This document shows, one piece after another, positions 1 through 53,097 of a DNA stretch of 53,097 nt. The notes beneath the pieces are model-generated. The model ran no database searches, was not told the origin of the DNA, and saw nothing but the letters and a program-made list of their open reading frames with translations. The stretch is from an uncultured bacterium (GTDB lineage Bacteria > Hydrothermota > Tepidihabitantia > Tepidihabitantales > CAIPLT01). Positions within the stretch are counted from its first letter, which is position 1. Every line of letters starts with the position of its first letter. The stretch lies in the NCBI GenBank assembly GCA_964473505.1, contig CAYYPG010000002.1, positions 1 to 53,097 on the forward strand. Reading direction: 5' to 3'. Made by a program: the position numbers and the translations under genes.

Positions 1-8
1 AAGACAAA

Positions 9-56
9 AAATATGCCTAACTATAACAAATTTCCACAAACATTGACAATATCTCT
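9..56 (+). repeat. D-motif repeat copy (AGATATGCCTAACTATAA..AATTTCCACAAACATTGACAATATCTCT)
   Basis: Matches the copies at 137-183, 22320-22366, 22435-22473 and 22493-37. Flanked by the short inverted ends AGATAT/ATATCT. Confidence 0.6.
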
Positions 57-136
57 CGCTTGAGAATCAGAAAGAAAAGTTCTAATGAAAAAAGATAAGA
101 ATGTATTAATAATGACTTGTTCTAAAGTAATCACCA

Positions 137-183
137 AGATATACTTAACCATAATAAATGTCCTTCAACATTGCTAATATCTC
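137..183 (+). repeat. D-motif repeat copy (diverged)
   Basis: AGATATACTTAACCATAATAAATGTCCTTCAACATTGCTAATATCTC aligns along its whole length with the 9-56 copy. Confidence 0.5.
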
Positions 184-360
184 AGACTATCTTTGAGTTT
201 GCCCAGAAAACCAATGCCTGGGTTCCAAAAGATATATGATAAGTTAATGTTTTTGCTTAATATTACCTTTGTCGCGGCAAATGACACCTAATCGTATAAT
301 ATAAATGATCCTAAAAGACGAGTTGATGTTATAGGTGCTATTGAAGAGTAATGTTTAAGC

Positions 361-428
361 AAGGGAAGGATATACTTTTATCTTTCCAATATCGATACAG
401 AATTTACACAAAGTATTAGACACTTACC
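361..428 (+). repeat. B-family repeat copy
   Basis: AAGGGAAGGATATACTTTTATCTTTCCAATATCGATACAGAATTTACACAAAGTATTAGACACTTACC. Has a purine/pyrimidine hairpin (GGAAGGA/TCTTTCC) followed by the shared core AATTTACACAAAGTATTAGACAC. Lies just 3' of nrdG. Confidence 0.6.
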
Positions 429-464
429 TATTGGGAGAAATTATAAGACTCTTGCTGGGCTCTT

Positions 465-1163
465 TTAAAACCCTCTTAGCGATACTTTGTTAAGATACGA
501 TTGAAGCAAGTGCAGAAATTCTTCAGCGTCATTTTTACTATATTGTTTAATATGTCTGAATTTTGTTTGTCGGGCATTTTGGGGAATATATTGCTGTAGA
601 ACATATGATTTCGCTGGTGCAATTTCTCGGGCAATAGCAATTAATTCTTCGGCACCGACTAATTGGGGAACCAAGGTAGTTCGAAACTCATAATCAATAT
701 TACTTTCTTGGAGTAGTTGGATTGTCCGTTTGATTAAACTAAGTTCAATTTTTCGTCCACAAGCCTGATAATAGCGCTCATCTAAAGCAGTTTTAACATC
801 CATTGCCACATAATCAATTAAACCCAATTCAAGCATTTCTTTTATCACATAAGGAAAACTACCGTTAGTATCAATTTTAGTCGGAAAACCAAGTTCTTTT
901 AGTTTAATTAGTAGGCCGAAAATTTCTGGATGTATCGTCGGTTCGCCGCCACTAACCACAACGCCGTCAAGCCAGTTCTTCTTTAAGATTAATTTATCTT
1001 TAATCTCTTGCCAGGACCAGATTTTGAGTTCTTTTGACTCTTTTACCAAGGAATAGTTTTGGCAAAACGGACACTTGAAATTACATCCGCCAACAAAGAT
1101 TACGGAACAGACTCTTTTTTCCCAATCAATTAATGAAGTTTCAATAAATCCGAGAATTTTCAT
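465..1163 (-). CDS. nrdG: anaerobic ribonucleoside-triphosphate reductase activating protein (radical SAM, NrdG-like)
   Basis: 232-aa ORF with the radical-SAM CxxxCxxC motif GGCNFKCPFCQN near the N-terminus and SGGEPT. Size is typical of class III RNR activases. TAA stop. Confidence 0.7.
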   Translation of the reverse strand: MKILGFIETSLIDWEKRVCSVIFVGGCNFKCPFCQNYSLVKESKELKIWSWQEIKDKLILKKNWLDGVVVSGGEPTIHPEIFGLLIKLKELGFPTKIDTNGSFPYVIKEMLELGLIDYVAMDVKTALDERYYQACGRKIELSLIKRTIQLLQESNIDYEFRTTLVPQLVGAEELIAIAREIAPAKSYVLQQYIPQNARQTKFRHIKQYSKNDAEEFLHLLQSYLNKVSLRGF

Positions 1164-1187
1164 TTATTTTGCAGGTCAAAAAAGTTT

Positions 1188-1457
1188 TTAGCGTGAATCG
1201 GTACCTAATAAGGTTTTTAATTCGGAAAATAATGGTGCGGTCTGTTCCCATCTTTTAACTTCAATTTTATCTTGTAAAAGAATTACTGTCGGAATTTCGC
1301 TGATACCCCAAAACGCACTTTGTGCCATACCTTCTACGGTTTCGACATCAAAATATTCAATGGGAATGGAAAATTCATTCTTAGCAAAATACTCTAACTT
1401 ATTTTTAACTTTATGACAAACTTCGCAAGTAGACTTACCAAAAATTAAAAGTTTCAT
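1188..1457 (-). CDS. small thioredoxin-fold / glutaredoxin-like protein
   Basis: 89-aa ORF with a CEVC (CxxC) motif at residues 11-14. Lies 24 nt upstream of nrdG on the same strand, the position NrdH usually occupies. Confidence 0.6.
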   Translation of the reverse strand: MKLLIFGKSTCEVCHKVKNKLEYFAKNEFSIPIEYFDVETVEGMAQSAFWGISEIPTVILLQDKIEVKRWEQTAPLFSELKTLLGTDSR

Positions 1458-1645
1458 ACCACAAATAATACTGGCAGTCTAAGAAAAGTCAAGTTAGAGC
1501 AATGAGCGTTCGGAAAAAGTCAACGTGCCTTAAAGCCCAATCCAATCTCTGTTATCTCATATCTCAAAAATTTACCATTATTACTGTTCCGTCTTGTCTG
1601 GTGGGATAAACTTTTTATCTTTTTCTACACCCAATATTATAAAAA

Positions 1646-1933
1646 GGTAAACGAGCAGCAACTGCGCCCTATGGATGTGTCGAAAGAGCCTTTGATATTT
1701 GTGAAATGGCTAAAGCTGCGGGTGCGGTCTTTGTTGCTCGAAGCACAACCTACCATACACCTCATCTCAAAGGATTAATCAAACAAGCATTAAAGAAAAA
1801 AGGGTTTGCAGTCGTCGAAGTAGTCTCTCAATGCCCAACACTTTACGGCCGATTAAATCGCATGGGTGACGCCATAAATAGGCTACGAAAACCCAAAGAA
1901 GATGATTTAAATTCTCTATCTAATATTCTCTAA
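1646..1933 (+). pseudogene. relic of the 2-oxoacid:ferredoxin oxidoreductase beta subunit (C-terminal third only)
   Basis: The frame GKRAATAPYGCVERAFDICEMAKAAGAVFVARSTTYHTPHLKGLIKQALKKKGFAVVEVVSQCPTLYGR resembles only the C-terminal part of KorB/PorB-type TPP subunits. A TAA lies directly upstream and there are no alpha/gamma partner genes. Confidence 0.6.
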
Positions 1934-1964
1934 GTTTTCAGAGTTTCCAAGACAGAACTGCGTA

Positions 1965-1992
1965 TTGACGAATTATCTTTTTTGATTAATCT
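1965..1992 (+). promoter_or_regulatory. sigma-70-like promoter abutting queA
   Basis: TTGACG-16 nt-TAATCT ends immediately before the first ATG (1993). The second in-frame ATG at 1999 would sit at about +1, so the mRNA may be leaderless. Confidence 0.35.
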
Positions 1993-3033
1993 ATGATTAT
2001 GCGGGTTGCAGAATTTGATTATTATTTGCCTAAAGAACTGATTGCTCAACATCCGGCAGATAAAAGAGATGAATCAAGACTTTTGGCGCTTAATCGTAAA
2101 ACCGGTGAGATAAAAGAAGGTATTTTCAGAGACATTATTAACTATCTTTATCCGGGTGATGTTTTGGTGATTAATGATACCAAAGTTATTCCCGCAAGGA
2201 TTTATGGAAAATTGAGTGAAAAGCCTAATGAGTCGATTGTGGAATTATTGCTTTTAAGAGAAATCGAATCGGGTAAATGGGAAGTATTGGCAAGACCAGC
2301 CAGAAAATTAAAACCGGGTATACTCATACAATTTGATAAGGTTTATGCAAAAGTATTAGAAAGAAAAGAAACGGGCATCCGAATTGTTGATTTTCAAGGG
2401 GCTGATGTTAGAAACCTATTAATCGAATACGGTGAAATTGCTTTGCCCCCATATATTAAATCTAAACCTATAGATATTAACCGCTATCAAACTATTTATG
2501 CACAAAAAGAAGGTGCTGTCGCTGCACCGACTGCTGGTTTACATTTTACTAAGGAATTGTTATCCGCTATTCAAGCCCGAGGCATAGAAATTACTAAAAT
2601 AACATTGCATTGCGGATTAGGTACATTTCGACCAGTAAAAGTTGATTTGGTAGAAGCGCATAAGATGCATGAGGAAGAATTTGAAATTACCGAAGAAACA
2701 GCAATGATTGTAAATAGAGCGAAAAAAGAAAACCGAAGAGTGATTGCGGTCGGAACCACAGTTGTCCGCTCGTTAGAATCGCAAGCGTTTTGTGACCAAG
2801 ATAATACCTTTCAGGTAAAAGCCGATAGAGGATTTACTGATTTATATATTTATCCTGGTTATAAATATAAAATTATTGATGCGATGATAACAAATTTTCA
2901 TTTACCCAAATCGACCCTCTTAATGCTTGTCTGTGCATTTGCCGATAAGGAGTTTATCTTAAAGGCATACAAGTATGCAATTGAGCATAAGTTCAGATTC
3001 TATAGCTTTGGTGATGCCATGTTTATCTATTAA
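1993..3033 (+). CDS. queA: S-adenosylmethionine:tRNA ribosyltransferase-isomerase
   Basis: 346-aa ORF. The N-terminus MRVAEFDYYLPKELIAQHPA and the C-terminal FYSFGDAM are characteristic of QueA. Confidence 0.9.
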   Translation: MIMRVAEFDYYLPKELIAQHPADKRDESRLLALNRKTGEIKEGIFRDIINYLYPGDVLVINDTKVIPARIYGKLSEKPNESIVELLLLREIESGKWEVLARPARKLKPGILIQFDKVYAKVLERKETGIRIVDFQGADVRNLLIEYGEIALPPYIKSKPIDINRYQTIYAQKEGAVAAPTAGLHFTKELLSAIQARGIEITKITLHCGLGTFRPVKVDLVEAHKMHEEEFEITEETAMIVNRAKKENRRVIAVGTTVVRSLESQAFCDQDNTFQVKADRGFTDLYIYPGYKYKIIDAMITNFHLPKSTLLMLVCAFADKEFILKAYKYAIEHKFRFYSFGDAMFIY

Positions 3034-3473
3034 TGGATAACCAATGAAAAGAATAATCGGTATTATGATACAAGCAACAGATAGCTACTTGGTCTCAATG
3101 AATTTGAACAAAACCATATCATCGAAAACTGGTCCTTAACTGCATAGTATTAATGATGCAAATAATTATTTATATTTGGTAATCGTGTTGGGAAACCAGT
3201 ATTGCTACAAAGACATGCGAAACACTGATATTTCTGCTATACTGGATAGCAAGCAAAATTATGTTGTCAAGTATCAGTTCAGACACCAAAGTAATAAGCA
3301 GTTTTGAGCGGACAGATATGACAAATAACCTATGAATAAGGAGTGCTACTTAGATACAAAAAATACTAAAATTATTTTTGTGTATTAATAACTTTTGAGC
3401 ATAATTACGCTAACAACCAGAAAAATTATTTGTTCAATAAGATATTTATCAACCGATAGTCTATTAAATTGAA

Positions 3474-4943
3474 ATGGAACCAATTACCATTAATGAAATC
3501 CTTGATGCCACTGGTGGTAAATTAATCCGAGGTGATAGAAATTATTTAGTAAAAAATATCTCAATTGATACCAGAAAAATTCTGCCGGGTGATTTATTTA
3601 TTGCCATCAAAGGCAAAACCTATGATGGCCATACTTTTATTCAGGAAGCCATAGAAAAAGGTGCTTGCGGTATTTTGATTGACCATCAAACGGTATCATC
3701 AATCGATACCTTGAATGTTAATGTGATTGTAGTGCAAAACACCTCCCAGGCATTAGGCGATATTGCGGCTAATTACCGAAAAAAATTCTCGCCAATCGTT
3801 GTTGCGATTACTGGCAGTAATGGCAAGACGACGACTAAAGATATGACAAGCCATATTCTTAGTAGTAAATATAAAGTAGTAAAGGCACCGGCAAGTTTTA
3901 ATAATGAGATTGGCGTACCATTAACCGTGCTTCAGTTAAGTAAAGAGACTGAAGTATTAATCTTAGAAATGGAGATGAATATTTTAGGTGGTATTAAAAG
4001 ACTATGTGCTATCAGTCAACCCAAAATTGGAGTTATTACTAATATTGGCGATACGCATCTGGAATTTTTATACAGTCGCGACGGTGTACTCAAAGAAAAA
4101 TTAGAGTTATTAGAAAGTCTTACTGAGTCTGGGATGGCAATTCTAAATGCTGATGACCCAATGCTCACACCAATCATAACCAACATTAAATCTAAAAAGG
4201 TATCTACTTGTGGTGTTAAATCATTCGATAATGATTTTACCAATTTTAAGTTTAACCAGTTATATACCTTTGGCATTGAAAAAGCGGCGGATATTTTTGC
4301 TGAGAAGATTATTGACCATTATGAAAAAGGAACTGAATTTCTTTTATGTGGACAATACCCGGTAAAATTAACCATCCCGGGTATATATAATATTTATAAT
4401 GCTCTGGGAGCAATCTGTGTTGCTCAAATCATCGGTTGCGAGTTTGATGAGATTGTTAGCCGACTGGCGGAATTTTCACCAGCACGAATGAGAATGGAAA
4501 AGATTGAAATTAACGGCATTGTTATTTATAACGATGCTTTTAATGCCAATCCGGAATCAATGATCTCAGCCCTTAATACATTTGCTAAGTTTAGCCCAGA
4601 CCAAGGGAAAAAGATTGCGGTCTTATCTGATATGCTGGAGTTAGGTGATAAGAGTATAGAACTTCACCAATTGGTTGGAAATCAAATTCCCCAAGGAATT
4701 GACATCCTATTAACTGTGGGCACGTATGCCCAATATATCGCAGAATCGGCTCAATGCAAAGCAAACCTGCAACAGGTAATTATTTGTCGTGACCATACAG
4801 AGGCATTTCATAAATTGGTTGACATTCTCAATCCTAACGATAAAATACTTATTAAAGGCTCACGATTAATGAAGTTAGAATTGATTATTGAAAAACTTAA
4901 AGAATACTATAGCAATAGTACGAAAAAACCAGTTAATGCTTAA
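3474..4943 (+). CDS. murF: UDP-N-acetylmuramoyl-tripeptide--D-alanyl-D-alanine ligase
   Basis: 489-aa ORF with the Mur-ligase P-loop TGSNGKTTTKDM and a MurF-type N-terminal domain. Confidence 0.85.
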   Translation: MEPITINEILDATGGKLIRGDRNYLVKNISIDTRKILPGDLFIAIKGKTYDGHTFIQEAIEKGACGILIDHQTVSSIDTLNVNVIVVQNTSQALGDIAANYRKKFSPIVVAITGSNGKTTTKDMTSHILSSKYKVVKAPASFNNEIGVPLTVLQLSKETEVLILEMEMNILGGIKRLCAISQPKIGVITNIGDTHLEFLYSRDGVLKEKLELLESLTESGMAILNADDPMLTPIITNIKSKKVSTCGVKSFDNDFTNFKFNQLYTFGIEKAADIFAEKIIDHYEKGTEFLLCGQYPVKLTIPGIYNIYNALGAICVAQIIGCEFDEIVSRLAEFSPARMRMEKIEINGIVIYNDAFNANPESMISALNTFAKFSPDQGKKIAVLSDMLELGDKSIELHQLVGNQIPQGIDILLTVGTYAQYIAESAQCKANLQQVIICRDHTEAFHKLVDILNPNDKILIKGSRLMKLELIIEKLKEYYSNSTKKPVNA

Positions 4944-5071
4944 ACAAAGCACAAGCAATATTATGGCCGTGCTAATCATAGCAATACAATACTTCTTAAA
5001 CGACTTTGAGCTTAATGAAGATGATAAACTTAAATTGATATTATCGAAACCATAAAAACCAGAGAAATATT

Positions 5072-6934
5072 ATGACGACACCAAAATCTAAGCCGATTAA
5101 AATTACTGATACCACGCTTCGTGATGCTCACCAATCATTATGGGCGACTCGAATGAAAACTGATGAGATGGTACCGGTACTCCAAAAGTTAGACCAAGTC
5201 GGCTATTGGTCATTGGAAATGTGGGGTGGAGCAACTTTTGATGTATGTATTCGCTATTTAAAAGAAGACCCCTGGGAACGACTGGCAATGATTCGAAAAG
5301 AAGTCAAAAACACAAAACTCCAGATGCTTTTACGGGGTCAAAATATTGTTGGTTATCGCAATTATCCTGACGATTTGTTAGAGGCGTTTATTGAAAAATC
5401 AGCCGAAGCCGGCATTGACATCTACCGAATTTTTGATGCCTTAAATGATGTTCGGAATCTGGAGGCCGCGATAAAGTTTGTTAAGAAATATAAGAAACAT
5501 GCGCAAGGCACATTATGTTATACAATTAGTCCAATTCATACTATTGATTACTACTTAAAATGTGCCAAAGCTCAGGTAAATTTAGGTATTGATAGTATTT
5601 GCATTAAAGATATGGCTGGGATAATTGCTCCCCGGGTTGCTTTTGAACTGGTTAAAAGATTAAAAGCCGAGATTAAACTACCGGTTCAACTTCATTCTCA
5701 TTCCTCCAGTGGAATGGTGGTTGCGAGTTATTGGAAAGCCATTGAAGCCGGGGTTGATATTATCGATACCGCTCATGGTCCCTTATCGTTTGCCACTTCA
5801 CAACCCGCAGTAGAAACAATTATTGCAATGCTCGCTGATACACCTTATGCGCCTAAATTATCATTAGACAAGATTGCCGAAATCTCCGAATATTTTGAAA
5901 CACTCCGACAGAAACAGAATATTACAATAGATAAAATCATCGATGAAATGGTACTAATTCATCAAATTCCTGGAGGAATGGCATCAAACCTTCAATCTCA
6001 ATTAAAAGAACAGAACGCGGTTGACCGATTACCAGAAGTTTTAGCTGAGGTGCCTAAAGTGAGAAAAGATTTAGGTTATCCGCCTTTAGTAACACCTACT
6101 AGTCAAATTGTTGGTGTCCAAGCGGTATTTAATGTCTTAGCCGGCGAGCGGTATAAAATTATTCCGGAGGAGATAAAGAACTATGTCCGTGGCTTATACG
6201 GTAGACCGCCCGCACCAATTAAAGATACAATCCGCAAAAAAATTCTCGGTGAAGAAAAAACAATTAGCAAACGACCCGCGGATTTATTAGAGCCGGTACT
6301 GGATAAAGTCAAAAAAGAACTGGATAAAAAATATGTTAAAAAAGAAGAAGATTATATTACTTATGCTTTGTTTCCTGAAGTTGCTCTGCGATACTTTGAG
6401 TATCGGGAAAACCCATCGCAATTTGATGAAAAGGAACAAAGTGAGGAAGAAAATATGCGGAAAGAAGATAAAGAAGGGTTAGATATATTAAAAGAATTAT
6501 TGGAACTATACAGCAAACATAATATTGCCGAACTGGAATGGGAATTTTCGGGTAATAAGGTGAAGATTCGGAAATCAGCTGGTGCGCCCGTAATCACGCA
6601 AGCGCCGATTGCCGCAGAAACTAAACCGCAAACCTATGTTGACCAAACAAGCACAACCCCTCAATCAGAAAAACCGACAAGTAGCACTAATTATGAAGAG
6701 ATAAAATCGCCTATGGTAGGAACCTTTTATAGTCGACCCCGTCCTGATGCTCCGCCTTATGTTAATAAAGGCGATATTGTTGATGTTGGTGAGACTTTAT
6801 GTGTCATTGAAGCGATGAAGTTAATGAACGAACTTGAAGCGGAGAAAAAATGCAGAATTATCGATATCTTGGCTAAAGATGGTGATGCGGTCGAATATGG
6901 ACAAGCATTGTTCTTAATCGAACCTTTCTCATAA
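5072..6934 (+). CDS. biotin-dependent carboxyltransferase (PycB/OadA 5S-type) fused to an AccB-type biotin carboxyl carrier domain
   Basis: 620-aa ORF. N-terminus ITDTTLRDAHQSL (pyruvate carboxyltransferase/HMGL-like domain). The C-terminus SPMVGTFY...GETLCVIEAMKLMNELEAE is a complete AccB-like BCCP with the biotinyl-Lys motif. Confidence 0.8.
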   Translation: MTTPKSKPIKITDTTLRDAHQSLWATRMKTDEMVPVLQKLDQVGYWSLEMWGGATFDVCIRYLKEDPWERLAMIRKEVKNTKLQMLLRGQNIVGYRNYPDDLLEAFIEKSAEAGIDIYRIFDALNDVRNLEAAIKFVKKYKKHAQGTLCYTISPIHTIDYYLKCAKAQVNLGIDSICIKDMAGIIAPRVAFELVKRLKAEIKLPVQLHSHSSSGMVVASYWKAIEAGVDIIDTAHGPLSFATSQPAVETIIAMLADTPYAPKLSLDKIAEISEYFETLRQKQNITIDKIIDEMVLIHQIPGGMASNLQSQLKEQNAVDRLPEVLAEVPKVRKDLGYPPLVTPTSQIVGVQAVFNVLAGERYKIIPEEIKNYVRGLYGRPPAPIKDTIRKKILGEEKTISKRPADLLEPVLDKVKKELDKKYVKKEEDYITYALFPEVALRYFEYRENPSQFDEKEQSEEENMRKEDKEGLDILKELLELYSKHNIAELEWEFSGNKVKIRKSAGAPVITQAPIAAETKPQTYVDQTSTTPQSEKPTSSTNYEEIKSPMVGTFYSRPRPDAPPYVNKGDIVDVGETLCVIEAMKLMNELEAEKKCRIIDILAKDGDAVEYGQALFLIEPFS

Positions 6935-7174
6935 GGAACATTACAATTAAAAGATTAAAGATTTATTTATATAATAGGTCACGGAAATAGAAATCCAAAG
7001 ATTTGTCATACCAAATGTGGTTTTTGAAGACGCAAAAAAGCATAATAAAATTCATTGCTATCTAAAGCAAGCCGTCGGATCTTTGAATTTCCGTGAATAA
7101 ATTTGACCTTACTTAGATGCTTCAATAAAATTTTAAGAAAACTTTGTATGTGTTTAGAGCCTTAATATTTAATT

Positions 7175-8728
7175 ATGAAAAAACCCAAACCAGTAAAAAT
7201 CATTGATACTACTTTTCGCGATGCTCACCAGTCATTAATGGCGACTCGTTTAAGAACTGCTGATATGTTACCAATTTGCGATAAGATGGATAAGATTGGT
7301 TTTTTTGCAATGGAAGTATGGGGTGGCGCAACCTTTGATGTCTGTATTCGTTATTTGGCTGAAGACCCTTGGCAAAGACTTCGCTTGCTAAGAGAACATC
7401 TGCCAAATACAAAACTATTAATGCTTTTACGGGGTCAAAATATTGTTGGTTATCGTAACTACCCAGATGATGTCTTAGAAAAATTTATCAAACTGGCTAA
7501 AAAGAACGGTATAGATATCTTTCGGATTTTTGATGCTCTTAATGATATCAGAAATATGGAGCGAGCGATTAAGACCGCAAAAGATATAGGTGCTGAGGTG
7601 CAAGGAACAATTTCTTACACCACTAGTCCAGTACATACCATTGATAAGTTCGTTGAATTTGCCCAGCAATTAGAAGAGATAGGTTGTGACTATTGTTGTA
7701 TTAAAGATATGGCTGGACTTATTTCGCCCCAAGCGGCTTATGAATTAGTTACCGCCTTAAAGCAGAAACTAAATATTCCGGTCGATTTACACACGCATTG
7801 CACCAGTGGAATGGGACCAATTAGTTATTTTTCGGCAATTAATGCCGGGGTTGATATTATTGATACCGCAATCTCTGTGTTTGCTGGTGGTAGTTCGCAA
7901 CCGGCTTGCGAAAACATGGTCGTCAGTCTTAAAGGAACACTTCGGGATACGGGTCTGGATTTAGAAAAACTCATTGAGATTGGTTACTATTTTTTAGAGA
8001 TTAAAAAGAAATATCAAAAATTCATTAGTCCAATTGCGGAAATGACCGATACCACAGTAGCAGTGCATCAGATTCCTGGTGGTATGCTCTCTAATCTCTA
8101 TTCACAACTCAAAGAACAAAATGCCCTGGATAAATATCAAGAAGTATTAAAAGAGACTCCCAGAGTCCGAGAAGATTTGGGTTATCCGCCTTTAGTGACA
8201 CCAACCAGTCAGATTATAGGTACCCAAGCGGTAATGAATGTTCTGTCTGGAGAACGATATGCCCAGATAAGTAAAGAAGTTAAAGATTATTGTTTAGGAT
8301 ATTATGGACGACCACCAGCACCAATTAAGAAAGAATTAATGGAAAAAATTATTGGCGATGAGCAACCAATTACTTGTCGGCCAGCAGATTTACTAAAACC
8401 TGAATTGCCGCAAAGAAAAATTGAAGCCGAGCAACTTGGAATATTGAGAAAAGGTTCCGAAGAAGAAGATTTAATAACTTATGCTTTATTTCCGCAGATT
8501 GCGGTCAGTTTCTTACAAGGAAAAACCGAACCAGAAAAATTAGCATCAGAAGTTAATGTTACCACAGACAGTAGCACTGACGAAAAGAAGATAATTGCGA
8601 TTGCGGTTGCTTTACACCAACATCTTGCTGCTAATTCCCAATATGCTTCCAATATTAGTTCGTATAGTAAAAGACAAACCGTATCCGAATGGAAATCAGT
8701 CGCGCGGCGAGAAGCCTTAAGAAAATGA
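7175..8728 (+). CDS. biotin-dependent carboxyltransferase 5S-type paralog without a carrier domain
   Basis: 517-aa ORF that is colinear with residues 1-450 of the preceding gene (IIDTTFRDAHQSL, HQIPGGM, GYPPLVTPTSQI). Has no AMKM motif. TGA stop. Confidence 0.8.
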   Translation: MKKPKPVKIIDTTFRDAHQSLMATRLRTADMLPICDKMDKIGFFAMEVWGGATFDVCIRYLAEDPWQRLRLLREHLPNTKLLMLLRGQNIVGYRNYPDDVLEKFIKLAKKNGIDIFRIFDALNDIRNMERAIKTAKDIGAEVQGTISYTTSPVHTIDKFVEFAQQLEEIGCDYCCIKDMAGLISPQAAYELVTALKQKLNIPVDLHTHCTSGMGPISYFSAINAGVDIIDTAISVFAGGSSQPACENMVVSLKGTLRDTGLDLEKLIEIGYYFLEIKKKYQKFISPIAEMTDTTVAVHQIPGGMLSNLYSQLKEQNALDKYQEVLKETPRVREDLGYPPLVTPTSQIIGTQAVMNVLSGERYAQISKEVKDYCLGYYGRPPAPIKKELMEKIIGDEQPITCRPADLLKPELPQRKIEAEQLGILRKGSEEEDLITYALFPQIAVSFLQGKTEPEKLASEVNVTTDSSTDEKKIIAIAVALHQHLAANSQYASNISSYSKRQTVSEWKSVARREALRK

Positions 8729-8901
8729 CTATACGAAAATCTAACCTAAAACCCCTAAGTGAACAATTCAAAGTTCACAACCAAATTGAGACTTTTTACC
8801 GAATTAGATGAAATTACCAATATTTTTGGTTTAAGTATCTTAACATTAAATATAGTAAAAGATTTTGACATTTTAAATGTATTTTTTGATTGATTTTTAT
8901 T

Positions 8902-9393
8902 ATGAGAATACAGGTTGGTGATAAATCTTTTGACATTGAGATAAGCGAGACGGTTGGAAAATTTAAAGCCCTTGTTGATGGTGAACCGAACGAGGTGCAA
9001 CCGAAATTTGATTCAGGAGGACAAATAGTCGGTCTGATTATTGATGGTAAAGAATATGGTGTGCGATTAACTAAAGAGAAGAATATTTATAAAGTCAGCA
9101 TTTTCAAAACACCATTAACTGCTTCAATCATTCAAACTTCAATAAAAGACGAAAAGGCTCCTAGCCTGCAAAAATCAATTTTAGTTTCCGCACCGATGTC
9201 AGGGTTGGTTATAAAATTGGAAGTAAGACCTAAAGATGTAATTGAGGCTGGTGCTGCACTTTTAATCTTAGAGGCAATGAAGATGCAAAATGTAATTAAA
9301 AGTCCACTTAAAGCCCAAGTTTCTACTGTCTATGTAAAAGTCGGTCAGAGAGTAGAAAAAGATGAAAAATTACTTACCTTAGAGCCGATTTAA
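8902..9393 (+). CDS. stand-alone biotinyl carrier protein (1.3S-type)
   Basis: C-terminal SAPMSGLVIKLEV...LLILEAMKMQNVIKSP biotin-attachment motif. I prefer the ATG at 8902 to the TTG at 8890 used in the track. Confidence 0.7.
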   Translation: MRIQVGDKSFDIEISETVGKFKALVDGEPNEVQPKFDSGGQIVGLIIDGKEYGVRLTKEKNIYKVSIFKTPLTASIIQTSIKDEKAPSLQKSILVSAPMSGLVIKLEVRPKDVIEAGAALLILEAMKMQNVIKSPLKAQVSTVYVKVGQRVEKDEKLLTLEPI

Positions 9394-10020
9394 TAATCTT
9401 CTTTTTATAAAAATCTTCAATAAAAGATAAAATTTATACATAAGAATCCACTTATTAGAATCTTTGTTAAAAGTGAGAAATTAATACCCAAGAAATAACT
9501 TTTGATAGAAACTATAACATGATGGGATACTTAAAGATATTGGGACACTTATCATAAGAAAAAATTCAACTGATAGTATTAGGTTTGTATCAGTAATCAC
9601 AGATACAAAACAATCTGTTTAGATAAAATACAACCCAAAAGAAAAACTTATCTTTCTCTCCTGAAAGAGATGTTTTGCGAGACTGTCAAATTCTTATATT
9701 TTTGCGGCTCATTCTTTTATTTTTTCTCAAGTCAATTACGATTAAGAATAAAACGGATTTATTTTTTCAGTCAGGTTTTAACTATGCAGCATTGGGGAAG
9801 ATAATCTGTGGTGAACGCGACCACAGCAGATTAAACCAACTGACTTTTTACACAAAAATGAGATATTTTTCTAATCCACACCGCTGGAAAGTTTGGACAC
9901 ATTGTCCAATGGATTGTTATGAACTTGTCTTTGCAGATACTAATGCCTATTTTTATCCATCAGATATCACAAAAGGCGATTTTCCAAAGATCTTATGATG
10001 TTAGAGATATTGATAGAAAA

Positions 10021-10088
10021 AGGAGGCAGTGTCTAATATTTTGTGTAAATTAAGGGTCGATATGAAGAAAAGATGTACTCTCTCCTGA
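10021..10088 (-). repeat. B-family repeat copy
   Basis: The reverse complement aligns with 361-428 and 48381-48448. The core GTGTCTAATATTTTGTGTAAATT is at 10029-10051. Confidence 0.6.
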
Positions 10089-10140
10089 GTTTAAACATAT
10101 TGATATATTAGAATAAAGAGCAAACCCTAAATAAGAAAAA

Positions 10141-10410
10141 ACAAATTACACAAAAATCTTGACACTTTCACTTAATTTCCATTCTTACGCCAAATTCTTT
10201 TGGAATAGAGCGCACTTGTTCTTTATCTTTTAAATACTACTTTTCACCATCTTTTAAGCAAAAATAAACATAAAAACATTAGTTATAACTAATGTTTTAG
10301 ACAAGGCAGATTTTTAGATAAGTTGTTGTTTTTTATAGAGATCTTGCATTTTGACCTAAAAAGAGGGTACAGTCCCCTCCACAGTCCTCTGGATTGCTTG
10401 AAAAATAGTC
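10141..10410 (+). repeat. C-family element, copy 1 (~260 nt)
   Basis: About 75-80% identical by eye to the reverse complement of 51941-52195. Contains a perfect 26-bp palindrome AAAACATTAGTTATAACTAATGTTTT (10273-10298) and the stem AGAGGG..CCCTCT. Confidence 0.65.
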
Positions 10411-10729
10411 AGAAAAGTCGTTTTGAGAAGTAAGGTCAGAAAAATATTGGCGTTACGGGAAGTGTTGGTTTGGGTAAAGATATAATTGTCAATTTATGGG
10501 CAATTGGCAAAATCAGGATGCGTGGAGTCGGAAAAATCATTCAGGAATTAATTGTCTATGCGGATGTTGCAATCATTCTTCTTATTATTATACGATGCGT
10601 TGCCAATATATTGTATCTCAATTCGCCGGCTACTTTATCTAACATTATCAGAACAACATATCGGATTTTATCATTAATCCCTGGCATCTGCTTTTTAAGA
10701 TACTTAAAAGGCGTCTAATAGTCGGGTCC

Positions 10730-10760
10730 AAAATGTTTTTGTGGATTTGTTATATTAATC
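10730..10760 (-). repeat. D-motif copy (reverse orientation)
   Basis: AAAATGTTTTTGTGGATTTGTTATATTAATC resembles the reverse complement of the D motif (CAATGTTTGTGGAAATTTGTTATAGTTAGG). Confidence 0.4.
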
Positions 10761-10921
10761 GGAACTGGTTTATCCTTAACTTTATTTATATTGATAAAGG
10801 GTATATTTTGCATATTTCCCCCAATTTCTTAAAATTAACTTTTGCTAATAAAAAAACCGGTTTCCCACAACCATTATAATTGAAACTAAATAGTATGTGT
10901 TGGACCGATTGCAACCTTTTC

Positions 10922-10950
10922 TTGACAGAACATATCATCGGATTTATACT
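10922..10950 (+). promoter_or_regulatory. consensus sigma-70 promoter for tRNA-Leu (and possibly tig)
   Basis: TTGACA (10922-10927), exactly 17 nt of spacer, then TATACT (10945-10950). Lies about 75 nt upstream of the tRNA. Confidence 0.6.
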
Positions 10951-11029
10951 TAAGGGATCGCAAATATGTACGGGTTAAATGCGCTACGCACTCGTGCCGA
11001 GTCGTTATTTAACTGACGAGATTTATTTT

Positions 11030-11114
11030 GCGAGGATGGCGGAACCTGGCAGACGCACTGGATTTAGGATCCAGTGCCCTTACGGGCGTGGGGGTTCAAC
11101 TCCCCCTCCTCGCA
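11030..11114 (+). tRNA. tRNA-Leu (anticodon UAG)
   Basis: Manual cloverleaf: acceptor GCGAGGA/TCCTCGC, anticodon stem CTGGA/TCCAG with loop TTTAGGA, long variable arm GCCC-TTAC-GGGC (class II), T arm GGGGG-TTCAACT-CCCCC, discriminator A. No CCA is encoded. Confidence 0.9.
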
Positions 11115-11143
11115 TTGTAACTAAAAATTAAAAGACAAAAAAT

Positions 11144-12355
11144 ATGGAAATTAAAATTAAATCGCCAAAATCCTGGCAAAGAGAAATTGAAGTCACCGTA
11201 GAACCTGAACGGGTTAAAAAGAAGATTGAAGATGTTACCGCTTCTTATGCCGGTAAAGTGCAAATTGCTGGCTTTAGAAAAGGTAAAGTGCCCAGACCCA
11301 TCCTTCAAAAAAGATATGGTTCCACTTTTGAAGCCATAGCCATTGATGAGTTGTTTGATGAGATATATAAAGAAATTATACAAGACCATAACTTAAAACC
11401 CATCACGCAAGCTAAAATTAGTGATTATCTACTTTCCGATGATAAAACTCTAAAGTTTGACCTCTCGTTTGAAGTTATCCCGGATTTTGAACTGAAGAAC
11501 TATTTCGGATTAAAATTAAAAAAATTAGAACCAGTTGGTTTTGATGCGGAATTTGAACGTCGGCTCAAAGATCTTCAAGCACGATGTGCCACATTCATTT
11601 CCGCAAATCGACCTGCAGAGACCGGCGATTTTATCTTAGTTGACTATGAAATCTATGAAAACGATACACCGGTTGGTAAAAAACAATTAGGCAATATGCT
11701 CCATTTGGGAAGTGAAAACAATCATCCTAATATTAACCAAGCCCTAATCGGAGTAAATGCCGGTGAAGAAAAAAGTGTCACAATAACCTTTTCTCAAGAC
11801 TATCCGGAGACAGTTTTGCGGGGAAAGACCTTGAATTATAAATTCTATATTCGCGACGTAAAAATTCGACAACTACCCGAACTTGACGATAAACTGGCAG
11901 TAAGTTTAGGATTTAAAGATTTAGATGATATGCGGCGGCAAATTAATGAAGAAATCTTACAAGAACGCGCTCTACTTATCGAAGATGACTTGAAAAATCA
12001 AATTTACCGTCATTTGGTTGCTGATTATGATTTTGAACCACCTCAATCCTTAGTCAATTATGCCTATCAAGATATTCTTAATCGATATCGAATGCCGGAT
12101 AGTGAAGAGAACCGAAGCCAACTACTGCCTTTAGCAATCGACAAAGCCAAGTTTGATCTTATCTTAATCCGGATTGCGGAAAAAGAGAACATCACAGTTA
12201 CACCGGAAGAGATTGAAAACGAAATCAAAAAGTATGCAATACTGGGAATTGAAGAAGACAAACTCCAGAATCTACGGACAAATCCCAAATTTATTTCCCA
12301 AATTCAACAAGATAAAGTTTTACAATATCTTTTAGAAAAAGCCGAAATCTCATAA
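11144..12355 (+). CDS. tig: trigger factor
   Basis: 403-aa ORF. The N-terminus has AGFRKGKVPRPIL (ribosome-binding GFRxGxxP motif). It sits in the classic tig-clpP-clpX gene order. Confidence 0.9.
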   Translation: MEIKIKSPKSWQREIEVTVEPERVKKKIEDVTASYAGKVQIAGFRKGKVPRPILQKRYGSTFEAIAIDELFDEIYKEIIQDHNLKPITQAKISDYLLSDDKTLKFDLSFEVIPDFELKNYFGLKLKKLEPVGFDAEFERRLKDLQARCATFISANRPAETGDFILVDYEIYENDTPVGKKQLGNMLHLGSENNHPNINQALIGVNAGEEKSVTITFSQDYPETVLRGKTLNYKFYIRDVKIRQLPELDDKLAVSLGFKDLDDMRRQINEEILQERALLIEDDLKNQIYRHLVADYDFEPPQSLVNYAYQDILNRYRMPDSEENRSQLLPLAIDKAKFDLILIRIAEKENITVTPEEIENEIKKYAILGIEEDKLQNLRTNPKFISQIQQDKVLQYLLEKAEIS

Positions 12356-12426
12356 AAATGACGCATTGTCAATTTCTCCCGGTCTTTTAACCATGAGACA
12401 TTAAACGTTTTATTAATGGAGGTATT

Positions 12427-13011
12427 ATGTATATTCCGATTGTAATTGAACAAACCAGTCGGGGCGAACGGGCTTACGATATCTATTCCCGTCTCTTAAA
12501 AGAACGAATTATCTTTGTCGGAATGCCCATTGATGACAATGTTGCCAATCTCGTAATTGCCCAATTACTGTTTTTAGAAGCCGAAGACCCAGATAAAGAT
12601 ATCTTTCTTTATATCAATTCGCCTGGAGGAATCGTTTCGTCCGGGTTAGCCATCTATGACACAATTCAATATATTCGTCCCAAAGTTTCGACAATTTGTA
12701 TGGGCATGGCGGCAAGTCTTGCCGCATTACTTTTAGCCGCTGGTGAAAAAAACAAACGATTCGCTTTACCCCATTCGCGAATTATGATTCATCAGCCTGA
12801 GGTATCCGGACTGTCCGGACAAGCCACAGATATTGAAATTCACGCCAAGGAAATTCTGCGCTTAAAACAGCAATTAGCCGAACTTTTAGCCAAACACACC
12901 AACCAGCCAATTGAAAAGATTCTTGCCGATTCTGACCGTAATTATTTTATGTCCGCCGAAGAAGCCAAAGAATATGGTATCATTGATGAAGTAATTGAAA
13001 AAAGAAAATGA
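12427..13011 (+). CDS. clpP: ATP-dependent Clp protease proteolytic subunit
   Basis: 194-aa ORF with [26 protein letters not shown], the catalytic context [11 protein letters not shown], and HQP. Confidence 0.95.
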
Positions 13012-13113
13012 GCAAAAATGTTCCTAATCACTTCTCAAACCAAATTTCAATAGAACTTATTAAAACGATGAGCGGAATATTTATAATTGACCATAACGCC
13101 ATGCAGTACTTTT
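12986..13113 (+). repeat. L arm, copy 1 (last 8 clpP codons plus stop, then 102 nt)
   Basis: 128/128 nt identical to the reverse complement of 41993-42119, checked base by base. Confidence 0.9.
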
Positions 13114-13235
13114 TTTGGCAAGGTACAATTGCCAATGTTCCACCTCAAGGTGGCCGAAAGCATCCTGAACAAGAATATATCCAAATCAATACTAAAAATA
13201 TTCTCTTTATCTGCGACCGTCATAGCAGTGAGTAA
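13008..13235 (+). CDS. chimeric 75-codon ORF (L-arm N-terminus plus a 32-codon ClpX segment); expression unproven
   Basis: The ATG overlaps the clpP stop (ATGA). Residues 39-70 are identical to Clp[33 protein letters not shown] see no independent sign that it is functional. Confidence 0.25.
13120..13215 (+). repeat. ectopic copy of an internal clpX segment
   Basis: 94/96 nt identical to 14322-14417. Both mismatches are synonymous T/C third positions. Confidence 0.95.
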
Positions 13236-13274
13236 GAAAATGAGCAGAAATGCTTTTTTGTCAACTAGTCTGGT

Positions 13275-13385
13275 AGAGAACTCTGACAAAGTCAATATTG
13301 GTTCAAAAGACATGAAATGCAGAAGTATAATTATTGGTTTTTTCTTGTAGGGTTCGGTGTCTTGTGAGCATTTTTCAGAGATTTC
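13275..13385 (+). repeat. A-family element, copy A1 (points toward clpX)
   Basis: 108/111 identical to the reverse complement of 41690-41799. Contains the inverted repeat TGACAAAGTCA (13284-13294) and TTCAAA (13302-13307)-18 nt-TATAAT (13326-13331). Confidence 0.85.
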
Positions 13386-13711
13386 TGGTAAAACAACCAT
13401 TTTACTACTTAGAAATCTTGACACAGCATCGGATTATTGACGAAGTACCGAAAAAGCGAAGAAATTGGGAAAACATATGAAATGAAATTATGAATTGGAA
13501 AAAGACACCTGTAACGAACACTCGTAACCTTGATACATTAATACGGCTTCGTTAGTAGAAGCCGAAAACCTTGTGGGCTGTAATGAACACTCATAAACTT
13601 GTAGATATACATAAATACCGTTGCCCGATTAGTGTTAATTCGTGGCGACGAAAATTTTATCGTTGAATTTATGAAGATTAACGATAGTCCTTGTGAGGTA
13701 TAACCTAATTT

Positions 13712-14932
13712 ATGAAAACTCGTCGTTGTTCATTTTGTAATCGACCGGAAAATCGGGTTCGAATGCTCTTCGGCGGGCATAATGCTAATATCTGTGATGA
13801 CTGTGTCCGTTTAACTTGGAATCTTATGCAGGATAAGGAGAAACATCGTTTTTTTGCTACACTTCCAACATTACCCACCCCACCTGAAATTAAATCCTTT
13901 TTAGATGAATATGTTATTGGACAAGAACAGGCAAAAAAAGTCTTATCTGTTGCGGTTTACAATCATTATAAACGGGTCTTCTCGCGAAAACCCAATATTG
14001 ATATTGACAAAAGCAATATTCTCCTCATTGGTCCTACAGGTGTTGGAAAAACCCTTTTGGCCGAAACCTTAGCCAAGTTTCTCAATGTGCCATTTTCCAT
14101 TTCTGATGCTACGCCCCTTACTGAAGCCGGCTATGTTGGCGAGGATGTGGAAAATATCCTGTTACGACTCATTCAAGCCGCTAATTGGGATTTAGACTTA
14201 GCCTCAATTGGTATTGTCTATTTAGACGAGATTGATAAGATTGGTCGTAAAAGCGACTCACCATCTATCACGCGCGATGTCTCGGGTGAAGGTGTCCAAC
14301 AAGCCCTGTTAAAAATCCTTGAAGGTACAATTGCCAATGTTCCACCTCAAGGTGGCCGAAAGCACCCTGAACAAGAATATATCCAAATCAACACTAAAAA
14401 TATTCTCTTTATCTGCGGTGGTACCTTTTTTGGCTTAGAAAAGATAATTGAAAATCGACTAAAAAAGTCTGGCATCGGTTTTCAAGCAGATATTGTTTCT
14501 AATAATCGAGATAAAGACGAACTTTTGAAATTTGTCGAACCTGATGATCTGATAAAATTCGGACTGATTCCGGAATTAGTGGGCAGATTACCTGTTGTGG
14601 TTTCACTACATAGTCTTTCTCGTGAATCCTTGCTTGATATTTTGACCAAACCACGCAATGCTTTAATTAAACAATATCAGTACTATTTTGATTTAGAAAA
14701 TGTGAAATTAACTTTTGAGCCTACGGCCTTGGAAAAAATTGCGGATTTAGCTTTAGCCTGCAATACCGGTGCCCGCGGTCTTCGAGCAATCTTAGAAAAT
14801 GTGCTCTTAGATATAATGTTTGATTTGCCCTCTAAAAAGAATCTCAGTGAATGTATTATCACGGCGGAAACCATAATGGGTGGACCACCTAAGTTTATTG
14901 TAAAGAAACTGAAACGTAAACGTGAAGCATAA
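13712..14932 (+). CDS. clpX: ATP-dependent Clp protease ATP-binding subunit ClpX
   Basis: 406-aa ORF with an N-terminal zinc-binding CSFC...CDDC, Walker A GPTGVGKT, pore loop GYVGED, Walker B YLDEIDK, the GGRKH loop and the IGF loop. Confidence 0.95.
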
Positions 14933-16223
14933 ATTATTTTTAACTGCTCTTATTCTTGGACAAACGTTGTGCTCAGTGCTTTGGGCACAACAAGAAATTT
15001 GGGCAAAGATTACGGCCGGTGCGACCCGTAAAAAGATTAGTATTGTAATTGCCGATTTTCTGCTTGCTCCTAATGCTTCGGAAATATTTGTTACTTTAGG
15101 AAAAAATATTAAACAAGTGATCGCTGACGATTTAAATTACTCCCTCTATTTTGATGTAATTCCTCAACCCACAGACTCAACGCTTTCTACTCAAGAGAAA
15201 AAGATTGATTTTAACCAATGGTCGAAAATTGGCGCCCAAGTGCTTTTAGCCGGTGAAATTCAAATTAAGAAGCGTAACATATTAAATATCAGACTTTATG
15301 ATTTGTTTGCCCGAAAATTAATTGGTACCAAATCCTATGAGATTCAGGAAAATTATCGGTGGTTAGCACATAAGATTGCCGATGATATTATTAAATTATT
15401 AACCGGCGAAGACGGCATTAACCAGACTCAAATTGCCTTTTCGCTAAAAAGCGGAAAAAACAAAGAATTGGCAAAAGTTGACTATGACGGTTTTAATCTC
15501 GAGCAACTCACAAAAGATGGTGGTTATAAACTCTTTCCTGACTGGGCACCATCAGCAAATAAAATCGCCTTTTGTAGTTATGCCAAAAATAATCTCAATA
15601 TTTACACTTATGACCTTAATAAGAACAAAATTGACCTGATTTTAGCTAAAGATGGTCTCAATACCACACCGGCCTATTCACCTGATGGCAAAACGATTGC
15701 CCTCAGTCTCAGCATTGAGGGAACACCGGATATCTACCTAATGAACGCCGATGGTAAAAATCTCCGACGTCTGACTTATGGCCATTCAATTGATATTTCA
15801 CCGACTTGGTCACCATCGGGAAGAGAACTGGCATTTGTTTCTGACCGTACGGGCACACCGCAAATTTATATTATTAATGTTGATGGTACAAATATGCGAC
15901 GCTTAACTTTTGAAGGTTCTTATAACACTTCGCCTGTTTGGTCGCCACGAGGTGATTTAATTGCCTATGTCTCGCGCACTGAAGATGGCACAAATCAGAT
16001 CTTTATCACAGATTTAACAGGAGATAACCGCATGCGGTTAACCAATTTAAGAAATAATGAAGAACCATCCTGGTCACCAGATGGACTACATATTGCTTTT
16101 AGTTCTAATCGAACTGGCAGTTATGAAATATGGACTATGCATTGGAATGGCACCGGACAGCGTCAAATTACCAATATTGGCGGTGCCTTTTCACCAACTT
16201 GGTCACCAAGATTAAGCCGATGA
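14922..16223 (+). CDS. tolB: Tol-Pal system beta-propeller protein TolB
   Basis: 433-aa ORF with a GTG start overlapping the clpX stop and a signal peptide. Has repeated P.WSPDG/SP.G...F.S.R.G...I motifs. Confidence 0.8.
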
Positions 16224-16407
16224 AAAGTACTTGTTTTTATCTTAATTTTTCTCAGAGCATGATGATTTTAGTCTTGCTTCAGGTAAAGAATCTTCAATGC
16301 GTTTACTCTCTCGTTTATTTTTTCTCTAAACTTCTACAAAAACTCATCATCATACTTCCCGAAATTAATAAGATGCCTTATCTTCGAAATTGGAGTTTTA
16401 GTAGATT

Positions 16408-16947
16408 ATGAAGATCTTGATAACGGGCAAACCCCGTTCAGGTAAAACGACTTTAGTAAAAAAGATATTATCATCATTATCTAGTATTTCTTATGGTGGA
16501 TTTTTCACCGAAGAGATAAAAGAGAACGGACAACGGGTTGGTTTTAAGCTTGTGACCACTTTTGGTGAACAAGGAATTTTAGCCCACCAGAATTATAAAA
16601 GTCCGCATCGGATCTCAAAATATGGTGTAAATCTAACAGATTTAGAAAATGTGGGGATTAATAGCCTCTACCGCGCATTATATGAAAAAGATTTAATTGT
16701 AATTGACGAAATCGGGAAGATGGAATTATTAAGTAATAAATTTAAGAAGACGATTCAAGAAATTTTTAACCAAGCCCATAAGCAAGCAATCATTGCCACA
16801 ATTCCCGTATCCGATATTCCATTCCTCAATGGATTGAAATCTCGAACTGATGTTATTATCTTTGATACCAACAAACAAAAAATTGAAGCGATTGCCAAAA
16901 GTTGCTTGGAGTCTTTAAAAAAATGGCACGCTTGCGGAGCCAGGTAA
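16408..16947 (+). CDS. THEP1-like nucleoside-triphosphatase (P-loop NTPase)
   Basis: 179-aa ORF with MKILITGKPRSGKTTLVKKI, GFFTEEI..G.RVGF and DEIGKMEL, as in the NTPase_1/THEP1 family. Confidence 0.65.
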   Translation: MKILITGKPRSGKTTLVKKILSSLSSISYGGFFTEEIKENGQRVGFKLVTTFGEQGILAHQNYKSPHRISKYGVNLTDLENVGINSLYRALYEKDLIVIDEIGKMELLSNKFKKTIQEIFNQAHKQAIIATIPVSDIPFLNGLKSRTDVIIFDTNKQKIEAIAKSCLESLKKWHACGAR

Positions 16948-18278
16948 ACCCCGGGCGATTACTCGTTTTCGGTTATCTTACGATTATCGTCATCGGTACG
17001 CTCTTATTATATTTACCGATATCATCAAAAGATATTAGCCTCATTGATGCCTTTTATACTGCAACTTCTGCCGTCTGTGTCACTGGTTTGATTGTCAAGG
17101 ATACGGCAACTGATTTTACCCTTTGGGGCAAGTTTATTATTCTGTTATTAATTCAAATCGGTGGTTTAGGTTATATGACCCTTTCAACAACTTTTTTCTT
17201 CTTTCTTAAACAGAAACTAAGTCTCCGAGACCGACTGGTCGCAAAAGAATCATTTAATGTTTTCACTTTTAATAATCTTAAGCGCTTTGGTTTTACGGTC
17301 TTAAGAGTTACCATATTTTTTGAAGCCTTGGGCGCGCTGGCGCTTTTTATTTACTTTGTCCGCTACACACCGATGAAAATCACTTATGCTTTAGGTCATG
17401 CGATCTTTCATTCGGTTTCAGCTTTTTGTAATGCCGGCTTTTCAACTTTTTCGGAAAATTTTACCAATTATTCCACTAATTACTTCATTCTCTTAACAAT
17501 TTCTTTTCTTTTTATTTGTGGCGGTATTGGCTTTGTGGTCATCTCCGATTTATATAAAACCTATGTTAAGAAGACTTCTTGGCAACTGTCTTTGCATACG
17601 AAAACTGTTCTCACGACCACTGCGATTCTAATTATTATCAGCACTGTAATAATTTTACTCTTAGAATGGCGTGCTTCACTCAAAGCTTATCCAACCGCAT
17701 TAAAAGTCCTCAATGCCTATTTTCATGCGGTGACCGCACGCACTGCCGGATTCAATACGATTAGTCTTAAACTTTTTCATCCAGCGACTTTATTTATTCT
17801 TATCATCTTAATGTTTATTGGTGCTTCACCTGGTGGCACGGGTGGAGGCGTTAAAACAACAACCTTCAGCATTATTTTATTTCAAATCAAATCGCTTTTA
17901 ACCGGACAATCTGAAATTTTTCTTTTTCGTCGTCGTATTACCCAAGAACAAATCTTTAAGGCATTTTTAATTGTCGGTTTGGCAATATCTTGGCTCTTGA
18001 CATCTCTGATTTTACTCTTAATCTTTAATAAGCCCAATATGGACATAATGACTTGTCTTTTTGAGTTGTTTTCTGCATTTGGCACAGTTGGTTTATCACG
18101 CGGCTCTGAGCTAATGGCCAATCTTTCTGCTTCGTATGATTTTACAGTTTTAGGAAAACTGGTCATTATCAGCACAATGCTTGTGGGCCGGGTTGGTATT
18201 CTTACCTTAGCTACCGCGCTCATTAGAAAAAAGATTATAGCTTATTCTTACCCTGAGGGGGTGATTTTAGTTGGCTAA
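16923..18278 (+). CDS. ktrB: K+ uptake membrane subunit (KtrB/TrkH family)
   Basis: Polytopic membrane ORF with repeated selectivity-filter-like segments (CVTGL, QIGGLG, CNAGFS, TARTAGF, SPGGTGGG, TVGLS). The ATG at 16923 avoids most of the overlap with the upstream gene. Confidence 0.8.
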   Translation: MARLRSQVNPGRLLVFGYLTIIVIGTLLLYLPISSKDISLIDAFYTATSAVCVTGLIVKDTATDFTLWGKFIILLLIQIGGLGYMTLSTTFFFFLKQKLSLRDRLVAKESFNVFTFNNLKRFGFTVLRVTIFFEALGALALFIYFVRYTPMKITYALGHAIFHSVSAFCNAGFSTFSENFTNYSTNYFILLTISFLFICGGIGFVVISDLYKTYVKKTSWQLSLHTKTVLTTTAILIIISTVIILLLEWRASLKAYPTALKVLNAYFHAVTARTAGFNTISLKLFHPATLFILIILMFIGASPGGTGGGVKTTTFSIILFQIKSLLTGQSEIFLFRRRITQEQIFKAFLIVGLAISWLLTSLILLLIFNKPNMDIMTCLFELFSAFGTVGLSRGSELMANLSASYDFTVLGKLVIISTMLVGRVGILTLATALIRKKIIAYSYPEGVILVG

Positions 18279-18960
18279 GAGTTTTGTTGTTATTGGCTTA
18301 GGAAGATTTGGCTCCAGTATTGCCCGCGCTTTAGTGGAAAAAGGGTTTGAAGTAATGGTAATTGATTCGGATGAAAATGAAGTTCGTGAATTTGCCGAAC
18401 TCGTAACCCATAGTTTTGTTTTAGACGCGACCGACGAACGTGCACTCCGAGATATTGGTGTCGCGGATGTTGATGTTGCAATTGTCAGTGTTGGTCAAAG
18501 TATTGATACCAGTATCCTTATTACTTTGATCTTAAAAGAATTGGGAGTCAAACAGGTTATTGTCAAAGCAGTTAATGACCGTCACGGTAAAATCTTACAA
18601 CGCATTGGTGCGGATAAGGTCATATACCCAGAACGTGAAGTCGCCACTCGATTAGCCGAAAGTTTCTTTTCTACAAAAATTTTTGATTACATCGAACTAT
18701 CACCGATTCATAGCATCATTGAAATTGCTGCTCCCAAACCTTTCATTGGACGAACCTTAAAACAAATTGCCCTGCGAGAAAAACATAATGTCTCCGTCAT
18801 CGCAATCAAACGAAAAATTCCGATTGTCACGGAGAAAGGTACACCGGATTTCAAAGAAGAAGTCATTATTGGACCAGGTGCGGACGACGAAATATCTGAA
18901 GGTGATATTCTGACGATTCTTGGCAAATATGAGGACTTAGAAAAAATTGAACGTATGTAA
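18271..18960 (+). CDS. ktrA: K+ uptake peripheral NAD-binding subunit (KtrA/TrkA)
   Basis: 229-aa ORF with a Rossmann VIGLGRFG motif, an RCK_N plus RCK_C layout, and a TTG start overlapping the ktrB stop. Confidence 0.8.
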   Translation: MAKSFVVIGLGRFGSSIARALVEKGFEVMVIDSDENEVREFAELVTHSFVLDATDERALRDIGVADVDVAIVSVGQSIDTSILITLILKELGVKQVIVKAVNDRHGKILQRIGADKVIYPEREVATRLAESFFSTKIFDYIELSPIHSIIEIAAPKPFIGRTLKQIALREKHNVSVIAIKRKIPIVTEKGTPDFKEEVIIGPGADDEISEGDILTILGKYEDLEKIERM

Positions 18961-19077
18961 TATTCAACCCGAAACAAAAAGTAGCATGAAACTATCATAC
19001 AATGTCTTGCAAAATTATTGTCTGAGCTGGTGTCAAATTAATAACGGCTTAAAAATATAATGGTAAAATAGTCCCCT

Positions 19078-19341
19078 ATGTCTAAGAAAAAACCAGTTAC
19101 CGCGCAAGATTATATTGAACTTGGTCAATTTTATATATTAAATCAAAAATATACTGAAGCGATCAAACAATTTAAGTCGGCGTTGAAGCTTCAACCTGAT
19201 GCTAAAGTATATTTTCAATTAGGACTTGCGTATGAAGCATCCAATCAAATTCCCGAAGCCCAAGAGATGTATCGGAAAGCCCTACAACTTGACCCCCAAC
19301 TCAAAGAAGCTGCGGAACATTTAGACCGAATCTCAAGTTAA
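19078..19341 (+). CDS. small TPR-repeat protein
   Basis: 87-aa ORF with two TPR-like units (Y..LG..Y......A...F..AL.L.P). Confidence 0.5.
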   Translation: MSKKKPVTAQDYIELGQFYILNQKYTEAIKQFKSALKLQPDAKVYFQLGLAYEASNQIPEAQEMYRKALQLDPQLKEAAEHLDRISS

Positions 19342-19785
19342 TAGAACCAAGAATGCTCAACCATTACCTAAACGATAACAATTATCCTTCTATCTGTAAT
19401 TAGTTCGCAGTGTGTTTTGATATTAATCGGGTTTAATTTTTGTGTATTGCTCGCGGTGCAAAGTAAAAATGGTCGAAGGCAAACGGATTTTTCACAAGCA
19501 ACGAAAATGGGTCTGTCCGAAATGTAAACGAGTCCGAATGCAAAAATCAAGACCAATAAAATGATTAATGATAATGAGTATCAGATAAAAATTAATGGAG
19601 AAAGCCTAAAAACAAATGAGCAGTACCTTGTCCTACATTGAGCATAAAAGCATTAGACTTTAAAAACGATTAGCAATATTTTCCGATTAAATCGGAATCA
19701 AGAAATTAGAAGTCAAAAATATATGAAATTATTTAATTTAATAATTTTATTGGGTATTTGGGTATTCTGCCCATTGGAGGCAAAG

Positions 19786-21234
19786 ATGTTAAGACCAGCG
19801 GTTGTTGCAGGACAATTTTATCCTAAAGATAAAAAAATTCTGGAGAAGACCGTAGATGATTTATTGGCCAAAGCGCCAACTGGAAAAATTCCTGGTTCCA
19901 TAATTGGTATAGTGGTTCCCCATGCCGGTTATCCTTATTCCGGTCTTACCGCTGCATATGCTTATAAAGCCGTTGCGGACCAGGATATTACAACTGTAAT
20001 TATGCTGGGTCCAACTCATCGTGTCTTTATTCAAGGCTTTGCAGTATATGGTCAAGGTACTTGGGAAACGCCTTTAGGCAAAGTCACTATTGATGAAACC
20101 ATTGCTCATGCAATTATTGAAAAACACCCGAAAATTAAAAATCTTCCCGAAGCCCACAGTGAAGAACATTCTTTAGAAGTTCAAATTCCGTTTTTGCAGC
20201 GAAACTTCAAGGATTTTAAGATTGTACCGATAATGTCTTTAGAACCGACTTGGGAAGAATGTCAAATTCTTGCCCAAGCTATTGCTCATGCGGTTAAAAA
20301 TAAGAAAGTTTTGATCTTAGCCTCTTCCGATTTATACCATGGCTATTCTTATGATGCGTGTAAAAAGACCGATGCTTTAACTTTAAGTTATCTGGAAAAA
20401 TTTGACCCGGAAGGCCTGTATAATGCCTTAAAACAAGACAAAGCCCAAGCCTGTGGTGGTTATCCCATTGTTATCTTAATGTTAGTGTGTAAATTACTGA
20501 CAGCTGACAAATGCCAAATTCTTCACCAGACTAATTCGAATGATGTAATGGCAGAAAAAGGTGGATACTGCGTGGGTTATGCATCAGCCGTATTCTATAA
20601 AAGTGAAAGTAAATCCCAAATTGATACTGATATCCCGAGCAAAGCCAAACACGACAAAACGACTGAGACTAAGTTAACTGATACAATTCAATTAACTGAA
20701 ACGGAGAAAAAAGAACTTTTAAGAATCGCTCGTGCCACCATTGAAAATCATATCACTGGCAAAAAAATTCCGGAATTTAAACCGCTAACGGAAAAATTAA
20801 AAGAACATTACGGCGTCTTTGTTACCTTAAAAAAGAAAGGACAATTAAGAGGTTGTATCGGTTATGTCCAAGGCATAAAACCGTTATATCAAGCGGTTTC
20901 TGATATGACAATTGCCGCATCGACTGAAGACCCCAGATTTCCTCGCGTGTCCGTCGACGAATTAAAAGACCTTACAATCGAAATCACGGTTATGACGCCG
21001 TTAAGAAAAATTAAGAACATTAATGAAATCCAAGTTGGAAAACATGGTTTGGTTATCAAACGGGGTTATAACCAAGGACTATTATTACCCCAAGTTGCAA
21101 CCGAAGAGAACTGGGACCGGGAAACATTTTTACAACACACTTGTTGGAAAGCCGGCTTACCTCAAGACGCCTGGAAGGATAAAGAAACCGAAATCTATAT
21201 CTTTTCTGGAACCATCTTCAAAGAAAAAGAGTAA
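19786..21234 (+). CDS. fused AmmeMemoRadiSam system proteins B (Memo-like) and A (AMMECR1)
   Basis: The N-terminal half has RPAVVAGQFYP...VPHAGYPYSG (Memo/DUF52). The C-terminal half has GVFVTLKKKGQLRGCIGY...DPRFP...LLLPQVA (AMMECR1). The ATG at 19786 is preceded by GGAGG (19776-19780); the track start at 19723 adds a spurious signal-like extension. Confidence 0.75.
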   Translation: MLRPAVVAGQFYPKDKKILEKTVDDLLAKAPTGKIPGSIIGIVVPHAGYPYSGLTAAYAYKAVADQDITTVIMLGPTHRVFIQGFAVYGQGTWETPLGKVTIDETIAHAIIEKHPKIKNLPEAHSEEHSLEVQIPFLQRNFKDFKIVPIMSLEPTWEECQILAQAIAHAVKNKKVLILASSDLYHGYSYDACKKTDALTLSYLEKFDPEGLYNALKQDKAQACGGYPIVILMLVCKLLTADKCQILHQTNSNDVMAEKGGYCVGYASAVFYKSESKSQIDTDIPSKAKHDKTTETKLTDTIQLTETEKKELLRIARATIENHITGKKIPEFKPLTEKLKEHYGVFVTLKKKGQLRGCIGYVQGIKPLYQAVSDMTIAASTEDPRFPRVSVDELKDLTIEITVMTPLRKIKNINEIQVGKHGLVIKRGYNQGLLLPQVATEENWDRETFLQHTCWKAGLPQDAWKDKETEIYIFSGTIFKEKE

Positions 21235-21254
21235 ACAACCTAATTGGTTTAATT

Positions 21255-21760
21255 TAAATCCGTTTATCATAAAGGAATAAAAACCTATATATTTCGTGTG
21301 AAAATCTTTTCAACTAAAAATAGAAAAGGATTAAGTCACCCCAAAATAAGATTGAATAATATCCCACCTATCATTAACAAGTGACCAAGTAAATCTCAAC
21401 TTATTAGAATAAATTCTCTTATCCTTTAAAAAATAAAAGAAACAAACCAATCCAATAAGTTGATTTAAAAATTCATCTATCATTAAGAAGTAAACAGGTA
21501 AACTCTAATAAAATCATCTTAACTTAAAAAAGCAAAAGAATGAAAATAACCCATACATTTTGAGTAAAAATCCGTTTGGCTTAAAAAAGTAAGGGAACAA
21601 AATACCCCAATAAGTTGGTATAAGAATCTATTTATCATTAAGAAATAAATAAATAATAAAAATCCTCTAAACTTAAAAAAAAGAATAAAATGATCCCGTA
21701 CATTTTGAGTAAAATTCGATTATCTTACAAAGAAAAAGAATACATAATTTTTTAACGAAG
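21255..21760. repeat. very AT-rich degenerate tandem repeat block (about 90-155 nt units)
   Basis: Recurring sub-motifs: ATC..TTATCATTAAGAA at about 21258, 21361, 21471, 21626 and 21713; CCAATAAGTTG at about 21451 and 21607; ACATTTTGAGTAAAA at about 21555 and 21699. Confidence 0.55.
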
Positions 21761-21898
21761 CACCCGATTTGGTTTGGTAAGCAATCCAATTATTCATCTC
21801 ATCTGTTGTCTTATTGAACATCTATCAGTTAAATCAAGAGACTACTCAGAAATCAGTTTAAAATACTGTCGATTTGATAGTTGGACAGGCAATCCCTT

Positions 21899-21942
21899 GG
21901 GTACCCCCCTGGATATCCCCTGGGTATACCCTCTGGTATACC
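21899..21942. repeat. four phased GC-rich palindromes, exact 12-bp period
   Basis: GGGTACCC (21899-21906), GGATATCC (21911-21918), GGGTATACCC (21922-21931) and GGTATACC (21935-21942). Their centres are exactly 12 bp apart. Confidence 0.8.
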
Positions 21943-21977
21943 TGGGAGATTGTCCATTAGATAAAGGAGATTGCCAG

Positions 21978-22060
21978 GGAGATATGATCAAATGTTGTGG
22001 AAAATTGAATATATCAATAAAAACACTTGATGAGACCTTATAAAAGGAAAAAGATATCTC
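21978..22060 (-). repeat. D/E repeat unit (reverse D motif plus 55-nt E segment)
   Basis: Colinear with 22245-22328 (GAGATATGATCAAATGTTGTGGAAAATTGAAT..CTTGATGAGACCTTATAAAAGGAAAAAGATAT). Confidence 0.6.
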
Positions 22061-22084
22061 TAATATATCTAAATTAAAATATAA

Positions 22085-22106
22085 CAACTGTTGTGAAAAA
22101 TTGAAG
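22085..22106 (-). repeat. partial reverse D motif
   Basis: CAACTGTTGTGAAAAATTGAAG resembles TCAAATGTTGTGGAAAATTGAAT. Confidence 0.4.
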
Positions 22107-22244
22107 ACATGTCGTTTTATGGGTAAAACAAAAGCGCCGACACCAGTTAAAATATTAATGTGTCGGCAGAAGGACAAATTAACATGAAAGATTATGTCAA
22201 AAATCAAATTAAGTCAAGAACTATCTTGAACCGCCAGCATAAAC

Positions 22245-22366
22245 AGAGATATAATCAAATGTTAGGGAAAACTGAATGTATCGATAAAAATCCCTTGATG
22301 AGACTTTACAAAAGGAAAAAGATATACCTAAACTATAATAAATTTCCACTAACATTGACAATATCT
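22245..22366. mobile_element. MITE-like unit bounded by roughly 25-nt imperfect terminal inverted repeats (D motif)
   Basis: The left end AGAGATATAATCAAATGTTAGGGAAAA pairs with the reverse complement of the right end AGATATTGTCAATGTTAGTGGAAATT (about 21/25 with one indel). It has no ORF and I see no clear target-site duplication. Confidence 0.4.
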
Positions 22367-22434
22367 TTTATTTCTCAGCCCAATGGTTATTAAATTTGGA
22401 GAGTTAGCTTATGATGGAACCTTATATAAAAAGA

Positions 22435-22473
22435 AGATATACTTAACGATCCATAAACATTGACAATGTCTCT
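22435..22473 (+). repeat. D-motif copy (internally shortened)
   Basis: AGATATACTTAACGATCCATAAACATTGACAATGTCTCT. Confidence 0.5.
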
Positions 22474-22492
22474 CTTAGGAATAAGACCTTAC

Positions 22493-22537
22493 AGATATGC
22501 CTAACTAATAATAAAGTTTCACAAACATAAACGATAG
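22493..22537 (+). repeat. D-motif copy (diverged)
   Basis: AGATATGCCTAACTAATAATAAAGTTTCACAAACATAAACGATAG. Confidence 0.5.
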
Positions 22538-22586
22538 TTTTGAACCACCAATAGAAAATTTACCAGGAACAGGAAAATACTGTTTT

Positions 22587-24257
22587 TTATGATAAGCCGA
22601 GTATCTTTCCGTTTTCATCAAGGTCAATACGCATCGCATTCGGTGTTTTAGCAAGCCCAGGCATTAAAGTAATCTCACCGGCTAAAGGTACCAGAAAACC
22701 TGCGCCGGCAGAAATACTAATATCAGTAATTGTAATTTTAAAGTTTTCTGGTCGGCCATAAAGGGTTGGGTCATCACTTAAAGAGCGGTTGGTTTTAGCA
22801 ATACAAATTGGCAGTTTTGCTAAACCTAATTTTTCAATCCGCATAATATCTTTTTCAGCTTTTGGCGTATAGACGACTCGATTCGCACCATAAATCTCAG
22901 TTGCAACTTTTTCGATTTTGATCGCAATTGAATCCTCTAATTCATATATTGGTTTTGGATTGGCTGGATTTTGTTCAATGGTTTTGATTATGGTTTGAGC
23001 TAAATCAATAGCGCCTTCACCTCCAGATTGAAAACTATGAACTTCAACACAAGCAACCTGATTTTGATCACAATACTCTTTAACAATTTTGATTTCATCA
23101 TCCGTATCATCGAAAAACCTATTGAGTGCAACTATTGCCGGCATTCCCAATTTTTTAACATTTTCAATATGTTTTGCCAGATTCGGTAACCCCTGTTTGA
23201 GATGTTCAATTGTGCCGGACTTCAAGTCTTTTTCCTGAGCACCGCCATGTAATTTCAAAGCCCTGATTGTTGCAACAATTACTGCGGCATCTACCTTAAA
23301 ACCGGCAAATCGGGATACGATATCAATAAATTTCTCCGCACCTAAATCCGAACCAAAACCGGCTTCGGTGACAACATAATCTGAAAGTTTTAATGCCATT
23401 TTGGTTGCAATTACACTACTTGTACCATGAGCAATATTCGCAAATGGTCCGGTATGAATGAATGCTGGTGTCTGTTCAATTGTCTGCACTAAATTGGGTT
23501 TAAGCGCATCTTTTAATAAAACCGCCATTGCACCGCAAACTCCTAAATCGCCGGCGGTTATAGGATTATTATGGATATCAAAGGCAACTAAAATTCGGCA
23601 CAATCTTTGTTTTAATTCTTTAAGTGAACTCGATAACCCTAGAATTGCCATTACCTCACTGGCAGCAGTAATGATAAAACCATCTTCCCGAGCAGGACCA
23701 TTAGTCTTGCCACCTAAACCGACTACAATATTACGTAAACTTCGGTCATTCATATCCATTGCTCGCTTAATCAAAATTTCCCTTTCGTCTATTTGCAACT
23801 TGTTACCAAAATGGATATGGTTATCTAATACCGCACATAAAAGATTATGTGCGGAACTGACCGCATGAATATCTCCAGTAAAGTGTAAATTTATATCTTC
23901 CATAGGTAACACTTGAGCATAACCTCCGCCCGCAGCACCACCTTTTATACCAAATACCGGACCCAAAGAAGGTTCCCGCAAGGTGACAATTGATTTCTTG
24001 CTCAATTTATTAAAAGCCATACTCAGTCCAATTGCCACGGTGGTCTTACCTTCGCCATAGGCAGTTGGCGTAATCGCGGTAATGAGAATTAACTTGCCAT
24101 TCGGATTGGATTTAATCTTTTCCCAGAACTGAAGGGAAATTTTGGCTTTGTATCGACCACAAGGCAAAATATATGCTTCGGCTATGCCCAATTGGTCCGC
24201 CAAATTCTCTATGGGGATTAGTTTTGCGGCTTGAGCAATTTCAATATCTGTTTTCAT
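22587..24257 (-). CDS. fhs: formate--tetrahydrofolate ligase
   Basis: 556-aa ORF with MKTDIEIAQ, PTAYGEGKTT (P-loop) and full-length colinearity with the FTHFS family. Confidence 0.9.
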   Translation of the reverse strand: MKTDIEIAQAAKLIPIENLADQLGIAEAYILPCGRYKAKISLQFWEKIKSNPNGKLILITAITPTAYGEGKTTVAIGLSMAFNKLSKKSIVTLREPSLGPVFGIKGGAAGGGYAQVLPMEDINLHFTGDIHAVSSAHNLLCAVLDNHIHFGNKLQIDEREILIKRAMDMNDRSLRNIVVGLGGKTNGPAREDGFIITAASEVMAILGLSSSLKELKQRLCRILVAFDIHNNPITAGDLGVCGAMAVLLKDALKPNLVQTIEQTPAFIHTGPFANIAHGTSSVIATKMALKLSDYVVTEAGFGSDLGAEKFIDIVSRFAGFKVDAAVIVATIRALKLHGGAQEKDLKSGTIEHLKQGLPNLAKHIENVKKLGMPAIVALNRFFDDTDDEIKIVKEYCDQNQVACVEVHSFQSGGEGAIDLAQTIIKTIEQNPANPKPIYELEDSIAIKIEKVATEIYGANRVVYTPKAEKDIMRIEKLGLAKLPICIAKTNRSLSDDPTLYGRPENFKITITDISISAGAGFLVPLAGEITLMPGLAKTPNAMRIDLDENGKILGLS

Positions 24258-24332
24258 TTTGGACTCTTAACTTCCTCCGGAAACACCAAGAGGCAAAGTA
24301 AGAAAATAATCTGTTTTTTATCTCTTCTCTTG

Positions 24333-26645
24333 TTATCTTTCGTGCTTTAATTCTTTTTTTAATCGTAACGAATTGGTCACAACATTAATTGAACTTAATG
24401 CCATTGCAATTTCCGCAATAACTGGATGTAACAGTCCGAAGATTGCTAATGGTAGGGCAATTATATTATAAAAGAATGCCCAAAAAAGATTCTGTTTGAT
24501 TTTATTAAAAGTTGCTCGGGAAAGTTTTATTGCAGTCACAACACCTTTAAGGCTACCACTGATTAATGTTACTTCTGAGGCTTCAATTGCAATATCTGTA
24601 CCCGTTCCGATTGCAATGCCAACATCGGCTTGAGTCAATGCCGGCGAATCATTAATTCCATCACCAACCATAGCTACCATTCCATATTCTTTTTGAAGTT
24701 CGATAATCGCCTTTTGTTTATCTGCGGGTAAAACATTACCCACAATCTTTTCAATTCCAACTTTTTTTCCAACAGCCTGGGCAGTCCGTTCATTATCACC
24801 GGTAAGCACAACTAAACTTAATCCCATCTTCTTTAATTCTTCTAATGCGGATAGAGAATCGTCTTTTAATGCATCGGCAATTGCAATTAAGCCGACGATT
24901 TTTTGCTCCAAGGCAACCAGTATCACAGTTTTGGCTTCATTTTCTAATTCGGTTATATTACCATTAAATATTGCATAGTCTATCTTTAACTCATCGAAAA
25001 GAATTTTATTGCCGATTACAACCTTTTTACCATCAATTTTACCGGTAATCCCTTTACCCGGTAATGCACCAAACTCTGTTGGAGTAATCATTTTAATTCC
25101 TTGATTTTGCGCTGATTCAACAACTGCCCTGGCTAAAGGATGTTCTGAACCTGATTCTAAACTACTAGCAATTGTCAGCAACTCATTCTTGGGAAAATTG
25201 TTATTGGTAATTATATCCGTAATTTCCGGCTTACCTTTAGTGATTGTGCCGGTCTTATCAAATACTATTGCTTTTACTGCTTTTAAGGTTTGAATTGCTT
25301 GCCCTGACCGAAACAAAATGCCTTTTTCGGCTCCAATACCTAAACTAACCATTAAAGCGGTTGGTGTTGCCAGACCTAAAGCACATGGACATGCAATAAC
25401 TAAAACTGCCACTGAAGCAAAAATTGCTAAAGATAACGGAGTTACCGATGGATTTACCCAAGGTAGAAAACTATTTGCCCAAAAGAGAATATTTCTCAAG
25501 TAAGTTGCAAAAAATAACCAAAGAAAGAATGTTGCGGTTGCGAGGATAGTGATTATCGGCACAAACTTTGCAGTTACTTTATCGGCAAATTCTTGAATTG
25601 GCACTTTAGAATTTTGACATTCTTCAACCAGTTTGATGATCTGGGCTAAAAATGTATCCTTACCAACCTTTGTTGCACGGATATAGAGTAAGCCATTTAG
25701 ATTAATGGTTGCTCCAATAACTGCATCGCCTTCTTTTTTCTCAACCGGCAATGATTCACCAGTTACCATTGATTCATCAACCACTGAGCTTCCGAAAACA
25801 ATTTCGCCATCTGTCGGAATTTTCTCGCCCGGTCGCACAACCATTATATCATTAACCTTCAATTGTTCAATTGGAATCTCCTGCTCTTCATTATTTACCA
25901 AGATTCTAACTGCTTTTGTTCCTAACTGCATTAATCTTTTAATTGCCTGCGAAGCTTTGCCTTTAGCCCTCGCTTCAATATATCGACCAGTAAGATGAAT
26001 TGCCATTATCATTCCTGCGATACCAGCATAATTTTCAGTTGGGAGACCGAAGATTTTCAAGATACCCGTGATTAAAGCAGTGACGGTGCCGATACTAATT
26101 AAAACATCCATTGATGCTGAACCATGTTTAACCGAAACGACTCCTGCTTTTAAGGTATTAAACCCAGGAACGAAGACAGCAAGACCACCCAATATGAGCA
26201 AAAAGTAATCAATATTAGGCATATGAATATTAACGACCATATGCTGAAGCATTAGACCAATTAGTGGAATCGTAATTACCCAGACGGTTATTAATCTCAA
26301 TTTGGCTTTCTGCCAAAGTTTATAAGAAATGTCTTCAAGTTCTTTTTCTTCTGGCACCTCATAACCCACAGCAGTAATTGTCTCTTTTATTTTCTTTAGA
26401 TTAATAATGCTTTTATCATATTCAATCGTTGCGCTTTCTGATGCTAAATTAACTCTGACTTTATCAATCCCCGGTAGTTTTTTTAATGCATTCTCCACAG
26501 TTATAACACAACCGGCACAAGTCATCCCTTTTACAGGAATAGTTATGGTTTCTGTCTTTTTAGTCTTTTGCATTTCATTAGGAAGCGTAATAAAAAGGTT
26601 CTGCGATTTAAGATATTTCTCAGGGTCAGCTTGGAATTTCTCCAA
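24333..26645 (-). CDS. copA: copper-translocating P1B-type ATPase
   Basis: 770-aa ORF with an N-terminal HMA domain GMTCAGCV, the CPC motif ([11 protein letters not shown]), DKTGTIT and [10 protein letters not shown]. Confidence 0.9.
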
Positions 26646-26916
26646 ACATTACCTACTGCAAAAATAATAAGTTATACCTTGGATATTCTAATCTACCGTC
26701 TTCGTCCGATTCTTTTATCTCCATTCCACATATTGAATCTTTATAAAGCATATTAAAATCAGTTGAAAAATATATCTGTTTTTAAGATGGCATATTAAGC
26801 TAAGTTTACATCTACATCTCTGCACCCGAATCCAAGTTCAGAATAGTATAAGTTCTCTTCTTTAGATTTTATTTTATTTTTAAGTAAGTGTTTGGTTAAA
26901 TCTGAACTCTATGTGC

Positions 26917-26931
26917 TATATATATATATAT
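26917..26931. repeat. (TA)7 microsatellite
   Basis: TATATATATATATAT lies immediately 3' of the dfx stop, in the 295-nt dfx-copA spacer. Confidence 0.8.
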
Positions 26932-26940
26932 TGGCAATAG

Positions 26941-27315
26941 TTATGCCTTCCACAGTCCGTGAATATTACAATATTCGCGGGCGGTAATATTTTCGGCTTG
27001 GATATTAAACTCGGCTTCTGGTGTATCACCCGGTTTTAAAAATTTTCGATAACTTCTGCCGTCAGCAATAATTTGAATCCACTCAATATAGTGTTTATCT
27101 TCCATAGGGTGTGGTATTGAGCCAATTTTAACTTTTATGCCCGTCGCAGTCTTTTCAATCACCGGCACATGTTTTTCCAGACCGACATCAGCCGTTTTTT
27201 CTTGTAAAAGTTCCATCGGTTCGCCGCAACAGACTAAAGTGCCGCCACCCATATGCAGAACTTCAACAATATTACCACAAATTTTACATTTATAGATTTG
27301 AGATATTGTAGTCAT
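26941..27315 (-). CDS. dfx: desulfoferrodoxin (2Fe superoxide reductase)
   Basis: 124-aa ORF with an N-terminal desulforedoxin-like CKICGN...CCGEPM and a C-terminal SOR domain EKHVPVIE...HPM...HYIEWI. Confidence 0.85.
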
Positions 27316-27356
27316 TTTATTCTCCTTGGTCTAACTTTATCTTTCCATTTTTTTTA

Positions 27357-27371
27357 TTAATTATTAATTAA
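27357..27371. promoter_or_regulatory. perfect 7-1-7 inverted repeat (Fur/PerR-family-type operator candidate) upstream of dfx
   Basis: TTAATTA-T-TAATTAA lies 42-56 nt upstream of the dfx ATG. It has the same geometry as the PerR box TTATAATnATTATAA. Confidence 0.4.
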
Positions 27372-27416
27372 TATTATATAGTTTCTGTATTCTAAAAACA
27401 AGACTTGCTTTTCTTA

Positions 27417-27836
27417 TTATATCTCTTCCAGTAATCCAGTAAAAGTATCAAGATGTTCTTCTTCGTCGGCTAAAATACCTTCAAATATTTTCTTCGTTGT
27501 AATATCACCTTCTTTATCAGCGAAAGCAATTATTTCCTTGTATAATTTGACGGCACTTTCCTCATCTTTTCTATCTTGAGTAATTATTTCTTTTAAGTTT
27601 TTACCCACAAAGATCGGTTCCGGCTGGGTTGTGGGAATTCCGCCTAAATAATTAAGTCGTTCCGCAATAGCTTCTGCATGTTTCATTTCAGTAATTGCGA
27701 TTGCTTTTAATTCATCTTTAACTGCAAATGCTTTGACACCTTTCCATTGCACATGTTGCCACATATATTGGATAGCGACTTGCAATTCTCGGGCAATTGC
27801 TTTATTCAACATATCCATTAATTGTGTGTTAACCAT
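27417..27836 (-). CDS. bacterioferritin-like ferritin-fold protein
   Basis: 139-aa ORF. The di-iron ligand pattern E..Q/EMKHAE/EEEH is spaced as in bacterioferritin. Confidence 0.7.
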   Translation of the reverse strand: MVNTQLMDMLNKAIARELQVAIQYMWQHVQWKGVKAFAVKDELKAIAITEMKHAEAIAERLNYLGGIPTTQPEPIFVGKNLKEIITQDRKDEESAVKLYKEIIAFADKEGDITTKKIFEGILADEEEHLDTFTGLLEEI

Positions 27837-27878
27837 ATTAATTCCTTTCTTTTCTATAACATCTTTAATGTTTTTGAC

Positions 27879-28550
27879 TTATTTCGATAGTTTTTTATGA
27901 CATAACCACCAATCAATACATTCAAATTCACCGGCTTTTGCTTTATCAAATCTTTCTTTAGCGGTTTTAATATCTCGTGCTGGTGGAATAATCACATGGT
28001 CATTCATAATTTCGTTGTTGGGCCAGTTTGCTGGCATGGCAACGCCATATTTATCAGAAATTTGCATGGCTTCGACTGCTCGTAAAATTTCATCTATATT
28101 ACGACCTAATTCTTGAGGATAATAAAGAATGATCCGAATTTTCCCTTTGTCATCAACCACAAATACTGCTCGTACTGTATTTGTTCCTTTGCCCGGATGA
28201 ATTAATCCTAAAGCATCCGCTATTTTACCTGTATCGGCAATAATTGGAAATTCAATTTCCACTCCGAGTTTTTCTTTTATCCACTCTTCCCATTTAATAT
28301 GAGAAAAAACCTGGTCAACACTTAAACCAATAAGTTCACAATTTAGTGCTCTAAATTTATGATATCTTTTTTGAAAAGCAACAAATTCCGTAGTACAAAC
28401 AGGAGTAAAATCAGCCGGATGACTAAATAAGACAAACCACTTACCAGCAAATGCTTTCGGCAAATCGATTTCGCCATGAGTTGTTTGTACTTTCATTTCT
28501 GGGAATAGATCACCCAGAAGTGGCATACTTTTCTTTTCTATGTTGTTCAT
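27879..28550 (-). CDS. peroxiredoxin (Prx6/1-Cys-like subfamily)
   Basis: 223-aa ORF with the active-site motif [17 protein letters not shown] lies 6 nt upstream of the ATG. Confidence 0.85.
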
Positions 28551-28630
28551 GATTTCTCCTTTCTTTTCTTTTTCATAGATTGGTTATTTGTTTAGCATAT
28601 TTATACTCACATACATATTTTGCTTCTCTA

Positions 28631-28883
28631 ATAATTACTGAAACAATAATTTTGTAATTCGATTTTTTTGTTAATAGTTTTTATATGTTTGGCTTTTTTA
28701 TTTTTACAGAACATATGCTGTTTTTCTAGATTCCGATACATAATTATTAGACTAATAAATTTGTAATTCGGTTCTTTTTGTTAATAGTTTTTATATGTTT
28801 ATTTTTACAGAACATATGCTGTTTTTCCAAATCTCGCCACCATAATTATTATGCTATTAAATTTGTAAAATTCAGTTTGTTTG
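28631..28883. repeat. 2.4 tandem copies of a roughly 105-nt unit upstream of prx
   Basis: Units are 28631-28739, 28740-28841 and the partial 28842-28883. Each starts ATAATTAYTRNAMYAATAAWTTTGTAA and the full units contain TATATGTTT..ACAGAACATATGCTG. Confidence 0.8.
28744..28758. promoter_or_regulatory. perfect 7-1-7 inverted repeat (Fur/PerR-type operator candidate) in repeat unit 2
   Basis: TTATTAG-A-CTAATAA. The equivalent positions in units 1 and 3 are degenerate (4/7 and 5/7 arm matches). Confidence 0.35.
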
Positions 28884-28932
28884 TCCCAAGACGCAACCGA
28901 GAAATTTACCTAATTACCTTATCTAATTTTTA

Positions 28933-28984
28933 GATAGTGCCTAATACTTTGTGTAAATTGTGCTCATATTAAAAATGGGATCAG
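28933..28984 (-). repeat. B-family copy (partial)
   Basis: The core GTGCCTAATACTTTGTGTAAATT is at 28937-28959. Confidence 0.45.
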
Positions 28985-29127
28985 AAATTACAAAATCTTT
29001 CATCATGACAAAATCGTATATCACCCCAATGAAACTCTGAAACTGTCGCCCTCATATTGCAGAACATAAAATCGTTGTACAAAAAGTAATCAAACAAATT
29101 AGAAAAAATTTAAAATGTCTCTTGAGT

Positions 29128-29682
29128 TTAAATGTATTTATTGTGATATACAAACTTTTCTAAAGCCAATCTCGTTGGTCGTTGTTTTTCATCCCTGACT
29201 TGTTTTTCGGTTAAAACCGGTTTTATTATATCTGAATGCTTACCAATTATTATTAAAGTTATTACATTCATCTCTTCGGGAATATTAAGTACTTCTTTAA
29301 CTTTTTTCGGACTATATCCCGCAATAGGATGGGCTACTAAACCCAGTTCAGTTGCTCGAAGCATTAAAAAACCAACCGCCATACCACAGCCAAAAAGATA
29401 ATATTCTCTATCCCGAATAATACAATCAAACTCTTTTTTGCTAAAGACTGCTATCATCATTGAGGCATCATATGCCCATTCATTGCCTTGGTGTAAGGCG
29501 GTTTTCATCTGTTCCAACACTTTCTTGTCATAAACAAAGACAAATCGCCATGGTTGATTATTAAAACATGATGGTGCCAGTTGAGCAGATTTTGCTAAAT
29601 CTTCAATTAGTTCTTGGGTAATTGGCACGGAATCCAACGACCGATAGGCTCGACGCTTATTAATTGCTTCGATTACATCCAT
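29128..29682 (-). CDS. nitroreductase family protein
   Basis: 184-aa ORF with RRAYRS and APSCFNNQPWRF motifs typical of FMN nitroreductases. Confidence 0.75.
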   Translation of the reverse strand: MDVIEAINKRRAYRSLDSVPITQELIEDLAKSAQLAPSCFNNQPWRFVFVYDKKVLEQMKTALHQGNEWAYDASMMIAVFSKKEFDCIIRDREYYLFGCGMAVGFLMLRATELGLVAHPIAGYSPKKVKEVLNIPEEMNVITLIIIGKHSDIIKPVLTEKQVRDEKQRPTRLALEKFVYHNKYI

Positions 29683-29896
29683 TGCTTCCTCCTAATAATA
29701 ATAAATTTATATTTAAGCAATTTTCTATAACAAATTAATAACTCGAAAGAGTAAATACTTACATTTTAATTCGTTTTCTACAATTGATTGATATCGCCGA
29801 ATGACAAAATTTATCTGAGAGTTGCTTCTGACTAATCACAACAACTGAAAACTGATAAGACCAGTATTAAGCATTATAGTCTTGGCTATGAAGTTT

Positions 29897-30403
29897 CTAA
29901 TTATTAATGGTTTTGACTCGTTTAAGTCTATGCCGAATACCTGAAACTTGAGAAAAGAAAGTTGAAGATCCTATTGGTTTTGCCAAATCTGTTGGTAATA
30001 CAAAATTACCGGCTTGGTCAGTTTTAATTAATAGTCCATCTAAATTACCTGCGCCATAAGAATCCGTCGCACCGGTTATGATATACCCACCATCGGGTGT
30101 CTGCCGAATTGAACTACCAAAATCATCACCTGTGCCACCGATAGTCTTTTCCCATTGCATTGTGCCCGTGGAATTGGTTTTGATTAGCCAGACATTCTTA
30201 TTATCCGAATAGGTATAACCGGTAATGATATAACCGCCATCGGTTGTTTGCAGTCCCAAAAAGCCATAATCTTCATCGGTTTTATTAAAAGTTTTATCCC
30301 ACTGCCGACTACCTGTGGCTGATGTTTTGATTAACCAAACATCGGTATTTTCTGAATCATAAGAATAAGTGTAACCAGTTATTATATAGCCACCATCGGT
30401 TGT
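29897..30403 (-). CDS. in-frame continuation of the repeat protein after the TAG at 30404-30406
   Basis: The same frame carries three more DGGYIITG...WLIKT units directly after the stop. The track ORF 29897-30259 is only the part downstream of the first Met. This part also ends in TAG. Confidence 0.55.
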   Translation of the reverse strand, partial: TTDGGYIITGYTYSYDSENTDVWLIKTSATGSRQWDKTFNKTDEDYGFLGLQTTDGGYIITGYTYSDNKNVWLIKTNSTGTMQWEKTIGGTGDDFGSSIRQTPDGGYIITGATDSYGAGNLDGLLIKTDQAGNFVLPTDLAKPIGSSTFFSQVSGIRHRLKRVKTINN

Positions 30404-31744
30404 CTATTGGACAGAAAAGCCGTAATCTTCGTCTGCCTTATGATAAGTTCTGTTCCATTGCATATTTCCATTAGCGTCAGTCTTAATCAGCCAAACATCA
30501 ATATTATCATTGTCCCCAAAGTAAGTCCAGCCTGCGATAATATAACCACCATCAGATGTTCGTATAACTGCTTCACCGTAATCTTCCTCATTTTTATTAA
30601 AATTTTTGCTCCATTGCATGGTACCAACAGAATTAGTCTTAATCAACAAAAGGTCGATTCCGTTTAACCCAAGTGTTTCAATACTTCCAGTTAAAATGTA
30701 TCCGCCATCAGGCGTTTGTTGAACTGCTTTTCCATAATCGTCCATCGTTCCACCAAATGTTCTCCTCCATTGTTCATTACCTGATGAATCGATCTTGATC
30801 AACCAAATATCTGAGCCACCGGCACCATAAGATTCGGTTGTCCCAATAATAATATATCCCCGATCAGCAGTTTGTTCAACCGAATAACCATAATCATCAT
30901 ATTGTCCGCCAAAAGTTTTATACCACTGTTCAGCACCTAACGAATCAGTTTTGATTAGCCAAATATCCAAACCACCAGCACCGTAAGACTCGATTGTTCC
31001 AACCATGATGTATCCTCCATCGACTGTTGGTTGTACTGAATAACCAATGTCATCATCGCTAGCACCGAAGGTCTTTGTCCAAAGTAATACATTAGAAACT
31101 ATAATTTGGTGTGGATTTGACCAATTTGTAATTGCATTCTTAATATCTTTTGCTCTTGACTTTATTAAATAAATTCCTTCTGATGTCCAACTATGAGACA
31201 TAGTGCATGTTTGACCGCTTACAATAAAATTAGACCAATTAGAATAGATTCCATCGCCCCAATCAATTTGGTAAGCCACACTGTCATCATCAGGGTCAGT
31301 TGTTGAAGTGCGAAAATTACAGACCACACCAAGTTTTGCAGATGAAGGACCACTTGGCACTGAAGGAATATTGGGTAATTTATTTGCACGAATGGTAATT
31401 TGATGTTCATTTGACCAAGCAGAGACTTTTCCTTTTATATCCATTGCCCGAGCTTTAATTGTATAAGATTTAGCTTTTGACCAAGACTTAGACATTGTTA
31501 TGGAAATACCACTGGATATAAAGTCACTCCATGCTGAAGTGTTGCCATTTCCCCAATAAAATTGATAAGAAACATCATCGCCATTAGGGTCTGTAGTTGT
31601 CGTTGAGAAATTATAACTGCCATATTGATAACCAATTGTAGGCCCAGATGGGCTCAATGGAGGATTCGGTGCTTTATTTTTCTTGCAAGTGATGAACAAA
31701 ATTAATACACCTAATAATAAGGCGATTGACCTATATCGTTTCAT
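30404..31744 (-). CDS. lipoprotein with two PKD-like domains and DGGYI/WLIKTD repeat (beta-propeller-like) units; ends at an in-frame TAG
   Basis: Signal peptide plus lipobox-like LFITC. Two copies of the PKD-like SGP..G....Y.F...T.DP.GD.V.YQ..WGDG module, then at least five copies of T.DGGYI..G...S.G.G..D.WLIKTD..G..QW repeats. Confidence 0.7.
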   Translation of the reverse strand: MKRYRSIALLLGVLILFITCKKNKAPNPPLSPSGPTIGYQYGSYNFSTTTTDPNGDDVSYQFYWGNGNTSAWSDFISSGISITMSKSWSKAKSYTIKARAMDIKGKVSAWSNEHQITIRANKLPNIPSVPSGPSSAKLGVVCNFRTSTTDPDDDSVAYQIDWGDGIYSNWSNFIVSGQTCTMSHSWTSEGIYLIKSRAKDIKNAITNWSNPHQIIVSNVLLWTKTFGASDDDIGYSVQPTVDGGYIMVGTIESYGAGGLDIWLIKTDSLGAEQWYKTFGGQYDDYGYSVEQTADRGYIIIGTTESYGAGGSDIWLIKIDSSGNEQWRRTFGGTMDDYGKAVQQTPDGGYILTGSIETLGLNGIDLLLIKTNSVGTMQWSKNFNKNEEDYGEAVIRTSDGGYIIAGWTYFGDNDNIDVWLIKTDANGNMQWNRTYHKADEDYGFSVQ

Positions 31745-32076
31745 AATCTTCTCCTTTATAATGAATTAACGATTGAACTAAGTTAAACTCAAAAGAATTG
31801 GCTGTCAAGTTCGGAACACAACGAACTCTGAATATGTAAAATTTCTTTTAAGCATGTATGTATCAGAGAAAATTTTTGCGGTTTTGACATTACTGGTAAT
31901 GTGAAAATCAGGCGTGCAGATAATGACACCCAAGTATGTACAACAGGAAATATTTGCGGATTTGTCCGGGTTCTTGGGGGCACTCTTCTGATGTTCAATT
32001 TTAAGTTCTTGAACAAATATCTATACTCATATCTTAAATTAAAACCGAATAATCCCACAGAGGTATATGTTTTAGA

Positions 32077-32508
32077 TTAAGAAAGAAAAGGCCAATGCCG
32101 GGTAATCGTATAATGGTCGTTGGCTTTTTGATATTCAAATAAACCACTTACATTAATATTTTTCGTTAATGCCTTAACTTTGTCATAAAGTCCTTTAGGA
32201 TAGAATAGATAAAAAACCGGACATAAGGTAGCAAATTTTGCCCATTGTTGGGCTTCTTCTTCATTAACACTACTGAATGTTTCTACCTCGCCAATCATCA
32301 CCACTTTATTGTTCAAGGTATTGATGATAACAATATCCGGATAATATTCATTACCTTCAAAATCAGTTATAACTCTATTTCGTAATGGATGATTGACAAA
32401 TGTCATTAGGTGTGGTTGGGAGGGATTGGGATAATTATATAAACTCTTTTTGATAATATTGATTATCGTTTCATGTACAACCCGTTCCGGTAGTGGTCGT
32501 TCTTCCAT
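32077..32508 (-). CDS. hypothetical protein, possible PD-(D/E)xK-like fold
   Basis: 143-aa ORF. YPDIVII...VVMIGEVETFSS resembles the PD...EV.S core of Uma2/DUF820-type nucleases. The match is weak. Confidence 0.35.
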   Translation of the reverse strand: MEERPLPERVVHETIINIIKKSLYNYPNPSQPHLMTFVNHPLRNRVITDFEGNEYYPDIVIINTLNNKVVMIGEVETFSSVNEEEAQQWAKFATLCPVFYLFYPKGLYDKVKALTKNINVSGLFEYQKANDHYTITRHWPFLS

Positions 32509-32574
32509 TGCTTATCTGCTGCTAAAATTATTGGTGGCATAAGTCAAGAAGATAGACTCTGCCAATTTAAATTT

Positions 32575-33915
32575 TTAGTATTGAGTCTTACCCGTAAAAT
32601 TAAAATCTTTAATTAAAAGTGCTGGAGCAACAACTGATGCATTTTCGCCGGTTAGAAAGGTTTCTTTTGATATAGCAATAACTTGTTTTAGCGTTTCATA
32701 AATATTTATTGTATAACGCAGATTTTTTATCCCATACTGAATTTTACCGTTTTCCACCCAGAATGTCCCATCGCGAGTTAATCCGGTGATTAAAGTTCTA
32801 TCTGGGTCAACAACTCGCGTATACCAGAATCTGGTAATTAAGATCCCTTTATCTAACATCTTTATCATCTCATCCATTGATTTTGTTCCTGGCTTCACTA
32901 CTAAATTTGCTGGATACGGTCCATATGGATTGGGCTGTGGTAAAGCATGACCCGTATTAACTTTCTTAAGTTTATGAGCATAGAACGAATCAAAGACCAC
33001 ACCTTGGGCAATGCCCTTATCAATTAATATGACCTTTTTGCGGTCTACCCCTTCAAAATCGAAAGGAAGCGCTAAAGATTTTGGGTGTGCGTAATCATCA
33101 ATTATTGTGATATTCTCTCCTGTTATCAACTTACCCATTTTTTTGGAGATTATTGAGCGTTTTTCAGCAAATGCCTTTGCGCCAAATTCAAGCCAACCAA
33201 GGAACATAATAATCTCTGCAACTGCAAATGGTTCTAATAATACCCGATAAGTTCCCGATGCAACTTCTTTGGGATTTTTACTTAATAGAGCTTTTTCCGA
33301 GGCAATTTCGGCTAATCTTTCCCAATCTATATTACCAAATTTGTTATCCGCCGCAGCGGCAAATCCTGAACTGGTTTCGGTCATTGCGGTAACGGAAACA
33401 TAAGTATCAGTTCCGTACGCATATTTATTAATACCGAAACTGTTTCTAACTCCTAAACTATAGGTACTCGTATGAATCACACCGGCAACATCTAGGTTAT
33501 ATTTTTTAGCAACCTTAACAATTTTTCTTACCGCTGCTGCTCTTTGCTCTGGCGTGATAATTTCAATTGGCTCCCTACTGGGTTTGAATTTTTCTGGTTT
33601 AGACGGTTTCGGAAGGCTGACAAAATCTTTATTAGGCGGAGATTGCATGGCTAATTCCGCTGCTTTGCAAACCGCCATTTTTACGCCAGTCGGTGTCAAA
33701 TTACGTGTTGAAATACCTGCAATTCGCTTACCTTCAGATGAATCAATGATTACCCGAGTCCAAAGATACGGATTTTCTACGGTTATATTCTGATGAATTA
33801 TTGAATTAGCAAAACGGGTGGTGCCTCGCTGAACTGAAAAGATGCCGACTTCACTCATATCTAAAGGTGATAATGCGGCGGATAGTAATTCTTGAGTTTT
33901 ATGCTTATCAATCAT
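32575..33915 (-). CDS. pmbA: TldE/PmbA family metalloprotease subunit
   Basis: 446-aa ORF of the PmbA_TldD family, adjacent to tldD. Confidence 0.75.
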   Translation of the reverse strand: MIDKHKTQELLSAALSPLDMSEVGIFSVQRGTTRFANSIIHQNITVENPYLWTRVIIDSSEGKRIAGISTRNLTPTGVKMAVCKAAELAMQSPPNKDFVSLPKPSKPEKFKPSREPIEIITPEQRAAAVRKIVKVAKKYNLDVAGVIHTSTYSLGVRNSFGINKYAYGTDTYVSVTAMTETSSGFAAAADNKFGNIDWERLAEIASEKALLSKNPKEVASGTYRVLLEPFAVAEIIMFLGWLEFGAKAFAEKRSIISKKMGKLITGENITIIDDYAHPKSLALPFDFEGVDRKKVILIDKGIAQGVVFDSFYAHKLKKVNTGHALPQPNPYGPYPANLVVKPGTKSMDEMIKMLDKGILITRFWYTRVVDPDRTLITGLTRDGTFWVENGKIQYGIKNLRYTINIYETLKQVIAISKETFLTGENASVVAPALLIKDFNFTGKTQY

Positions 33916-34162
33916 AAAATTCTCCTATTCCTCCATTGCCACAGAAAACACTAAGATTACATGTATGTCCTGGCAAAATCGGGCTTATATTTTTTATGCT
34001 TTTTCTTTGAAGTTTTTATAGTAGATACTAAAGACTTGTTCGGTCGTATGAAATTTAATTGCTCCTGATATTCGATAAATTTACAGAAAAATATTTGGCC
34101 CAATCGGCCGAGTACACATTGAGTTTTTTTTATAAGTGTTTTCAATGGCATTTTTAATTGTG

Positions 34163-35623
34163 TTATTTCCCCAACCTGATGTTTCTAAATCGGGTTGGCG
34201 CTGCGCCGTGGCCAACTGTCATTGTTTGCATCGGGTCACCTTTACCACAATTCGGCACACCCCAAACTTCCCAGTAGTTCTCATTACAAATCGCATCGCA
34301 GTTGCGCCAAATTTCATATGAAATACCTGAATAAGAAGGACGTCTGATCATTTCGGTCTTTTTACCATTTTTGATTAACCAACCAATTTCTGCTGAAATA
34401 TGGTAATTCAGTCGCATATCATCAATGCTGGGTGAACCGGCAGACTCCAAATAAATGCCTTCTTCAGTATCGATAATTAAATCTTCTAATGTCCAACTAC
34501 CTGGTAAAAGATTAATATTGGTCATGCGGATAAGCGGAATCGAGGCCCAAGAATCGGCCCGCATTGCGCCATTGGAACTTTGATTGATAACTGGTGCAGT
34601 TTCGCGAGATGTCAAATACCCATTAAAAATTCCATCTTTTATCAAATAAGTTTTTTGGGCAGGCACGCCTTCATCATCAAAGCCAAAAGAACCAAGTCCA
34701 CCTTCAATTGTTGCATCAGCAGTAATATTAACAATCGGCGACCCCATTGGAAATTTATATAGCTTATCAATCGTTAAATGACTTTTGCCAGCCAAACTAA
34801 CTTCAGTACCCAGGACGCGGTCAAGTTCTGTCGGATGACCAATAGTTTCGTGAATTTGGATTGCAGTCATCGAACCGTCACAAATTACCGTAGTTGTAAT
34901 ATTAGGACATTCTCGCGCGGTTGTCAGGGCAACCGCTTCTTCGGCTACTCGCTGAGCATTCTCTAAAAAACGCTGGGATTCAATAAACTCATAACCCGCA
35001 GTCTTATAGTGCCCATGCATCCCCGGATACGAACGTTCACCTGTGATATTACCTTTGACTGCAGTTGCAGCAATAAATCCACCGGATTGATAAATCCATT
35101 GTTCAATGTAAGAATCGTCACTGGCACCAAAAATTTGAAATTTCTTATTAAAAGAAAGTTCGCTTTCGATCAAGGTGACTCCTTTTATCTTACGCATTAT
35201 CTCATACACTTGTAAAAGTAATGACAATTTTTCTTCCCAAGAAATCATAAAGGGGTCTTTAACAATTTTAGTTTTGTAGGTGCCGACGGTCTTTTCTTTG
35301 GCATCTAAAATTACATCTTGGGATTTTAAGGTTGACGATGCTTTAGCCACGCGGACGGCTAAGGCTGCGGTTTTCGCAATTTCGTCCTTATTTAATTTTG
35401 TAGTCGCAGCAAATCCCCAACAACCATGCGCAATTGTGCGAATACCAATACCAACATCTTCATCTCGCTTCAATACTTCACACCGGCCATTTTTCACAAA
35501 GATGTACTCTTCCTGTTTTCGAATTAATCGGACATCAACATAACTCGCACCTTTCATCTTTGCCATATTGAGCGCAACCGCAACTAAGTCTTTATCTATT
35601 CCCACAACTGACGAATGTTGCAT
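34163..35623 (-). CDS. tldD: TldD family metalloprotease
   Basis: 486-aa ORF carrying the HExxxH motif as HETIGHPTE, which is typical of TldD. Confidence 0.8.
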   Translation of the reverse strand: MQHSSVVGIDKDLVAVALNMAKMKGASYVDVRLIRKQEEYIFVKNGRCEVLKRDEDVGIGIRTIAHGCWGFAATTKLNKDEIAKTAALAVRVAKASSTLKSQDVILDAKEKTVGTYKTKIVKDPFMISWEEKLSLLLQVYEIMRKIKGVTLIESELSFNKKFQIFGASDDSYIEQWIYQSGGFIAATAVKGNITGERSYPGMHGHYKTAGYEFIESQRFLENAQRVAEEAVALTTARECPNITTTVICDGSMTAIQIHETIGHPTELDRVLGTEVSLAGKSHLTIDKLYKFPMGSPIVNITADATIEGGLGSFGFDDEGVPAQKTYLIKDGIFNGYLTSRETAPVINQSSNGAMRADSWASIPLIRMTNINLLPGSWTLEDLIIDTEEGIYLESAGSPSIDDMRLNYHISAEIGWLIKNGKKTEMIRRPSYSGISYEIWRNCDAICNENYWEVWGVPNCGKGDPMQTMTVGHGAAPTRFRNIRLGK

Positions 35624-35657
35624 AACGCCTCCTAAAAATATTAATCGATAGTCAACA

Positions 35658-36752
35658 TTATGATTTCAAAACTTCAGTTAATTCTTTAATCAATTTTTTA
35701 TTTTCGGCTATAGTTCCAATACTGATGCGTAATGCATTAGGGAAACCATATTCTTTTATCATTCGAGTAATCACTCGGCGTTGTTGCAGTGCTTCAAAAA
35801 TATCTTTAGAATCAGTTGCAAAATTAGTAAAGATAAAATTAGCATAAGTAGGTAAATAAAAGATTTTTAGTTTACTCAATTCCCGATACAAATACTTTTT
35901 ACCTTGTTCGTTAACTCGCCGGCTTCTTTTAATATGAGGTGTATCATCCAAAGCTGCAATAGCAGCGATTTGAGCTAATCGATTAACATTAAAGGGCGTG
36001 CGCACTTTCATCATACTACTAATAATCTCGGGTTTTGCAATACCATAGCCAATTCTTAATCCGGCTAAGCCATAAATCTTAGAGAAAGTTCTTAAAATTA
36101 AAACATTTTTACCTTCTTGAAGATATTTTAAGGAATTCGGATATTCTTTTTCCGTAATGTAATCATAATAAGCTTCATCAATAATTACTAAGACAAAATT
36201 AGGGACCTTATCCATAAACTCATCAAGTTCATCAGCCCAGATACAGGTTCCCAGAGGATTAATCGGATTATCAAGATAGATAATTTTAGTTTGAGCGGTG
36301 ATTTCCGATAGCATACGCGACAAATCGTGCCGATATTCTTTAAGGGGAATATCTTGAGTCATACTTCCAACCACCTCGGTACCTATTTTCGACATTAAGA
36401 AAGAGCCTGAACTACGCATTAATCGTTCATAAGGATTTAGGAAGGTTAGACAGGCGAAATAAATAAGTTCCACCGAACCATTGCCTAAGATGATATTATC
36501 CATACTGACATTATGTTTTTCTGCTAATTTTTGTTTCAGATAATATCCGTTATCGTCTGGATAGAGATGCATTTCTGTCAGATATTTTTTTATCGCATTC
36601 AAAGCTTTGGGTGAAACTCCTAAAGGGTTTTCGTTCGATGCCAATTTGATAATTTTGCCCACCAAATTTAATTCCCGGGCAACTTCTTCAATCGGTTTAC
36701 CAGGTTTATAGGGTTTTATTGCCGAAATATTTGATCTGGGTAAAAAACTCAT
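35658..36752 (-). CDS. hisC: histidinol-phosphate aminotransferase
   Basis: 364-aa class-II aminotransferase with KLASNENPLG and the PLP-lysine context RTFSKIYGLAGLRIGY. Confidence 0.85.
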   Translation of the reverse strand: MSFLPRSNISAIKPYKPGKPIEEVARELNLVGKIIKLASNENPLGVSPKALNAIKKYLTEMHLYPDDNGYYLKQKLAEKHNVSMDNIILGNGSVELIYFACLTFLNPYERLMRSSGSFLMSKIGTEVVGSMTQDIPLKEYRHDLSRMLSEITAQTKIIYLDNPINPLGTCIWADELDEFMDKVPNFVLVIIDEAYYDYITEKEYPNSLKYLQEGKNVLILRTFSKIYGLAGLRIGYGIAKPEIISSMMKVRTPFNVNRLAQIAAIAALDDTPHIKRSRRVNEQGKKYLYRELSKLKIFYLPTYANFIFTNFATDSKDIFEALQQRRVITRMIKEYGFPNALRISIGTIAENKKLIKELTEVLKS

Positions 36753-36875
36753 TCTTTGCCTCCTGTTTTTTTATTAAGCAAAAAACCAATCGACATTTTT
36801 GCCCTTTATAATCTTTGCAAGATCTATTCTTACTTTTTTAGTTCCATTTTTTGTTCATTAAAAATTCGACCAAAT

Positions 36876-37901
36876 TTATCCATTTGTTAGTCCTGATACT
36901 TGCGGTATTGATGACTCTGCTCTCTCTAATTGGATTGGTGGGGTAGCTCGTTTCATAAATAAAAATATAATACCACCGATAAATGCAAAGAGCAAATTCA
37001 AAATTAGAAAAAGACCACTAATTGCAGTGGCTTTTTCTTTTGCCACCCCCACTAAAGTATTAAAAATATAAACAAAACTATTCTCTCGAATTCCAAGCCC
37101 GCCAATTGAGATTGGAATCATCGTTATCACGCCGATTGCTGGAATATATAAAAAATAGTATAAGATCGATTTCTTTACTGAGATTCCAATTGCAATTATC
37201 CACCAAACCATAGCAATTGCACCTTGCACGACCAGGGAAAGAAAAAAACTCCATAAGAGTCTATTTTTAATTTGCCGATACTCTTTTATTTCTTGATAAG
37301 CTCGTTCAAATCGCTCTCCCAATCCAAAAATTTTTATATGGGAAAACATTTTCGAAAAGATCCGATGCACCTTATCGGAAAATAGGGCCAACAATACTAT
37401 TAACAAAAATATAAAACCGGCTAATTCTAAAAGCAAATAGTGATTGGTACCCATTTTCGTTAAGAACAGAACACCAGATGCTAAAGAAGCAAAAAAGAAA
37501 ATACCAATAAATCCGATAAAGCGGTCAACAAAGGCGGCGGCTAATGCGGGTGAAGTTCGATGTCGACCCGTGACGCAATCTTTTTGAGTTGTAAAGGCAA
37601 TACGAATAACATCGCCACCAATTGCGGTTGGTAAAATGTTATTAAAAAACCAAGACGCAAAATAGACTTTTAAGAGATAACCAAATGAAAATTTAAGGTC
37701 GCGGGCATCAAGTAAAATTTTCCACCGCCAGTTGCTAAGCACCAAAAAGATAAAACATAAAAAAATGCTGAGTAGATAGTAGTAAACATTGACCTGTTTC
37801 ATAATACTGTACGCTTCTTTAAAATTTACCTTTCGAATCAGATAAAAGAGCAAGATAACTGTGACGGCTATTTGCAATAATGAAAATAATCTTTTATTCA
37901 T
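36876..37901 (-). CDS. flippase-like / lysylphosphatidylglycerol-synthase TM-region family membrane protein (UPF0104)
   Basis: 341-aa polytopic ORF containing P.AIGGD..R. It is paired with a GT2 gene, which is common for this family. Confidence 0.6.
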   Translation of the reverse strand: MNKRLFSLLQIAVTVILLFYLIRKVNFKEAYSIMKQVNVYYYLLSIFLCFIFLVLSNWRWKILLDARDLKFSFGYLLKVYFASWFFNNILPTAIGGDVIRIAFTTQKDCVTGRHRTSPALAAAFVDRFIGFIGIFFFASLASGVLFLTKMGTNHYLLLELAGFIFLLIVLLALFSDKVHRIFSKMFSHIKIFGLGERFERAYQEIKEYRQIKNRLLWSFFLSLVVQGAIAMVWWIIAIGISVKKSILYYFLYIPAIGVITMIPISIGGLGIRENSFVYIFNTLVGVAKEKATAISGLFLILNLLFAFIGGIIFLFMKRATPPIQLERAESSIPQVSGLTNG

Positions 37902-38041
37902 TAAAATCTATTCGGGCTTCAGATAAAGATAATTGCGGCCATTACCCGGTAAACTAAATATAAAAATCTGAAAAGAATTATGTTTTTGAATTTTTGCCTG
38001 TCGCATCCATTTGATAGTGAGCTTCATGAGCAAAACGTTCC

Positions 38042-38980
38042 TTACATTTTCTCGGACCGCTTATGTTCAGAAAATCTTGAGTGCTGAATTTCTTTTTCAA
38101 TACGTTCCAAACGCTCAGAAATATGGGCAACCACTTCCGCGATAAATCCGAATCCAAAGATTAACAATCCAGCGAGAATGAGCAAGATTACCAAATATAA
38201 TAATGGCCTAAAGCCGTGGCCGAAAAATCGTAAAATCAGAGCAATGATGCCCACGGAAACTCCCAACATCATAATGATAAATCCGAACATTCCTAAATAA
38301 AACAATGGCTTACGCATTATGCGGATTTGAAAGCCTACAGCCAATAGGTCAAATAATCCTACAAAAACCCGAAACGGACTTTGATATTTGGGTTGACCAG
38401 CGTGCCGAGGAAAAATTTGAACTTTTATTTCGCGAATCTCATAACCCCTATCATGTGCCAAAGGAACAAGATAACGATGCCAGTCTTTGCGGAGCGCAAT
38501 AACTTCCCATAATAACTCTTTACGAAATGCTTTCATAGCATTCAAATCATGGACTTTTAAACCAAATATCTTTCGGGCTAAAAAATTATAAATGTTGGAT
38601 ACTCCGCGTTTTTCATATTTGCCTTGTTTCCATCCGACACACATATCAGCACCATTTTCTAATTCAGTAACAAACCTTGGAATATCTGTTGGCGCATATT
38701 GTAAATCCGCATCAAAAATAATTAAATATTCACCTCGGGCAGAACGAGCACCAGTTAAAATTGCTTCGGTCTTTCCTAAATTACGATTATGTCGCTTGAC
38801 AATTAAAAACTTATACACGGAAACCAGCTCAATCGCTTTCTTATAAGTTTCATCTACACTTCCATCATCAACCAAAATAACTTCATACTCAGAGGTAATA
38901 ACCGGCGACAACCTTTCAACGAGCGGAACAATATTCTCCTCTTCATTAAAAGCTGGAATAATAATCGAATACTTGATCAC
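38042..38980 (-). CDS. family 2 glycosyltransferase (polyprenol-phosphate sugar transferase-like) with C-terminal TM helices
   Basis: 312-aa ORF with YSIIIPAFNEE, VDDGSVDET and FDADLQY (DxD). Confidence 0.8.
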   Translation of the reverse strand: MIKYSIIIPAFNEEENIVPLVERLSPVITSEYEVILVDDGSVDETYKKAIELVSVYKFLIVKRHNRNLGKTEAILTGARSARGEYLIIFDADLQYAPTDIPRFVTELENGADMCVGWKQGKYEKRGVSNIYNFLARKIFGLKVHDLNAMKAFRKELLWEVIALRKDWHRYLVPLAHDRGYEIREIKVQIFPRHAGQPKYQSPFRVFVGLFDLLAVGFQIRIMRKPLFYLGMFGFIIMMLGVSVGIIALILRFFGHGFRPLLYLVILLILAGLLIFGFGFIAEVVAHISERLERIEKEIQHSRFSEHKRSEKM

Positions 38981-39319
38981 GCGTAAATTTTATAAAAATT
39001 AACCAAGATGTCAATAGAAAAAATAGAGGTTTTTCAAAGAACATTCTATATGTAGTGTTTTATAATAATACATACAATATATAGTGGTAAATATTTAATA
39101 TTAAGGGATTAAAAAACAGAATCTTTTCAGTGTGTATAGAATAAATAAATGGTTGTGCAGTTTGAAAATCCTCTTTTGTTTAAAAGTTTTTGTCTTTTTT
39201 CATTTGGAAGCAAACGAATTTATATATGAGGGCAAATAATGGTTATTGTTCATGAAGGAGCGTCAAAATTTTTATATATATTGATTCTTTCTTTCATAGA
39301 TGTACTCTTAATGGGTAAA

Positions 39320-39390
39320 CAAGGGAAAAGACGCATCGTTTTCTTTAACATATCGATACTGAACTTAAATAAAATATTTAGACACCACCT
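39320..39390 (+). repeat. B-family copy
   Basis: CAAGGGAAAAGACGCATCGTTTTCTTTAACATATCGATACTGAACTTAAATAAAATATTTAGACACCACC. A partial inverted B 5' piece (AGATGTACTCTTA) lies at 39296-39308. Confidence 0.55.
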
Positions 39391-39724
39391 GTTCATGATA
39401 TAGACATTAATAGTTAGTAAAAATCTTTATATGTGATTGAACCGTATTCAGGTTCGACTTATGGTTGTTGCCTTATTTATTTATTTATTTTTAGTTCAAT
39501 CTTTCTTTATATGGATCAAACTGACATCATGTGACATCTGACTATATAAGGAGACTTTATCAGGATGGTAATAGACTAGGGGCTAGCCCCGACCTAGACC
39601 AATACTAGCATATTGAAAAGCATAGGCTACCTTATATACCGCAGCCTGGGTCGCTTACCCGTTAGCCATCAATGTCTAAATGTAAATAAAATACCTTAAA
39701 GTTTTCTAACCAATTTTTAAGAAA

Positions 39725-39828
39725 ACGAAAAAATGCTCAAAAGACGCGAAAGAAAAATTAAAAAATTCGCTTCTGCACTCCGAGTCACTTGAGGTATATA
39801 TTGGTTTTCTCAGAGTTCGCTTAAAGAG
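39725..39828 (-). repeat. A-family copy A6 (diverged)
   Basis: ACGAAAAAATGCTCAAAAGAC...GCTTCTGCA...CTCAGAGTTCGCT aligns with the A consensus at its ends. Confidence 0.4.
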
Positions 39829-40131
39829 AGTCAATAAAAGCCGGTATTTACACAAAACATCATGTGGTGCAAACTAGAATGAAGCAAAGCAAAATTAACT
39901 TGTTTCAATATCCAATAAAACCACTGGTTGATAGACTTTCAAAACAAGTTCAGAGTAACAAAGGTGATTTTTACTAAACTCTTGTTTTAATCTTTTTGTA
40001 AGTATTAGTAAGAGAAATTTTAGTATTCGATGCCATATAATTTTTAATCGCTGCAATCAATGGAAAGTTATGTGCCTTTGATGTTAGACAGTCTAAATTG
40101 AAAAATATTATTGTTGAAGACTTGTTAGATT

Positions 40132-41622
40132 TTAATGTCGGAAGTGGCGAGCGCCGGTAAAAACCAAGGTAATATCATGCTGATTTGCGGCTTCAATTAC
40201 TTCTTCATCATTCACGGAACCACCGGGTTCAACAATTGCTTTGATATGATTTTGTGCTGCAAGGTCAATCGAATCGCGAAATGGAAAGAATCCATCTGAT
40301 GCCATTACTGCACCGGTTAACTTTCCTTGGGCTTTTTTAATTGCAATTTCTACTGCCTCAACCCTTGAAGTTTGACCCGATCCAATGCCGATGGTCGCTT
40401 TTTCTTTGGTCAAAACAATCGCATTAGATTTAACAAATTTAACAACCTTCCAGGCAAATTGCAGTTCTAATAACTCGGCTTGCGTTGGTTTTCGGTTAGA
40501 AACTATTTTCCAATCATTAATATCCTCTGTCAGAATATCTTTGTCTTGGATTAAGATACCTCCAAGACAATTGCGCATTAACCTTTTAGGCAACTCGCCC
40601 GCATATCGGACAACTCGTAAATTCTTCTTCGTTTTCAGAACTGCTAAGGCTTCAGGGGTAAATCCCGGTGCGGTGATAACTTCTAAAAATATCTTTACCA
40701 TCTCTTTGGCGGTATCTTCATCAACCTCACAATTAAATCCGACAATACCACCAAATGCCGATTTAGTATCCGATGTTAATGCTTTTAAATATGCCTCAGC
40801 CGGATTGTTGTCTGATGCAACACCGCAAGGTGTATTATGTTTAACAATAGCACAAGTATTTTCCGCAAAATCAGCAACAATCGAGATTACTGCATCTAAA
40901 TCCAAAAGATTGTTATAGGAGAGTTCCTTGCCCTGAATCTGTTTTATCTCAAAATTAGAAAATGGGTCTTGATAATAAAATGCTTTCTGATGGGGATTCT
41001 CGCCATATCTTAAAGCTTGGGATTTAATATAAGTCTTAGTATAATATTCGGAAAAATTGATAGCTTGGAATTGGTGGTAAAAATATTCCTGAATCAGACT
41101 ATCGTAGTGAGCAATAATTTCAAATGTTTTAAGGGCTAAAAGTTGTCGTGTTTTTAAAGTTGTCTCTTTTTTCTCCTGCAACTCTTTGATCACGATGGGA
41201 TAAAATTTCTTATCCGGCACAACAGTAACATATTGATAGTTTTTTGCTGCCGCCCGTAGAAGAGTTACTCCACCAATATCAATCATCTCAATCATCTGTT
41301 CATCTGTCAGATTTTTCTTTAGCGATGCTTCAAACGGATAGAGATTGCAAACAACGATATCAATCGGTTCGACCGTGTTATCTTCTCGATACGAAAGAAT
41401 GCCGCCGGCGATTTTAGGATGTAAAGTCTTTACGCGACCTTTTAAGATTTCTGGTGAACCGGTGTAATCAGAGACCTCTGTTACTTTTATCTTTTCTTGC
41501 CTCAGTAATTCGGCGGTTTTACCAGTTGCGATTATCTCAATATTAAGTTCCTCCAAAACTTTTGCAAAATCAACAATACCTTCCTTATCCCAAACACTGA
41601 TAATGGCTCTTTTCGGTTTCAT
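40132..41622 (-). CDS. purH: bifunctional AICAR transformylase / IMP cyclohydrolase
   Basis: 496-aa ORF with an N-terminal MGS-like domain (KRAIISVWDKEGIV, TGKTA..L) and a C-terminal AICARFT domain (GGILIQD, GIGSGQTSRV, VMASDGFFPFRD). Confidence 0.9.
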   Translation of the reverse strand: MKPKRAIISVWDKEGIVDFAKVLEELNIEIIATGKTAELLRQEKIKVTEVSDYTGSPEILKGRVKTLHPKIAGGILSYREDNTVEPIDIVVCNLYPFEASLKKNLTDEQMIEMIDIGGVTLLRAAAKNYQYVTVVPDKKFYPIVIKELQEKKETTLKTRQLLALKTFEIIAHYDSLIQEYFYHQFQAINFSEYYTKTYIKSQALRYGENPHQKAFYYQDPFSNFEIKQIQGKELSYNNLLDLDAVISIVADFAENTCAIVKHNTPCGVASDNNPAEAYLKALTSDTKSAFGGIVGFNCEVDEDTAKEMVKIFLEVITAPGFTPEALAVLKTKKNLRVVRYAGELPKRLMRNCLGGILIQDKDILTEDINDWKIVSNRKPTQAELLELQFAWKVVKFVKSNAIVLTKEKATIGIGSGQTSRVEAVEIAIKKAQGKLTGAVMASDGFFPFRDSIDLAAQNHIKAIVEPGGSVNDEEVIEAANQHDITLVFTGARHFRH

Positions 41623-41689
41623 TTTATTTTCCTCATCCTAAAGAGTCAAATAGACCAAGAACAAAAAATTATTGGAAAATAACCTTTTG

Positions 41690-41799
41690 GAAATCTCTGA
41701 AAAATGCTCATGAGACACCGACCCTACAAGAAAAAACCAATAATTATACTTCTGCATTTCATGTCTTTTGAACCAATATTGACTTTGTCAGAGTTCTCT
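41690..41799 (-). repeat. A-family element, copy A2 (points toward purH)
   Basis: 108/111 identical to A1. The minus-strand TATAAT is at 41743-41748, about 115 nt upstream of the purH ATG. Confidence 0.85.
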
Positions 41800-41950
41800 T
41801 TTGTATCTCTGTTTTTTCATCGACTCCGCAGAGAGTAATTAATTCCAGTTTCGGTCCGGTTGTCCATAATTGTGCTAAAATCGTTTTTGCCACATCTTCC
41901 TCGATTGAATTATTTATCTTCAAATGTAAGGTCAACTCGGTTTTTCCCTT

Positions 41951-42097
41951 TTATCCATTATTTTTAGTCCGATTCTTTAAATATAAAATCATAAAGTACT
42001 GCATGGCGTTATGGTCAATTATAAATATTCCGCTCATCGTTTTAATAAGTTCTATTGAAATTTGGTTTGAGAAGTGATTAGGAACATTTTTGCTCAT
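41951..42097 (-). CDS. 48-codon L-arm ORF, copy 2; expression unproven
   Basis: [35 protein letters not shown] is identical to the first 35 residues of ORF 13008-13235 and is followed by a different tail. Too short for the ORF track. Confidence 0.2.
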   Translation of the reverse strand: MSKNVPNHFSNQISIELIKTMSGIFIIDHNAMQYFMILYLKNRTKNNG

Positions 42098-42119
42098 TTT
42101 CTTTTTTCAATTACTTCAT
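41993..42119 (-). repeat. L arm, copy 2 (includes a copy of the clpP 3' tail)
   Basis: Exact reverse complement of 12986-13113, apart from a 1-nt uncertainty at the boundary. Confidence 0.9.
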
Positions 42120-42231
42120 AATAAAGTTAATTAAAATTAATAAATTAATTTTGAATAATCATAATTTAAAGTTGATTGTGACTTCGTTACATTTTATTAT
42201 CTTTATTTATTGATGTTGTAGTCAATAGACC

Positions 42232-43428
42232 TCAGGCTCCGAATTTTTTCAGTTTTAGACTATGGGCTAATAATAATGGCATCACTTTGGTCTGGTGAAA
42301 TATTCCCAGACTGCCTTGAGCACAGTTTTTTTCAGAAAACTTGTCGTAATTGTCTTTGCGTGCATATGACGAATAAAGTAAAAACGGGTTCGGATGCCAA
42401 GAATGACCTTTTAAGATTGCAGGCGTTGAGTGGTCAGAAGTTATGGCGAGCACATCAAACTTCAGTTGAAGAATCTCAGGTAATAAAGAATCAAATTTTT
42501 CAATCAATTTGATTTTGCCCTCAAAATCGCCATCTTCGCCTTTCATATCAACCTCTTTAAAATGGAGATAAAAGAAATCAAAATCATGTGAATTTTTCGT
42601 CAAGGTCTCAATTTCCGATTCCCAGGTCTCTGCGGTGGCTAATACTTTCATTCCGACTAAACTGGCAATACCCTTATACATTGGATAAGTAGCAATTGCG
42701 GCTGGTGTTATTGGATAAAGACGACTCATCGGCTCAAGATTAGGATTGTGTGCGAAACCCCGTAATAATATGTAGTTGGCTTTGGGTTCATCTTTTAGTA
42801 ATTCTGTTACTCGGCTGATGAAGAGATTAACGATTCTTTCGCTGTGCTTCGCTTGGGAGGAAAGCGCAGCAATTTTAAATGGTGCTTTCCCTTCTTTCTG
42901 CGGATCCGATTCGCTCAAGTCTGAACTTAAATCTTTTCCCCGAAACACAATTACAAAACGATGTTCTTTACCTGGCCGAATAATAATTTCGACATCTTCA
43001 ATTTTTTTAATTGTTTCGGATAATTTTGTACAGATTCTCTGATTTTCTTCAGTAGAAATTCTGCCGGCGCGTCGGTCAATTATAATACCATTTTCTATCG
43101 TGGCAAAATTTGCTCGGACACACAAATCATCAGGTCCGACTTCCAAACCCACGCCTAGTGCTTCTAAAATGCCTCGACCAATTTGATGTTTAATCGGGTC
43201 ATAACCAAACAAAGCCAGATGCGCGGGCCCACTACCAGGAGTAATGCCATAATCAACCGGAATAGTTAAACCCAAACTACTATTTTTAGCCAATTTGTCC
43301 AAGTTTGGTGTCCGGGCTGTTTCCAGTTCAGTCTTACCATTTTGAGGAGGCGTTCCACCTAAACCATCAATAACAATTAATAAAATCTTTTTTTGATTTA
43401 CGGTAAAAAGTGGTTTTAGTAATTCCAT
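42232..43428 (-). CDS. apgM: cofactor-independent phosphoglycerate mutase, archaeal-type
   Basis: 398-aa ORF with LLIVIDGLGG, FFYLHFKEVD..GEDGD and ITSDHSTP, as in metalloenzyme-superfamily ApgM. TGA stop. Confidence 0.8.
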   Translation of the reverse strand: MELLKPLFTVNQKKILLIVIDGLGGTPPQNGKTELETARTPNLDKLAKNSSLGLTIPVDYGITPGSGPAHLALFGYDPIKHQIGRGILEALGVGLEVGPDDLCVRANFATIENGIIIDRRAGRISTEENQRICTKLSETIKKIEDVEIIIRPGKEHRFVIVFRGKDLSSDLSESDPQKEGKAPFKIAALSSQAKHSERIVNLFISRVTELLKDEPKANYILLRGFAHNPNLEPMSRLYPITPAAIATYPMYKGIASLVGMKVLATAETWESEIETLTKNSHDFDFFYLHFKEVDMKGEDGDFEGKIKLIEKFDSLLPEILQLKFDVLAITSDHSTPAILKGHSWHPNPFLLYSSYARKDNYDKFSEKNCAQGSLGIFHQTKVMPLLLAHSLKLKKFGA

Positions 43429-43525
43429 ATTAGTTGTCTAAACTTTTAAGAAAATGCAAGGCAACAATAGTTTTAGTAATTCCATATTAGTTGTCTAAAC
43501 TTTTAAGAAAATGCAAGGCAACAAT
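43413..43525 (-). repeat. exact tandem duplication (56 nt x2, period 57) spanning the apgM start codon
   Basis: 43413-43468 is identical to 43470-43525. Each copy contains CAT (ATG on the minus strand) plus the first five codons. Confidence 0.9.
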
Positions 43526-43635
43526 GAAGTTTACTATCGAACCATTGAACGCAAATAAAAGATCATGAAATACAATCCCGATTTCTTTTTCTCGTCTTCT
43601 AATTCTGCGTTTCGGAAACAATTTATTCCCTTCAG

Positions 43636-44661
43636 TTAGAACTGACTAATAAACCGAATATCATTTTCATAAAAGAGTCGCAAATCGTCAATTCGATATT
43701 TTATCATTGCAATTCGTTCTACGCCCATTCCAAAAGCATATCCCAAATATTTTAACGGATCATAGCCTACGCAAGAAAAGACTGCCGGATGAACCATACC
43801 AGCCCCAAGAATTTCCAACCAACCGGTATTTTTACAAGTCTTACAACCTTGACCATCACAGATAACGCACGAGATAGCAACTTCAGCACTCGGTTCAGTA
43901 AATGGGAAGTATGAAGGTGTAAATCTTATTTTAATCCCTGAGCCAAACATTTCCTGACAAAATTTTTCTAAAGTTCCTTTTAATTCTGCCATACTAACAT
44001 TTTCATCGACAAATAGCCCTTCTACCTGATGGAAAACCGGCGAATGCGAGGCATCGAAATCATCCGGTCTAAAGACTCTTCCTGGCGCAATAATTCTTAT
44101 TGGCGGTCGATTATCTTCCATCACTCGAATCTGAACCGGCGAAGTATGGCTTCGTAAAAGATACTTATTATTTAAGTCTGTTGTCGGTAAATAAAAACAC
44201 GCAATTTGGTCTCGGGCCGGATGTTCTTCGGGAAAATTCAAGGCGGTATAATTATACCATTCAGTTTCTACTTCTGGACCGAGTTTTTCTTTAAATCCCA
44301 TACCAACGAAAATTTGCACGATTTCTTCCATTACTTTTGTAATCGGATGTTTATGGCCTAAGAATGTTTTTTTCCCAGGTAAAGTTAAATCGATGCGCTT
44401 TTGGGCTTTCTTTATCTCTTCTTCAATTTGGAGTTCTGTTTTCTTAATTTCAATAAGTTGTTCCAGTTCTTTTTTGATGCGATTGGCCAATTCACCTTGA
44501 GTACGGCGTTCTTCAAGTTGTAACTTTCCAAGTTCCCTCAAAAAGAGCGTAATTACACCTTTACGACCCAAATATTTTATGCGCAGTTGGTCTAATTCAA
44601 TAAGGGATTTAACATCTTGAATTAACTTTTCCGCTTCCTGTTTAACTCTTATCAAATCCAT
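43636..44661 (-). CDS. pheS: phenylalanine--tRNA ligase alpha subunit
   Basis: 341-aa ORF with class II aaRS motifs (FRPD.FDASHSPVFHQVEG, GFAFGMGVERIAM). Confidence 0.9.
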   Translation of the reverse strand: MDLIRVKQEAEKLIQDVKSLIELDQLRIKYLGRKGVITLFLRELGKLQLEERRTQGELANRIKKELEQLIEIKKTELQIEEEIKKAQKRIDLTLPGKKTFLGHKHPITKVMEEIVQIFVGMGFKEKLGPEVETEWYNYTALNFPEEHPARDQIACFYLPTTDLNNKYLLRSHTSPVQIRVMEDNRPPIRIIAPGRVFRPDDFDASHSPVFHQVEGLFVDENVSMAELKGTLEKFCQEMFGSGIKIRFTPSYFPFTEPSAEVAISCVICDGQGCKTCKNTGWLEILGAGMVHPAVFSCVGYDPLKYLGYAFGMGVERIAMIKYRIDDLRLFYENDIRFISQF

Positions 44662-44840
44662 ATAATTATTCTCTACATTCTGATAATTTTATCATCCTTG
44701 CCATAAGAGAACAATTCTGATGTGATTGAAAATATTCTGTTTAACTCTTATCAAATCCATATAATTCCTCTTTACATTCTGATAATTTTGGTATCCTTGA
44801 GCTATAAGATAGTAATTCCTGATGCGATTAAAGATATTCT
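44638..44840 (-). repeat. tandem duplication (99 + 104 nt, about 85% identity) spanning the pheS start codon
   Basis: Both copies begin CTGTTTAACTCTTATCAAATCCATATAATT and end ..ATATTCT. The upstream copy opens a 22-codon uORF (44692-44760). Confidence 0.85.
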
Positions 44841-44860
44841 ATTCTTTCAGCCGATATGTT

Positions 44861-45244
44861 TTAATTTTTACTTGAAGCGCAGGTCGTTTCATTCAGCTGG
44901 TTTTTTACCAATGTCACTATTTGGTTAAAATCTTCTGGGCTACGAACCGCGATCTCGGCAAGGGATTTACGGTTTAACTCGATACCGGCTAATTTTAAGC
45001 CGTTAATAAATTTACTATAACTTAAACTATGGGGTTTTAATGCCGCATTAATCCGCACAATCCAAAGTGAGCGAAAAACCCTTTTTTTACGTTTGCGTTC
45101 GCGATAGGCGGATTGCAGTGCTTTCATTACTTGGAGACGGGCAGTCTTATAAAGTTTGGATTTTGCACCCCAATAGCCTTTAGCCCGTTTTAACCATTTT
45201 TTTCGTCGTTTCCGAGTCGCAGGACCTGTTTTTACTCTTGGCAT
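44861..45244 (-). CDS. rplT: 50S ribosomal protein L20
   Basis: 127-aa ORF starting [26 protein letters not shown]. Confidence 0.95.
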
Positions 45245-45430
45245 ATTTACTCCTTACATGATTTTGCTACTGAAGCTCATATGAAAATTAATAAACATCC
45301 CAGACTCAAGTAGGAAACAAACATTGTTTTTGCTGAGAAGCAATGAACATCTTTTTTATGTTTCCTTTTATGGGGTGAGTTTGTGAGGTTATAATTTCGC
45401 GAGCTCAATAGCACTTTATTAAATTGAATA

Positions 45431-45625
45431 TTAGGCATATGGCAGAAGCTGCTTCAATTTTTTCTCGTAAGATTTATTCACCACTGATGCTTTTGATAAG
45501 GCTCGTTTCCGTTTACGTGATTTCGAACTTAATAAATGGCTTTTACCGGCTTTCCGACGGACAATCTTTCCTTGAGCTGTAATCTTTACTCTTTTTTTTA
45601 GTGAACTTAAAGTTTTTAATTTCAT
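45431..45625 (-). CDS. rpmI: 50S ribosomal protein L35
   Basis: 64-aa basic ORF starting MKLKTLSSLKKRVKITAQGKIVRRKAGKSHL. Confidence 0.9.
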   Translation of the reverse strand: MKLKTLSSLKKRVKITAQGKIVRRKAGKSHLLSSKSRKRKRALSKASVVNKSYEKKLKQLLPYA

Positions 45626-45699
45626 TTTTTTCTTACTCCTTATTTATTACCTTGCAATCAATCTCATTCAAAATAAAACTTACCGACATTTATTATATT

Positions 45700-46230
45700 T
45701 TACGAAGGAGAACTTCGCGGAATTAACATTAATTGAATAATCTGTCTGCCTTCGCCCGAAATTTTGGGTGCACTTTCCGTAGTAGCACAATCTTGCAAAT
45801 CGTTAATCAAACGCTGAATCACATTCATTGCTAAGTTTTTATGCAAAACTTCGCGACCGCGCAAGGGTAATAAAACACGCACTCGATTGCGTTCGGCAAG
45901 AAATTCGCGAATTTTTCTGAGTTTTACTTGATAATCGTTTTCGTTGATTTTCATAGAAAATCTCATTTCGCGAACATTAGTCGTGTGTTGTTTTTTCTTG
46001 ATCGCCTTGGCTTTAGTTTTCAACTCATAAAGATATTTTCCTAAATCCATTATCCCGCAAACCGGCGGGTCGGCATTTGGTTGCAGTTCGACTAAATCCA
46101 ATCCTTGGGCTCGTGCCAGACGTAACGCCTCTTGGGTTGGTAAAATACCAATCATTTTTTTGTCGGCACCGATTACCCGGACAAAATGGGCTCGGATTTT
46201 TTCATTTACTCTTGGTATATTGTCTCTAAT
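45700..46230 (-). CDS. infC: translation initiation factor IF-3 (ATT start)
   Basis: IF-3 homology (RVNEKIRAHFVRVIGADKKMIGILPTQEAL) extends 25 codons upstream of the track's Met. An in-frame ATT at 46228-46230 lies 4 nt after the thrS TGA. Confidence 0.8.
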   Translation of the reverse strand: MRDNIPRVNEKIRAHFVRVIGADKKMIGILPTQEALRLARAQGLDLVELQPNADPPVCGIMDLGKYLYELKTKAKAIKKKQHTTNVREMRFSMKINENDYQVKLRKIREFLAERNRVRVLLPLRGREVLHKNLAMNVIQRLINDLQDCATTESAPKISGEGRQIIQLMLIPRSSPS

Positions 46231-46234
46231 AGTA

Positions 46235-48142
46235 TCACCTTTTTAATATGATATCTTGTCTAATTTGTTGAATGATATTTTCTAAATTGCTACTACCTAA
46301 ATCGCCTTGATGACGTTTGCGTAATGAAACAGTCTTATTTTCCACTTCGCGTCGACCGATAATGAGAATATACGGAATTTTCTCGCGTTCGGCTTCACTA
46401 ATTTTATAACTTATCTTTTCATTTTGATAATTACTAACAACTCTAATATTATGCTCTTTCAATTGACGAACTACTTCTTGGGCATAATCGATCTCTTTTT
46501 CGGTAATAGTGAGCACAGAAACTTGATAAGGACTCAGCCATACCGGTAATGCGCCGGCATAATGTTCAATTAAAATGCCAAGAAAACGTTCTAATGCTCC
46601 TAAAATTGCCCGATGAATCATAAATGGTGTATGATGACGGCCATCAGCACCCATAAAATAAATATTAAACCTTGTTGGTAAATTAAAATCAAATTGGATT
46701 GTCGGACATTGCCATTCTCGGCCTAAACTGTCTAATAATTTTATATCAATTTTGGGCGCGTAGAAAGTCGCTTCGCCTTCTCGACGGACATAACTAAGAC
46801 CTGACTTGTCCAAGGCTTTAATCAATGCTTGCTCAGCCATATGCCATTGTTCATCAGTTCCAACATATCTCTCGGTATGTTGGGGGTCGCGGAGGGATAA
46901 ATCGATGTGAAACTCTCTGAATCCAAAGTCGGCCATAATCTTTAAAGCAAGTTGCAAAGTAGCATAGATTTCATCTTCAATTTGTTCGGGTGTACAGAAA
47001 ATGTGGGCATCATCTTGAGTAAATCCTCTAACCCGTAAAGCACCGTGCATGACCCCGGAACGTTCATTACGATAGACAGTGCCTAATTCAGCATAACGAA
47101 TGGGTAATTCACGATAACTTCGAACCTGCGACTGATAGATTAAGATATGACCAGGACAGTTCATTGGTTTTAAGGCGTACTCTTCTTTTTCAACCATTAG
47201 AGTAAACATATTTTCTTTGTAATAAGAAAAATGGCCGGATGTCTCCCAAAGGTGTCCGCGGGCAATATGGGGCGTATAAATTATTTGATAACCTGATTTG
47301 AGATGTAAATCAATCCAGTATTCTTCAATTATCCTGCGGAGTATTCCACCTTTTGGTGCCCATAGCATCAGACCTGGACCAAGTTCTTCTGAAAATAGGA
47401 AATAACCCAATTGCGGGCCTACTTTGCGATGGTCTCGACGTTTCGCATCCTCAAGCTTTGCTATATATCCATCTAACTCCTCTTGCGTAGGAAAAGAAAT
47501 TCCATAAATCCGTTGAAGCATCCGATTCTTTTCATCACCTTTCCAATAAGCACCGGCGACCGATAATAGTTTAAAGGCTTTAATTAAGCCTGTATGAGGC
47601 AGATGTGGTCCCAAACAGATATCTCGAAAACCATTCTGGTCATAAACCGAAATTTTTTCGTCGGTAACTTCATTAAGAATTTCAAGTTTATATGGTTCGT
47701 TATGCTCTTGGAAATACTTTATGGCTTCTGTGCGAGAAAGAAAATTATGCTTAATGACCAGGGACTCATCAACCAGTTCCCGCATCTTTTGTTCAATCTT
47801 TGCGAGATTTTCATCCGTAAAAGTAAACGGCGCATCAAAGTCATAATAGAAACCTTGGTCAATGGCAGGACCAATGGCTAATTTTACTTCAGGATAAAGT
47901 AATTTCACTGCATGCGCCATTAAATGAGAAGTAGAGTGCCAGAAGATTGATTTGCCTTCAGCCGATTCAAAATATATCGGACTAATTTCACAATCCGATT
48001 CTAACGGAAACGATAAGTCAACGATTTTACCATCTACCTGTGCAGCTAGTGCCTTGGGATCATTAAGAATTTCTGCAACCGGCTTAGCTACATTCAGCGT
48101 CAGAACCTTATCGCCAATCTTTACTTTAATCATAATTTTCAA
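46235..48142 (-). CDS. thrS: threonine--tRNA ligase
   Basis: 635-aa ORF with an N-terminal TGS domain, the editing-domain motif HSTSH, and class II core motifs (RVRGFTQDDAHIF, YAPKID). Confidence 0.9.
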   Translation of the reverse strand: MKIMIKVKIGDKVLTLNVAKPVAEILNDPKALAAQVDGKIVDLSFPLESDCEISPIYFESAEGKSIFWHSTSHLMAHAVKLLYPEVKLAIGPAIDQGFYYDFDAPFTFTDENLAKIEQKMRELVDESLVIKHNFLSRTEAIKYFQEHNEPYKLEILNEVTDEKISVYDQNGFRDICLGPHLPHTGLIKAFKLLSVAGAYWKGDEKNRMLQRIYGISFPTQEELDGYIAKLEDAKRRDHRKVGPQLGYFLFSEELGPGLMLWAPKGGILRRIIEEYWIDLHLKSGYQIIYTPHIARGHLWETSGHFSYYKENMFTLMVEKEEYALKPMNCPGHILIYQSQVRSYRELPIRYAELGTVYRNERSGVMHGALRVRGFTQDDAHIFCTPEQIEDEIYATLQLALKIMADFGFREFHIDLSLRDPQHTERYVGTDEQWHMAEQALIKALDKSGLSYVRREGEATFYAPKIDIKLLDSLGREWQCPTIQFDFNLPTRFNIYFMGADGRHHTPFMIHRAILGALERFLGILIEHYAGALPVWLSPYQVSVLTITEKEIDYAQEVVRQLKEHNIRVVSNYQNEKISYKISEAEREKIPYILIIGRREVENKTVSLRKRHQGDLGSSNLENIIQQIRQDIILKR

Positions 48143-48350
48143 ACTCTAAATCATAATTGAATAATCCATTTGCAATTTATCTGTGTCCTAAAATAGAACT
48201 TTGTTGCTGAAAGTTATCTTTCTTACTTATTGCCTTCATCTATTATTATATTATAAAATGAACCTTATGATAATGATAATTTTCTCAATTGTCAATAAAA
48301 ATTTTTGTGCGGTAGCATCAAGGTTTTTGTGTAAATTGGTTTTCTCAAGG

Positions 48351-48378
48351 AGTGTTTATAATACTAATTATGTTAAAT
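48351..48378 (+). other. dif-like 28-mer (candidate Xer recombination site)
   Basis: AGTGTTTATAA-TACTAA-TTATGTTAAAT compared with E. coli dif GGTGCGCATAA-TGTATA-TTATGTTAAAT: the XerD arm matches 11/11, the XerC arm 7/11 including the inner ATAA, and the 11-6-11 geometry is correct. Confidence 0.4.
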
Positions 48379-48380
48379 TC

Positions 48381-48448
48381 TGGGAAGGGAGTACACATTC
48401 TTCTTCAACATATCAATACTGAATCTACACAAAATATTATACACTGCC
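48381..48448 (+). repeat. B-family copy
   Basis: TGGGAAGGGAGTACACATTCTTCTTCAACATATCAATACTGAATCTACACAAAATATTATACACTGCC. A partial inverted core (TTTTGTGTAAATT) is at 48323-48335. Confidence 0.6.
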
Positions 48449-48650
48449 GTTTAATTCCTTTGTCCGATAACAAAGATTATATTTAGATTGATTTTATCGA
48501 TGAGTGGGTCAAGAAGGATTTATATATTACAGTCTGAAGAATCCTGATGATATTATGCGGAAATTTATCGGAAATCTAATAGCACAGCGATGAAACATCA
48601 TAAAAGGCTTAATGAATAAAAATGAATAAAATACGATTTTTCTGTGAGTT

Positions 48651-49109
48651 TTAAGGACTTACGGTTTTTTTTACCAATGATTTGATATATTCAATTACTT
48701 TACTTTTCGCATTCAAAATCTCGGTGCTTAAATCGGAACTCATCGTAAATGATTTGGGCTGAATGCCAATTAAAGAAATGCGACAATTGTGTTGTCTTTT
48801 TATCAATTCAATTGTTAAAGTTAATGGTAGGGTATGGGTCGACATTAACCCATAGGAAATCTCTTGGATTTCGTTTTCTTCAAAAAATTTAAATTCACCA
48901 GGTTTACCTTCAAAATTACATGCATCAACAAAAATTATCCAATCAGGTTTTTCCGCAACCACTTTATCAATATAATTTTCAGGTGAAATGCCGGCATCAT
49001 AAATTATGACATCATTTAAATTATAAGATGTAAGTTCTTGAGCAATCAGACTGCCAATAGCATCATCAGAACACATTCGGTTGCCAATACCCACTATGAC
49101 TAATTTCAT
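48651..49109 (-). CDS. hydrogenase maturation endopeptidase (HycI/HybD/FrhD family)
   Basis: 152-aa ORF with MKLVIVGIGNRMCSDDAIG and a ..DA....G... ..STH pattern. No hydrogenase structural gene is present in the window. Confidence 0.7.
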   Translation of the reverse strand: MKLVIVGIGNRMCSDDAIGSLIAQELTSYNLNDVIIYDAGISPENYIDKVVAEKPDWIIFVDACNFEGKPGEFKFFEENEIQEISYGLMSTHTLPLTLTIELIKRQHNCRISLIGIQPKSFTMSSDLSTEILNAKSKVIEYIKSLVKKTVSP

Positions 49110-49355
49110 CTTGAGATTAAAGGATTGTAAATGACTGCATAAATTAAGATTTAAGTTCTTGTATGGATAATCAAACTGCCAATAGTATCATCAGAACGCG
49201 TCCGGTTGCCAATACTGACTATGATTAATTTCATTTTAAGATTAGTGGATTGTCTTGGACAGCATAAAACAGAAGTTAAGTTCTTGTGTTATTAGATTTC
49301 AAATGGCTTCATCAGAGGGCATTAGATTATTAATCCAGTTCAGGGCTTTTTTCAT
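49031..49355 (-). repeat. three progressively degenerate tandem copies (about 120-125 nt) of the protease gene's 5' end plus leader
   Basis: Units are 49031-49150 (the real start), 49151-49275 and 49276-49355. ATG equivalents are at 49109, 49234 and 49355. Copy 2 encodes MKLIIVSIGNRTRSDDTIGSLIIHTRT* and copy 3 encodes MKKALNWINNLMPSDEAI*. Confidence 0.8.
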
Positions 49356-49430
49356 ACTCGTTATTAGCAAAATTATTCGGCAAAGAGAAAACGATTAAAG
49401 GTATGAATTATATGAAGATATTTAAGATAT

Positions 49431-49823
49431 TTAAATCTGTGCATTGTTACTGAAAGCAATAGCCTCAATTTCAATACTAGCACCTTTAGGAAGTGAGCTG
49501 ATTTGAACTGTTGCTCGGGCAGGATAATCTTTAGCAAAGTATTGTTTGTAAAGGTCATTGACTTCGCCAAATTTGCTTAAATCCGTCATATAGATTGTGA
49601 TCTTAAGGATATCGTCAAAAGAGCAATTAATACTTTCTAAAATTGCTCTCATATTGGCAAAAATTTGTTTGGTTTCAGCAACTACTCCACCTTCAACTAA
49701 ATTACCTGTTTCCGGACTAATACCGATTTGGCCGGAAAGATAGACCCAATTACCAACTTGAATTGCTTGACTATATGGACCAATTGGTTTTGGTGCCTTG
49801 TCAGTATAGATAATTCTTTTCAT
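49431..49823 (-). CDS. ridA: RidA/YjgF family reactive-intermediate deaminase
   Basis: 130-aa ORF with APKPIGPYSQAI, GQIG..PETG and PARATVQ...LP.GA.IEIEAIA. Confidence 0.85.
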   Translation of the reverse strand: MKRIIYTDKAPKPIGPYSQAIQVGNWVYLSGQIGISPETGNLVEGGVVAETKQIFANMRAILESINCSFDDILKITIYMTDLSKFGEVNDLYKQYFAKDYPARATVQISSLPKGASIEIEAIAFSNNAQI

Positions 49824-49898
49824 AATTGTTCTTTCTTTTCCAGAGTCGTGGAGAACGCATAGTTTTTTTCATATTGGCCCATAGACTCTGTGGTAATT

Positions 49899-50792
49899 TT
49901 ATGATGTAAGATTACCTAATGCCAAAGAATACATCTTAGTCTCTTTGGTATCAGATCGAGATAGCATTACTACTGGTCGTTTAGCGCCAACAATTATTCC
50001 GCAAATTTTAGCATTACCCAGATATTGCAAGCCTTTTCCTAAGATATTGCCCGTAGCAATACTGGGGACAATAATTATATCGACATCACCGGAGATTTTT
50101 GTATTCACCTTTTTAACTTTTGCCGCATAAGGTGAAAAAGCAACATCTAAAGCCAGGGGACCTTCGATTAAGACATCGCCGAATTCTCCTTGTTCCGCCA
50201 TTCGCGTAATTACAGCCCAATCTAAAGTTTCTTGAAGATTTAGATTGACTCGTTCAATTGCGGACAGCAAGGCTACTTTGGGTTGCAAAATACCTAAAAA
50301 TTTAGCCAGCTGGATACTATTCCGGACAATATCAATTTTTCTTTTCAAATCAAGATCGACATTAATTCCTCCATCCGAAATAAAGAGAATTTTATGGTAA
50401 CTGGGTAGTTCTAACAGAGCAACATGACTTAAGAGACGCTCACCACGTAAGCCCAATCTCTCATCCAAGACGCCTTTAAGAAAATTAGAAGTTGTAATCT
50501 GTCCTTTCATTAGAAAATCGCCATTTTGAGCGACTGCTTTAACTGCCTGGACAACGGCATCTTTTTCATCAGGGCAGTCGTAAATTTCAAATTCATTTTC
50601 CGGAATATTTAACTCTTTTAATATCTTGAGAATATTTTTTTGGTTACCGAAAAGCGCTCCTGTTGCAATTCCTTGTTTTTTGCCTTCATAAAGTGCTTCA
50701 ATCGTTGGCAAATCATCAGCACAAGCAACAACGCATCTTTTGAAACCACGTCTCCTTGCCAATTCAAGCATTTCCGCAAAATTCTTAATCAT
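49899..50792 (-). CDS. ptb: phosphate butyryl/acetyltransferase family protein
   Basis: 297-aa ORF that aligns over its full length with the PTA_PTB family of short phosphotransacylases (..MKGQITTS.., ISDGGIN). Confidence 0.7.
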   Translation of the reverse strand: MIKNFAEMLELARRRGFKRCVVACADDLPTIEALYEGKKQGIATGALFGNQKNILKILKELNIPENEFEIYDCPDEKDAVVQAVKAVAQNGDFLMKGQITTSNFLKGVLDERLGLRGERLLSHVALLELPSYHKILFISDGGINVDLDLKRKIDIVRNSIQLAKFLGILQPKVALLSAIERVNLNLQETLDWAVITRMAEQGEFGDVLIEGPLALDVAFSPYAAKVKKVNTKISGDVDIIIVPSIATGNILGKGLQYLGNAKICGIIVGAKRPVVMLSRSDTKETKMYSLALGNLTS

Positions 50793-50944
50793 ATTTCACT
50801 AACCTAACTTAATGAAGTCAAGTAGCCAATTTTAATTAGCATACAAAAATTTCTTTTGCTGTCAAGTAATTTACGGAGAAACCCTGCAAAATGTCCAGAT
50901 TATACCGAGATACGAAAGAAAGACCAAGATACTCATATGTGCGA

Positions 50945-50986
50945 GTTGTGTCACTTGAGATAAGATTGACTCTGTCTGAGTTCTCT
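50945..50986 (-). repeat. partial A-family piece
   Basis: GTTGTGTCACTTGAGATAAGATTGACTCTGTCTGAGTTCTCT matches the distal 40 nt of A6 and the A consensus. Confidence 0.4.
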
Positions 50987-50993
50987 ACAGGAA

Positions 50994-51100
50994 GAAATCT
51001 GAAAAATGTTCAAAAGCCACCAAGACCCATAAGAAAAAAACAACAATTATGTTTCTGCATTTCATACCTTTTGAACCAATATTGACTTTATCAGGGTTAT
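50994..51100 (-). repeat. A-family copy A3 (points toward ptb)
   Basis: About 80% identical to A2 by eye. Its -10 equivalent is CATAAT (51046-51051, minus strand). Confidence 0.7.
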
Positions 51101-51340
51101 TTACGAAAAATTCTCAGGATGGTAAGTAAGCCAATCCGCCACTGATTAATTTTATTCTGTTTTCAGTTCTCCATTCAACACTGGCAGACTTAAATAAGTA
51201 AACAGATATTTATATGATTGATTTTGGGAATTTTTAACTTTTTAGCACTTTGCTGATAATTTTTTATTTATCTGGTAATGATCACATCGCTCATAATAAG
51301 TAAAATGATTTTTTCAAGAACGCGCCCGATTTTGACACAA

Positions 51341-51410
51341 AAGGTAGTGTATAATATTGGAGGTAAATTTAGTATTGATATGTTAAAGAAAAAGTGTCTC
51401 TTTTTGCTCA
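51341..51410 (-). repeat. B-family copy
   Basis: The reverse complement reads GAGCAAAAAGAGACACTTTTTCTTTAACATATCAATACTAAATTTACCTCCAATATTATACACTACC. Confidence 0.55.
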
Positions 51411-51463
51411 TAAATCGATTCTAATATCTCTGCCCGAACTTGATTGTCAAGGTAACTCAATAA

Positions 51464-51570
51464 AAACTCTGAAAAATGCACAAAAGACACCGCGACCATA
51501 AGAAAAAACCAATAAATATGCTTCTGCATTTCATGCTGTTTGAACCAATATTGACTTTGTCAGAGTTCTT
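51464..51570 (-). repeat. A-family copy A4
   Basis: About 85% identical to A2 by eye (CTCTGAAAAATGCACAAAAGACACCG...GAACCAATATTGACTTTGTCAGAGTTCTT). Confidence 0.7.
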
Positions 51571-51587
51571 TCAAAAATTTCTTCTTA

Positions 51588-51905
51588 AAGATAAATGATT
51601 TCCTAAATTGCGGATACGATAATTTTGACTATTATTTTTTGAATGATTTTCTCAACTCCACTCATATTTATTCTACTAATTGCTCATAAATTAACACTTA
51701 TCCCTCTGTTAAAACCGACCCTCAAGACAACTACATTTTTTCATTGAAAAGATTAAATGATTTCCTAAATTATTGATACTATAACCCTGACTATTATTTT
51801 CTGGTTTGTTTACTCAATTCCACTCATATTTATTCTGTCAATTGTCCAGAAATTAATACTTATATTTCTGCCAAAACCAAACCTCAAACCAACTCCCAAA
51901 TTTTT
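51588..51905. repeat. tandem repeat, 2 x about 160 nt
   Basis: The units start at 51588 and 51748 (AAAGATWAAATGATTTCCTAAATT...CACTCATATTTATTCT...). Confidence 0.75.
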
Positions 51906-51940
51906 CCTGACTCTACTTTCCAGGACTACTTTCTTGCCTA

Positions 51941-52195
51941 TTTTTTAAGCAACCCAGAGGGCCATGGATGGGACTGTACCCTCTTTTCAGAACAAAATGC
52001 AATATCTTTATGAAAAACAATAAACTACCCGAAAATCCGGCCTGTTTAAAACATTAGTTATAACTAATGTTTTTGCGTTTGTTTTTAAGTGAAAAATGGC
52101 AAAAAGTTTTAGAAAGATTTAACACAGCAAAGTCTATTGCAAAAAGAAATTAGCGTAAAAAGGAGAATTAAATCAAGTTTGACTCAAAGTCTTAC
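51941..52195 (-). repeat. C-family element, copy 2 (inverted relative to copy 1)
   Basis: Carries the same 26-bp perfect palindrome at 52048-52073. CCAGAGGGCCATGGATGGGACTGTACCCTCT corresponds to 10363-10392 on the opposite strand. Confidence 0.65.
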
Positions 52196-52609
52196 TGAAA
52201 AAAAATATGTATTCAGGAAATAATCGGTTTAGGACCGTATGAAAGTATCCCTGGTTAATGAGAGCTTTATATGATTTCAACTACAAGAGTAAAAATCAGT
52301 GTTCATATCAACAATATCAGTTGAAATGTTAAAAAAAGCCAAATAACAAAATATCATCAAAGGTATTGACTTGCCAGGAATATTACAATCTACGGTTTAT
52401 TTGTTTAGTTTCCCGATATGGCACAGAATGATATTTTCTGACATTCCAATCTCACCTAAATCTCTTTCGGTTAAGGTTGAAGACTTAAGTAGATGATAAT
52501 TTACAGTTTTTCTTGTGAAAGATAGCTGGAATGAAAGTGTATGAACTAAATCTAATTAAGAAAAAATAAAAATCATTAATACATTAAAACTTTCCGACAT
52601 GTCATTATA

Positions 52610-52950
52610 ATAAATGCGTCTGGTATTTTTTTTCTAATCCATAATATTTTTAGTGCCTTAATAGGGGAGTAAAATTTAGGTAAGAAAATAGACCCGGAAT
52701 ACTATGGAAAGGATATTAAAATCTGAATACTATGCAGCATCATAATTATTAATAATATTTTTATCACCTTATCGGGAAATAAAATCCAGTAAGAAAATAG
52801 AGCCTAAATATTATTGATTGGGATACTAAAATCTGAATGCTATGCGTCATCATTAGTCAATATATTAAGCTTATTATATTATCCATAATATGCCTTAGTG
52901 CCTTATTGGGTTCCTAAAATCTGAATACTATGTGCCATCATTAGTCAAAT
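52610..52950. repeat. tandem repeat, about 3 units of 90-110 nt
   Basis: TAAAATCTGAATRCTATGYRNCATCAT recurs at 52717, 52827 and 52915, and the flanks also align. Confidence 0.7.
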
Positions 52951-52967
52951 ATTAAGAAAGAAAACGC

Positions 52968-53042
52968 CGAAAAATACTCAAGGGACGTCGAGTCCCCAAA
53001 AAACCAACAATTGTGCTTTCTGCATTTCATACCTTTTGAAAC
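52968..53042 (-). repeat. A-family copy A5 (diverged/partial)
   Basis: ..AAAAAACCAACAATTGTGCTTTCTGCATTTCATACCTTTTGAAAC matches the central part of A. Confidence 0.45.
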
Positions 53043-53097
53043 GGTGCTGTGCCAAGACATTGTATCTCTTTCCAAGGACCTAATTCTACGGCTACTT

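Follow-up and report, generated by a model that had tools for sequence, protein, structure and literature searches.

Two intergenic regions of the 53,097-nucleotide stretch of DNA analysed here (the window) look alike, one between clpP and clpX in the gene order tig-clpP-clpX-tolB (locus 1) and one between apgM and purH in the gene order pheS-apgM-purH (locus 2). In both, a segment called the L arm is followed by a core and by a second segment, the A arm, and the question is whether the two regions are copies of one cassette with exchangeable contents or have come to resemble each other by separate events. The L arm is located at 12986–13112 (+) and again at 41993–42119 (-), identical at 127/127 positions (E~1e-60); the near-perfect identity given in the initial annotation is thus retained, while its length of 128 nt is not, base 12985 being different from 42120. 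At both loci the arm opens with the 3' end of clpP, as had been described, namely the last 26 nt encoding ..DEVIEKRK and the stop codon, and this ClpP C-terminus is conserved in the more distant relative (contig L055). The A arms, 13275–13385 (+) and 41690–41799 (-), agree at 108/111 positions, the same figure as before, and the two cores, 13113–13274 (162 nt) and 41800–41992 (193 nt), are likewise without detectable common sequence. No integrase or other recombinase, transposase, reverse transcriptase, nuclease or mobile-element gene was found within the window, in line with the annotation, and the enzymes involved should therefore act in trans.

The closest available relative is represented by Logan contigs L054 and L056 (SRR8371833), with 95–96% nucleotide identity to the window over 13.3 kb. 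Homologues of trigger factor and of ApgM assign the window to candidate division WOR-3. More distant are contigs L055 and L057 of the WOR-3 MAG GCA_026418155.1, with about 80% nucleotide identity, and contig L059 (GCA_965648945.1), which is 86% identical by its ApgM protein and was sampled for the apgM-purH spacer. Together they give a dated series of spacer expansion, from 85 nt (L055) to 468 nt (L054) and 700 nt (window) between clpP and clpX, and from 130 nt (L057) to 411 nt (L056) and 609 nt (window) between apgM and purH, the latter spacer being 152 nt long in L059. The A arm, as well as L at the apgM locus, is absent from the sampled more distant relatives with spacers of 85, 130 and 152 nt. 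Many tandem duplications of about 60–160 nt are also present in the spacers. When all available proteins were compared by tblastn with the 137 kb of DNA from this organism, only the clpX piece treated below and a tandem copy of the start of hycI were recovered.

Over the 13.3 kb shared with the close relative, the only window-specific gaps of at least 100 nt are four, namely a segment in the clpP-clpX spacer that we call the X block (113 nt), the A arm copy A1 with its target-site duplication (TSD; 115 nt), the L copy at apgM (127 nt), and the A arm copy A2 with its TSD (114 nt). In L054 the L sequence downstream of clpP is native and 93% identical up to 13102, and what is missing is exactly 13103–13215 and A1 with one TGGTA. 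In L056 the orthologue of core 2 is present together with its flanks, and exactly the 127-nt L and A2 with one CAAAA are absent. Core 2 (41804–41992, - strand) is orthologous to L056 2562–2763 at 84% identity and is therefore native apgM-purH spacer, while the stretch between the X block and the A1 site (13216–13270, + strand) aligns to L054 2056–2105 at 88%; core 2, and core 1 outside the X block, are accordingly the ordinary spacer sequence of the two loci. The coding origin proposed for core 2 is not borne out, since its stop-free frame has no homologue among 5.8 billion proteins and is broken by indels in L056, and a protein search with the L ORF and the core 2 frame returned only the window's own ORF. 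Two ORFs of 75 and 48 aa starting in L were also rejected as genes, exact look-ups giving no record and the frame being broken by a 1-nt deletion in L054.

It is thus very probable that the 'L - core - A' likeness came about by chance, through four independent recent insertions in two ordinary spacers of a candidate-division WOR-3 bacterium.

Two of these insertions are copies of one short repeat. A1 is an element of 110 nt at 13276–13385 (+; 114.9 bits with model R1), absent in L054 and flanked by TGGTA on the left (13271–13275) and on the right (13386–13390). The empty site in L054 reads GCTTGTAAAAC with a single TGGTA, and the window reads TCTGGTA followed by A1 and TGGTAAAAC. A2, of 109 nt, is located at 41690–41798 (-; 110.4 bits with model R1) between two copies of CAAAA (41799–41803 and 41685–41689, - strand), and the corresponding empty site in L056 is GAGATACAAAAACTTATT. 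The different TSDs and the separate empty sites in a relative of about 96% identity indicate that A1 and A2 are independent transpositions. Of all copies sampled these two are the most alike (97.3%, other pairs reaching at most 94%), and they differ at subfamily-diagnostic positions, A1 being close to copy L025 and A2 to copies L021 and L041. Both are younger than the split from the relative of about 96% identity and so lie near the active master copy, which explains their likeness.

The A arm had been taken as specific to the two loci, but seven copies lie in the window and contigs of the same metagenome carry another 18. The other five in the window, all on the - strand, are found at 51460–51573 (88% identical to A1), 50992–51103 (82%, directly adjoining the next copy), 50879–50988 (diverged, 45 bits), 39719–39823 (diverged, about 70%) and 52957–53049 (truncated at the 5' end). 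The 18 copies come from a scan of the metagenome with a conserved 19-base pattern, which gave 12 more FMJZ01 contigs, and neither L nor either core is located near A on any of them. The 25 significant matches to model R1 are all intergenic. Homology starts and stops at the same two positions in every copy, the element measures 109–112 nt, within the MITE range of under ~600 bp, and has stop codons in all frames, and its sequence runs from GAGAACTCTGACAAAG to CATTTTTCAGAGATTTC, the family termini being also written GAGAACTCTGACAAAG...CTTTTTCAGAGATTTC. The terminal inverted repeats are short and imperfect, GAGAACTCTGACAAAGTC matching the reverse complement of the 3' end, GAAATCTCTGAAAAATGC, at 13/18 positions with a perfect CTCTGA core, and the ends pair in single-sequence folds. 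With a strict model a perfect 5-bp TSD is found for 7/16 copies, against 0.4% in a mismatched-flank control; flanking direct repeats of at least 5 nt occur at 8/16 copies and in 6% of mismatched flank pairs, a count that 0/20,000 permutations reached. The TSDs of other copies are AAATA, TAATT, ATAAT, AGAGA and TTATG, and a clean TSD is missing in about half of the older copies.

These features make it highly likely that the A arm is a non-autonomous, MITE-like transposable element of about 110 bp. It would be mobilised by a transposase encoded elsewhere in the genome, leaving TSDs of about 5 bp. A1 and A2 are separate young insertions (TSDs TGGTA and CAAAA), both recent copies of the active lineage. 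An autonomous IS with ends matching A was found neither in the window nor in 137 kb of this organism's DNA. The A pattern gave only 13 single chance matches in unrelated taxa among representative genomes, a set that does not include this organism. Plasmid and phage BLAST searches with the A consensus and scans of viral contigs for A and L gave no matches. The family appears to be undescribed so far.

One may ask whether A is primarily a functional module spread by selection, such as a promoter, a protein-binding site or a small RNA, rather than a selfish MITE. A contains a promoter-like site, outward or internal (TTCAAA-N18-TATAAT, scoring 10/12), its internal segment TTCAAAAGGCATGAAATGCAGAAGCATAATT is the best-conserved part and is kept also in old and truncated copies, and all seven copies in the window follow the direction of the local genes. 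However, promoter and terminator scans place such matches at chance level for DNA this rich in AT, and on the other contigs A lies in either orientation with respect to its neighbouring genes. RNAalifold gave a consensus of -2.6 kcal/mol for A with seven invariant pairs, none of them covarying, and Rfam yielded no match to A or L with E up to 1. The TSDs and empty sites show A spreading by transposition, with which a later exaptation would still be compatible, and selection for function as the primary cause of its spread is considered unlikely. Two more specific candidates were rejected, a REP/BIME-type palindromic repeat (a stable G+C-rich hairpin of 20–40 nt) as A has no conserved hairpin, and a structured small RNA for either A or L as Rfam gives no match and A shows no covariation.

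The third insertion, the X block, occupies 13103–13215 (+) and corresponds to a clean 113-nt gap in L054. The initial annotation had described core 1 as a clpX fragment, and 13120–13215 does match clpX 14322–14417 at 94/96 positions in the same orientation, although the remainder of the core outside the X block is native spacer. The clpX-derived part is also longer than these 96 nt and shares 10 nt with the end of the L arm. It opens with GCAGTACTTTTTTTGGC, 17 nt homologous to 14418–14434, that is to the 17 nt located 3' of the 96-nt stretch in clpX, and then continues with the 96-nt match, so that the X block is an exact-length circular permutation of the clpX segment 14322–14434 (+, codons ~204–241). 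It agrees with the rotated clpX at 108/113 positions for the window gene and 109/113 for the L054 gene, and the mismatches fall at positions of synonymous clpX allele drift. A diversity-generating retroelement acting on the clpX pair, which should leave a template and a variable repeat that differ at adenines, was considered and rejected, the differences (T/C, C/T, A/G) being synonymous drift as judged against L054 and L055, and no reverse transcriptase gene being present in the window. There is neither a TSD nor microhomology at the junctions of the X block. By parsimony X is an insertion in the window rather than a precise deletion in L054. On this reading a 113-nt copy of clpX was inserted bluntly 1.2 kb upstream, in the clpP-clpX spacer and in rotated order. 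The rotation might have come about through an intermediate that was either tandem or a circle of unit length, or through a single break in the fragment and religation with its parts swapped.

The L arm has its source at clpP, where it consists of the clpP 3' end (12986–13011), native spacer (13012–13102) and the start of the X block (13103–13112). The copy in the apgM-purH spacer (41993–42119, - strand) is absent in L056, L057 and L059, and the 137 kb of sequence from this organism contain L in these two places only. The insertion point is AACTTTATT^ATGATTTT, where the first four bases of L, ATGA, repeat the next four of the target, giving a 4-nt microhomology. Since L ends in the 10 nt (GCAGTACTTT) with which the X block begins, the apgM copy was made after the X insertion. 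L is native at clpP, and the simplest reading of its apgM copy is a one-off ectopic insertion or small duplication, illegitimate and templated. In this event 127 nt, comprising the clpP end, native spacer and 10 nt of the X block, would have been copied to a place 29 kb away, most simply as an ectopic single strand or by templated repair, and joined by the 4-nt microhomology ATGA. Of the initial annotation's reading there remain one genuine captured gene fragment (from clpX) and one genuine templated ectopic copy (L), which do not form a cassette.

Gene orientation and GC skew switch at about 21–22 kb, between the two loci, and no E. coli-type dif site was found at this switch. L is inverted at apgM and has thus the same orientation as at clpP relative to gene direction and GC skew. 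This is compatible with a strand-specific, replication-linked route, to which it lends weak weight, only two orientations being possible. The chance that a random intergenic insertion falls upstream of an A copy of the same orientation, no more than 250 nt from it, is estimated at about 5%, which is unusual but not compelling, as spacers that are long and tolerate insertions accumulate events of this kind. The L and A2 insertions may be linked somehow, for example by a break-prone or insertion-tolerant spacer.

X and L might also be seen as outcomes of a single process in this WOR-3 lineage, in which chromosomal copies of about 110–130 nt are pasted into intergenic sites, sometimes via a unit-length circular intermediate of ssDNA or RNA, with X, L and the spacer tandem duplications as its footprints; we regard this as a speculative and rather doubtful extension. 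Somewhat less probable again is an RNA-templated origin, in which X and L would be reverse-transcribed pieces of the clpP-clpX operon mRNA, made by a reverse transcriptase acting in trans on a circular or end-jumped template, with the cDNA captured at breaks. Both donors belong to one co-transcribed operon, both copies are in sense relative to local transcription, and a single round of copying on a circular template should yield just such a rotation of exact unit length. Against this, the window holds no reverse transcriptase gene, neither X nor L carries poly-A or other hallmarks of retro-elements, and there are just two events. Moreover DNA routes account for these data, such as a tandem duplication that popped out, a single break in a fragment followed by religation (one in eight arrangements), or an SPDIR-like integration of single strands. 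Independent illegitimate insertions of X and L remain the preferred reading.

The initial annotation had proposed a cassette or fragment-capture element with fixed arms and swappable gene-derived cores, and had itself named ordinary spacers in relatives as evidence against it; such spacers are what the relatives have, and the comparison of empty sites refutes the proposal. In favour of a genuine unit, whose arms L and A would take up different inserts by recombination, are the same order and orientation relative to gene direction at both loci, the near-identical arms, the gene fragment inside one core, and the closeness of L to a co-oriented A copy estimated above. Yet core 2 is the orthologue of native spacer in L056, L belongs to the native spacer at clpP, the TSDs of A1 and A2 differ and each has its own empty site, and the 18 copies of A outside the window have no L nearby. 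The distance from L to A also varies, being 163 nt at one locus and 194 nt at the other, and 60 nt at the former before the X insertion, and no gene for an integrase or recombinase is found in the window, all of which makes such a unit very improbable. Nor was any evidence seen of a hotspot, which had been put forward as well, or of repeated core exchange.

The same low probability is given to an artefact of assembly or binning, in which one locus would be a chimera joined by the assembler at a short repeat. The source is a metagenome, short-read assemblies break at these repeats, and only the window assembly shows the right junctions, from L into core 2 and from L into the X block. The left junctions into L at both loci, however, are carried also by independent assemblies, GCA_900096875.1 (FMJZ01) and SRR7473445 (Logan), whose contigs are 100% identical to the window. 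Contigs FMJZ01038923 (tig-clpP side) and FMJZ01040578 (apgM side) each include exactly 40 nt of L before they end, and Logan contig SRR7473445_285 (apgM side) includes 30 nt. These ends are the de Bruijn signature, with k=41 and k=31 respectively, of a repeat in two contexts, so that both left junctions exist in reads of other assemblies and the apgM copy of L is no chimera made in the window assembly. The five differences of the X block from clpX in 113 positions, together with its rotation, could not be produced by an assembler, and A1 and A2 have proper TSDs. An exact look-up of the ClpX protein gave no record, and position 14322 is exactly where an independent Logan contig, L058, begins, both of which fit a branch of the assembly graph where the duplicated clpX segment has its edge.

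The weakest explanation is that L-core-A was duplicated as one segment from clpP to apgM, or that the two loci underwent gene conversion, and that the core was replaced afterwards. It is hardly credible even though both arms are each other's closest relatives. The sequences beside A1 and A2 are unlike up to the very ends of the element and give different TSDs, the ancestral sequence at apgM-purH is core 2, and L is 100% identical between the loci but A only 97%, with differences at subfamily-diagnostic positions; that a plain segmental duplication does not fit had already been noted.

A false lead is thereby removed, as near-identical arms around different cores can arise from young MITE copies near an unrelated micro-duplication, and it is the empty sites in a close relative that settle arm and core questions of this kind. 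What is gained is a recently active new MITE family in an uncultured WOR-3 bacterium, of use as a strain marker and in repeat-aware assembly. X is in addition one clean natural case in which a bacterial chromosome has received a templated insertion that is a circular permutation of exact length, which is rare and the only unusual feature here, and rotated insertions, if recurrent, would have a bearing on how bacteria integrate short ectopic DNA.

Among known systems, integron gene cassettes and the gene capture of Pack-MULEs and Helitrons are superficially similar in having conserved flanks around variable, partly gene-derived inserts. The loci described here have no attC-like site, integrase or array, and consist of unrelated flanking insertions with native spacer as one of the two 'inserts'. 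For the L copy the nearest described bacterial process is SPDIR, in which ectopic single strands are integrated at microhomologies (10.1101/2023.11.22.568220), reportedly in patches of 3 to about 100 bp that usually replace sequence. L is similar in its intragenomic donor, in its microhomology (4 nt at one junction) and in the absence of a recombinase site, but it is a pure insertion of 127 nt and a single event, and X is rotated and without microhomology. As short copies with 0–4 nt of junction homology, X (from 1.2 kb away) and L (from 29 kb away) also resemble the templated or 'filler' insertions at double-strand breaks (PMC12426944). Those insertions, ascribed to end joining and MMBIR/FoSTeS, have however been described chiefly in eukaryotes, and a unit-length rotated insert would be an atypical product of these routes. 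The A element compares best with MITEs, for which small size, lack of coding capacity, multiple copies, terminal inverted repeats and TSDs are among the defining features (PMC10969869, PMC3184786). It differs from the prokaryotic representatives Correia/NEMIS, RUP and MITEAba12 (PMC10969869, PMC3184786, PMC11602168) in that its inverted repeats are short and imperfect (13/18), no parent IS or transposase was found in the searched DNA, and it has no similarity to plasmid or phage records, being found only in this WOR-3 population. Like them it is about 110 bp long, non-coding, intergenic and multi-copy, has terminal inverted repeats and short TSDs, is polymorphic for presence and absence between close strains, and is presumably mobilised in trans.

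The clpX-derived block inserted in the clpP-clpX spacer (window positions 13103-13215) is an exact-length circular permutation of its 113-nt donor within clpX (14322-14434), and its junctions are blunt and lack a target duplication. The combination of these features implies that the block arose via an intermediate that would have been circular, tandem or broken and religated. Nearer to clpX, the approximately 320 nt immediately 5' of the gene (13391-13711) match positions 2110-2433 of L054, a Logan contig (SRR8371833) of a close relative, with 89% identity, and are missing in the relative of about 80% identity, where the spacer is 85 nt. This stretch is an earlier expansion of the spacer. In L054, 65 nt are also inserted where trkA ends (7677-7741, equivalent to window position ~18953); they consist of 36 novel nt with a hairpin and a flanking 29-nt target duplication.

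Tandem duplications of two copies each, the repeated unit being 57-162 nt long, are numerous in the spacers of the window, located at 28564-28884, 43413-43525, 44638-44843, 49044-49287, 51587-51906 and 52641-52883, and several of them cover gene starts, namely those of apgM, pheS and hycI. In the case of the 57-nt unit, the second copy (43470-43526) is recent, because it is missing in the 96% identical relative. In the coding region, at 5072-6934 and 7175-8728, two neighbouring paralogous carboxylase genes with HMGL-like and PYC_OADA domains show a nucleotide identity of ~69-73% across 700 nt.

Copies of the MITE-like A family are found as head-to-tail pairs with a gap of only ~5-8 nt at 50879-51103, and at 1310-1533 of L021, a sequence outside the window, which suggests either insertion beside a pre-existing copy or dimer-like transposition intermediates. 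The first pair lies in the final 2.3 kb of the contig (50793-53097), a patchwork of A copies, tandem repeats and a second dispersed family, with no ORF of at least 80 aa. The copies of this second family, of ~355 nt, are 75-82% identical and located at 10172-10526 and 51819-52171, and outside the window at L028 375-811 and L053 4986-5129; a perfect 26-nt palindrome is present at 10273-10298 and 52048-52073, and a comparison of the family with Rfam gave nothing at gathering score.

Both GC skew and gene orientation switch at ~21280-22590, a non-coding region of 1.3 kb that is full of repeats and on which the genes converge. It may be a replication terminus; a search there for a dif site of the E. 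coli type, with up to 3 mismatches allowed, gave no match. A further repeat, of 45-68 nt, occurs four times in the window (10025-10069, 39326-39393, 48393-48452 and 51339-51404), in some cases but not all with a gene downstream, and its sequence resembles that of a consensus promoter with GGAGG and an ATG behind it (TTGACA..TATAAT..GGAGG..ATGTTAAAGAAAAA).

Follow-up and report, generated by a model that had tools for sequence, protein, structure and literature searches.

A 96-nt copy of a clpX segment in an enlarged clpP-clpX spacer is probably a templated-insertion scar

The clpP-clpX spacer of an uncultured WOR-3 bacterium was found to contain a 96-nt copy of an internal segment of the downstream clpX gene, lying in frame within a 75-codon ORF that opens at the end of clpP (Table 1). 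The locus was analyzed within a metagenome contig of 53,097 nt, the whole of which is referred to here as the window. The results presented below make it likely that the copy arose recently by multi-step templated insertion, as a probably neutral by-product of rearranged DNA, and that it is not a gene. We infer the repair or replication mechanism, the order of the events, their neutrality and the promoter activity of the repeat R described below, and the mechanism is read from its product only.

Table 1. Features of the clpP-clpX region and of related segments elsewhere in the window
Feature	Position	Strand	Description
clpP	12427-13011	+	194 aa; Pfam CLP_protease, E=4.5e-86; 85% nucleotide identity to L001 clpP
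Module A	12986-13112	+	127 nt; 3' end of clpP (last 26 nt), ORF ATG and first 35 ORF codons
Direct repeat, copy 1	13002-13020	+	Native clpP end and stop
Chimeric ORF	13008-13235	+	75 codons; module A codons, in-frame clpX patch, 6-codon tail
Junction segment	13106-13119	+	13/14 identical to clpX 14421-14434
clpX-derived patch	13120-13215	+	96 nt; 94/96 identical to clpX 14322-14417; RKH beta-ribbon and next core strand
Filler	13216-13233	+	18 nt; no match on the contig or in 147 loci
Direct repeat, copy 2	13234-13252	+	18/19; read as a patch copied from the clpP end
Repeat R	13273-13386	+	~110-nt dispersed element; promoter-like core TTCAAA-N18-TATAAT, towards clpX
Spacer remainder	13387-13711	+	Lineage-specific; unmatched in relatives or loci; no Rfam match
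clpX	13712-14932	+	406 aa, intact; Pfam zf-C4_ClpX, AAA_2, ClpB_D2-small
R copy	41690-41799	-	Precedes purH by 67 nt; 97% identity with the R copy at clpX
Middle segment of second A-R locus	41800-41992	-	193 nt; unrelated to the first locus
Module A, second copy	41993-42119	-	apgM-purH spacer; same ATG opens a 48-aa ORF, 41951-42097
R copy	50993-51104	-	Upstream of a PTA_PTB-family gene, 49899-50792
R copy	51462-51582	-	From self-comparison of the contig
R copy, diverged and partial	52960-53040	-	From self-comparison of the contig

When the whole contig was compared with itself by blastn, the copy matched its clpX source with E=5e-41, and the basic observations of the initial annotation were borne out. 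The two segments agree at 94 of 96 positions, have the same orientation and lie 1202 nt apart from start to start, and both differences are synonymous third positions with T in the copy and C in clpX (CAT/CAC at 13163/14365 and AAT/AAC at 13190/14392). The copy is also in frame within the ORF, since both segments are in codon phase 1 relative to their own ORF start, and the ATG of the ORF overlaps the clpP stop codon as ATGA. As claimed, the GGRKH loop is encoded by the 32 copied codons, whose residues align to approximately positions 215-248 of ClpX in solved structures, including R228-K229-H230, the RKH loop; these loops matter in substrate recognition (PMC7112951). Four features set out below go beyond the initial annotation: the junction 14-mer, the second copy of module A, the R family and the lineage-specific nature of the entire spacer.

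The patch is 98% identical to the clpX gene of its own contig and 90, 84 and 85% identical to those of the three closest WOR-3 relatives (L001, L002 and L003, respectively), which indicates that it derives from the clpX of this very lineage. The clpX genes of L001 and L003 carry T at both variable sites, the same as the patch, and these outgroups point to the two synonymous differences having probably arisen in clpX itself, where only synonymous changes survive, and not in the patch. In addition, the probability that both changes would be synonymous under neutrality is 0.05-0.11, a figure that concerns two changes only. The synonymous-only character of the differences, which the initial annotation had pointed out, is thus left without weight, and the copy gives no sign of selection.

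The spacer that harbors the patch measures 700 nt, and it is a mosaic of pasted segments at a place where the spacer is normally short. The corresponding spacers are 65 nt in L001, whose ClpX is 91% identical to that of the contig, ~20 nt in L002 and ~0 nt in L003. Among 111 clpP-clpX loci the median was 84 nt and the maximum 364 nt, with none reaching 600 nt, and a second copy of the clpX segment was found in none of 144 loci. By comparison with the relatives, the entire 700-nt spacer is lineage-specific and a derived state. Module A, repeat R, the 18-nt filler and the rest of the spacer had no match in the 147 loci fetched, and neither A nor R was matched in viral contigs or in a metagenome scan. 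No template was found on the contig or in the 147 loci for positions 13021-13105 (the remainder of A), for the filler or for 13387-13711. Of the 232-bp block bracketed by the direct repeat, ~130 nt have no template match in that material. The region 12900-13800 gave no Rfam family at E values up to 10, and the whole contig gave at gathering thresholds a single match, a tRNA-Leu outside the spacer. No terminator was predicted after clpP. At 13433-13476 the clpP end may be present a third time, in decayed form, but this resemblance was borderline (p ~0.04-0.06) and was not relied on.

The segments with identifiable templates, i.e. the 96-mer, a permuted 14-mer and the 19-mer direct repeat, all have them within 1.4 kb. 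The 19-nt direct repeat was present as described by the initial annotation, its two copies agreeing at 18 of 19 positions and bracketing the block. The 14-mer at 13106-13119 is permuted, for it lies 5' of the patch although its source lies 3' of the patch source, and it is not a random resemblance (0 of 1500 shuffles and 4 of 1500 random places). It overlaps the 3' end of module A by 7 nt (GTACTTT), so that the junction between A and clpX sequence carries the microhomology GTAC(C)TTT. This is the only junction with clear microhomology: none was found at the 14434-to-14322 junction (TGGC|AAGG), and the junction at 13215/13216 shows no microhomology or abuts sequence with no identified source, the remaining junctions being either blunt or next to untraced sequence. 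No inverted repeats were found at the block ends.

According to the explanation that we favor, one event, or a few closely spaced ones, would have filled a break or a stalled fork just 3' of the clpP stop codon with short patches from nearby templates. The nascent strand would depart module A at ...GTACTTT, pair by microhomology with clpX ...GTACCTTTTTTGGC (14421-14434), jump back 113 nt and copy clpX 14322-14417; after the addition of 18 nt of untraced filler, the original template would be re-entered 19 nt behind the exit point, leaving the 19-nt direct repeat. At a later time, module A, a 127-nt stretch of this new junction that takes in 26 nt of clpP, would have been copied likewise into the apgM-purH spacer. 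The 75-codon chimeric ORF would then exist because the patch happened to land in phase, a 1-in-3 chance, behind an ATG overlapping the clpP stop codon. The repair scar or template switch suggested by the initial annotation fits these results: the absence of the block from relatives, the templates within ~1.4 kb, the microhomology at one junction and a 19-nt repeat that fits polymerase re-entry agree with it, whereas a discrete 232-bp insertion is too simple a description of a block that lies within a ~700-nt mosaic and whose left part has itself been copied to a second locus. Tandem duplications of 57, ~100 and ~125 nt occur at the starts of apgM, pheS and hycI, ORFs of 150 aa or more cover only ~67% of the contig, and dispersed repeats are many; by these sequence signs the genome is prone to events of this kind.

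The second copy of module A is 100% identical to the first over 127 nt in the self-comparison of the whole contig. The duplicated stretch starts within clpP, 16 nt before the direct repeat, and stops inside the block. At both loci A is followed by an unrelated middle segment and by R, and the whole points to the downstream gene. This common order, together with a middle segment that in one case holds a piece of the downstream gene, might suggest a mobile or cassette-like composite (A, variable middle, R) that inserts upstream of genes and has captured a host-gene fragment in the style of Pack-MITEs or guide-bearing elements. We regard this as improbable, since A carries 26 nt of native clpP coding sequence and is thus a copy of the locus, not an element terminus, terminal inverted repeats are lacking, and the contig's ORFs of 150 aa or more included no transposase, reverse transcriptase or integrase. 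Moreover, the middle segment of the second locus is unmatched on the contig (neither tblastx nor blastn against the contig and all loci gave a source for 41800-41992), R occurs three more times without A, and A and R are absent from viral contigs, the metagenome scan and the 147 loci. A simple insertion of a MITE or other transposable element was likewise discarded: inverted repeats are absent and only sub-modules recur, with no discrete whole unit. A 19-nt repeat exceeds the usual length of a target-site duplication.

A pair of near-identical repeats of ~100 nt, ~1 kb apart and in the same orientation, one non-coding and one within a gene, is also what a diversity-generating retroelement would present as its template and variable repeats, in this case directed to the RKH loop of ClpX. 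This possibility is practically negligible and was rejected as effectively refuted: the contig lacks a reverse transcriptase among the ORFs surveyed, the differences are T in the copy and C in the gene, both synonymous and not confined to adenines as adenine-specific mutagenesis would have them, and the target is the conserved AAA+ core, unlike the C-terminal variable domain targeted by such systems.

Each of the five R copies on the contig faces the gene that follows it; clpX, purH and the PTA_PTB gene each have one 67-325 nt upstream, and the other two are far from gene starts. The R core has an invariant TTCAAA -35 element and a TATAAT-like -10 element (TATAAT at 13326-13331 in the copy near clpX), and its pattern was matched 4 times against 0 expected. 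Promoter-like sites in the region overall are as frequent as in shuffled sequence, and the promoter in R is to be taken as a consensus match. R probably gives clpX a promoter of its own. A structured RNA is not claimed for R, given a weak consensus structure and an unfavorable covariation term. A 125-aa ORF on the minus strand (13047-13424) was also considered as a gene and dismissed, as it spans separate repeat modules, is broken in frame by a 1-nt indel between R copies and has no Pfam match.

In a contig assembled from a metagenome, the copy itself or its position beside clpP might be spurious, either through an erroneous path across a graph tangled by repeats or through the merging of strains into a chimera. 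For short reads, both A and R, with exact repeats of 127 and 79 nt, respectively, form ambiguous nodes, and no independent contig spans the internal joins from A to the patch or from the patch through the second direct repeat copy to R; the pairing of clpP with the patch-bearing A is therefore taken from this contig alone. As the ORF start lies inside A, the opposite pairing of the A copies would place the patch-bearing ORF in the apgM-purH spacer, uncoupled from clpP, and would join clpP to ...CAGTACTTTATGATTTTAT. Two independent short-read assemblies (k ~41 and k=31) nevertheless break exactly at the repeat boundaries. Contig FMJZ01038923 corresponds to 10640-13025 and ends 40 nt into module A, whereas FMJZ01040578 and Logan contig SRR7473445_285 end 40 and 30 nt into A, respectively, from the other context; these three independent contigs (L064, L066 and L067) end precisely k-1 nt inside A and between them cover both contexts. 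The first base of Logan contig SRR7473445_19449 (L065) is 14322, exactly where the 96-mer starts in clpX. These breaks indicate that the repeats are real and that each has a second context in the reads. In addition, the two-site difference from clpX argues against a simple re-traversal of one graph path, and the assembled arrangement is favored by the fact that templated patches usually derive from nearby DNA. An assembly artefact is thus considered unlikely. Exact-protein look-ups returned no record of ClpX, the 75-aa product, the 48-aa product or PurH, and it is the full-length ClpX that is absent from the record while its neighbors are present.

The initial annotation had offered, besides a repair scar, a ClpX-mimic micro-protein, i.e. 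a 75-aa product translated by coupling to clpP whose RKH segment would disturb ClpX hexamers or compete for tags, adaptors or substrates. The ATGA overlap, the 32 in-frame ClpX residues with their GGRKH loop and the role of RKH loops in substrate recognition are compatible with such a function, and the ORF is probably transcribed, as a terminator after clpP is not predicted. Nevertheless, a micro-protein appears very unlikely. In the spacer comparison with relatives that the initial annotation had proposed, the block was absent from L001-L003, the very finding it had named as speaking against this reading. The ORF had no Pfam match, and its product gave among 241 million metagenome records matches to residues 38-69 (the ClpX part) only, and among 5.8 billion proteins only itself and ClpX fragments, with none for residues 1-37 in either search. 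The N-terminal half consists of a duplicated, non-coding-looking module (the first 35 codons are those of module A) whose second copy runs from the same ATG into an unrelated 48-aa product with a different tail. The in-frame phase is a 1-in-3 chance, and the two synonymous differences, having probably arisen in clpX, are uninformative. A single-sequence AlphaFold2 model was of low confidence (mean pLDDT 58, pTM 0.41) and is only weakly informative. The copied segment consists of a beta-ribbon and a single core strand from the AAA+ sheet and does not amount to a domain. The missing Shine-Dalgarno sequence, considered at one point as an argument against translation, was dropped as uninformative because about half of the genes of the contig also have none; some translation through the ATGA overlap may occur. 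Two "ClpX-like" small proteins (P0003 and P0008), examined as analogous fragment ORFs, proved to be frameshift debris of ordinary clpX on contigs of 0.9x and 2.9x coverage.

In a bolder version, to which we give a very slim chance, a newborn microProtein made by termination-reinitiation at the ATGA would act on ClpX subunits by insertion or capping, or would sequester adaptors and ssrA-like tags, tuning ClpXP activity in proportion to ClpP synthesis; if true, a de novo regulator would have been caught as it was born. Less exotically, the lineage might have an active process by which templated patches of 50-130 nt are pasted into upstream spacers, of which the clpX patch, the duplicated module A and the tandem duplications at gene starts would be the footprints. 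MicroProteins, a concept from plants, are small proteins that stem from one domain of a larger protein and act in a dominant-negative manner; they keep an autonomous interaction domain and are conserved. The 75-codon ORF resembles them in being a small ORF with a piece of a multimeric protein beside the gene of its partner, whereas the fragment here is no domain, the ORF has no homologues and its product is predicted only.

As a templated-insertion scar, the locus offers a clean, datable case of bacterial intergenic DNA that grows by pasted short copies of neighboring sequence, and it illustrates that such an event can at once place an in-frame chimeric ORF after a gene of high expression, i.e. 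raw material for de novo genes; that the chimeric ORF would be an established de novo gene is, on these sequence data, unsupported. If anything, the 96-nt direct repeat is a liability: recombination between its two copies would remove 1202 nt, and with them the N-terminal half of clpX, so that an in-frame fusion of 240 aa would remain, without zinc finger or Walker motifs. There is also a caution for genome scans, since "in frame, synonymous-only" lost its force after outgroup polarization and "coupled to clpP" was weakened by the second copy of the N-terminal module. The more interesting lead at the genome-wide level is a WOR-3 contig with low coding density, promoter-like dispersed repeats and gene-start duplications.

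Several known systems can be compared with this locus. Near-identical R copies of ~110 nt upstream of non-homologous genes, facing them and with a -35/-10-like core, recall the putative mobile promoters and promoter reuse described previously (PMC3575422), although the likeness concerns R and not the clpX patch, R is a predicted promoter and two of its copies lie far from gene starts. Partial gene duplicates and gene-fragment pseudogenes are similar in being short, recent, internal copies near the parent gene with a non-functional appearance, whereas the copy here is only 96-110 nt long, permuted and embedded in a mosaic, and is not what is left of a tandem duplication of the entire gene. Bacterial microhomology-mediated end joining with fill-in by the group II intron-like reverse transcriptase G2L4 (bioRxiv 10.1101/2022.03.14.484287) shares with the proposed events microhomology and a template-jumping polymerase that could add short patches where DNA is broken, and it is for this locus purely a candidate enzyme class. 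Template switching of the FoSTeS/MMBIR type, both short-range (PMC7954356) and with complex insertions (PMC5120786), has been described mainly in eukaryotes and in E. coli model systems, whereas this is an uncultured WOR-3 bacterium with one clear microhomology junction and an insert part of which has no matched template; but the short patches from nearby templates, their non-colinear order, the microhomology at one junction, the duplication at the point of return and the absence from relatives are all features that such events and the clpP-clpX spacer have in common.

Self-comparison of the contig confirmed that positions 13120-13215 repeat clpX positions 14322-14417 in direct orientation at a spacing of 1202 nt, with 94 of 96 bases identical (E=5e-41) and with both differences at synonymous third positions, where the copy has T and clpX has C (CAT/CAC at 13163/14365 and AAT/AAC at 13190/14392). 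Since copy and source are in equal codon phase when counted from their own ORF starts, the copy lies in frame within the 75-codon ORF at 13008-13235, whose ATG overlaps the clpP stop (ATGA), and the flanking 19-nt direct repeat (13002-13020 and 13234-13252) is identical at 18 of 19 bases. The two neighboring genes are genuine according to their Pfam matches (CLP_protease for clpP; zf-C4_ClpX, AAA_2 and ClpB_D2-small for clpX). The 32 copied residues align with residues ~215-248 of solved ClpX structures and include Arg228-Lys229-His230, which lies on a beta-ribbon atop the axial channel and helps to recognize substrates (PMC7112951). Direct repeats of 96 nt are a hazard to the gene, because recombination between them would delete 1202 nt, and the predicted product is a 240-aa fusion, in frame but without the zinc finger or either Walker motif.

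The contig belongs to candidate division WOR-3, and the best genome matches of its ClpX are three WOR-3 MAGs, L001, L002 and L003 (91%, 82% and 78% amino-acid identity), in which the gene order tig-clpP-clpX-tolB-like is common to all. The clpP-clpX spacer measures 700 nt (13012-13711) in the window as against 65, ~20 and ~0 nt, respectively, and in 111 fetched loci where clpX directly follows clpP it has a median of 84 nt, an interquartile range of 40-166 and a maximum of 364. By blastn, clpP and clpX align between the window and the three relatives, whereas the spacer is not found in them except for the 96-mer, which aligns to their clpX; the three relatives lack the ORF block, and none of 144 fetched loci carries the 32-residue segment twice. 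Identity of the copy is 98% to the clpX of the window and only 90%, 84% and 85% to those of L001, L002 and L003, which indicates a recent copying event in this lineage.

Compared with the remainder of the contig in a sensitive search, the spacer proved to be a mosaic whose first part, module A (see the table), holds the last 26 nt of clpP, the ATG of the ORF and its first 35 codons. Those 26 nt are native to clpP, whose C-terminus (...DEVIEKRK) is conserved in the relatives. At the second copy of A, the same ATG opens a 48-aa ORF that has 35 residues in common with the 75-aa ORF and then differs. Because this ATG reads into a different tail there, the 75-codon ORF, judged on sequence, is a chance fusion of A-encoded codons and the clpX patch. 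Directly 5' of the 96-mer stands GTACTTTTTTTGGC (13106-13119), identical at 13 of 14 bases to clpX 14421-14434, just 3' of the source segment; none of 1500 shuffles, and 4 of 1500 random places, gave a 14-mer match this good beside both copies. The 14-mer at 13106-13119 opens with GTACTTT, and module A, as defined by the second locus, ends with these seven bases, which makes this a microhomology junction. The clpX-derived pieces are permuted, with 14421/8-14434 placed before 14322-14417, and their TGGC/AAGG join amounts to a 113-nt backward jump. The 96-mer is followed by 18 nt of filler, then by the clpP-end copy (19 nt), ~20 nt and R, a dispersed repeat. At 13433-13476 the spacer may hold a third copy of the clpP 3' end in decayed form (translated as ...RIIDEVPKKRR), with a borderline alignment score (p ~0.04-0.06 against shuffles and random windows).

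Both A loci are ordered as A, an unrelated middle (160 and 193 nt) and R, facing the downstream gene, as would be expected of a composite element that captures gene fragments between A and R. Nevertheless, the middle of the second locus had no match elsewhere on the contig or among the fetched loci, and such an element appears quite unlikely. Terminal inverted repeats and Rfam families were absent from the spacer, and the contig ORFs of at least 150 aa encode only housekeeping proteins, with no transposase, integrase or reverse transcriptase; the lack of the latter leaves a pair of repeats resembling a diversity-generating retroelement (DGR) a negligible probability.

The window takes in the whole contig (53,097 nt), and its mosaic was compared with two further assemblies of the same population. 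FMJZ01038923.1 matches 10640-13025 with 100% identity and ends 40 nt into A, and from the apgM side FMJZ01040578.1 (42080-43452) and Logan SRR7473445_285 (42090-43442) end 40 and 30 nt into A. Stops k-1 nt into a repeat are the signature of a de Bruijn assembler where two contexts meet. Logan SRR7473445_19449 (14322-21223) starts precisely where the 96-mer starts in clpX, so the reads hold a second left-hand context for it. ClpP and the TolB-like neighbor are on record, whereas a full-length ClpX is not, consistent with clpX being split in these assemblies. These stops show that the repeats and their boundaries are real, which counts against an assembly artefact; read support covers the repeat edges, and the route through A (exact over 127 nt) and R (exact over 79 nt) is seen in this contig alone. 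We consider artefact or mis-pairing unlikely; with the reverse pairing of the A contexts, the patch-bearing ORF would still exist, although not behind clpP.

The initial annotation had also proposed a ClpX-mimic micro-protein translated with ClpP. A metagenome scan with peptides from the whole ORF (including KNILFICD) retained 80 loci, all of which matched only residues 38-69, that is, ordinary clpX, and a search of 5.8 billion proteins returned no homologue, only the ORF itself and ClpX fragments. Two small ClpX-like proteins proved to be frameshift debris on contigs at 0.9x and 2.9x coverage. Pfam gave no match in the ORF, and single-sequence AlphaFold2 models were of low confidence (mean pLDDT 58; five models 40-58). 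The copied piece spans the RKH beta-ribbon and the core strand after it in the AAA+ sheet, which falls short of an autonomous domain. The argument from synonymous-only change is uninformative because the probability that both changes are synonymous is 0.05-0.11 (synonymous changes make up 22% of all single-base changes and 33% of transitions in the segment). Moreover, L001 and L003 carry T at both sites, like the copy, so that parsimony would assign both changes to clpX, which tolerates only synonymous ones; this polarization is soft, since third positions evolve fast and L002 has C at the two sites. Landing in frame has a one-in-three chance. The absence of a Shine-Dalgarno sequence at the ORF is no evidence either way, since about half of the genes of the contig lack one. 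No terminator is predicted after clpP, and the ORF is therefore likely to be transcribed by read-through. With no homologues and with an A-encoded start that yields a different 48-aa product elsewhere, a functional micro-protein is very improbable.

The other proposal, a repair or template-switch scar, fits best with the lineage-specific spacer, the permuted clpX pieces and the microhomology junction, and the clpX copy is probably the scar of a complex templated insertion of recent date. Just 3' of clpP, a polymerase that switched between nearby templates would have repaired a break or restarted a stalled fork, copying from clpX on two occasions and from the clpP end on one, and re-entering 19 nt behind its exit point; the identical A copy in the apgM-purH spacer would be a later, second event of the same kind.

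Positions of module A, repeats, gaps and paralogous genes in the window
Feature	Positions	Strand	Details
Module A	12986-13112		127 nt; 100% identical, inverted, to 42119-41993 in the apgM-purH spacer
R copies (n=5)	13273-13386; 41690-41799; 50993-51104; 51462-51582; 52960-53040		~110 nt
apgM start duplication	43413-43526	minus	start 43428; 57 nt x2, 100% identity
pheS start duplication	44638-44843	minus	start 44661; ~100 nt x2, 84%
hycI start duplication	49017-49287	minus	start 49109; ~125 nt x2, 81%
Larger repeat family	10025-10556 vs 51627-52171; also 48318-48448		~350-500 nt; first two inverted, ~75%
Palindrome in the larger family	10273-10298; 52048-52073		26 nt, perfect
Further non-coding tandem repeats	52641-52956; 21426-21731; 28564-28884; 51587-51906		period ~100-160 nt, 71-78% identity
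Long gaps (examples)	9394-11143; 21235-22586; 26646-27878; 38981-40131; 44662-45699; 50793-53097
Carboxylase subunit paralogues	5072-6934; 7175-8728		HMGL-like and PYC_OADA domains
Biotin-lipoyl ORF	8890-9393		follows the paralogue pair

The core of R has an invariant TTCAAA and, 18 nt downstream, a TATAAT-like hexamer, and all copies face the next downstream gene (clpX, purH or a PTA_PTB gene). R had no Rfam match and no convincing conserved RNA fold, and no copies were found in the clpX loci of the relatives or in viral contigs. In its promoter-like core and its orientation to the next gene, R resembles the prokaryotic 'mobile promoters' (PMC3575422), and this candidate promoter may let clpX be transcribed separately from clpP.

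The contig is unusually sparse in coding sequence for a bacterium, as ORFs of at least 150 aa cover only ~67% of it and 17 gaps exceed 300 nt, several of them 1 kb. Many gaps are filled by dispersed or tandem repeats, and all large ORFs are ordinary housekeeping genes. Three unrelated genes, apgM, pheS and hycI, have a tandem duplication directly 5' of the true start, whose unit covers upstream sequence plus the ATG and the initial 5-22 codons and creates a short upstream ORF beginning like the gene (MDLIRVKQ... for pheS, MKLIIVSIGNR... for hycI). Independent contigs end k-1 nt into the apgM repeat. The duplications differ in age, which suggests a recurrent process or retention of duplicates. 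A second, larger repeat family is common to two long non-coding islands, whose copies contain the same palindrome; it may represent an ncRNA, an element end or a family of small genes. Some further tandem repeats lie between convergent genes (21235-22586) and some 5' of a peroxiredoxin gene. Two adjacent paralogous carboxylase subunit genes (~69% nucleotide identity over 700 nt) were also observed; only the first keeps the biotinyl domain, and a separate small ORF carries a biotin-lipoyl domain.

The surrounding genome is more unusual than the clpX patch itself, which exemplifies a familiar type of event in which complex rearrangement leaves a patch of a gene fragment behind. Bacteria have microhomology-dependent, template-jumping repair enzymes (bioRxiv 10.1101/2022.03.14.484287), and switching between nearby templates is a recognized source of clustered, non-colinear patches (PMC7954356; PMC5120786), which the insertion in the window resembles both in this arrangement and in its apparent use of nearby templates.

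Follow-up and report, generated by a model that had tools for sequence, protein, structure and literature searches.

A tandem duplication spanning the start of apgM in a candidate division WOR-3 bacterium and its alleles in close relatives

Introduction

Tandem promoter duplications that raise the expression of a downstream gene are known from laboratory selections and from clinical isolates. In Escherichia coli, the leader peptide pheM lies upstream of pheST. Here we analyze a tandem duplication at the 5' end of apgM in a 53,097-nt stretch of DNA from an uncultured bacterium (GCA_964473505.1 CAYYPG010000002.1:1-53097; referred to as the window, with coordinates counted from its first letter). 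We compare it with these two systems, with short tandem segmental duplications of the kind seen in variable-number tandem repeats and with leaderless mRNAs. A literature search for start-codon-spanning duplications, or for leaderless genes in WOR-3, found nothing relevant.

The apgM duplication belongs to the ordinary class of short tandem segmental duplications. As in that class, its copies lie head to tail, are identical, are found at twice the depth of their surroundings and vary in number between strains; unlike typical members, it has a long unit (57 nt) that includes a start codon. Simple slippage, on the other hand, does not predict what is found at the same junction in the related strain L120, where a non-homologous filling of 45 nt separates two 21-nt repeats. 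With tandem promoter duplications the locus shares a unit that covers the region of the complete apgM promoter of WOR-3 relatives, which would make two promoters plausible, but in the window itself the unit resembles the promoter consensus only weakly. The likeness to attenuation leader peptides such as pheM consists in a short open reading frame (ORF) immediately upstream of the gene, and in a comparable echo of the pheS 5' end located between rplT and pheS. Unlike those systems, however, the locus contains no regulatory codons, alternative hairpins or terminator, and the peptide is unconserved and equal to the duplicated N-terminus. Finally, the predicted promoter of the relatives abuts the ATG and there is no Shine-Dalgarno sequence, as in leaderless mRNAs, so that a unit of ~57 nt could be a self-contained expression start; the point of difference is that the window's own -10 box is poor.

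Results

Structure of the Duplication

The apgM gene of the window encodes a cofactor-independent phosphoglycerate mutase of 398 aa and lies on the minus strand at 42232..43428 (Pfam PF10143, 2.6e-49; PF01676, 1.1e-41). Its upstream neighbour is pheS (43636..44661, minus strand; Pfam), and rplT, infC and thrS are found upstream of pheS. The true start of apgM is confirmed by the N-terminus ME(L/F/I)..., which is conserved in relatives.

Tandem Repeats Finder (TRF) identifies positions 43413-43525 as a perfect two-copy tandem repeat (period 57, 2.0 copies, 100% matches, score 226), the only perfect one among the long-period repeats in the window. BLAST of the window against itself aligns 43413-43468 with 43470-43525 at 56/56 identity (E = 1e-22). 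Both methods thus confirm the exact 56-nt duplication with a period of 57 that a preliminary description of this DNA had claimed. The block is laid out as 56 nt, a single odd base at 43469 and the identical 56 nt. Read on the minus strand, each unit consists of 40 nt of upstream sequence followed by ATGGAATTACTAAAAC, and the content ascribed to it earlier (leader, ATG and five apgM codons) is what the sequence contains. The proximal unit (43413..43468, minus strand), which is supported by TRF, by the sequence and by a 56-nt unitig, comprises the 40 nt adjoining apgM, the ATG and the next 13 nt, which run through codon 5 and one base into codon 6. The distal unit (43470..43525, minus strand) is an exact copy of the proximal one, as seen from the 56/56 identity and from the junction 31-mers present in the read sets X1/X2 and X3 described below. 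Relative to the apgM start codon, the duplicated 57 bp extend from -41 to +16.

The distal ATG, at 43485, opens a 15-codon ORF with the predicted product MELLKLLLPCIFLKV (43438..43485, minus strand). Translation bears out the earlier statement that this upstream ORF ends, with a TAG codon, 9 nt before the ATG of apgM; since 57 nt correspond to 19 codons, it is in frame with apgM.

The 57-nt periodicity is broken solely at the junction base 43469, which reads T on the minus and 'a' on the plus strand; both of its period-mates, 43412 and 43526, are 'g'. On the minus strand, position 43526 is C in the window and T in its relatives L118 and L120. If an ancestor with this T underwent a simple 57-nt duplication and position 43526 then mutated from T to C, exactly the sequence of the window would result.

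Read Support for Two Copies

Read evidence was taken from k = 31 Logan unitigs of public runs. Two runs, X1 and X2, gave identical pieces and depths and were counted as one data set, and X3 is another run of the same sample. In X1 the unitigs flanking the repeat have depths of 22.1 and 21.5, and a 56-nt unitig equal to the unit has a depth of 43.4, so that in the X1/X2 unitigs the unit is about twice as deep as its flanks. A 61-nt unitig, 43439-43499, is made up of exactly the 31-mers that contain the junction base 43469. Its depth in X1 is 14.5, which is below the ~22 of the flanks and at odds with the unit depth of 43.4. In X3, a 252-nt contig (43247-43498) runs through the junction.

Might the assembler have passed twice over a single 56-nt unit? 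The perfect identity of the copies is what such a stutter would leave behind, and the apgM repeat interrupts other assemblies of this strain (GCA_900096875.1 and Logan SRR7473445). Such breaks, however, are expected of a true repeat that exceeds k. A stutter cannot generate the junction 31-mers that include the odd base 43469, which were found in X1/X2 and in the independent run X3. Nor is it compatible with a unit depth twice that of the flanks, or with a two-copy structure having the same junction in a related strain from a different sample. We therefore consider an assembly artifact to be virtually out of the question and reject it at the k-mer level on the strength of the junction k-mers and the doubled depth. 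Since the reads contain the junction 31-mers and the unit is present at twice the flank depth, the two copies are real. The depth across 43400-43540, proposed in the preliminary description as a check against assembly stutter, accordingly speaks for two copies (junction 31-mers in X1/X2 and X3; 43.4 for the unit versus ~22).

Alleles in Related Strains

The closest named genomes are bins of candidate division WOR-3, with ApgM proteins 86% and 83% identical to that of the window, and the source organism belongs to this division. Two hot-spring strains, L118 (run X6) and L120 (run X4), are ~94-96% identical to the window in DNA. L118, the closest strain, contains a single apgM unit, the alignment skipping 57 nt, and the single-unit form alone was seen across the apgM locus in this sample, at a depth of about 200. 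L120 carries an insertion of 66 nt, composed of 45 nt unrelated to the unit and a 21-nt repeat, so that the 21 nt CTAATATGGAATTACTAAAAC are present in two copies with the same junction as in the window (AAAAC-T-A...). The insertion point is identical to that of the window, after +16 and beginning with 'TA'. Three close strains thus have three alleles, namely a single unit, +57 nt (the window) and +66 nt (L120), with one shared insertion point. The two-copy arrangement is derived, as seen from the single unit in L118/X6 and from the spacer between pheS and apgM, which is 207 nt long in the window and 40 nt in the relative L119. Copy-number variation is described here as three alleles in three strains or samples, given that 31-mers cannot tell one-copy from two-copy cells inside a single sample. 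The junction had no exact match in the genome collection, and the allele with two identical copies is so far private to the strain of the window.

Six of the 40 positions of the apgM leader differ between the window and L120, in comparison with 0 of 56 between the window's own two copies, which places the duplication, or the last homogenisation of its copies, long after the strains diverged. There is a counterpoint, in that a random recent event would share the junction of L120 by coincidence only roughly 1 time in 50. This argues for one of two options, an older duplication with homogenised copies in the window or a hotspot at this site. Under common ancestry, the copies would later have been homogenised in the window and replaced in L120; under a hotspot, the same place would have been hit a second time.

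The second of these options is part of a broader alternative, in which position +16 of apgM (after codon 5) is a mutational or recombinational hotspot and a directed process duplicates or rebuilds the 5' ends of the clade's genes. Such a process might be replication in conflict with a polymerase that has stalled close to the promoter, or some site-specific activity not yet recognised. The insertions of 57 nt and 66 nt share the junction coordinate and their first two bases, as this alternative predicts, but common ancestry followed by homogenisation or replacement can also explain the same junction. A further argument for a hotspot comes from a sister species (L003/L121), in which the same gene boundary was duplicated independently. 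Within its 127-nt pheS-apgM spacer (L003 3874-4000; L121 2875-3000), a stretch echoing the apgM 5' end at 15/16 positions (p = 0.0055) comes before an echo of the pheS 3' end that is identical at 18/18 positions to the pheS end of L119. L003/L121 have here an older duplication of independent origin, extending across the stop of pheS and the start of apgM. The boundaries, however, vary both between genes (+16, +24 and +72/+97) and between lineages (+16 versus about +33 at apgM), and no common motif is visible at the unit ends.

Several other ways of accounting for the locus were examined and rejected. The proximal 45-nt leader of L120 is not a diverged copy of the unit, having no detectable similarity to it (p about 0.94 versus shuffles), and no source of these 45 nt was found in the window or in 121 loci. 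A third, older apgM echo at ~43526-43580 scores no better than shuffled sequence (p = 0.8). Microhomology based on 'AAAC', which occurs upstream of the unit and at its end, predicts AAAAC-TTC-ATTG, and the sequence observed is AAAAC-T-ATTG. In a CRISPR-like reading, with a 21-nt repeat and a 'spacer' of 36-45 nt, the 'spacer' of the window turns out to be the adjacent leader. The target-site duplication of a mobile element was likewise dismissed, as only a copy of the adjacent leader lies between the 21-nt repeats of the window and the 45 nt of L120 match nothing examined. Separately, both hot-spring strains (X4 and X6) have a 12-nt in-frame insertion within apgM at the position corresponding to 43338, giving a protein of 402 aa in place of the 398 aa of the window.

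Echoes at Other Genes

The preliminary description had also pointed to older echoes of the same structure at pheS and at the hydrogenase-protease gene, and both are real and common to strains. At pheS, a tandem duplication of period 99 with two full units and about 85% identity (44638..44840, minus strand) fills almost all of the spacer between rplT and pheS, which is 199 nt long in the window and 69 nt in L119. The unit consists of about 75 nt of upstream sequence, the pheS ATG and 21 nt. The coding part of the echo is identical at 24/24 positions and the leader at about 80%; the distal ATG opens a 22-codon ORF (44760..44692), and the echo is in frame with pheS. The same 99-nt duplication is present in L120. 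This strain has, in addition, a 28-nt tandem duplication directly before the pheS ATG (L120 3612-3668), and a gene caller reports a 55-aa ORF across its pheS echoes. At hycI (48651..49109, minus strand; Pfam), encoding a HycI-type hydrogenase maturation protease, an array with a period of about 125 and 80% identity covers the 5' end of the gene and the region upstream (49017..49316, minus strand). Two copies are clear (49017-49287); the third is decayed but in register (p = 0.064 for its similarity without counting the register). The ATG of the hycI echo, at 49234, opens a 27-codon ORF, and strain X4 shows the same two-copy layout.

The clpX case is different. Positions 13120-13215 are a 96-nt copy, 98% identical, of the internal clpX segment 14322-14417, at a distance of 1.2 kb. 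This is not a 5'-end echo but a dispersed internal copy inside a mosaic repeat of ~400 nt. The ~400-nt element occurs twice in inverted orientation, between clpP and clpX (12982-13385) and between purH and apgM (41690-42122), and its arms are near-identical (131 nt at 99% and 111 nt at 97%) with unrelated middles. The copy between clpP and clpX begins within the last 30 nt of clpP and carries the 96-nt clpX copy in its middle. We also considered the middle of the other copy as a captured gene fragment and discarded this idea, its only matches being the syntenic place in L118 and L120.

Promoter, Leaderless Start and Attenuator Tests

A promoter-like pattern of the sigma-70 type, TTGAC(A/T)-16/17-xAxxxT-4..8-ATG, precedes apgM in 8 WOR-3 relatives and in 0 of about 30 loci of other lineages. 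No Shine-Dalgarno sequence is found at apgM, pheS or hycI, and strong AGGAGG sites are present at many other genes of the window. In the relatives only 4-8 nt separate the -10 box from the ATG, and a Shine-Dalgarno sequence is missing; the apgM mRNA is therefore probably leaderless in the WOR-3 phylum, and the 57-nt unit is probably a whole promoter-plus-start module, as predicted from these sequence patterns. A look for transcript starts in metatranscriptomes turned up no RNA run that lists the locus. The unit of the window itself is a weak match to the promoter consensus (TTGCCT-18-TAGACA-6-ATG, or TTGCAT with awkward spacing), and a strict promoter scan of the unit found no promoter. Given this weak match and the lack of a terminator between pheS and apgM, the unit may not be a promoter at all. 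Elsewhere in the window, a site of the textbook leaderless type, TTGACA-16-TAAAAT-6-GTG, is located at 38981-39020, before a family-2 glycosyltransferase gene (38042..38980, minus strand). Together with the many strong AGGAGG sites, it indicates that both modes of translation start seem to be used.

The region 43300-45000 contains no terminator-like sites and has no match in Rfam, and the folding of the leader is on a par with that of shuffled sequence (z = 0.19). With no structure, no terminator and no Rfam match, an attenuator or riboswitch was rejected.

These results bear on the proposal that the two units are a selected regulatory device, acting either as tandem promoters or through an upstream ORF that tunes apgM by termination and reinitiation, with pheS and hycI as older examples. 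Several observations fit this proposal. Two ATG-bearing copies are kept in two strains, and in L120 the two copies agree in all 21 nt around the ATG despite unrelated leaders. The pheS and hycI echoes are common to strains, and the one at pheS, with its coding part better preserved than its leader, occupies the position of the pheM leader peptide in E. coli. Faster divergence of the leader is, however, expected anyway, as one of the coding copies is the real gene under selection. The upstream-ORF peptides are of varied length (15, 22 and 27 codons, and 55 in L120), contain no Phe-rich or other regulatory codons and correspond to the N-termini of the genes running into the leader, as at apgM. 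Neither L118 nor L119 has the apgM upstream ORF. The units are accompanied by no RNA structure or terminator, and the closest strain does without a second unit altogether, the single-unit form being the sole one across its locus at a depth of about 200. A regulatory role for the upstream ORF is thus not supported, and we regard a selected device of either kind as distinctly improbable.

Duplication Density and Gene Starts

Direct repeats of at least 35 nt lying within 600 nt of each other were collected by self-BLAST from the window, its relatives and 113 loci of other lineages. The window has 10 events in 53 kb. Among the relatives there are 2 in the 7.5 kb of L120, plus the one at apgM, 1 in the 9 kb of L003 and 2 in the 17 kb of L119. 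The 113 loci of other lineages yielded about 8 events outside protein-repeat arrays in 790 kb. The same density picture was obtained from TRF, and short-range duplications are roughly 20-fold denser in this clade than in the control loci. The spacers of L119 measure only 69 nt (rplT-pheS) and 40 nt (pheS-apgM), which indicates that those of the window's lineage became 3- to 5-fold longer through duplication. Small dispersed repeats have also contributed to the growth of spacers in this clade.

Three of the 10 duplications in the window span a gene start, none spans a stop and 7 lie in spacers. We simulated the expectation by placing events of the observed sizes at random and discarding only those wholly within genes; 48% then fell in spacers, 21% spanned a start, 21% spanned a stop and 9% spanned both. 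The start-spanning share of 3/10 compares with 21-30% of the simulated survivors. It is what chance and purifying selection would give, and we therefore find no targeting of gene starts. Stop-spanning events (0/10) fall short of the about 2-3 expected, a mild asymmetry in small numbers (P about 0.03-0.1). The earlier assertion that there are too many of these echoes for random slippage consequently holds for the overall density (10 in 53 kb versus about 8 in 790 kb) and fails for gene starts (3/10 versus 21-30%).

The hotspot reading can draw on the 3 start-spanning and 0 stop-spanning duplications of the window. Against it, 7 of the 10 duplications do not involve a gene start, and the count at starts matches the random expectation. 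Together with the varying boundaries described above, these numbers lead us to consider a hotspot at +16, or a directed process at gene 5' ends, unlikely. The excess of echoes most likely reflects a clade-wide high rate or tolerance of short duplications, not a mechanism aimed at gene starts.

Other Repeats in the Window

The window contains several further repeats. An element of ~45 nt, TTCTTCAACATATCAATACTGAATCTACACAAAATATTATACACT, is found at 48401-48445 and 380-424 on the plus strand and at 10028-10072 and 51346-51390 on the minus strand, all four copies lying between called ORFs. Its depth in X1 is 1082, compared with 21.5 for the flanks, corresponding to about 50 copies on many contigs, and it is multi-copy in X4 and X6 too. 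A dispersed family of ~110 nt with 84-97% identity (13275-13385, 41690-41799, 50995-51098, 51463-51569 and 52998-53040) is intergenic in all its copies and forms the right arm of the ~400-nt element. An inverted pair of 363 nt (10172-10526 and 51819-52171) has 75% identity, and its members share a perfect 26-nt palindrome (10273-10298 and 52048-52073).

ORFs of at least 90 aa cover only 73% of the window. Its last 2.3 kb (50793-53097) have no ORF longer than 64 aa and contain tandem and dispersed repeats with periods of 88, 110, 161 and 469. A repeat array at 21268-21748 and 21979-22344 has units of about 70-155 nt and three similar minus-strand ORFs of 38-50 aa; the same region (21268-22344) contains a pair spaced 267 nt apart with 84% identity. 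The 121-aa ORF at 21842..22207, which matched no Pfam family, is possibly not a gene. A tandem repeat of ~109 nt (28631-28884; 2.3 copies, 80% identity) lies in the 577-nt spacer preceding a peroxiredoxin gene (27879..28550, minus strand) and ends 81 nt before the start codon. Periodic repeats of 156 nt at 30264-31056 lie in a PKD-domain gene (30404..31744, minus strand) and run past its stop towards the ORF 29897..30259, a pattern suggestive of a repeat protein that was split or frameshifted.

Discussion

The reading we favour, with a probability of roughly 0.7, is that the apgM duplication is a real, young, strain-specific tandem duplication of 57 bp that arose by slippage or unequal recombination, that it is one of many in the spacers of this clade, and that it is tolerated. 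Its origin would most likely have been replication slippage or unequal recombination. Its persistence could be understood from the proximal copy, which would keep apgM and the immediate 40 nt upstream intact. As the sequence from -40 to +16 is identical in both copies, the distal ATG would be expected to work about as well as that of the gene itself. This might add a second start of transcription and lead to translation of the 15-codon upstream ORF, with ribosomes terminating 9 nt before apgM. The net effect on the output of apgM would probably be small, with little effect on fitness. The duplication might also behave as an unstable, contingency-like locus.

A more far-reaching interpretation can be built on the same material. 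In it, promoter-plus-start modules of the WOR-3 clade would be duplicated and rebuilt time and again at favoured break points (+16 of apgM would be one), and the spacers would be decaying arrays of echoes that supply promoters, upstream ORFs and possibly N-terminal extensions; the last are conceivable because at both apgM and pheS the echo shares the reading frame of the gene. We hold this interpretation to be rather unlikely. If it were true, the 5' ends of genes would turn over through an ongoing, possibly directed process and not through rare accidents.

Taken as a young and tolerated duplication, the apgM locus is a small and ordinary variant. It is also a clean, read-supported case in which a whole expression start, as predicted, was copied in one step, and its value lies in three alleles caught in three close natural strains. 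For annotation, echoes of this kind matter in that they give rise to false small ORFs (the 55-aa 'gene' called before pheS in L120 is one) and break assemblies made with short k. If the clade-wide excess of short duplications holds genome-wide, these bacteria would offer a natural system in which to follow the birth and decay of promoters and upstream ORFs, and would point to an underlying trait of replication or repair.
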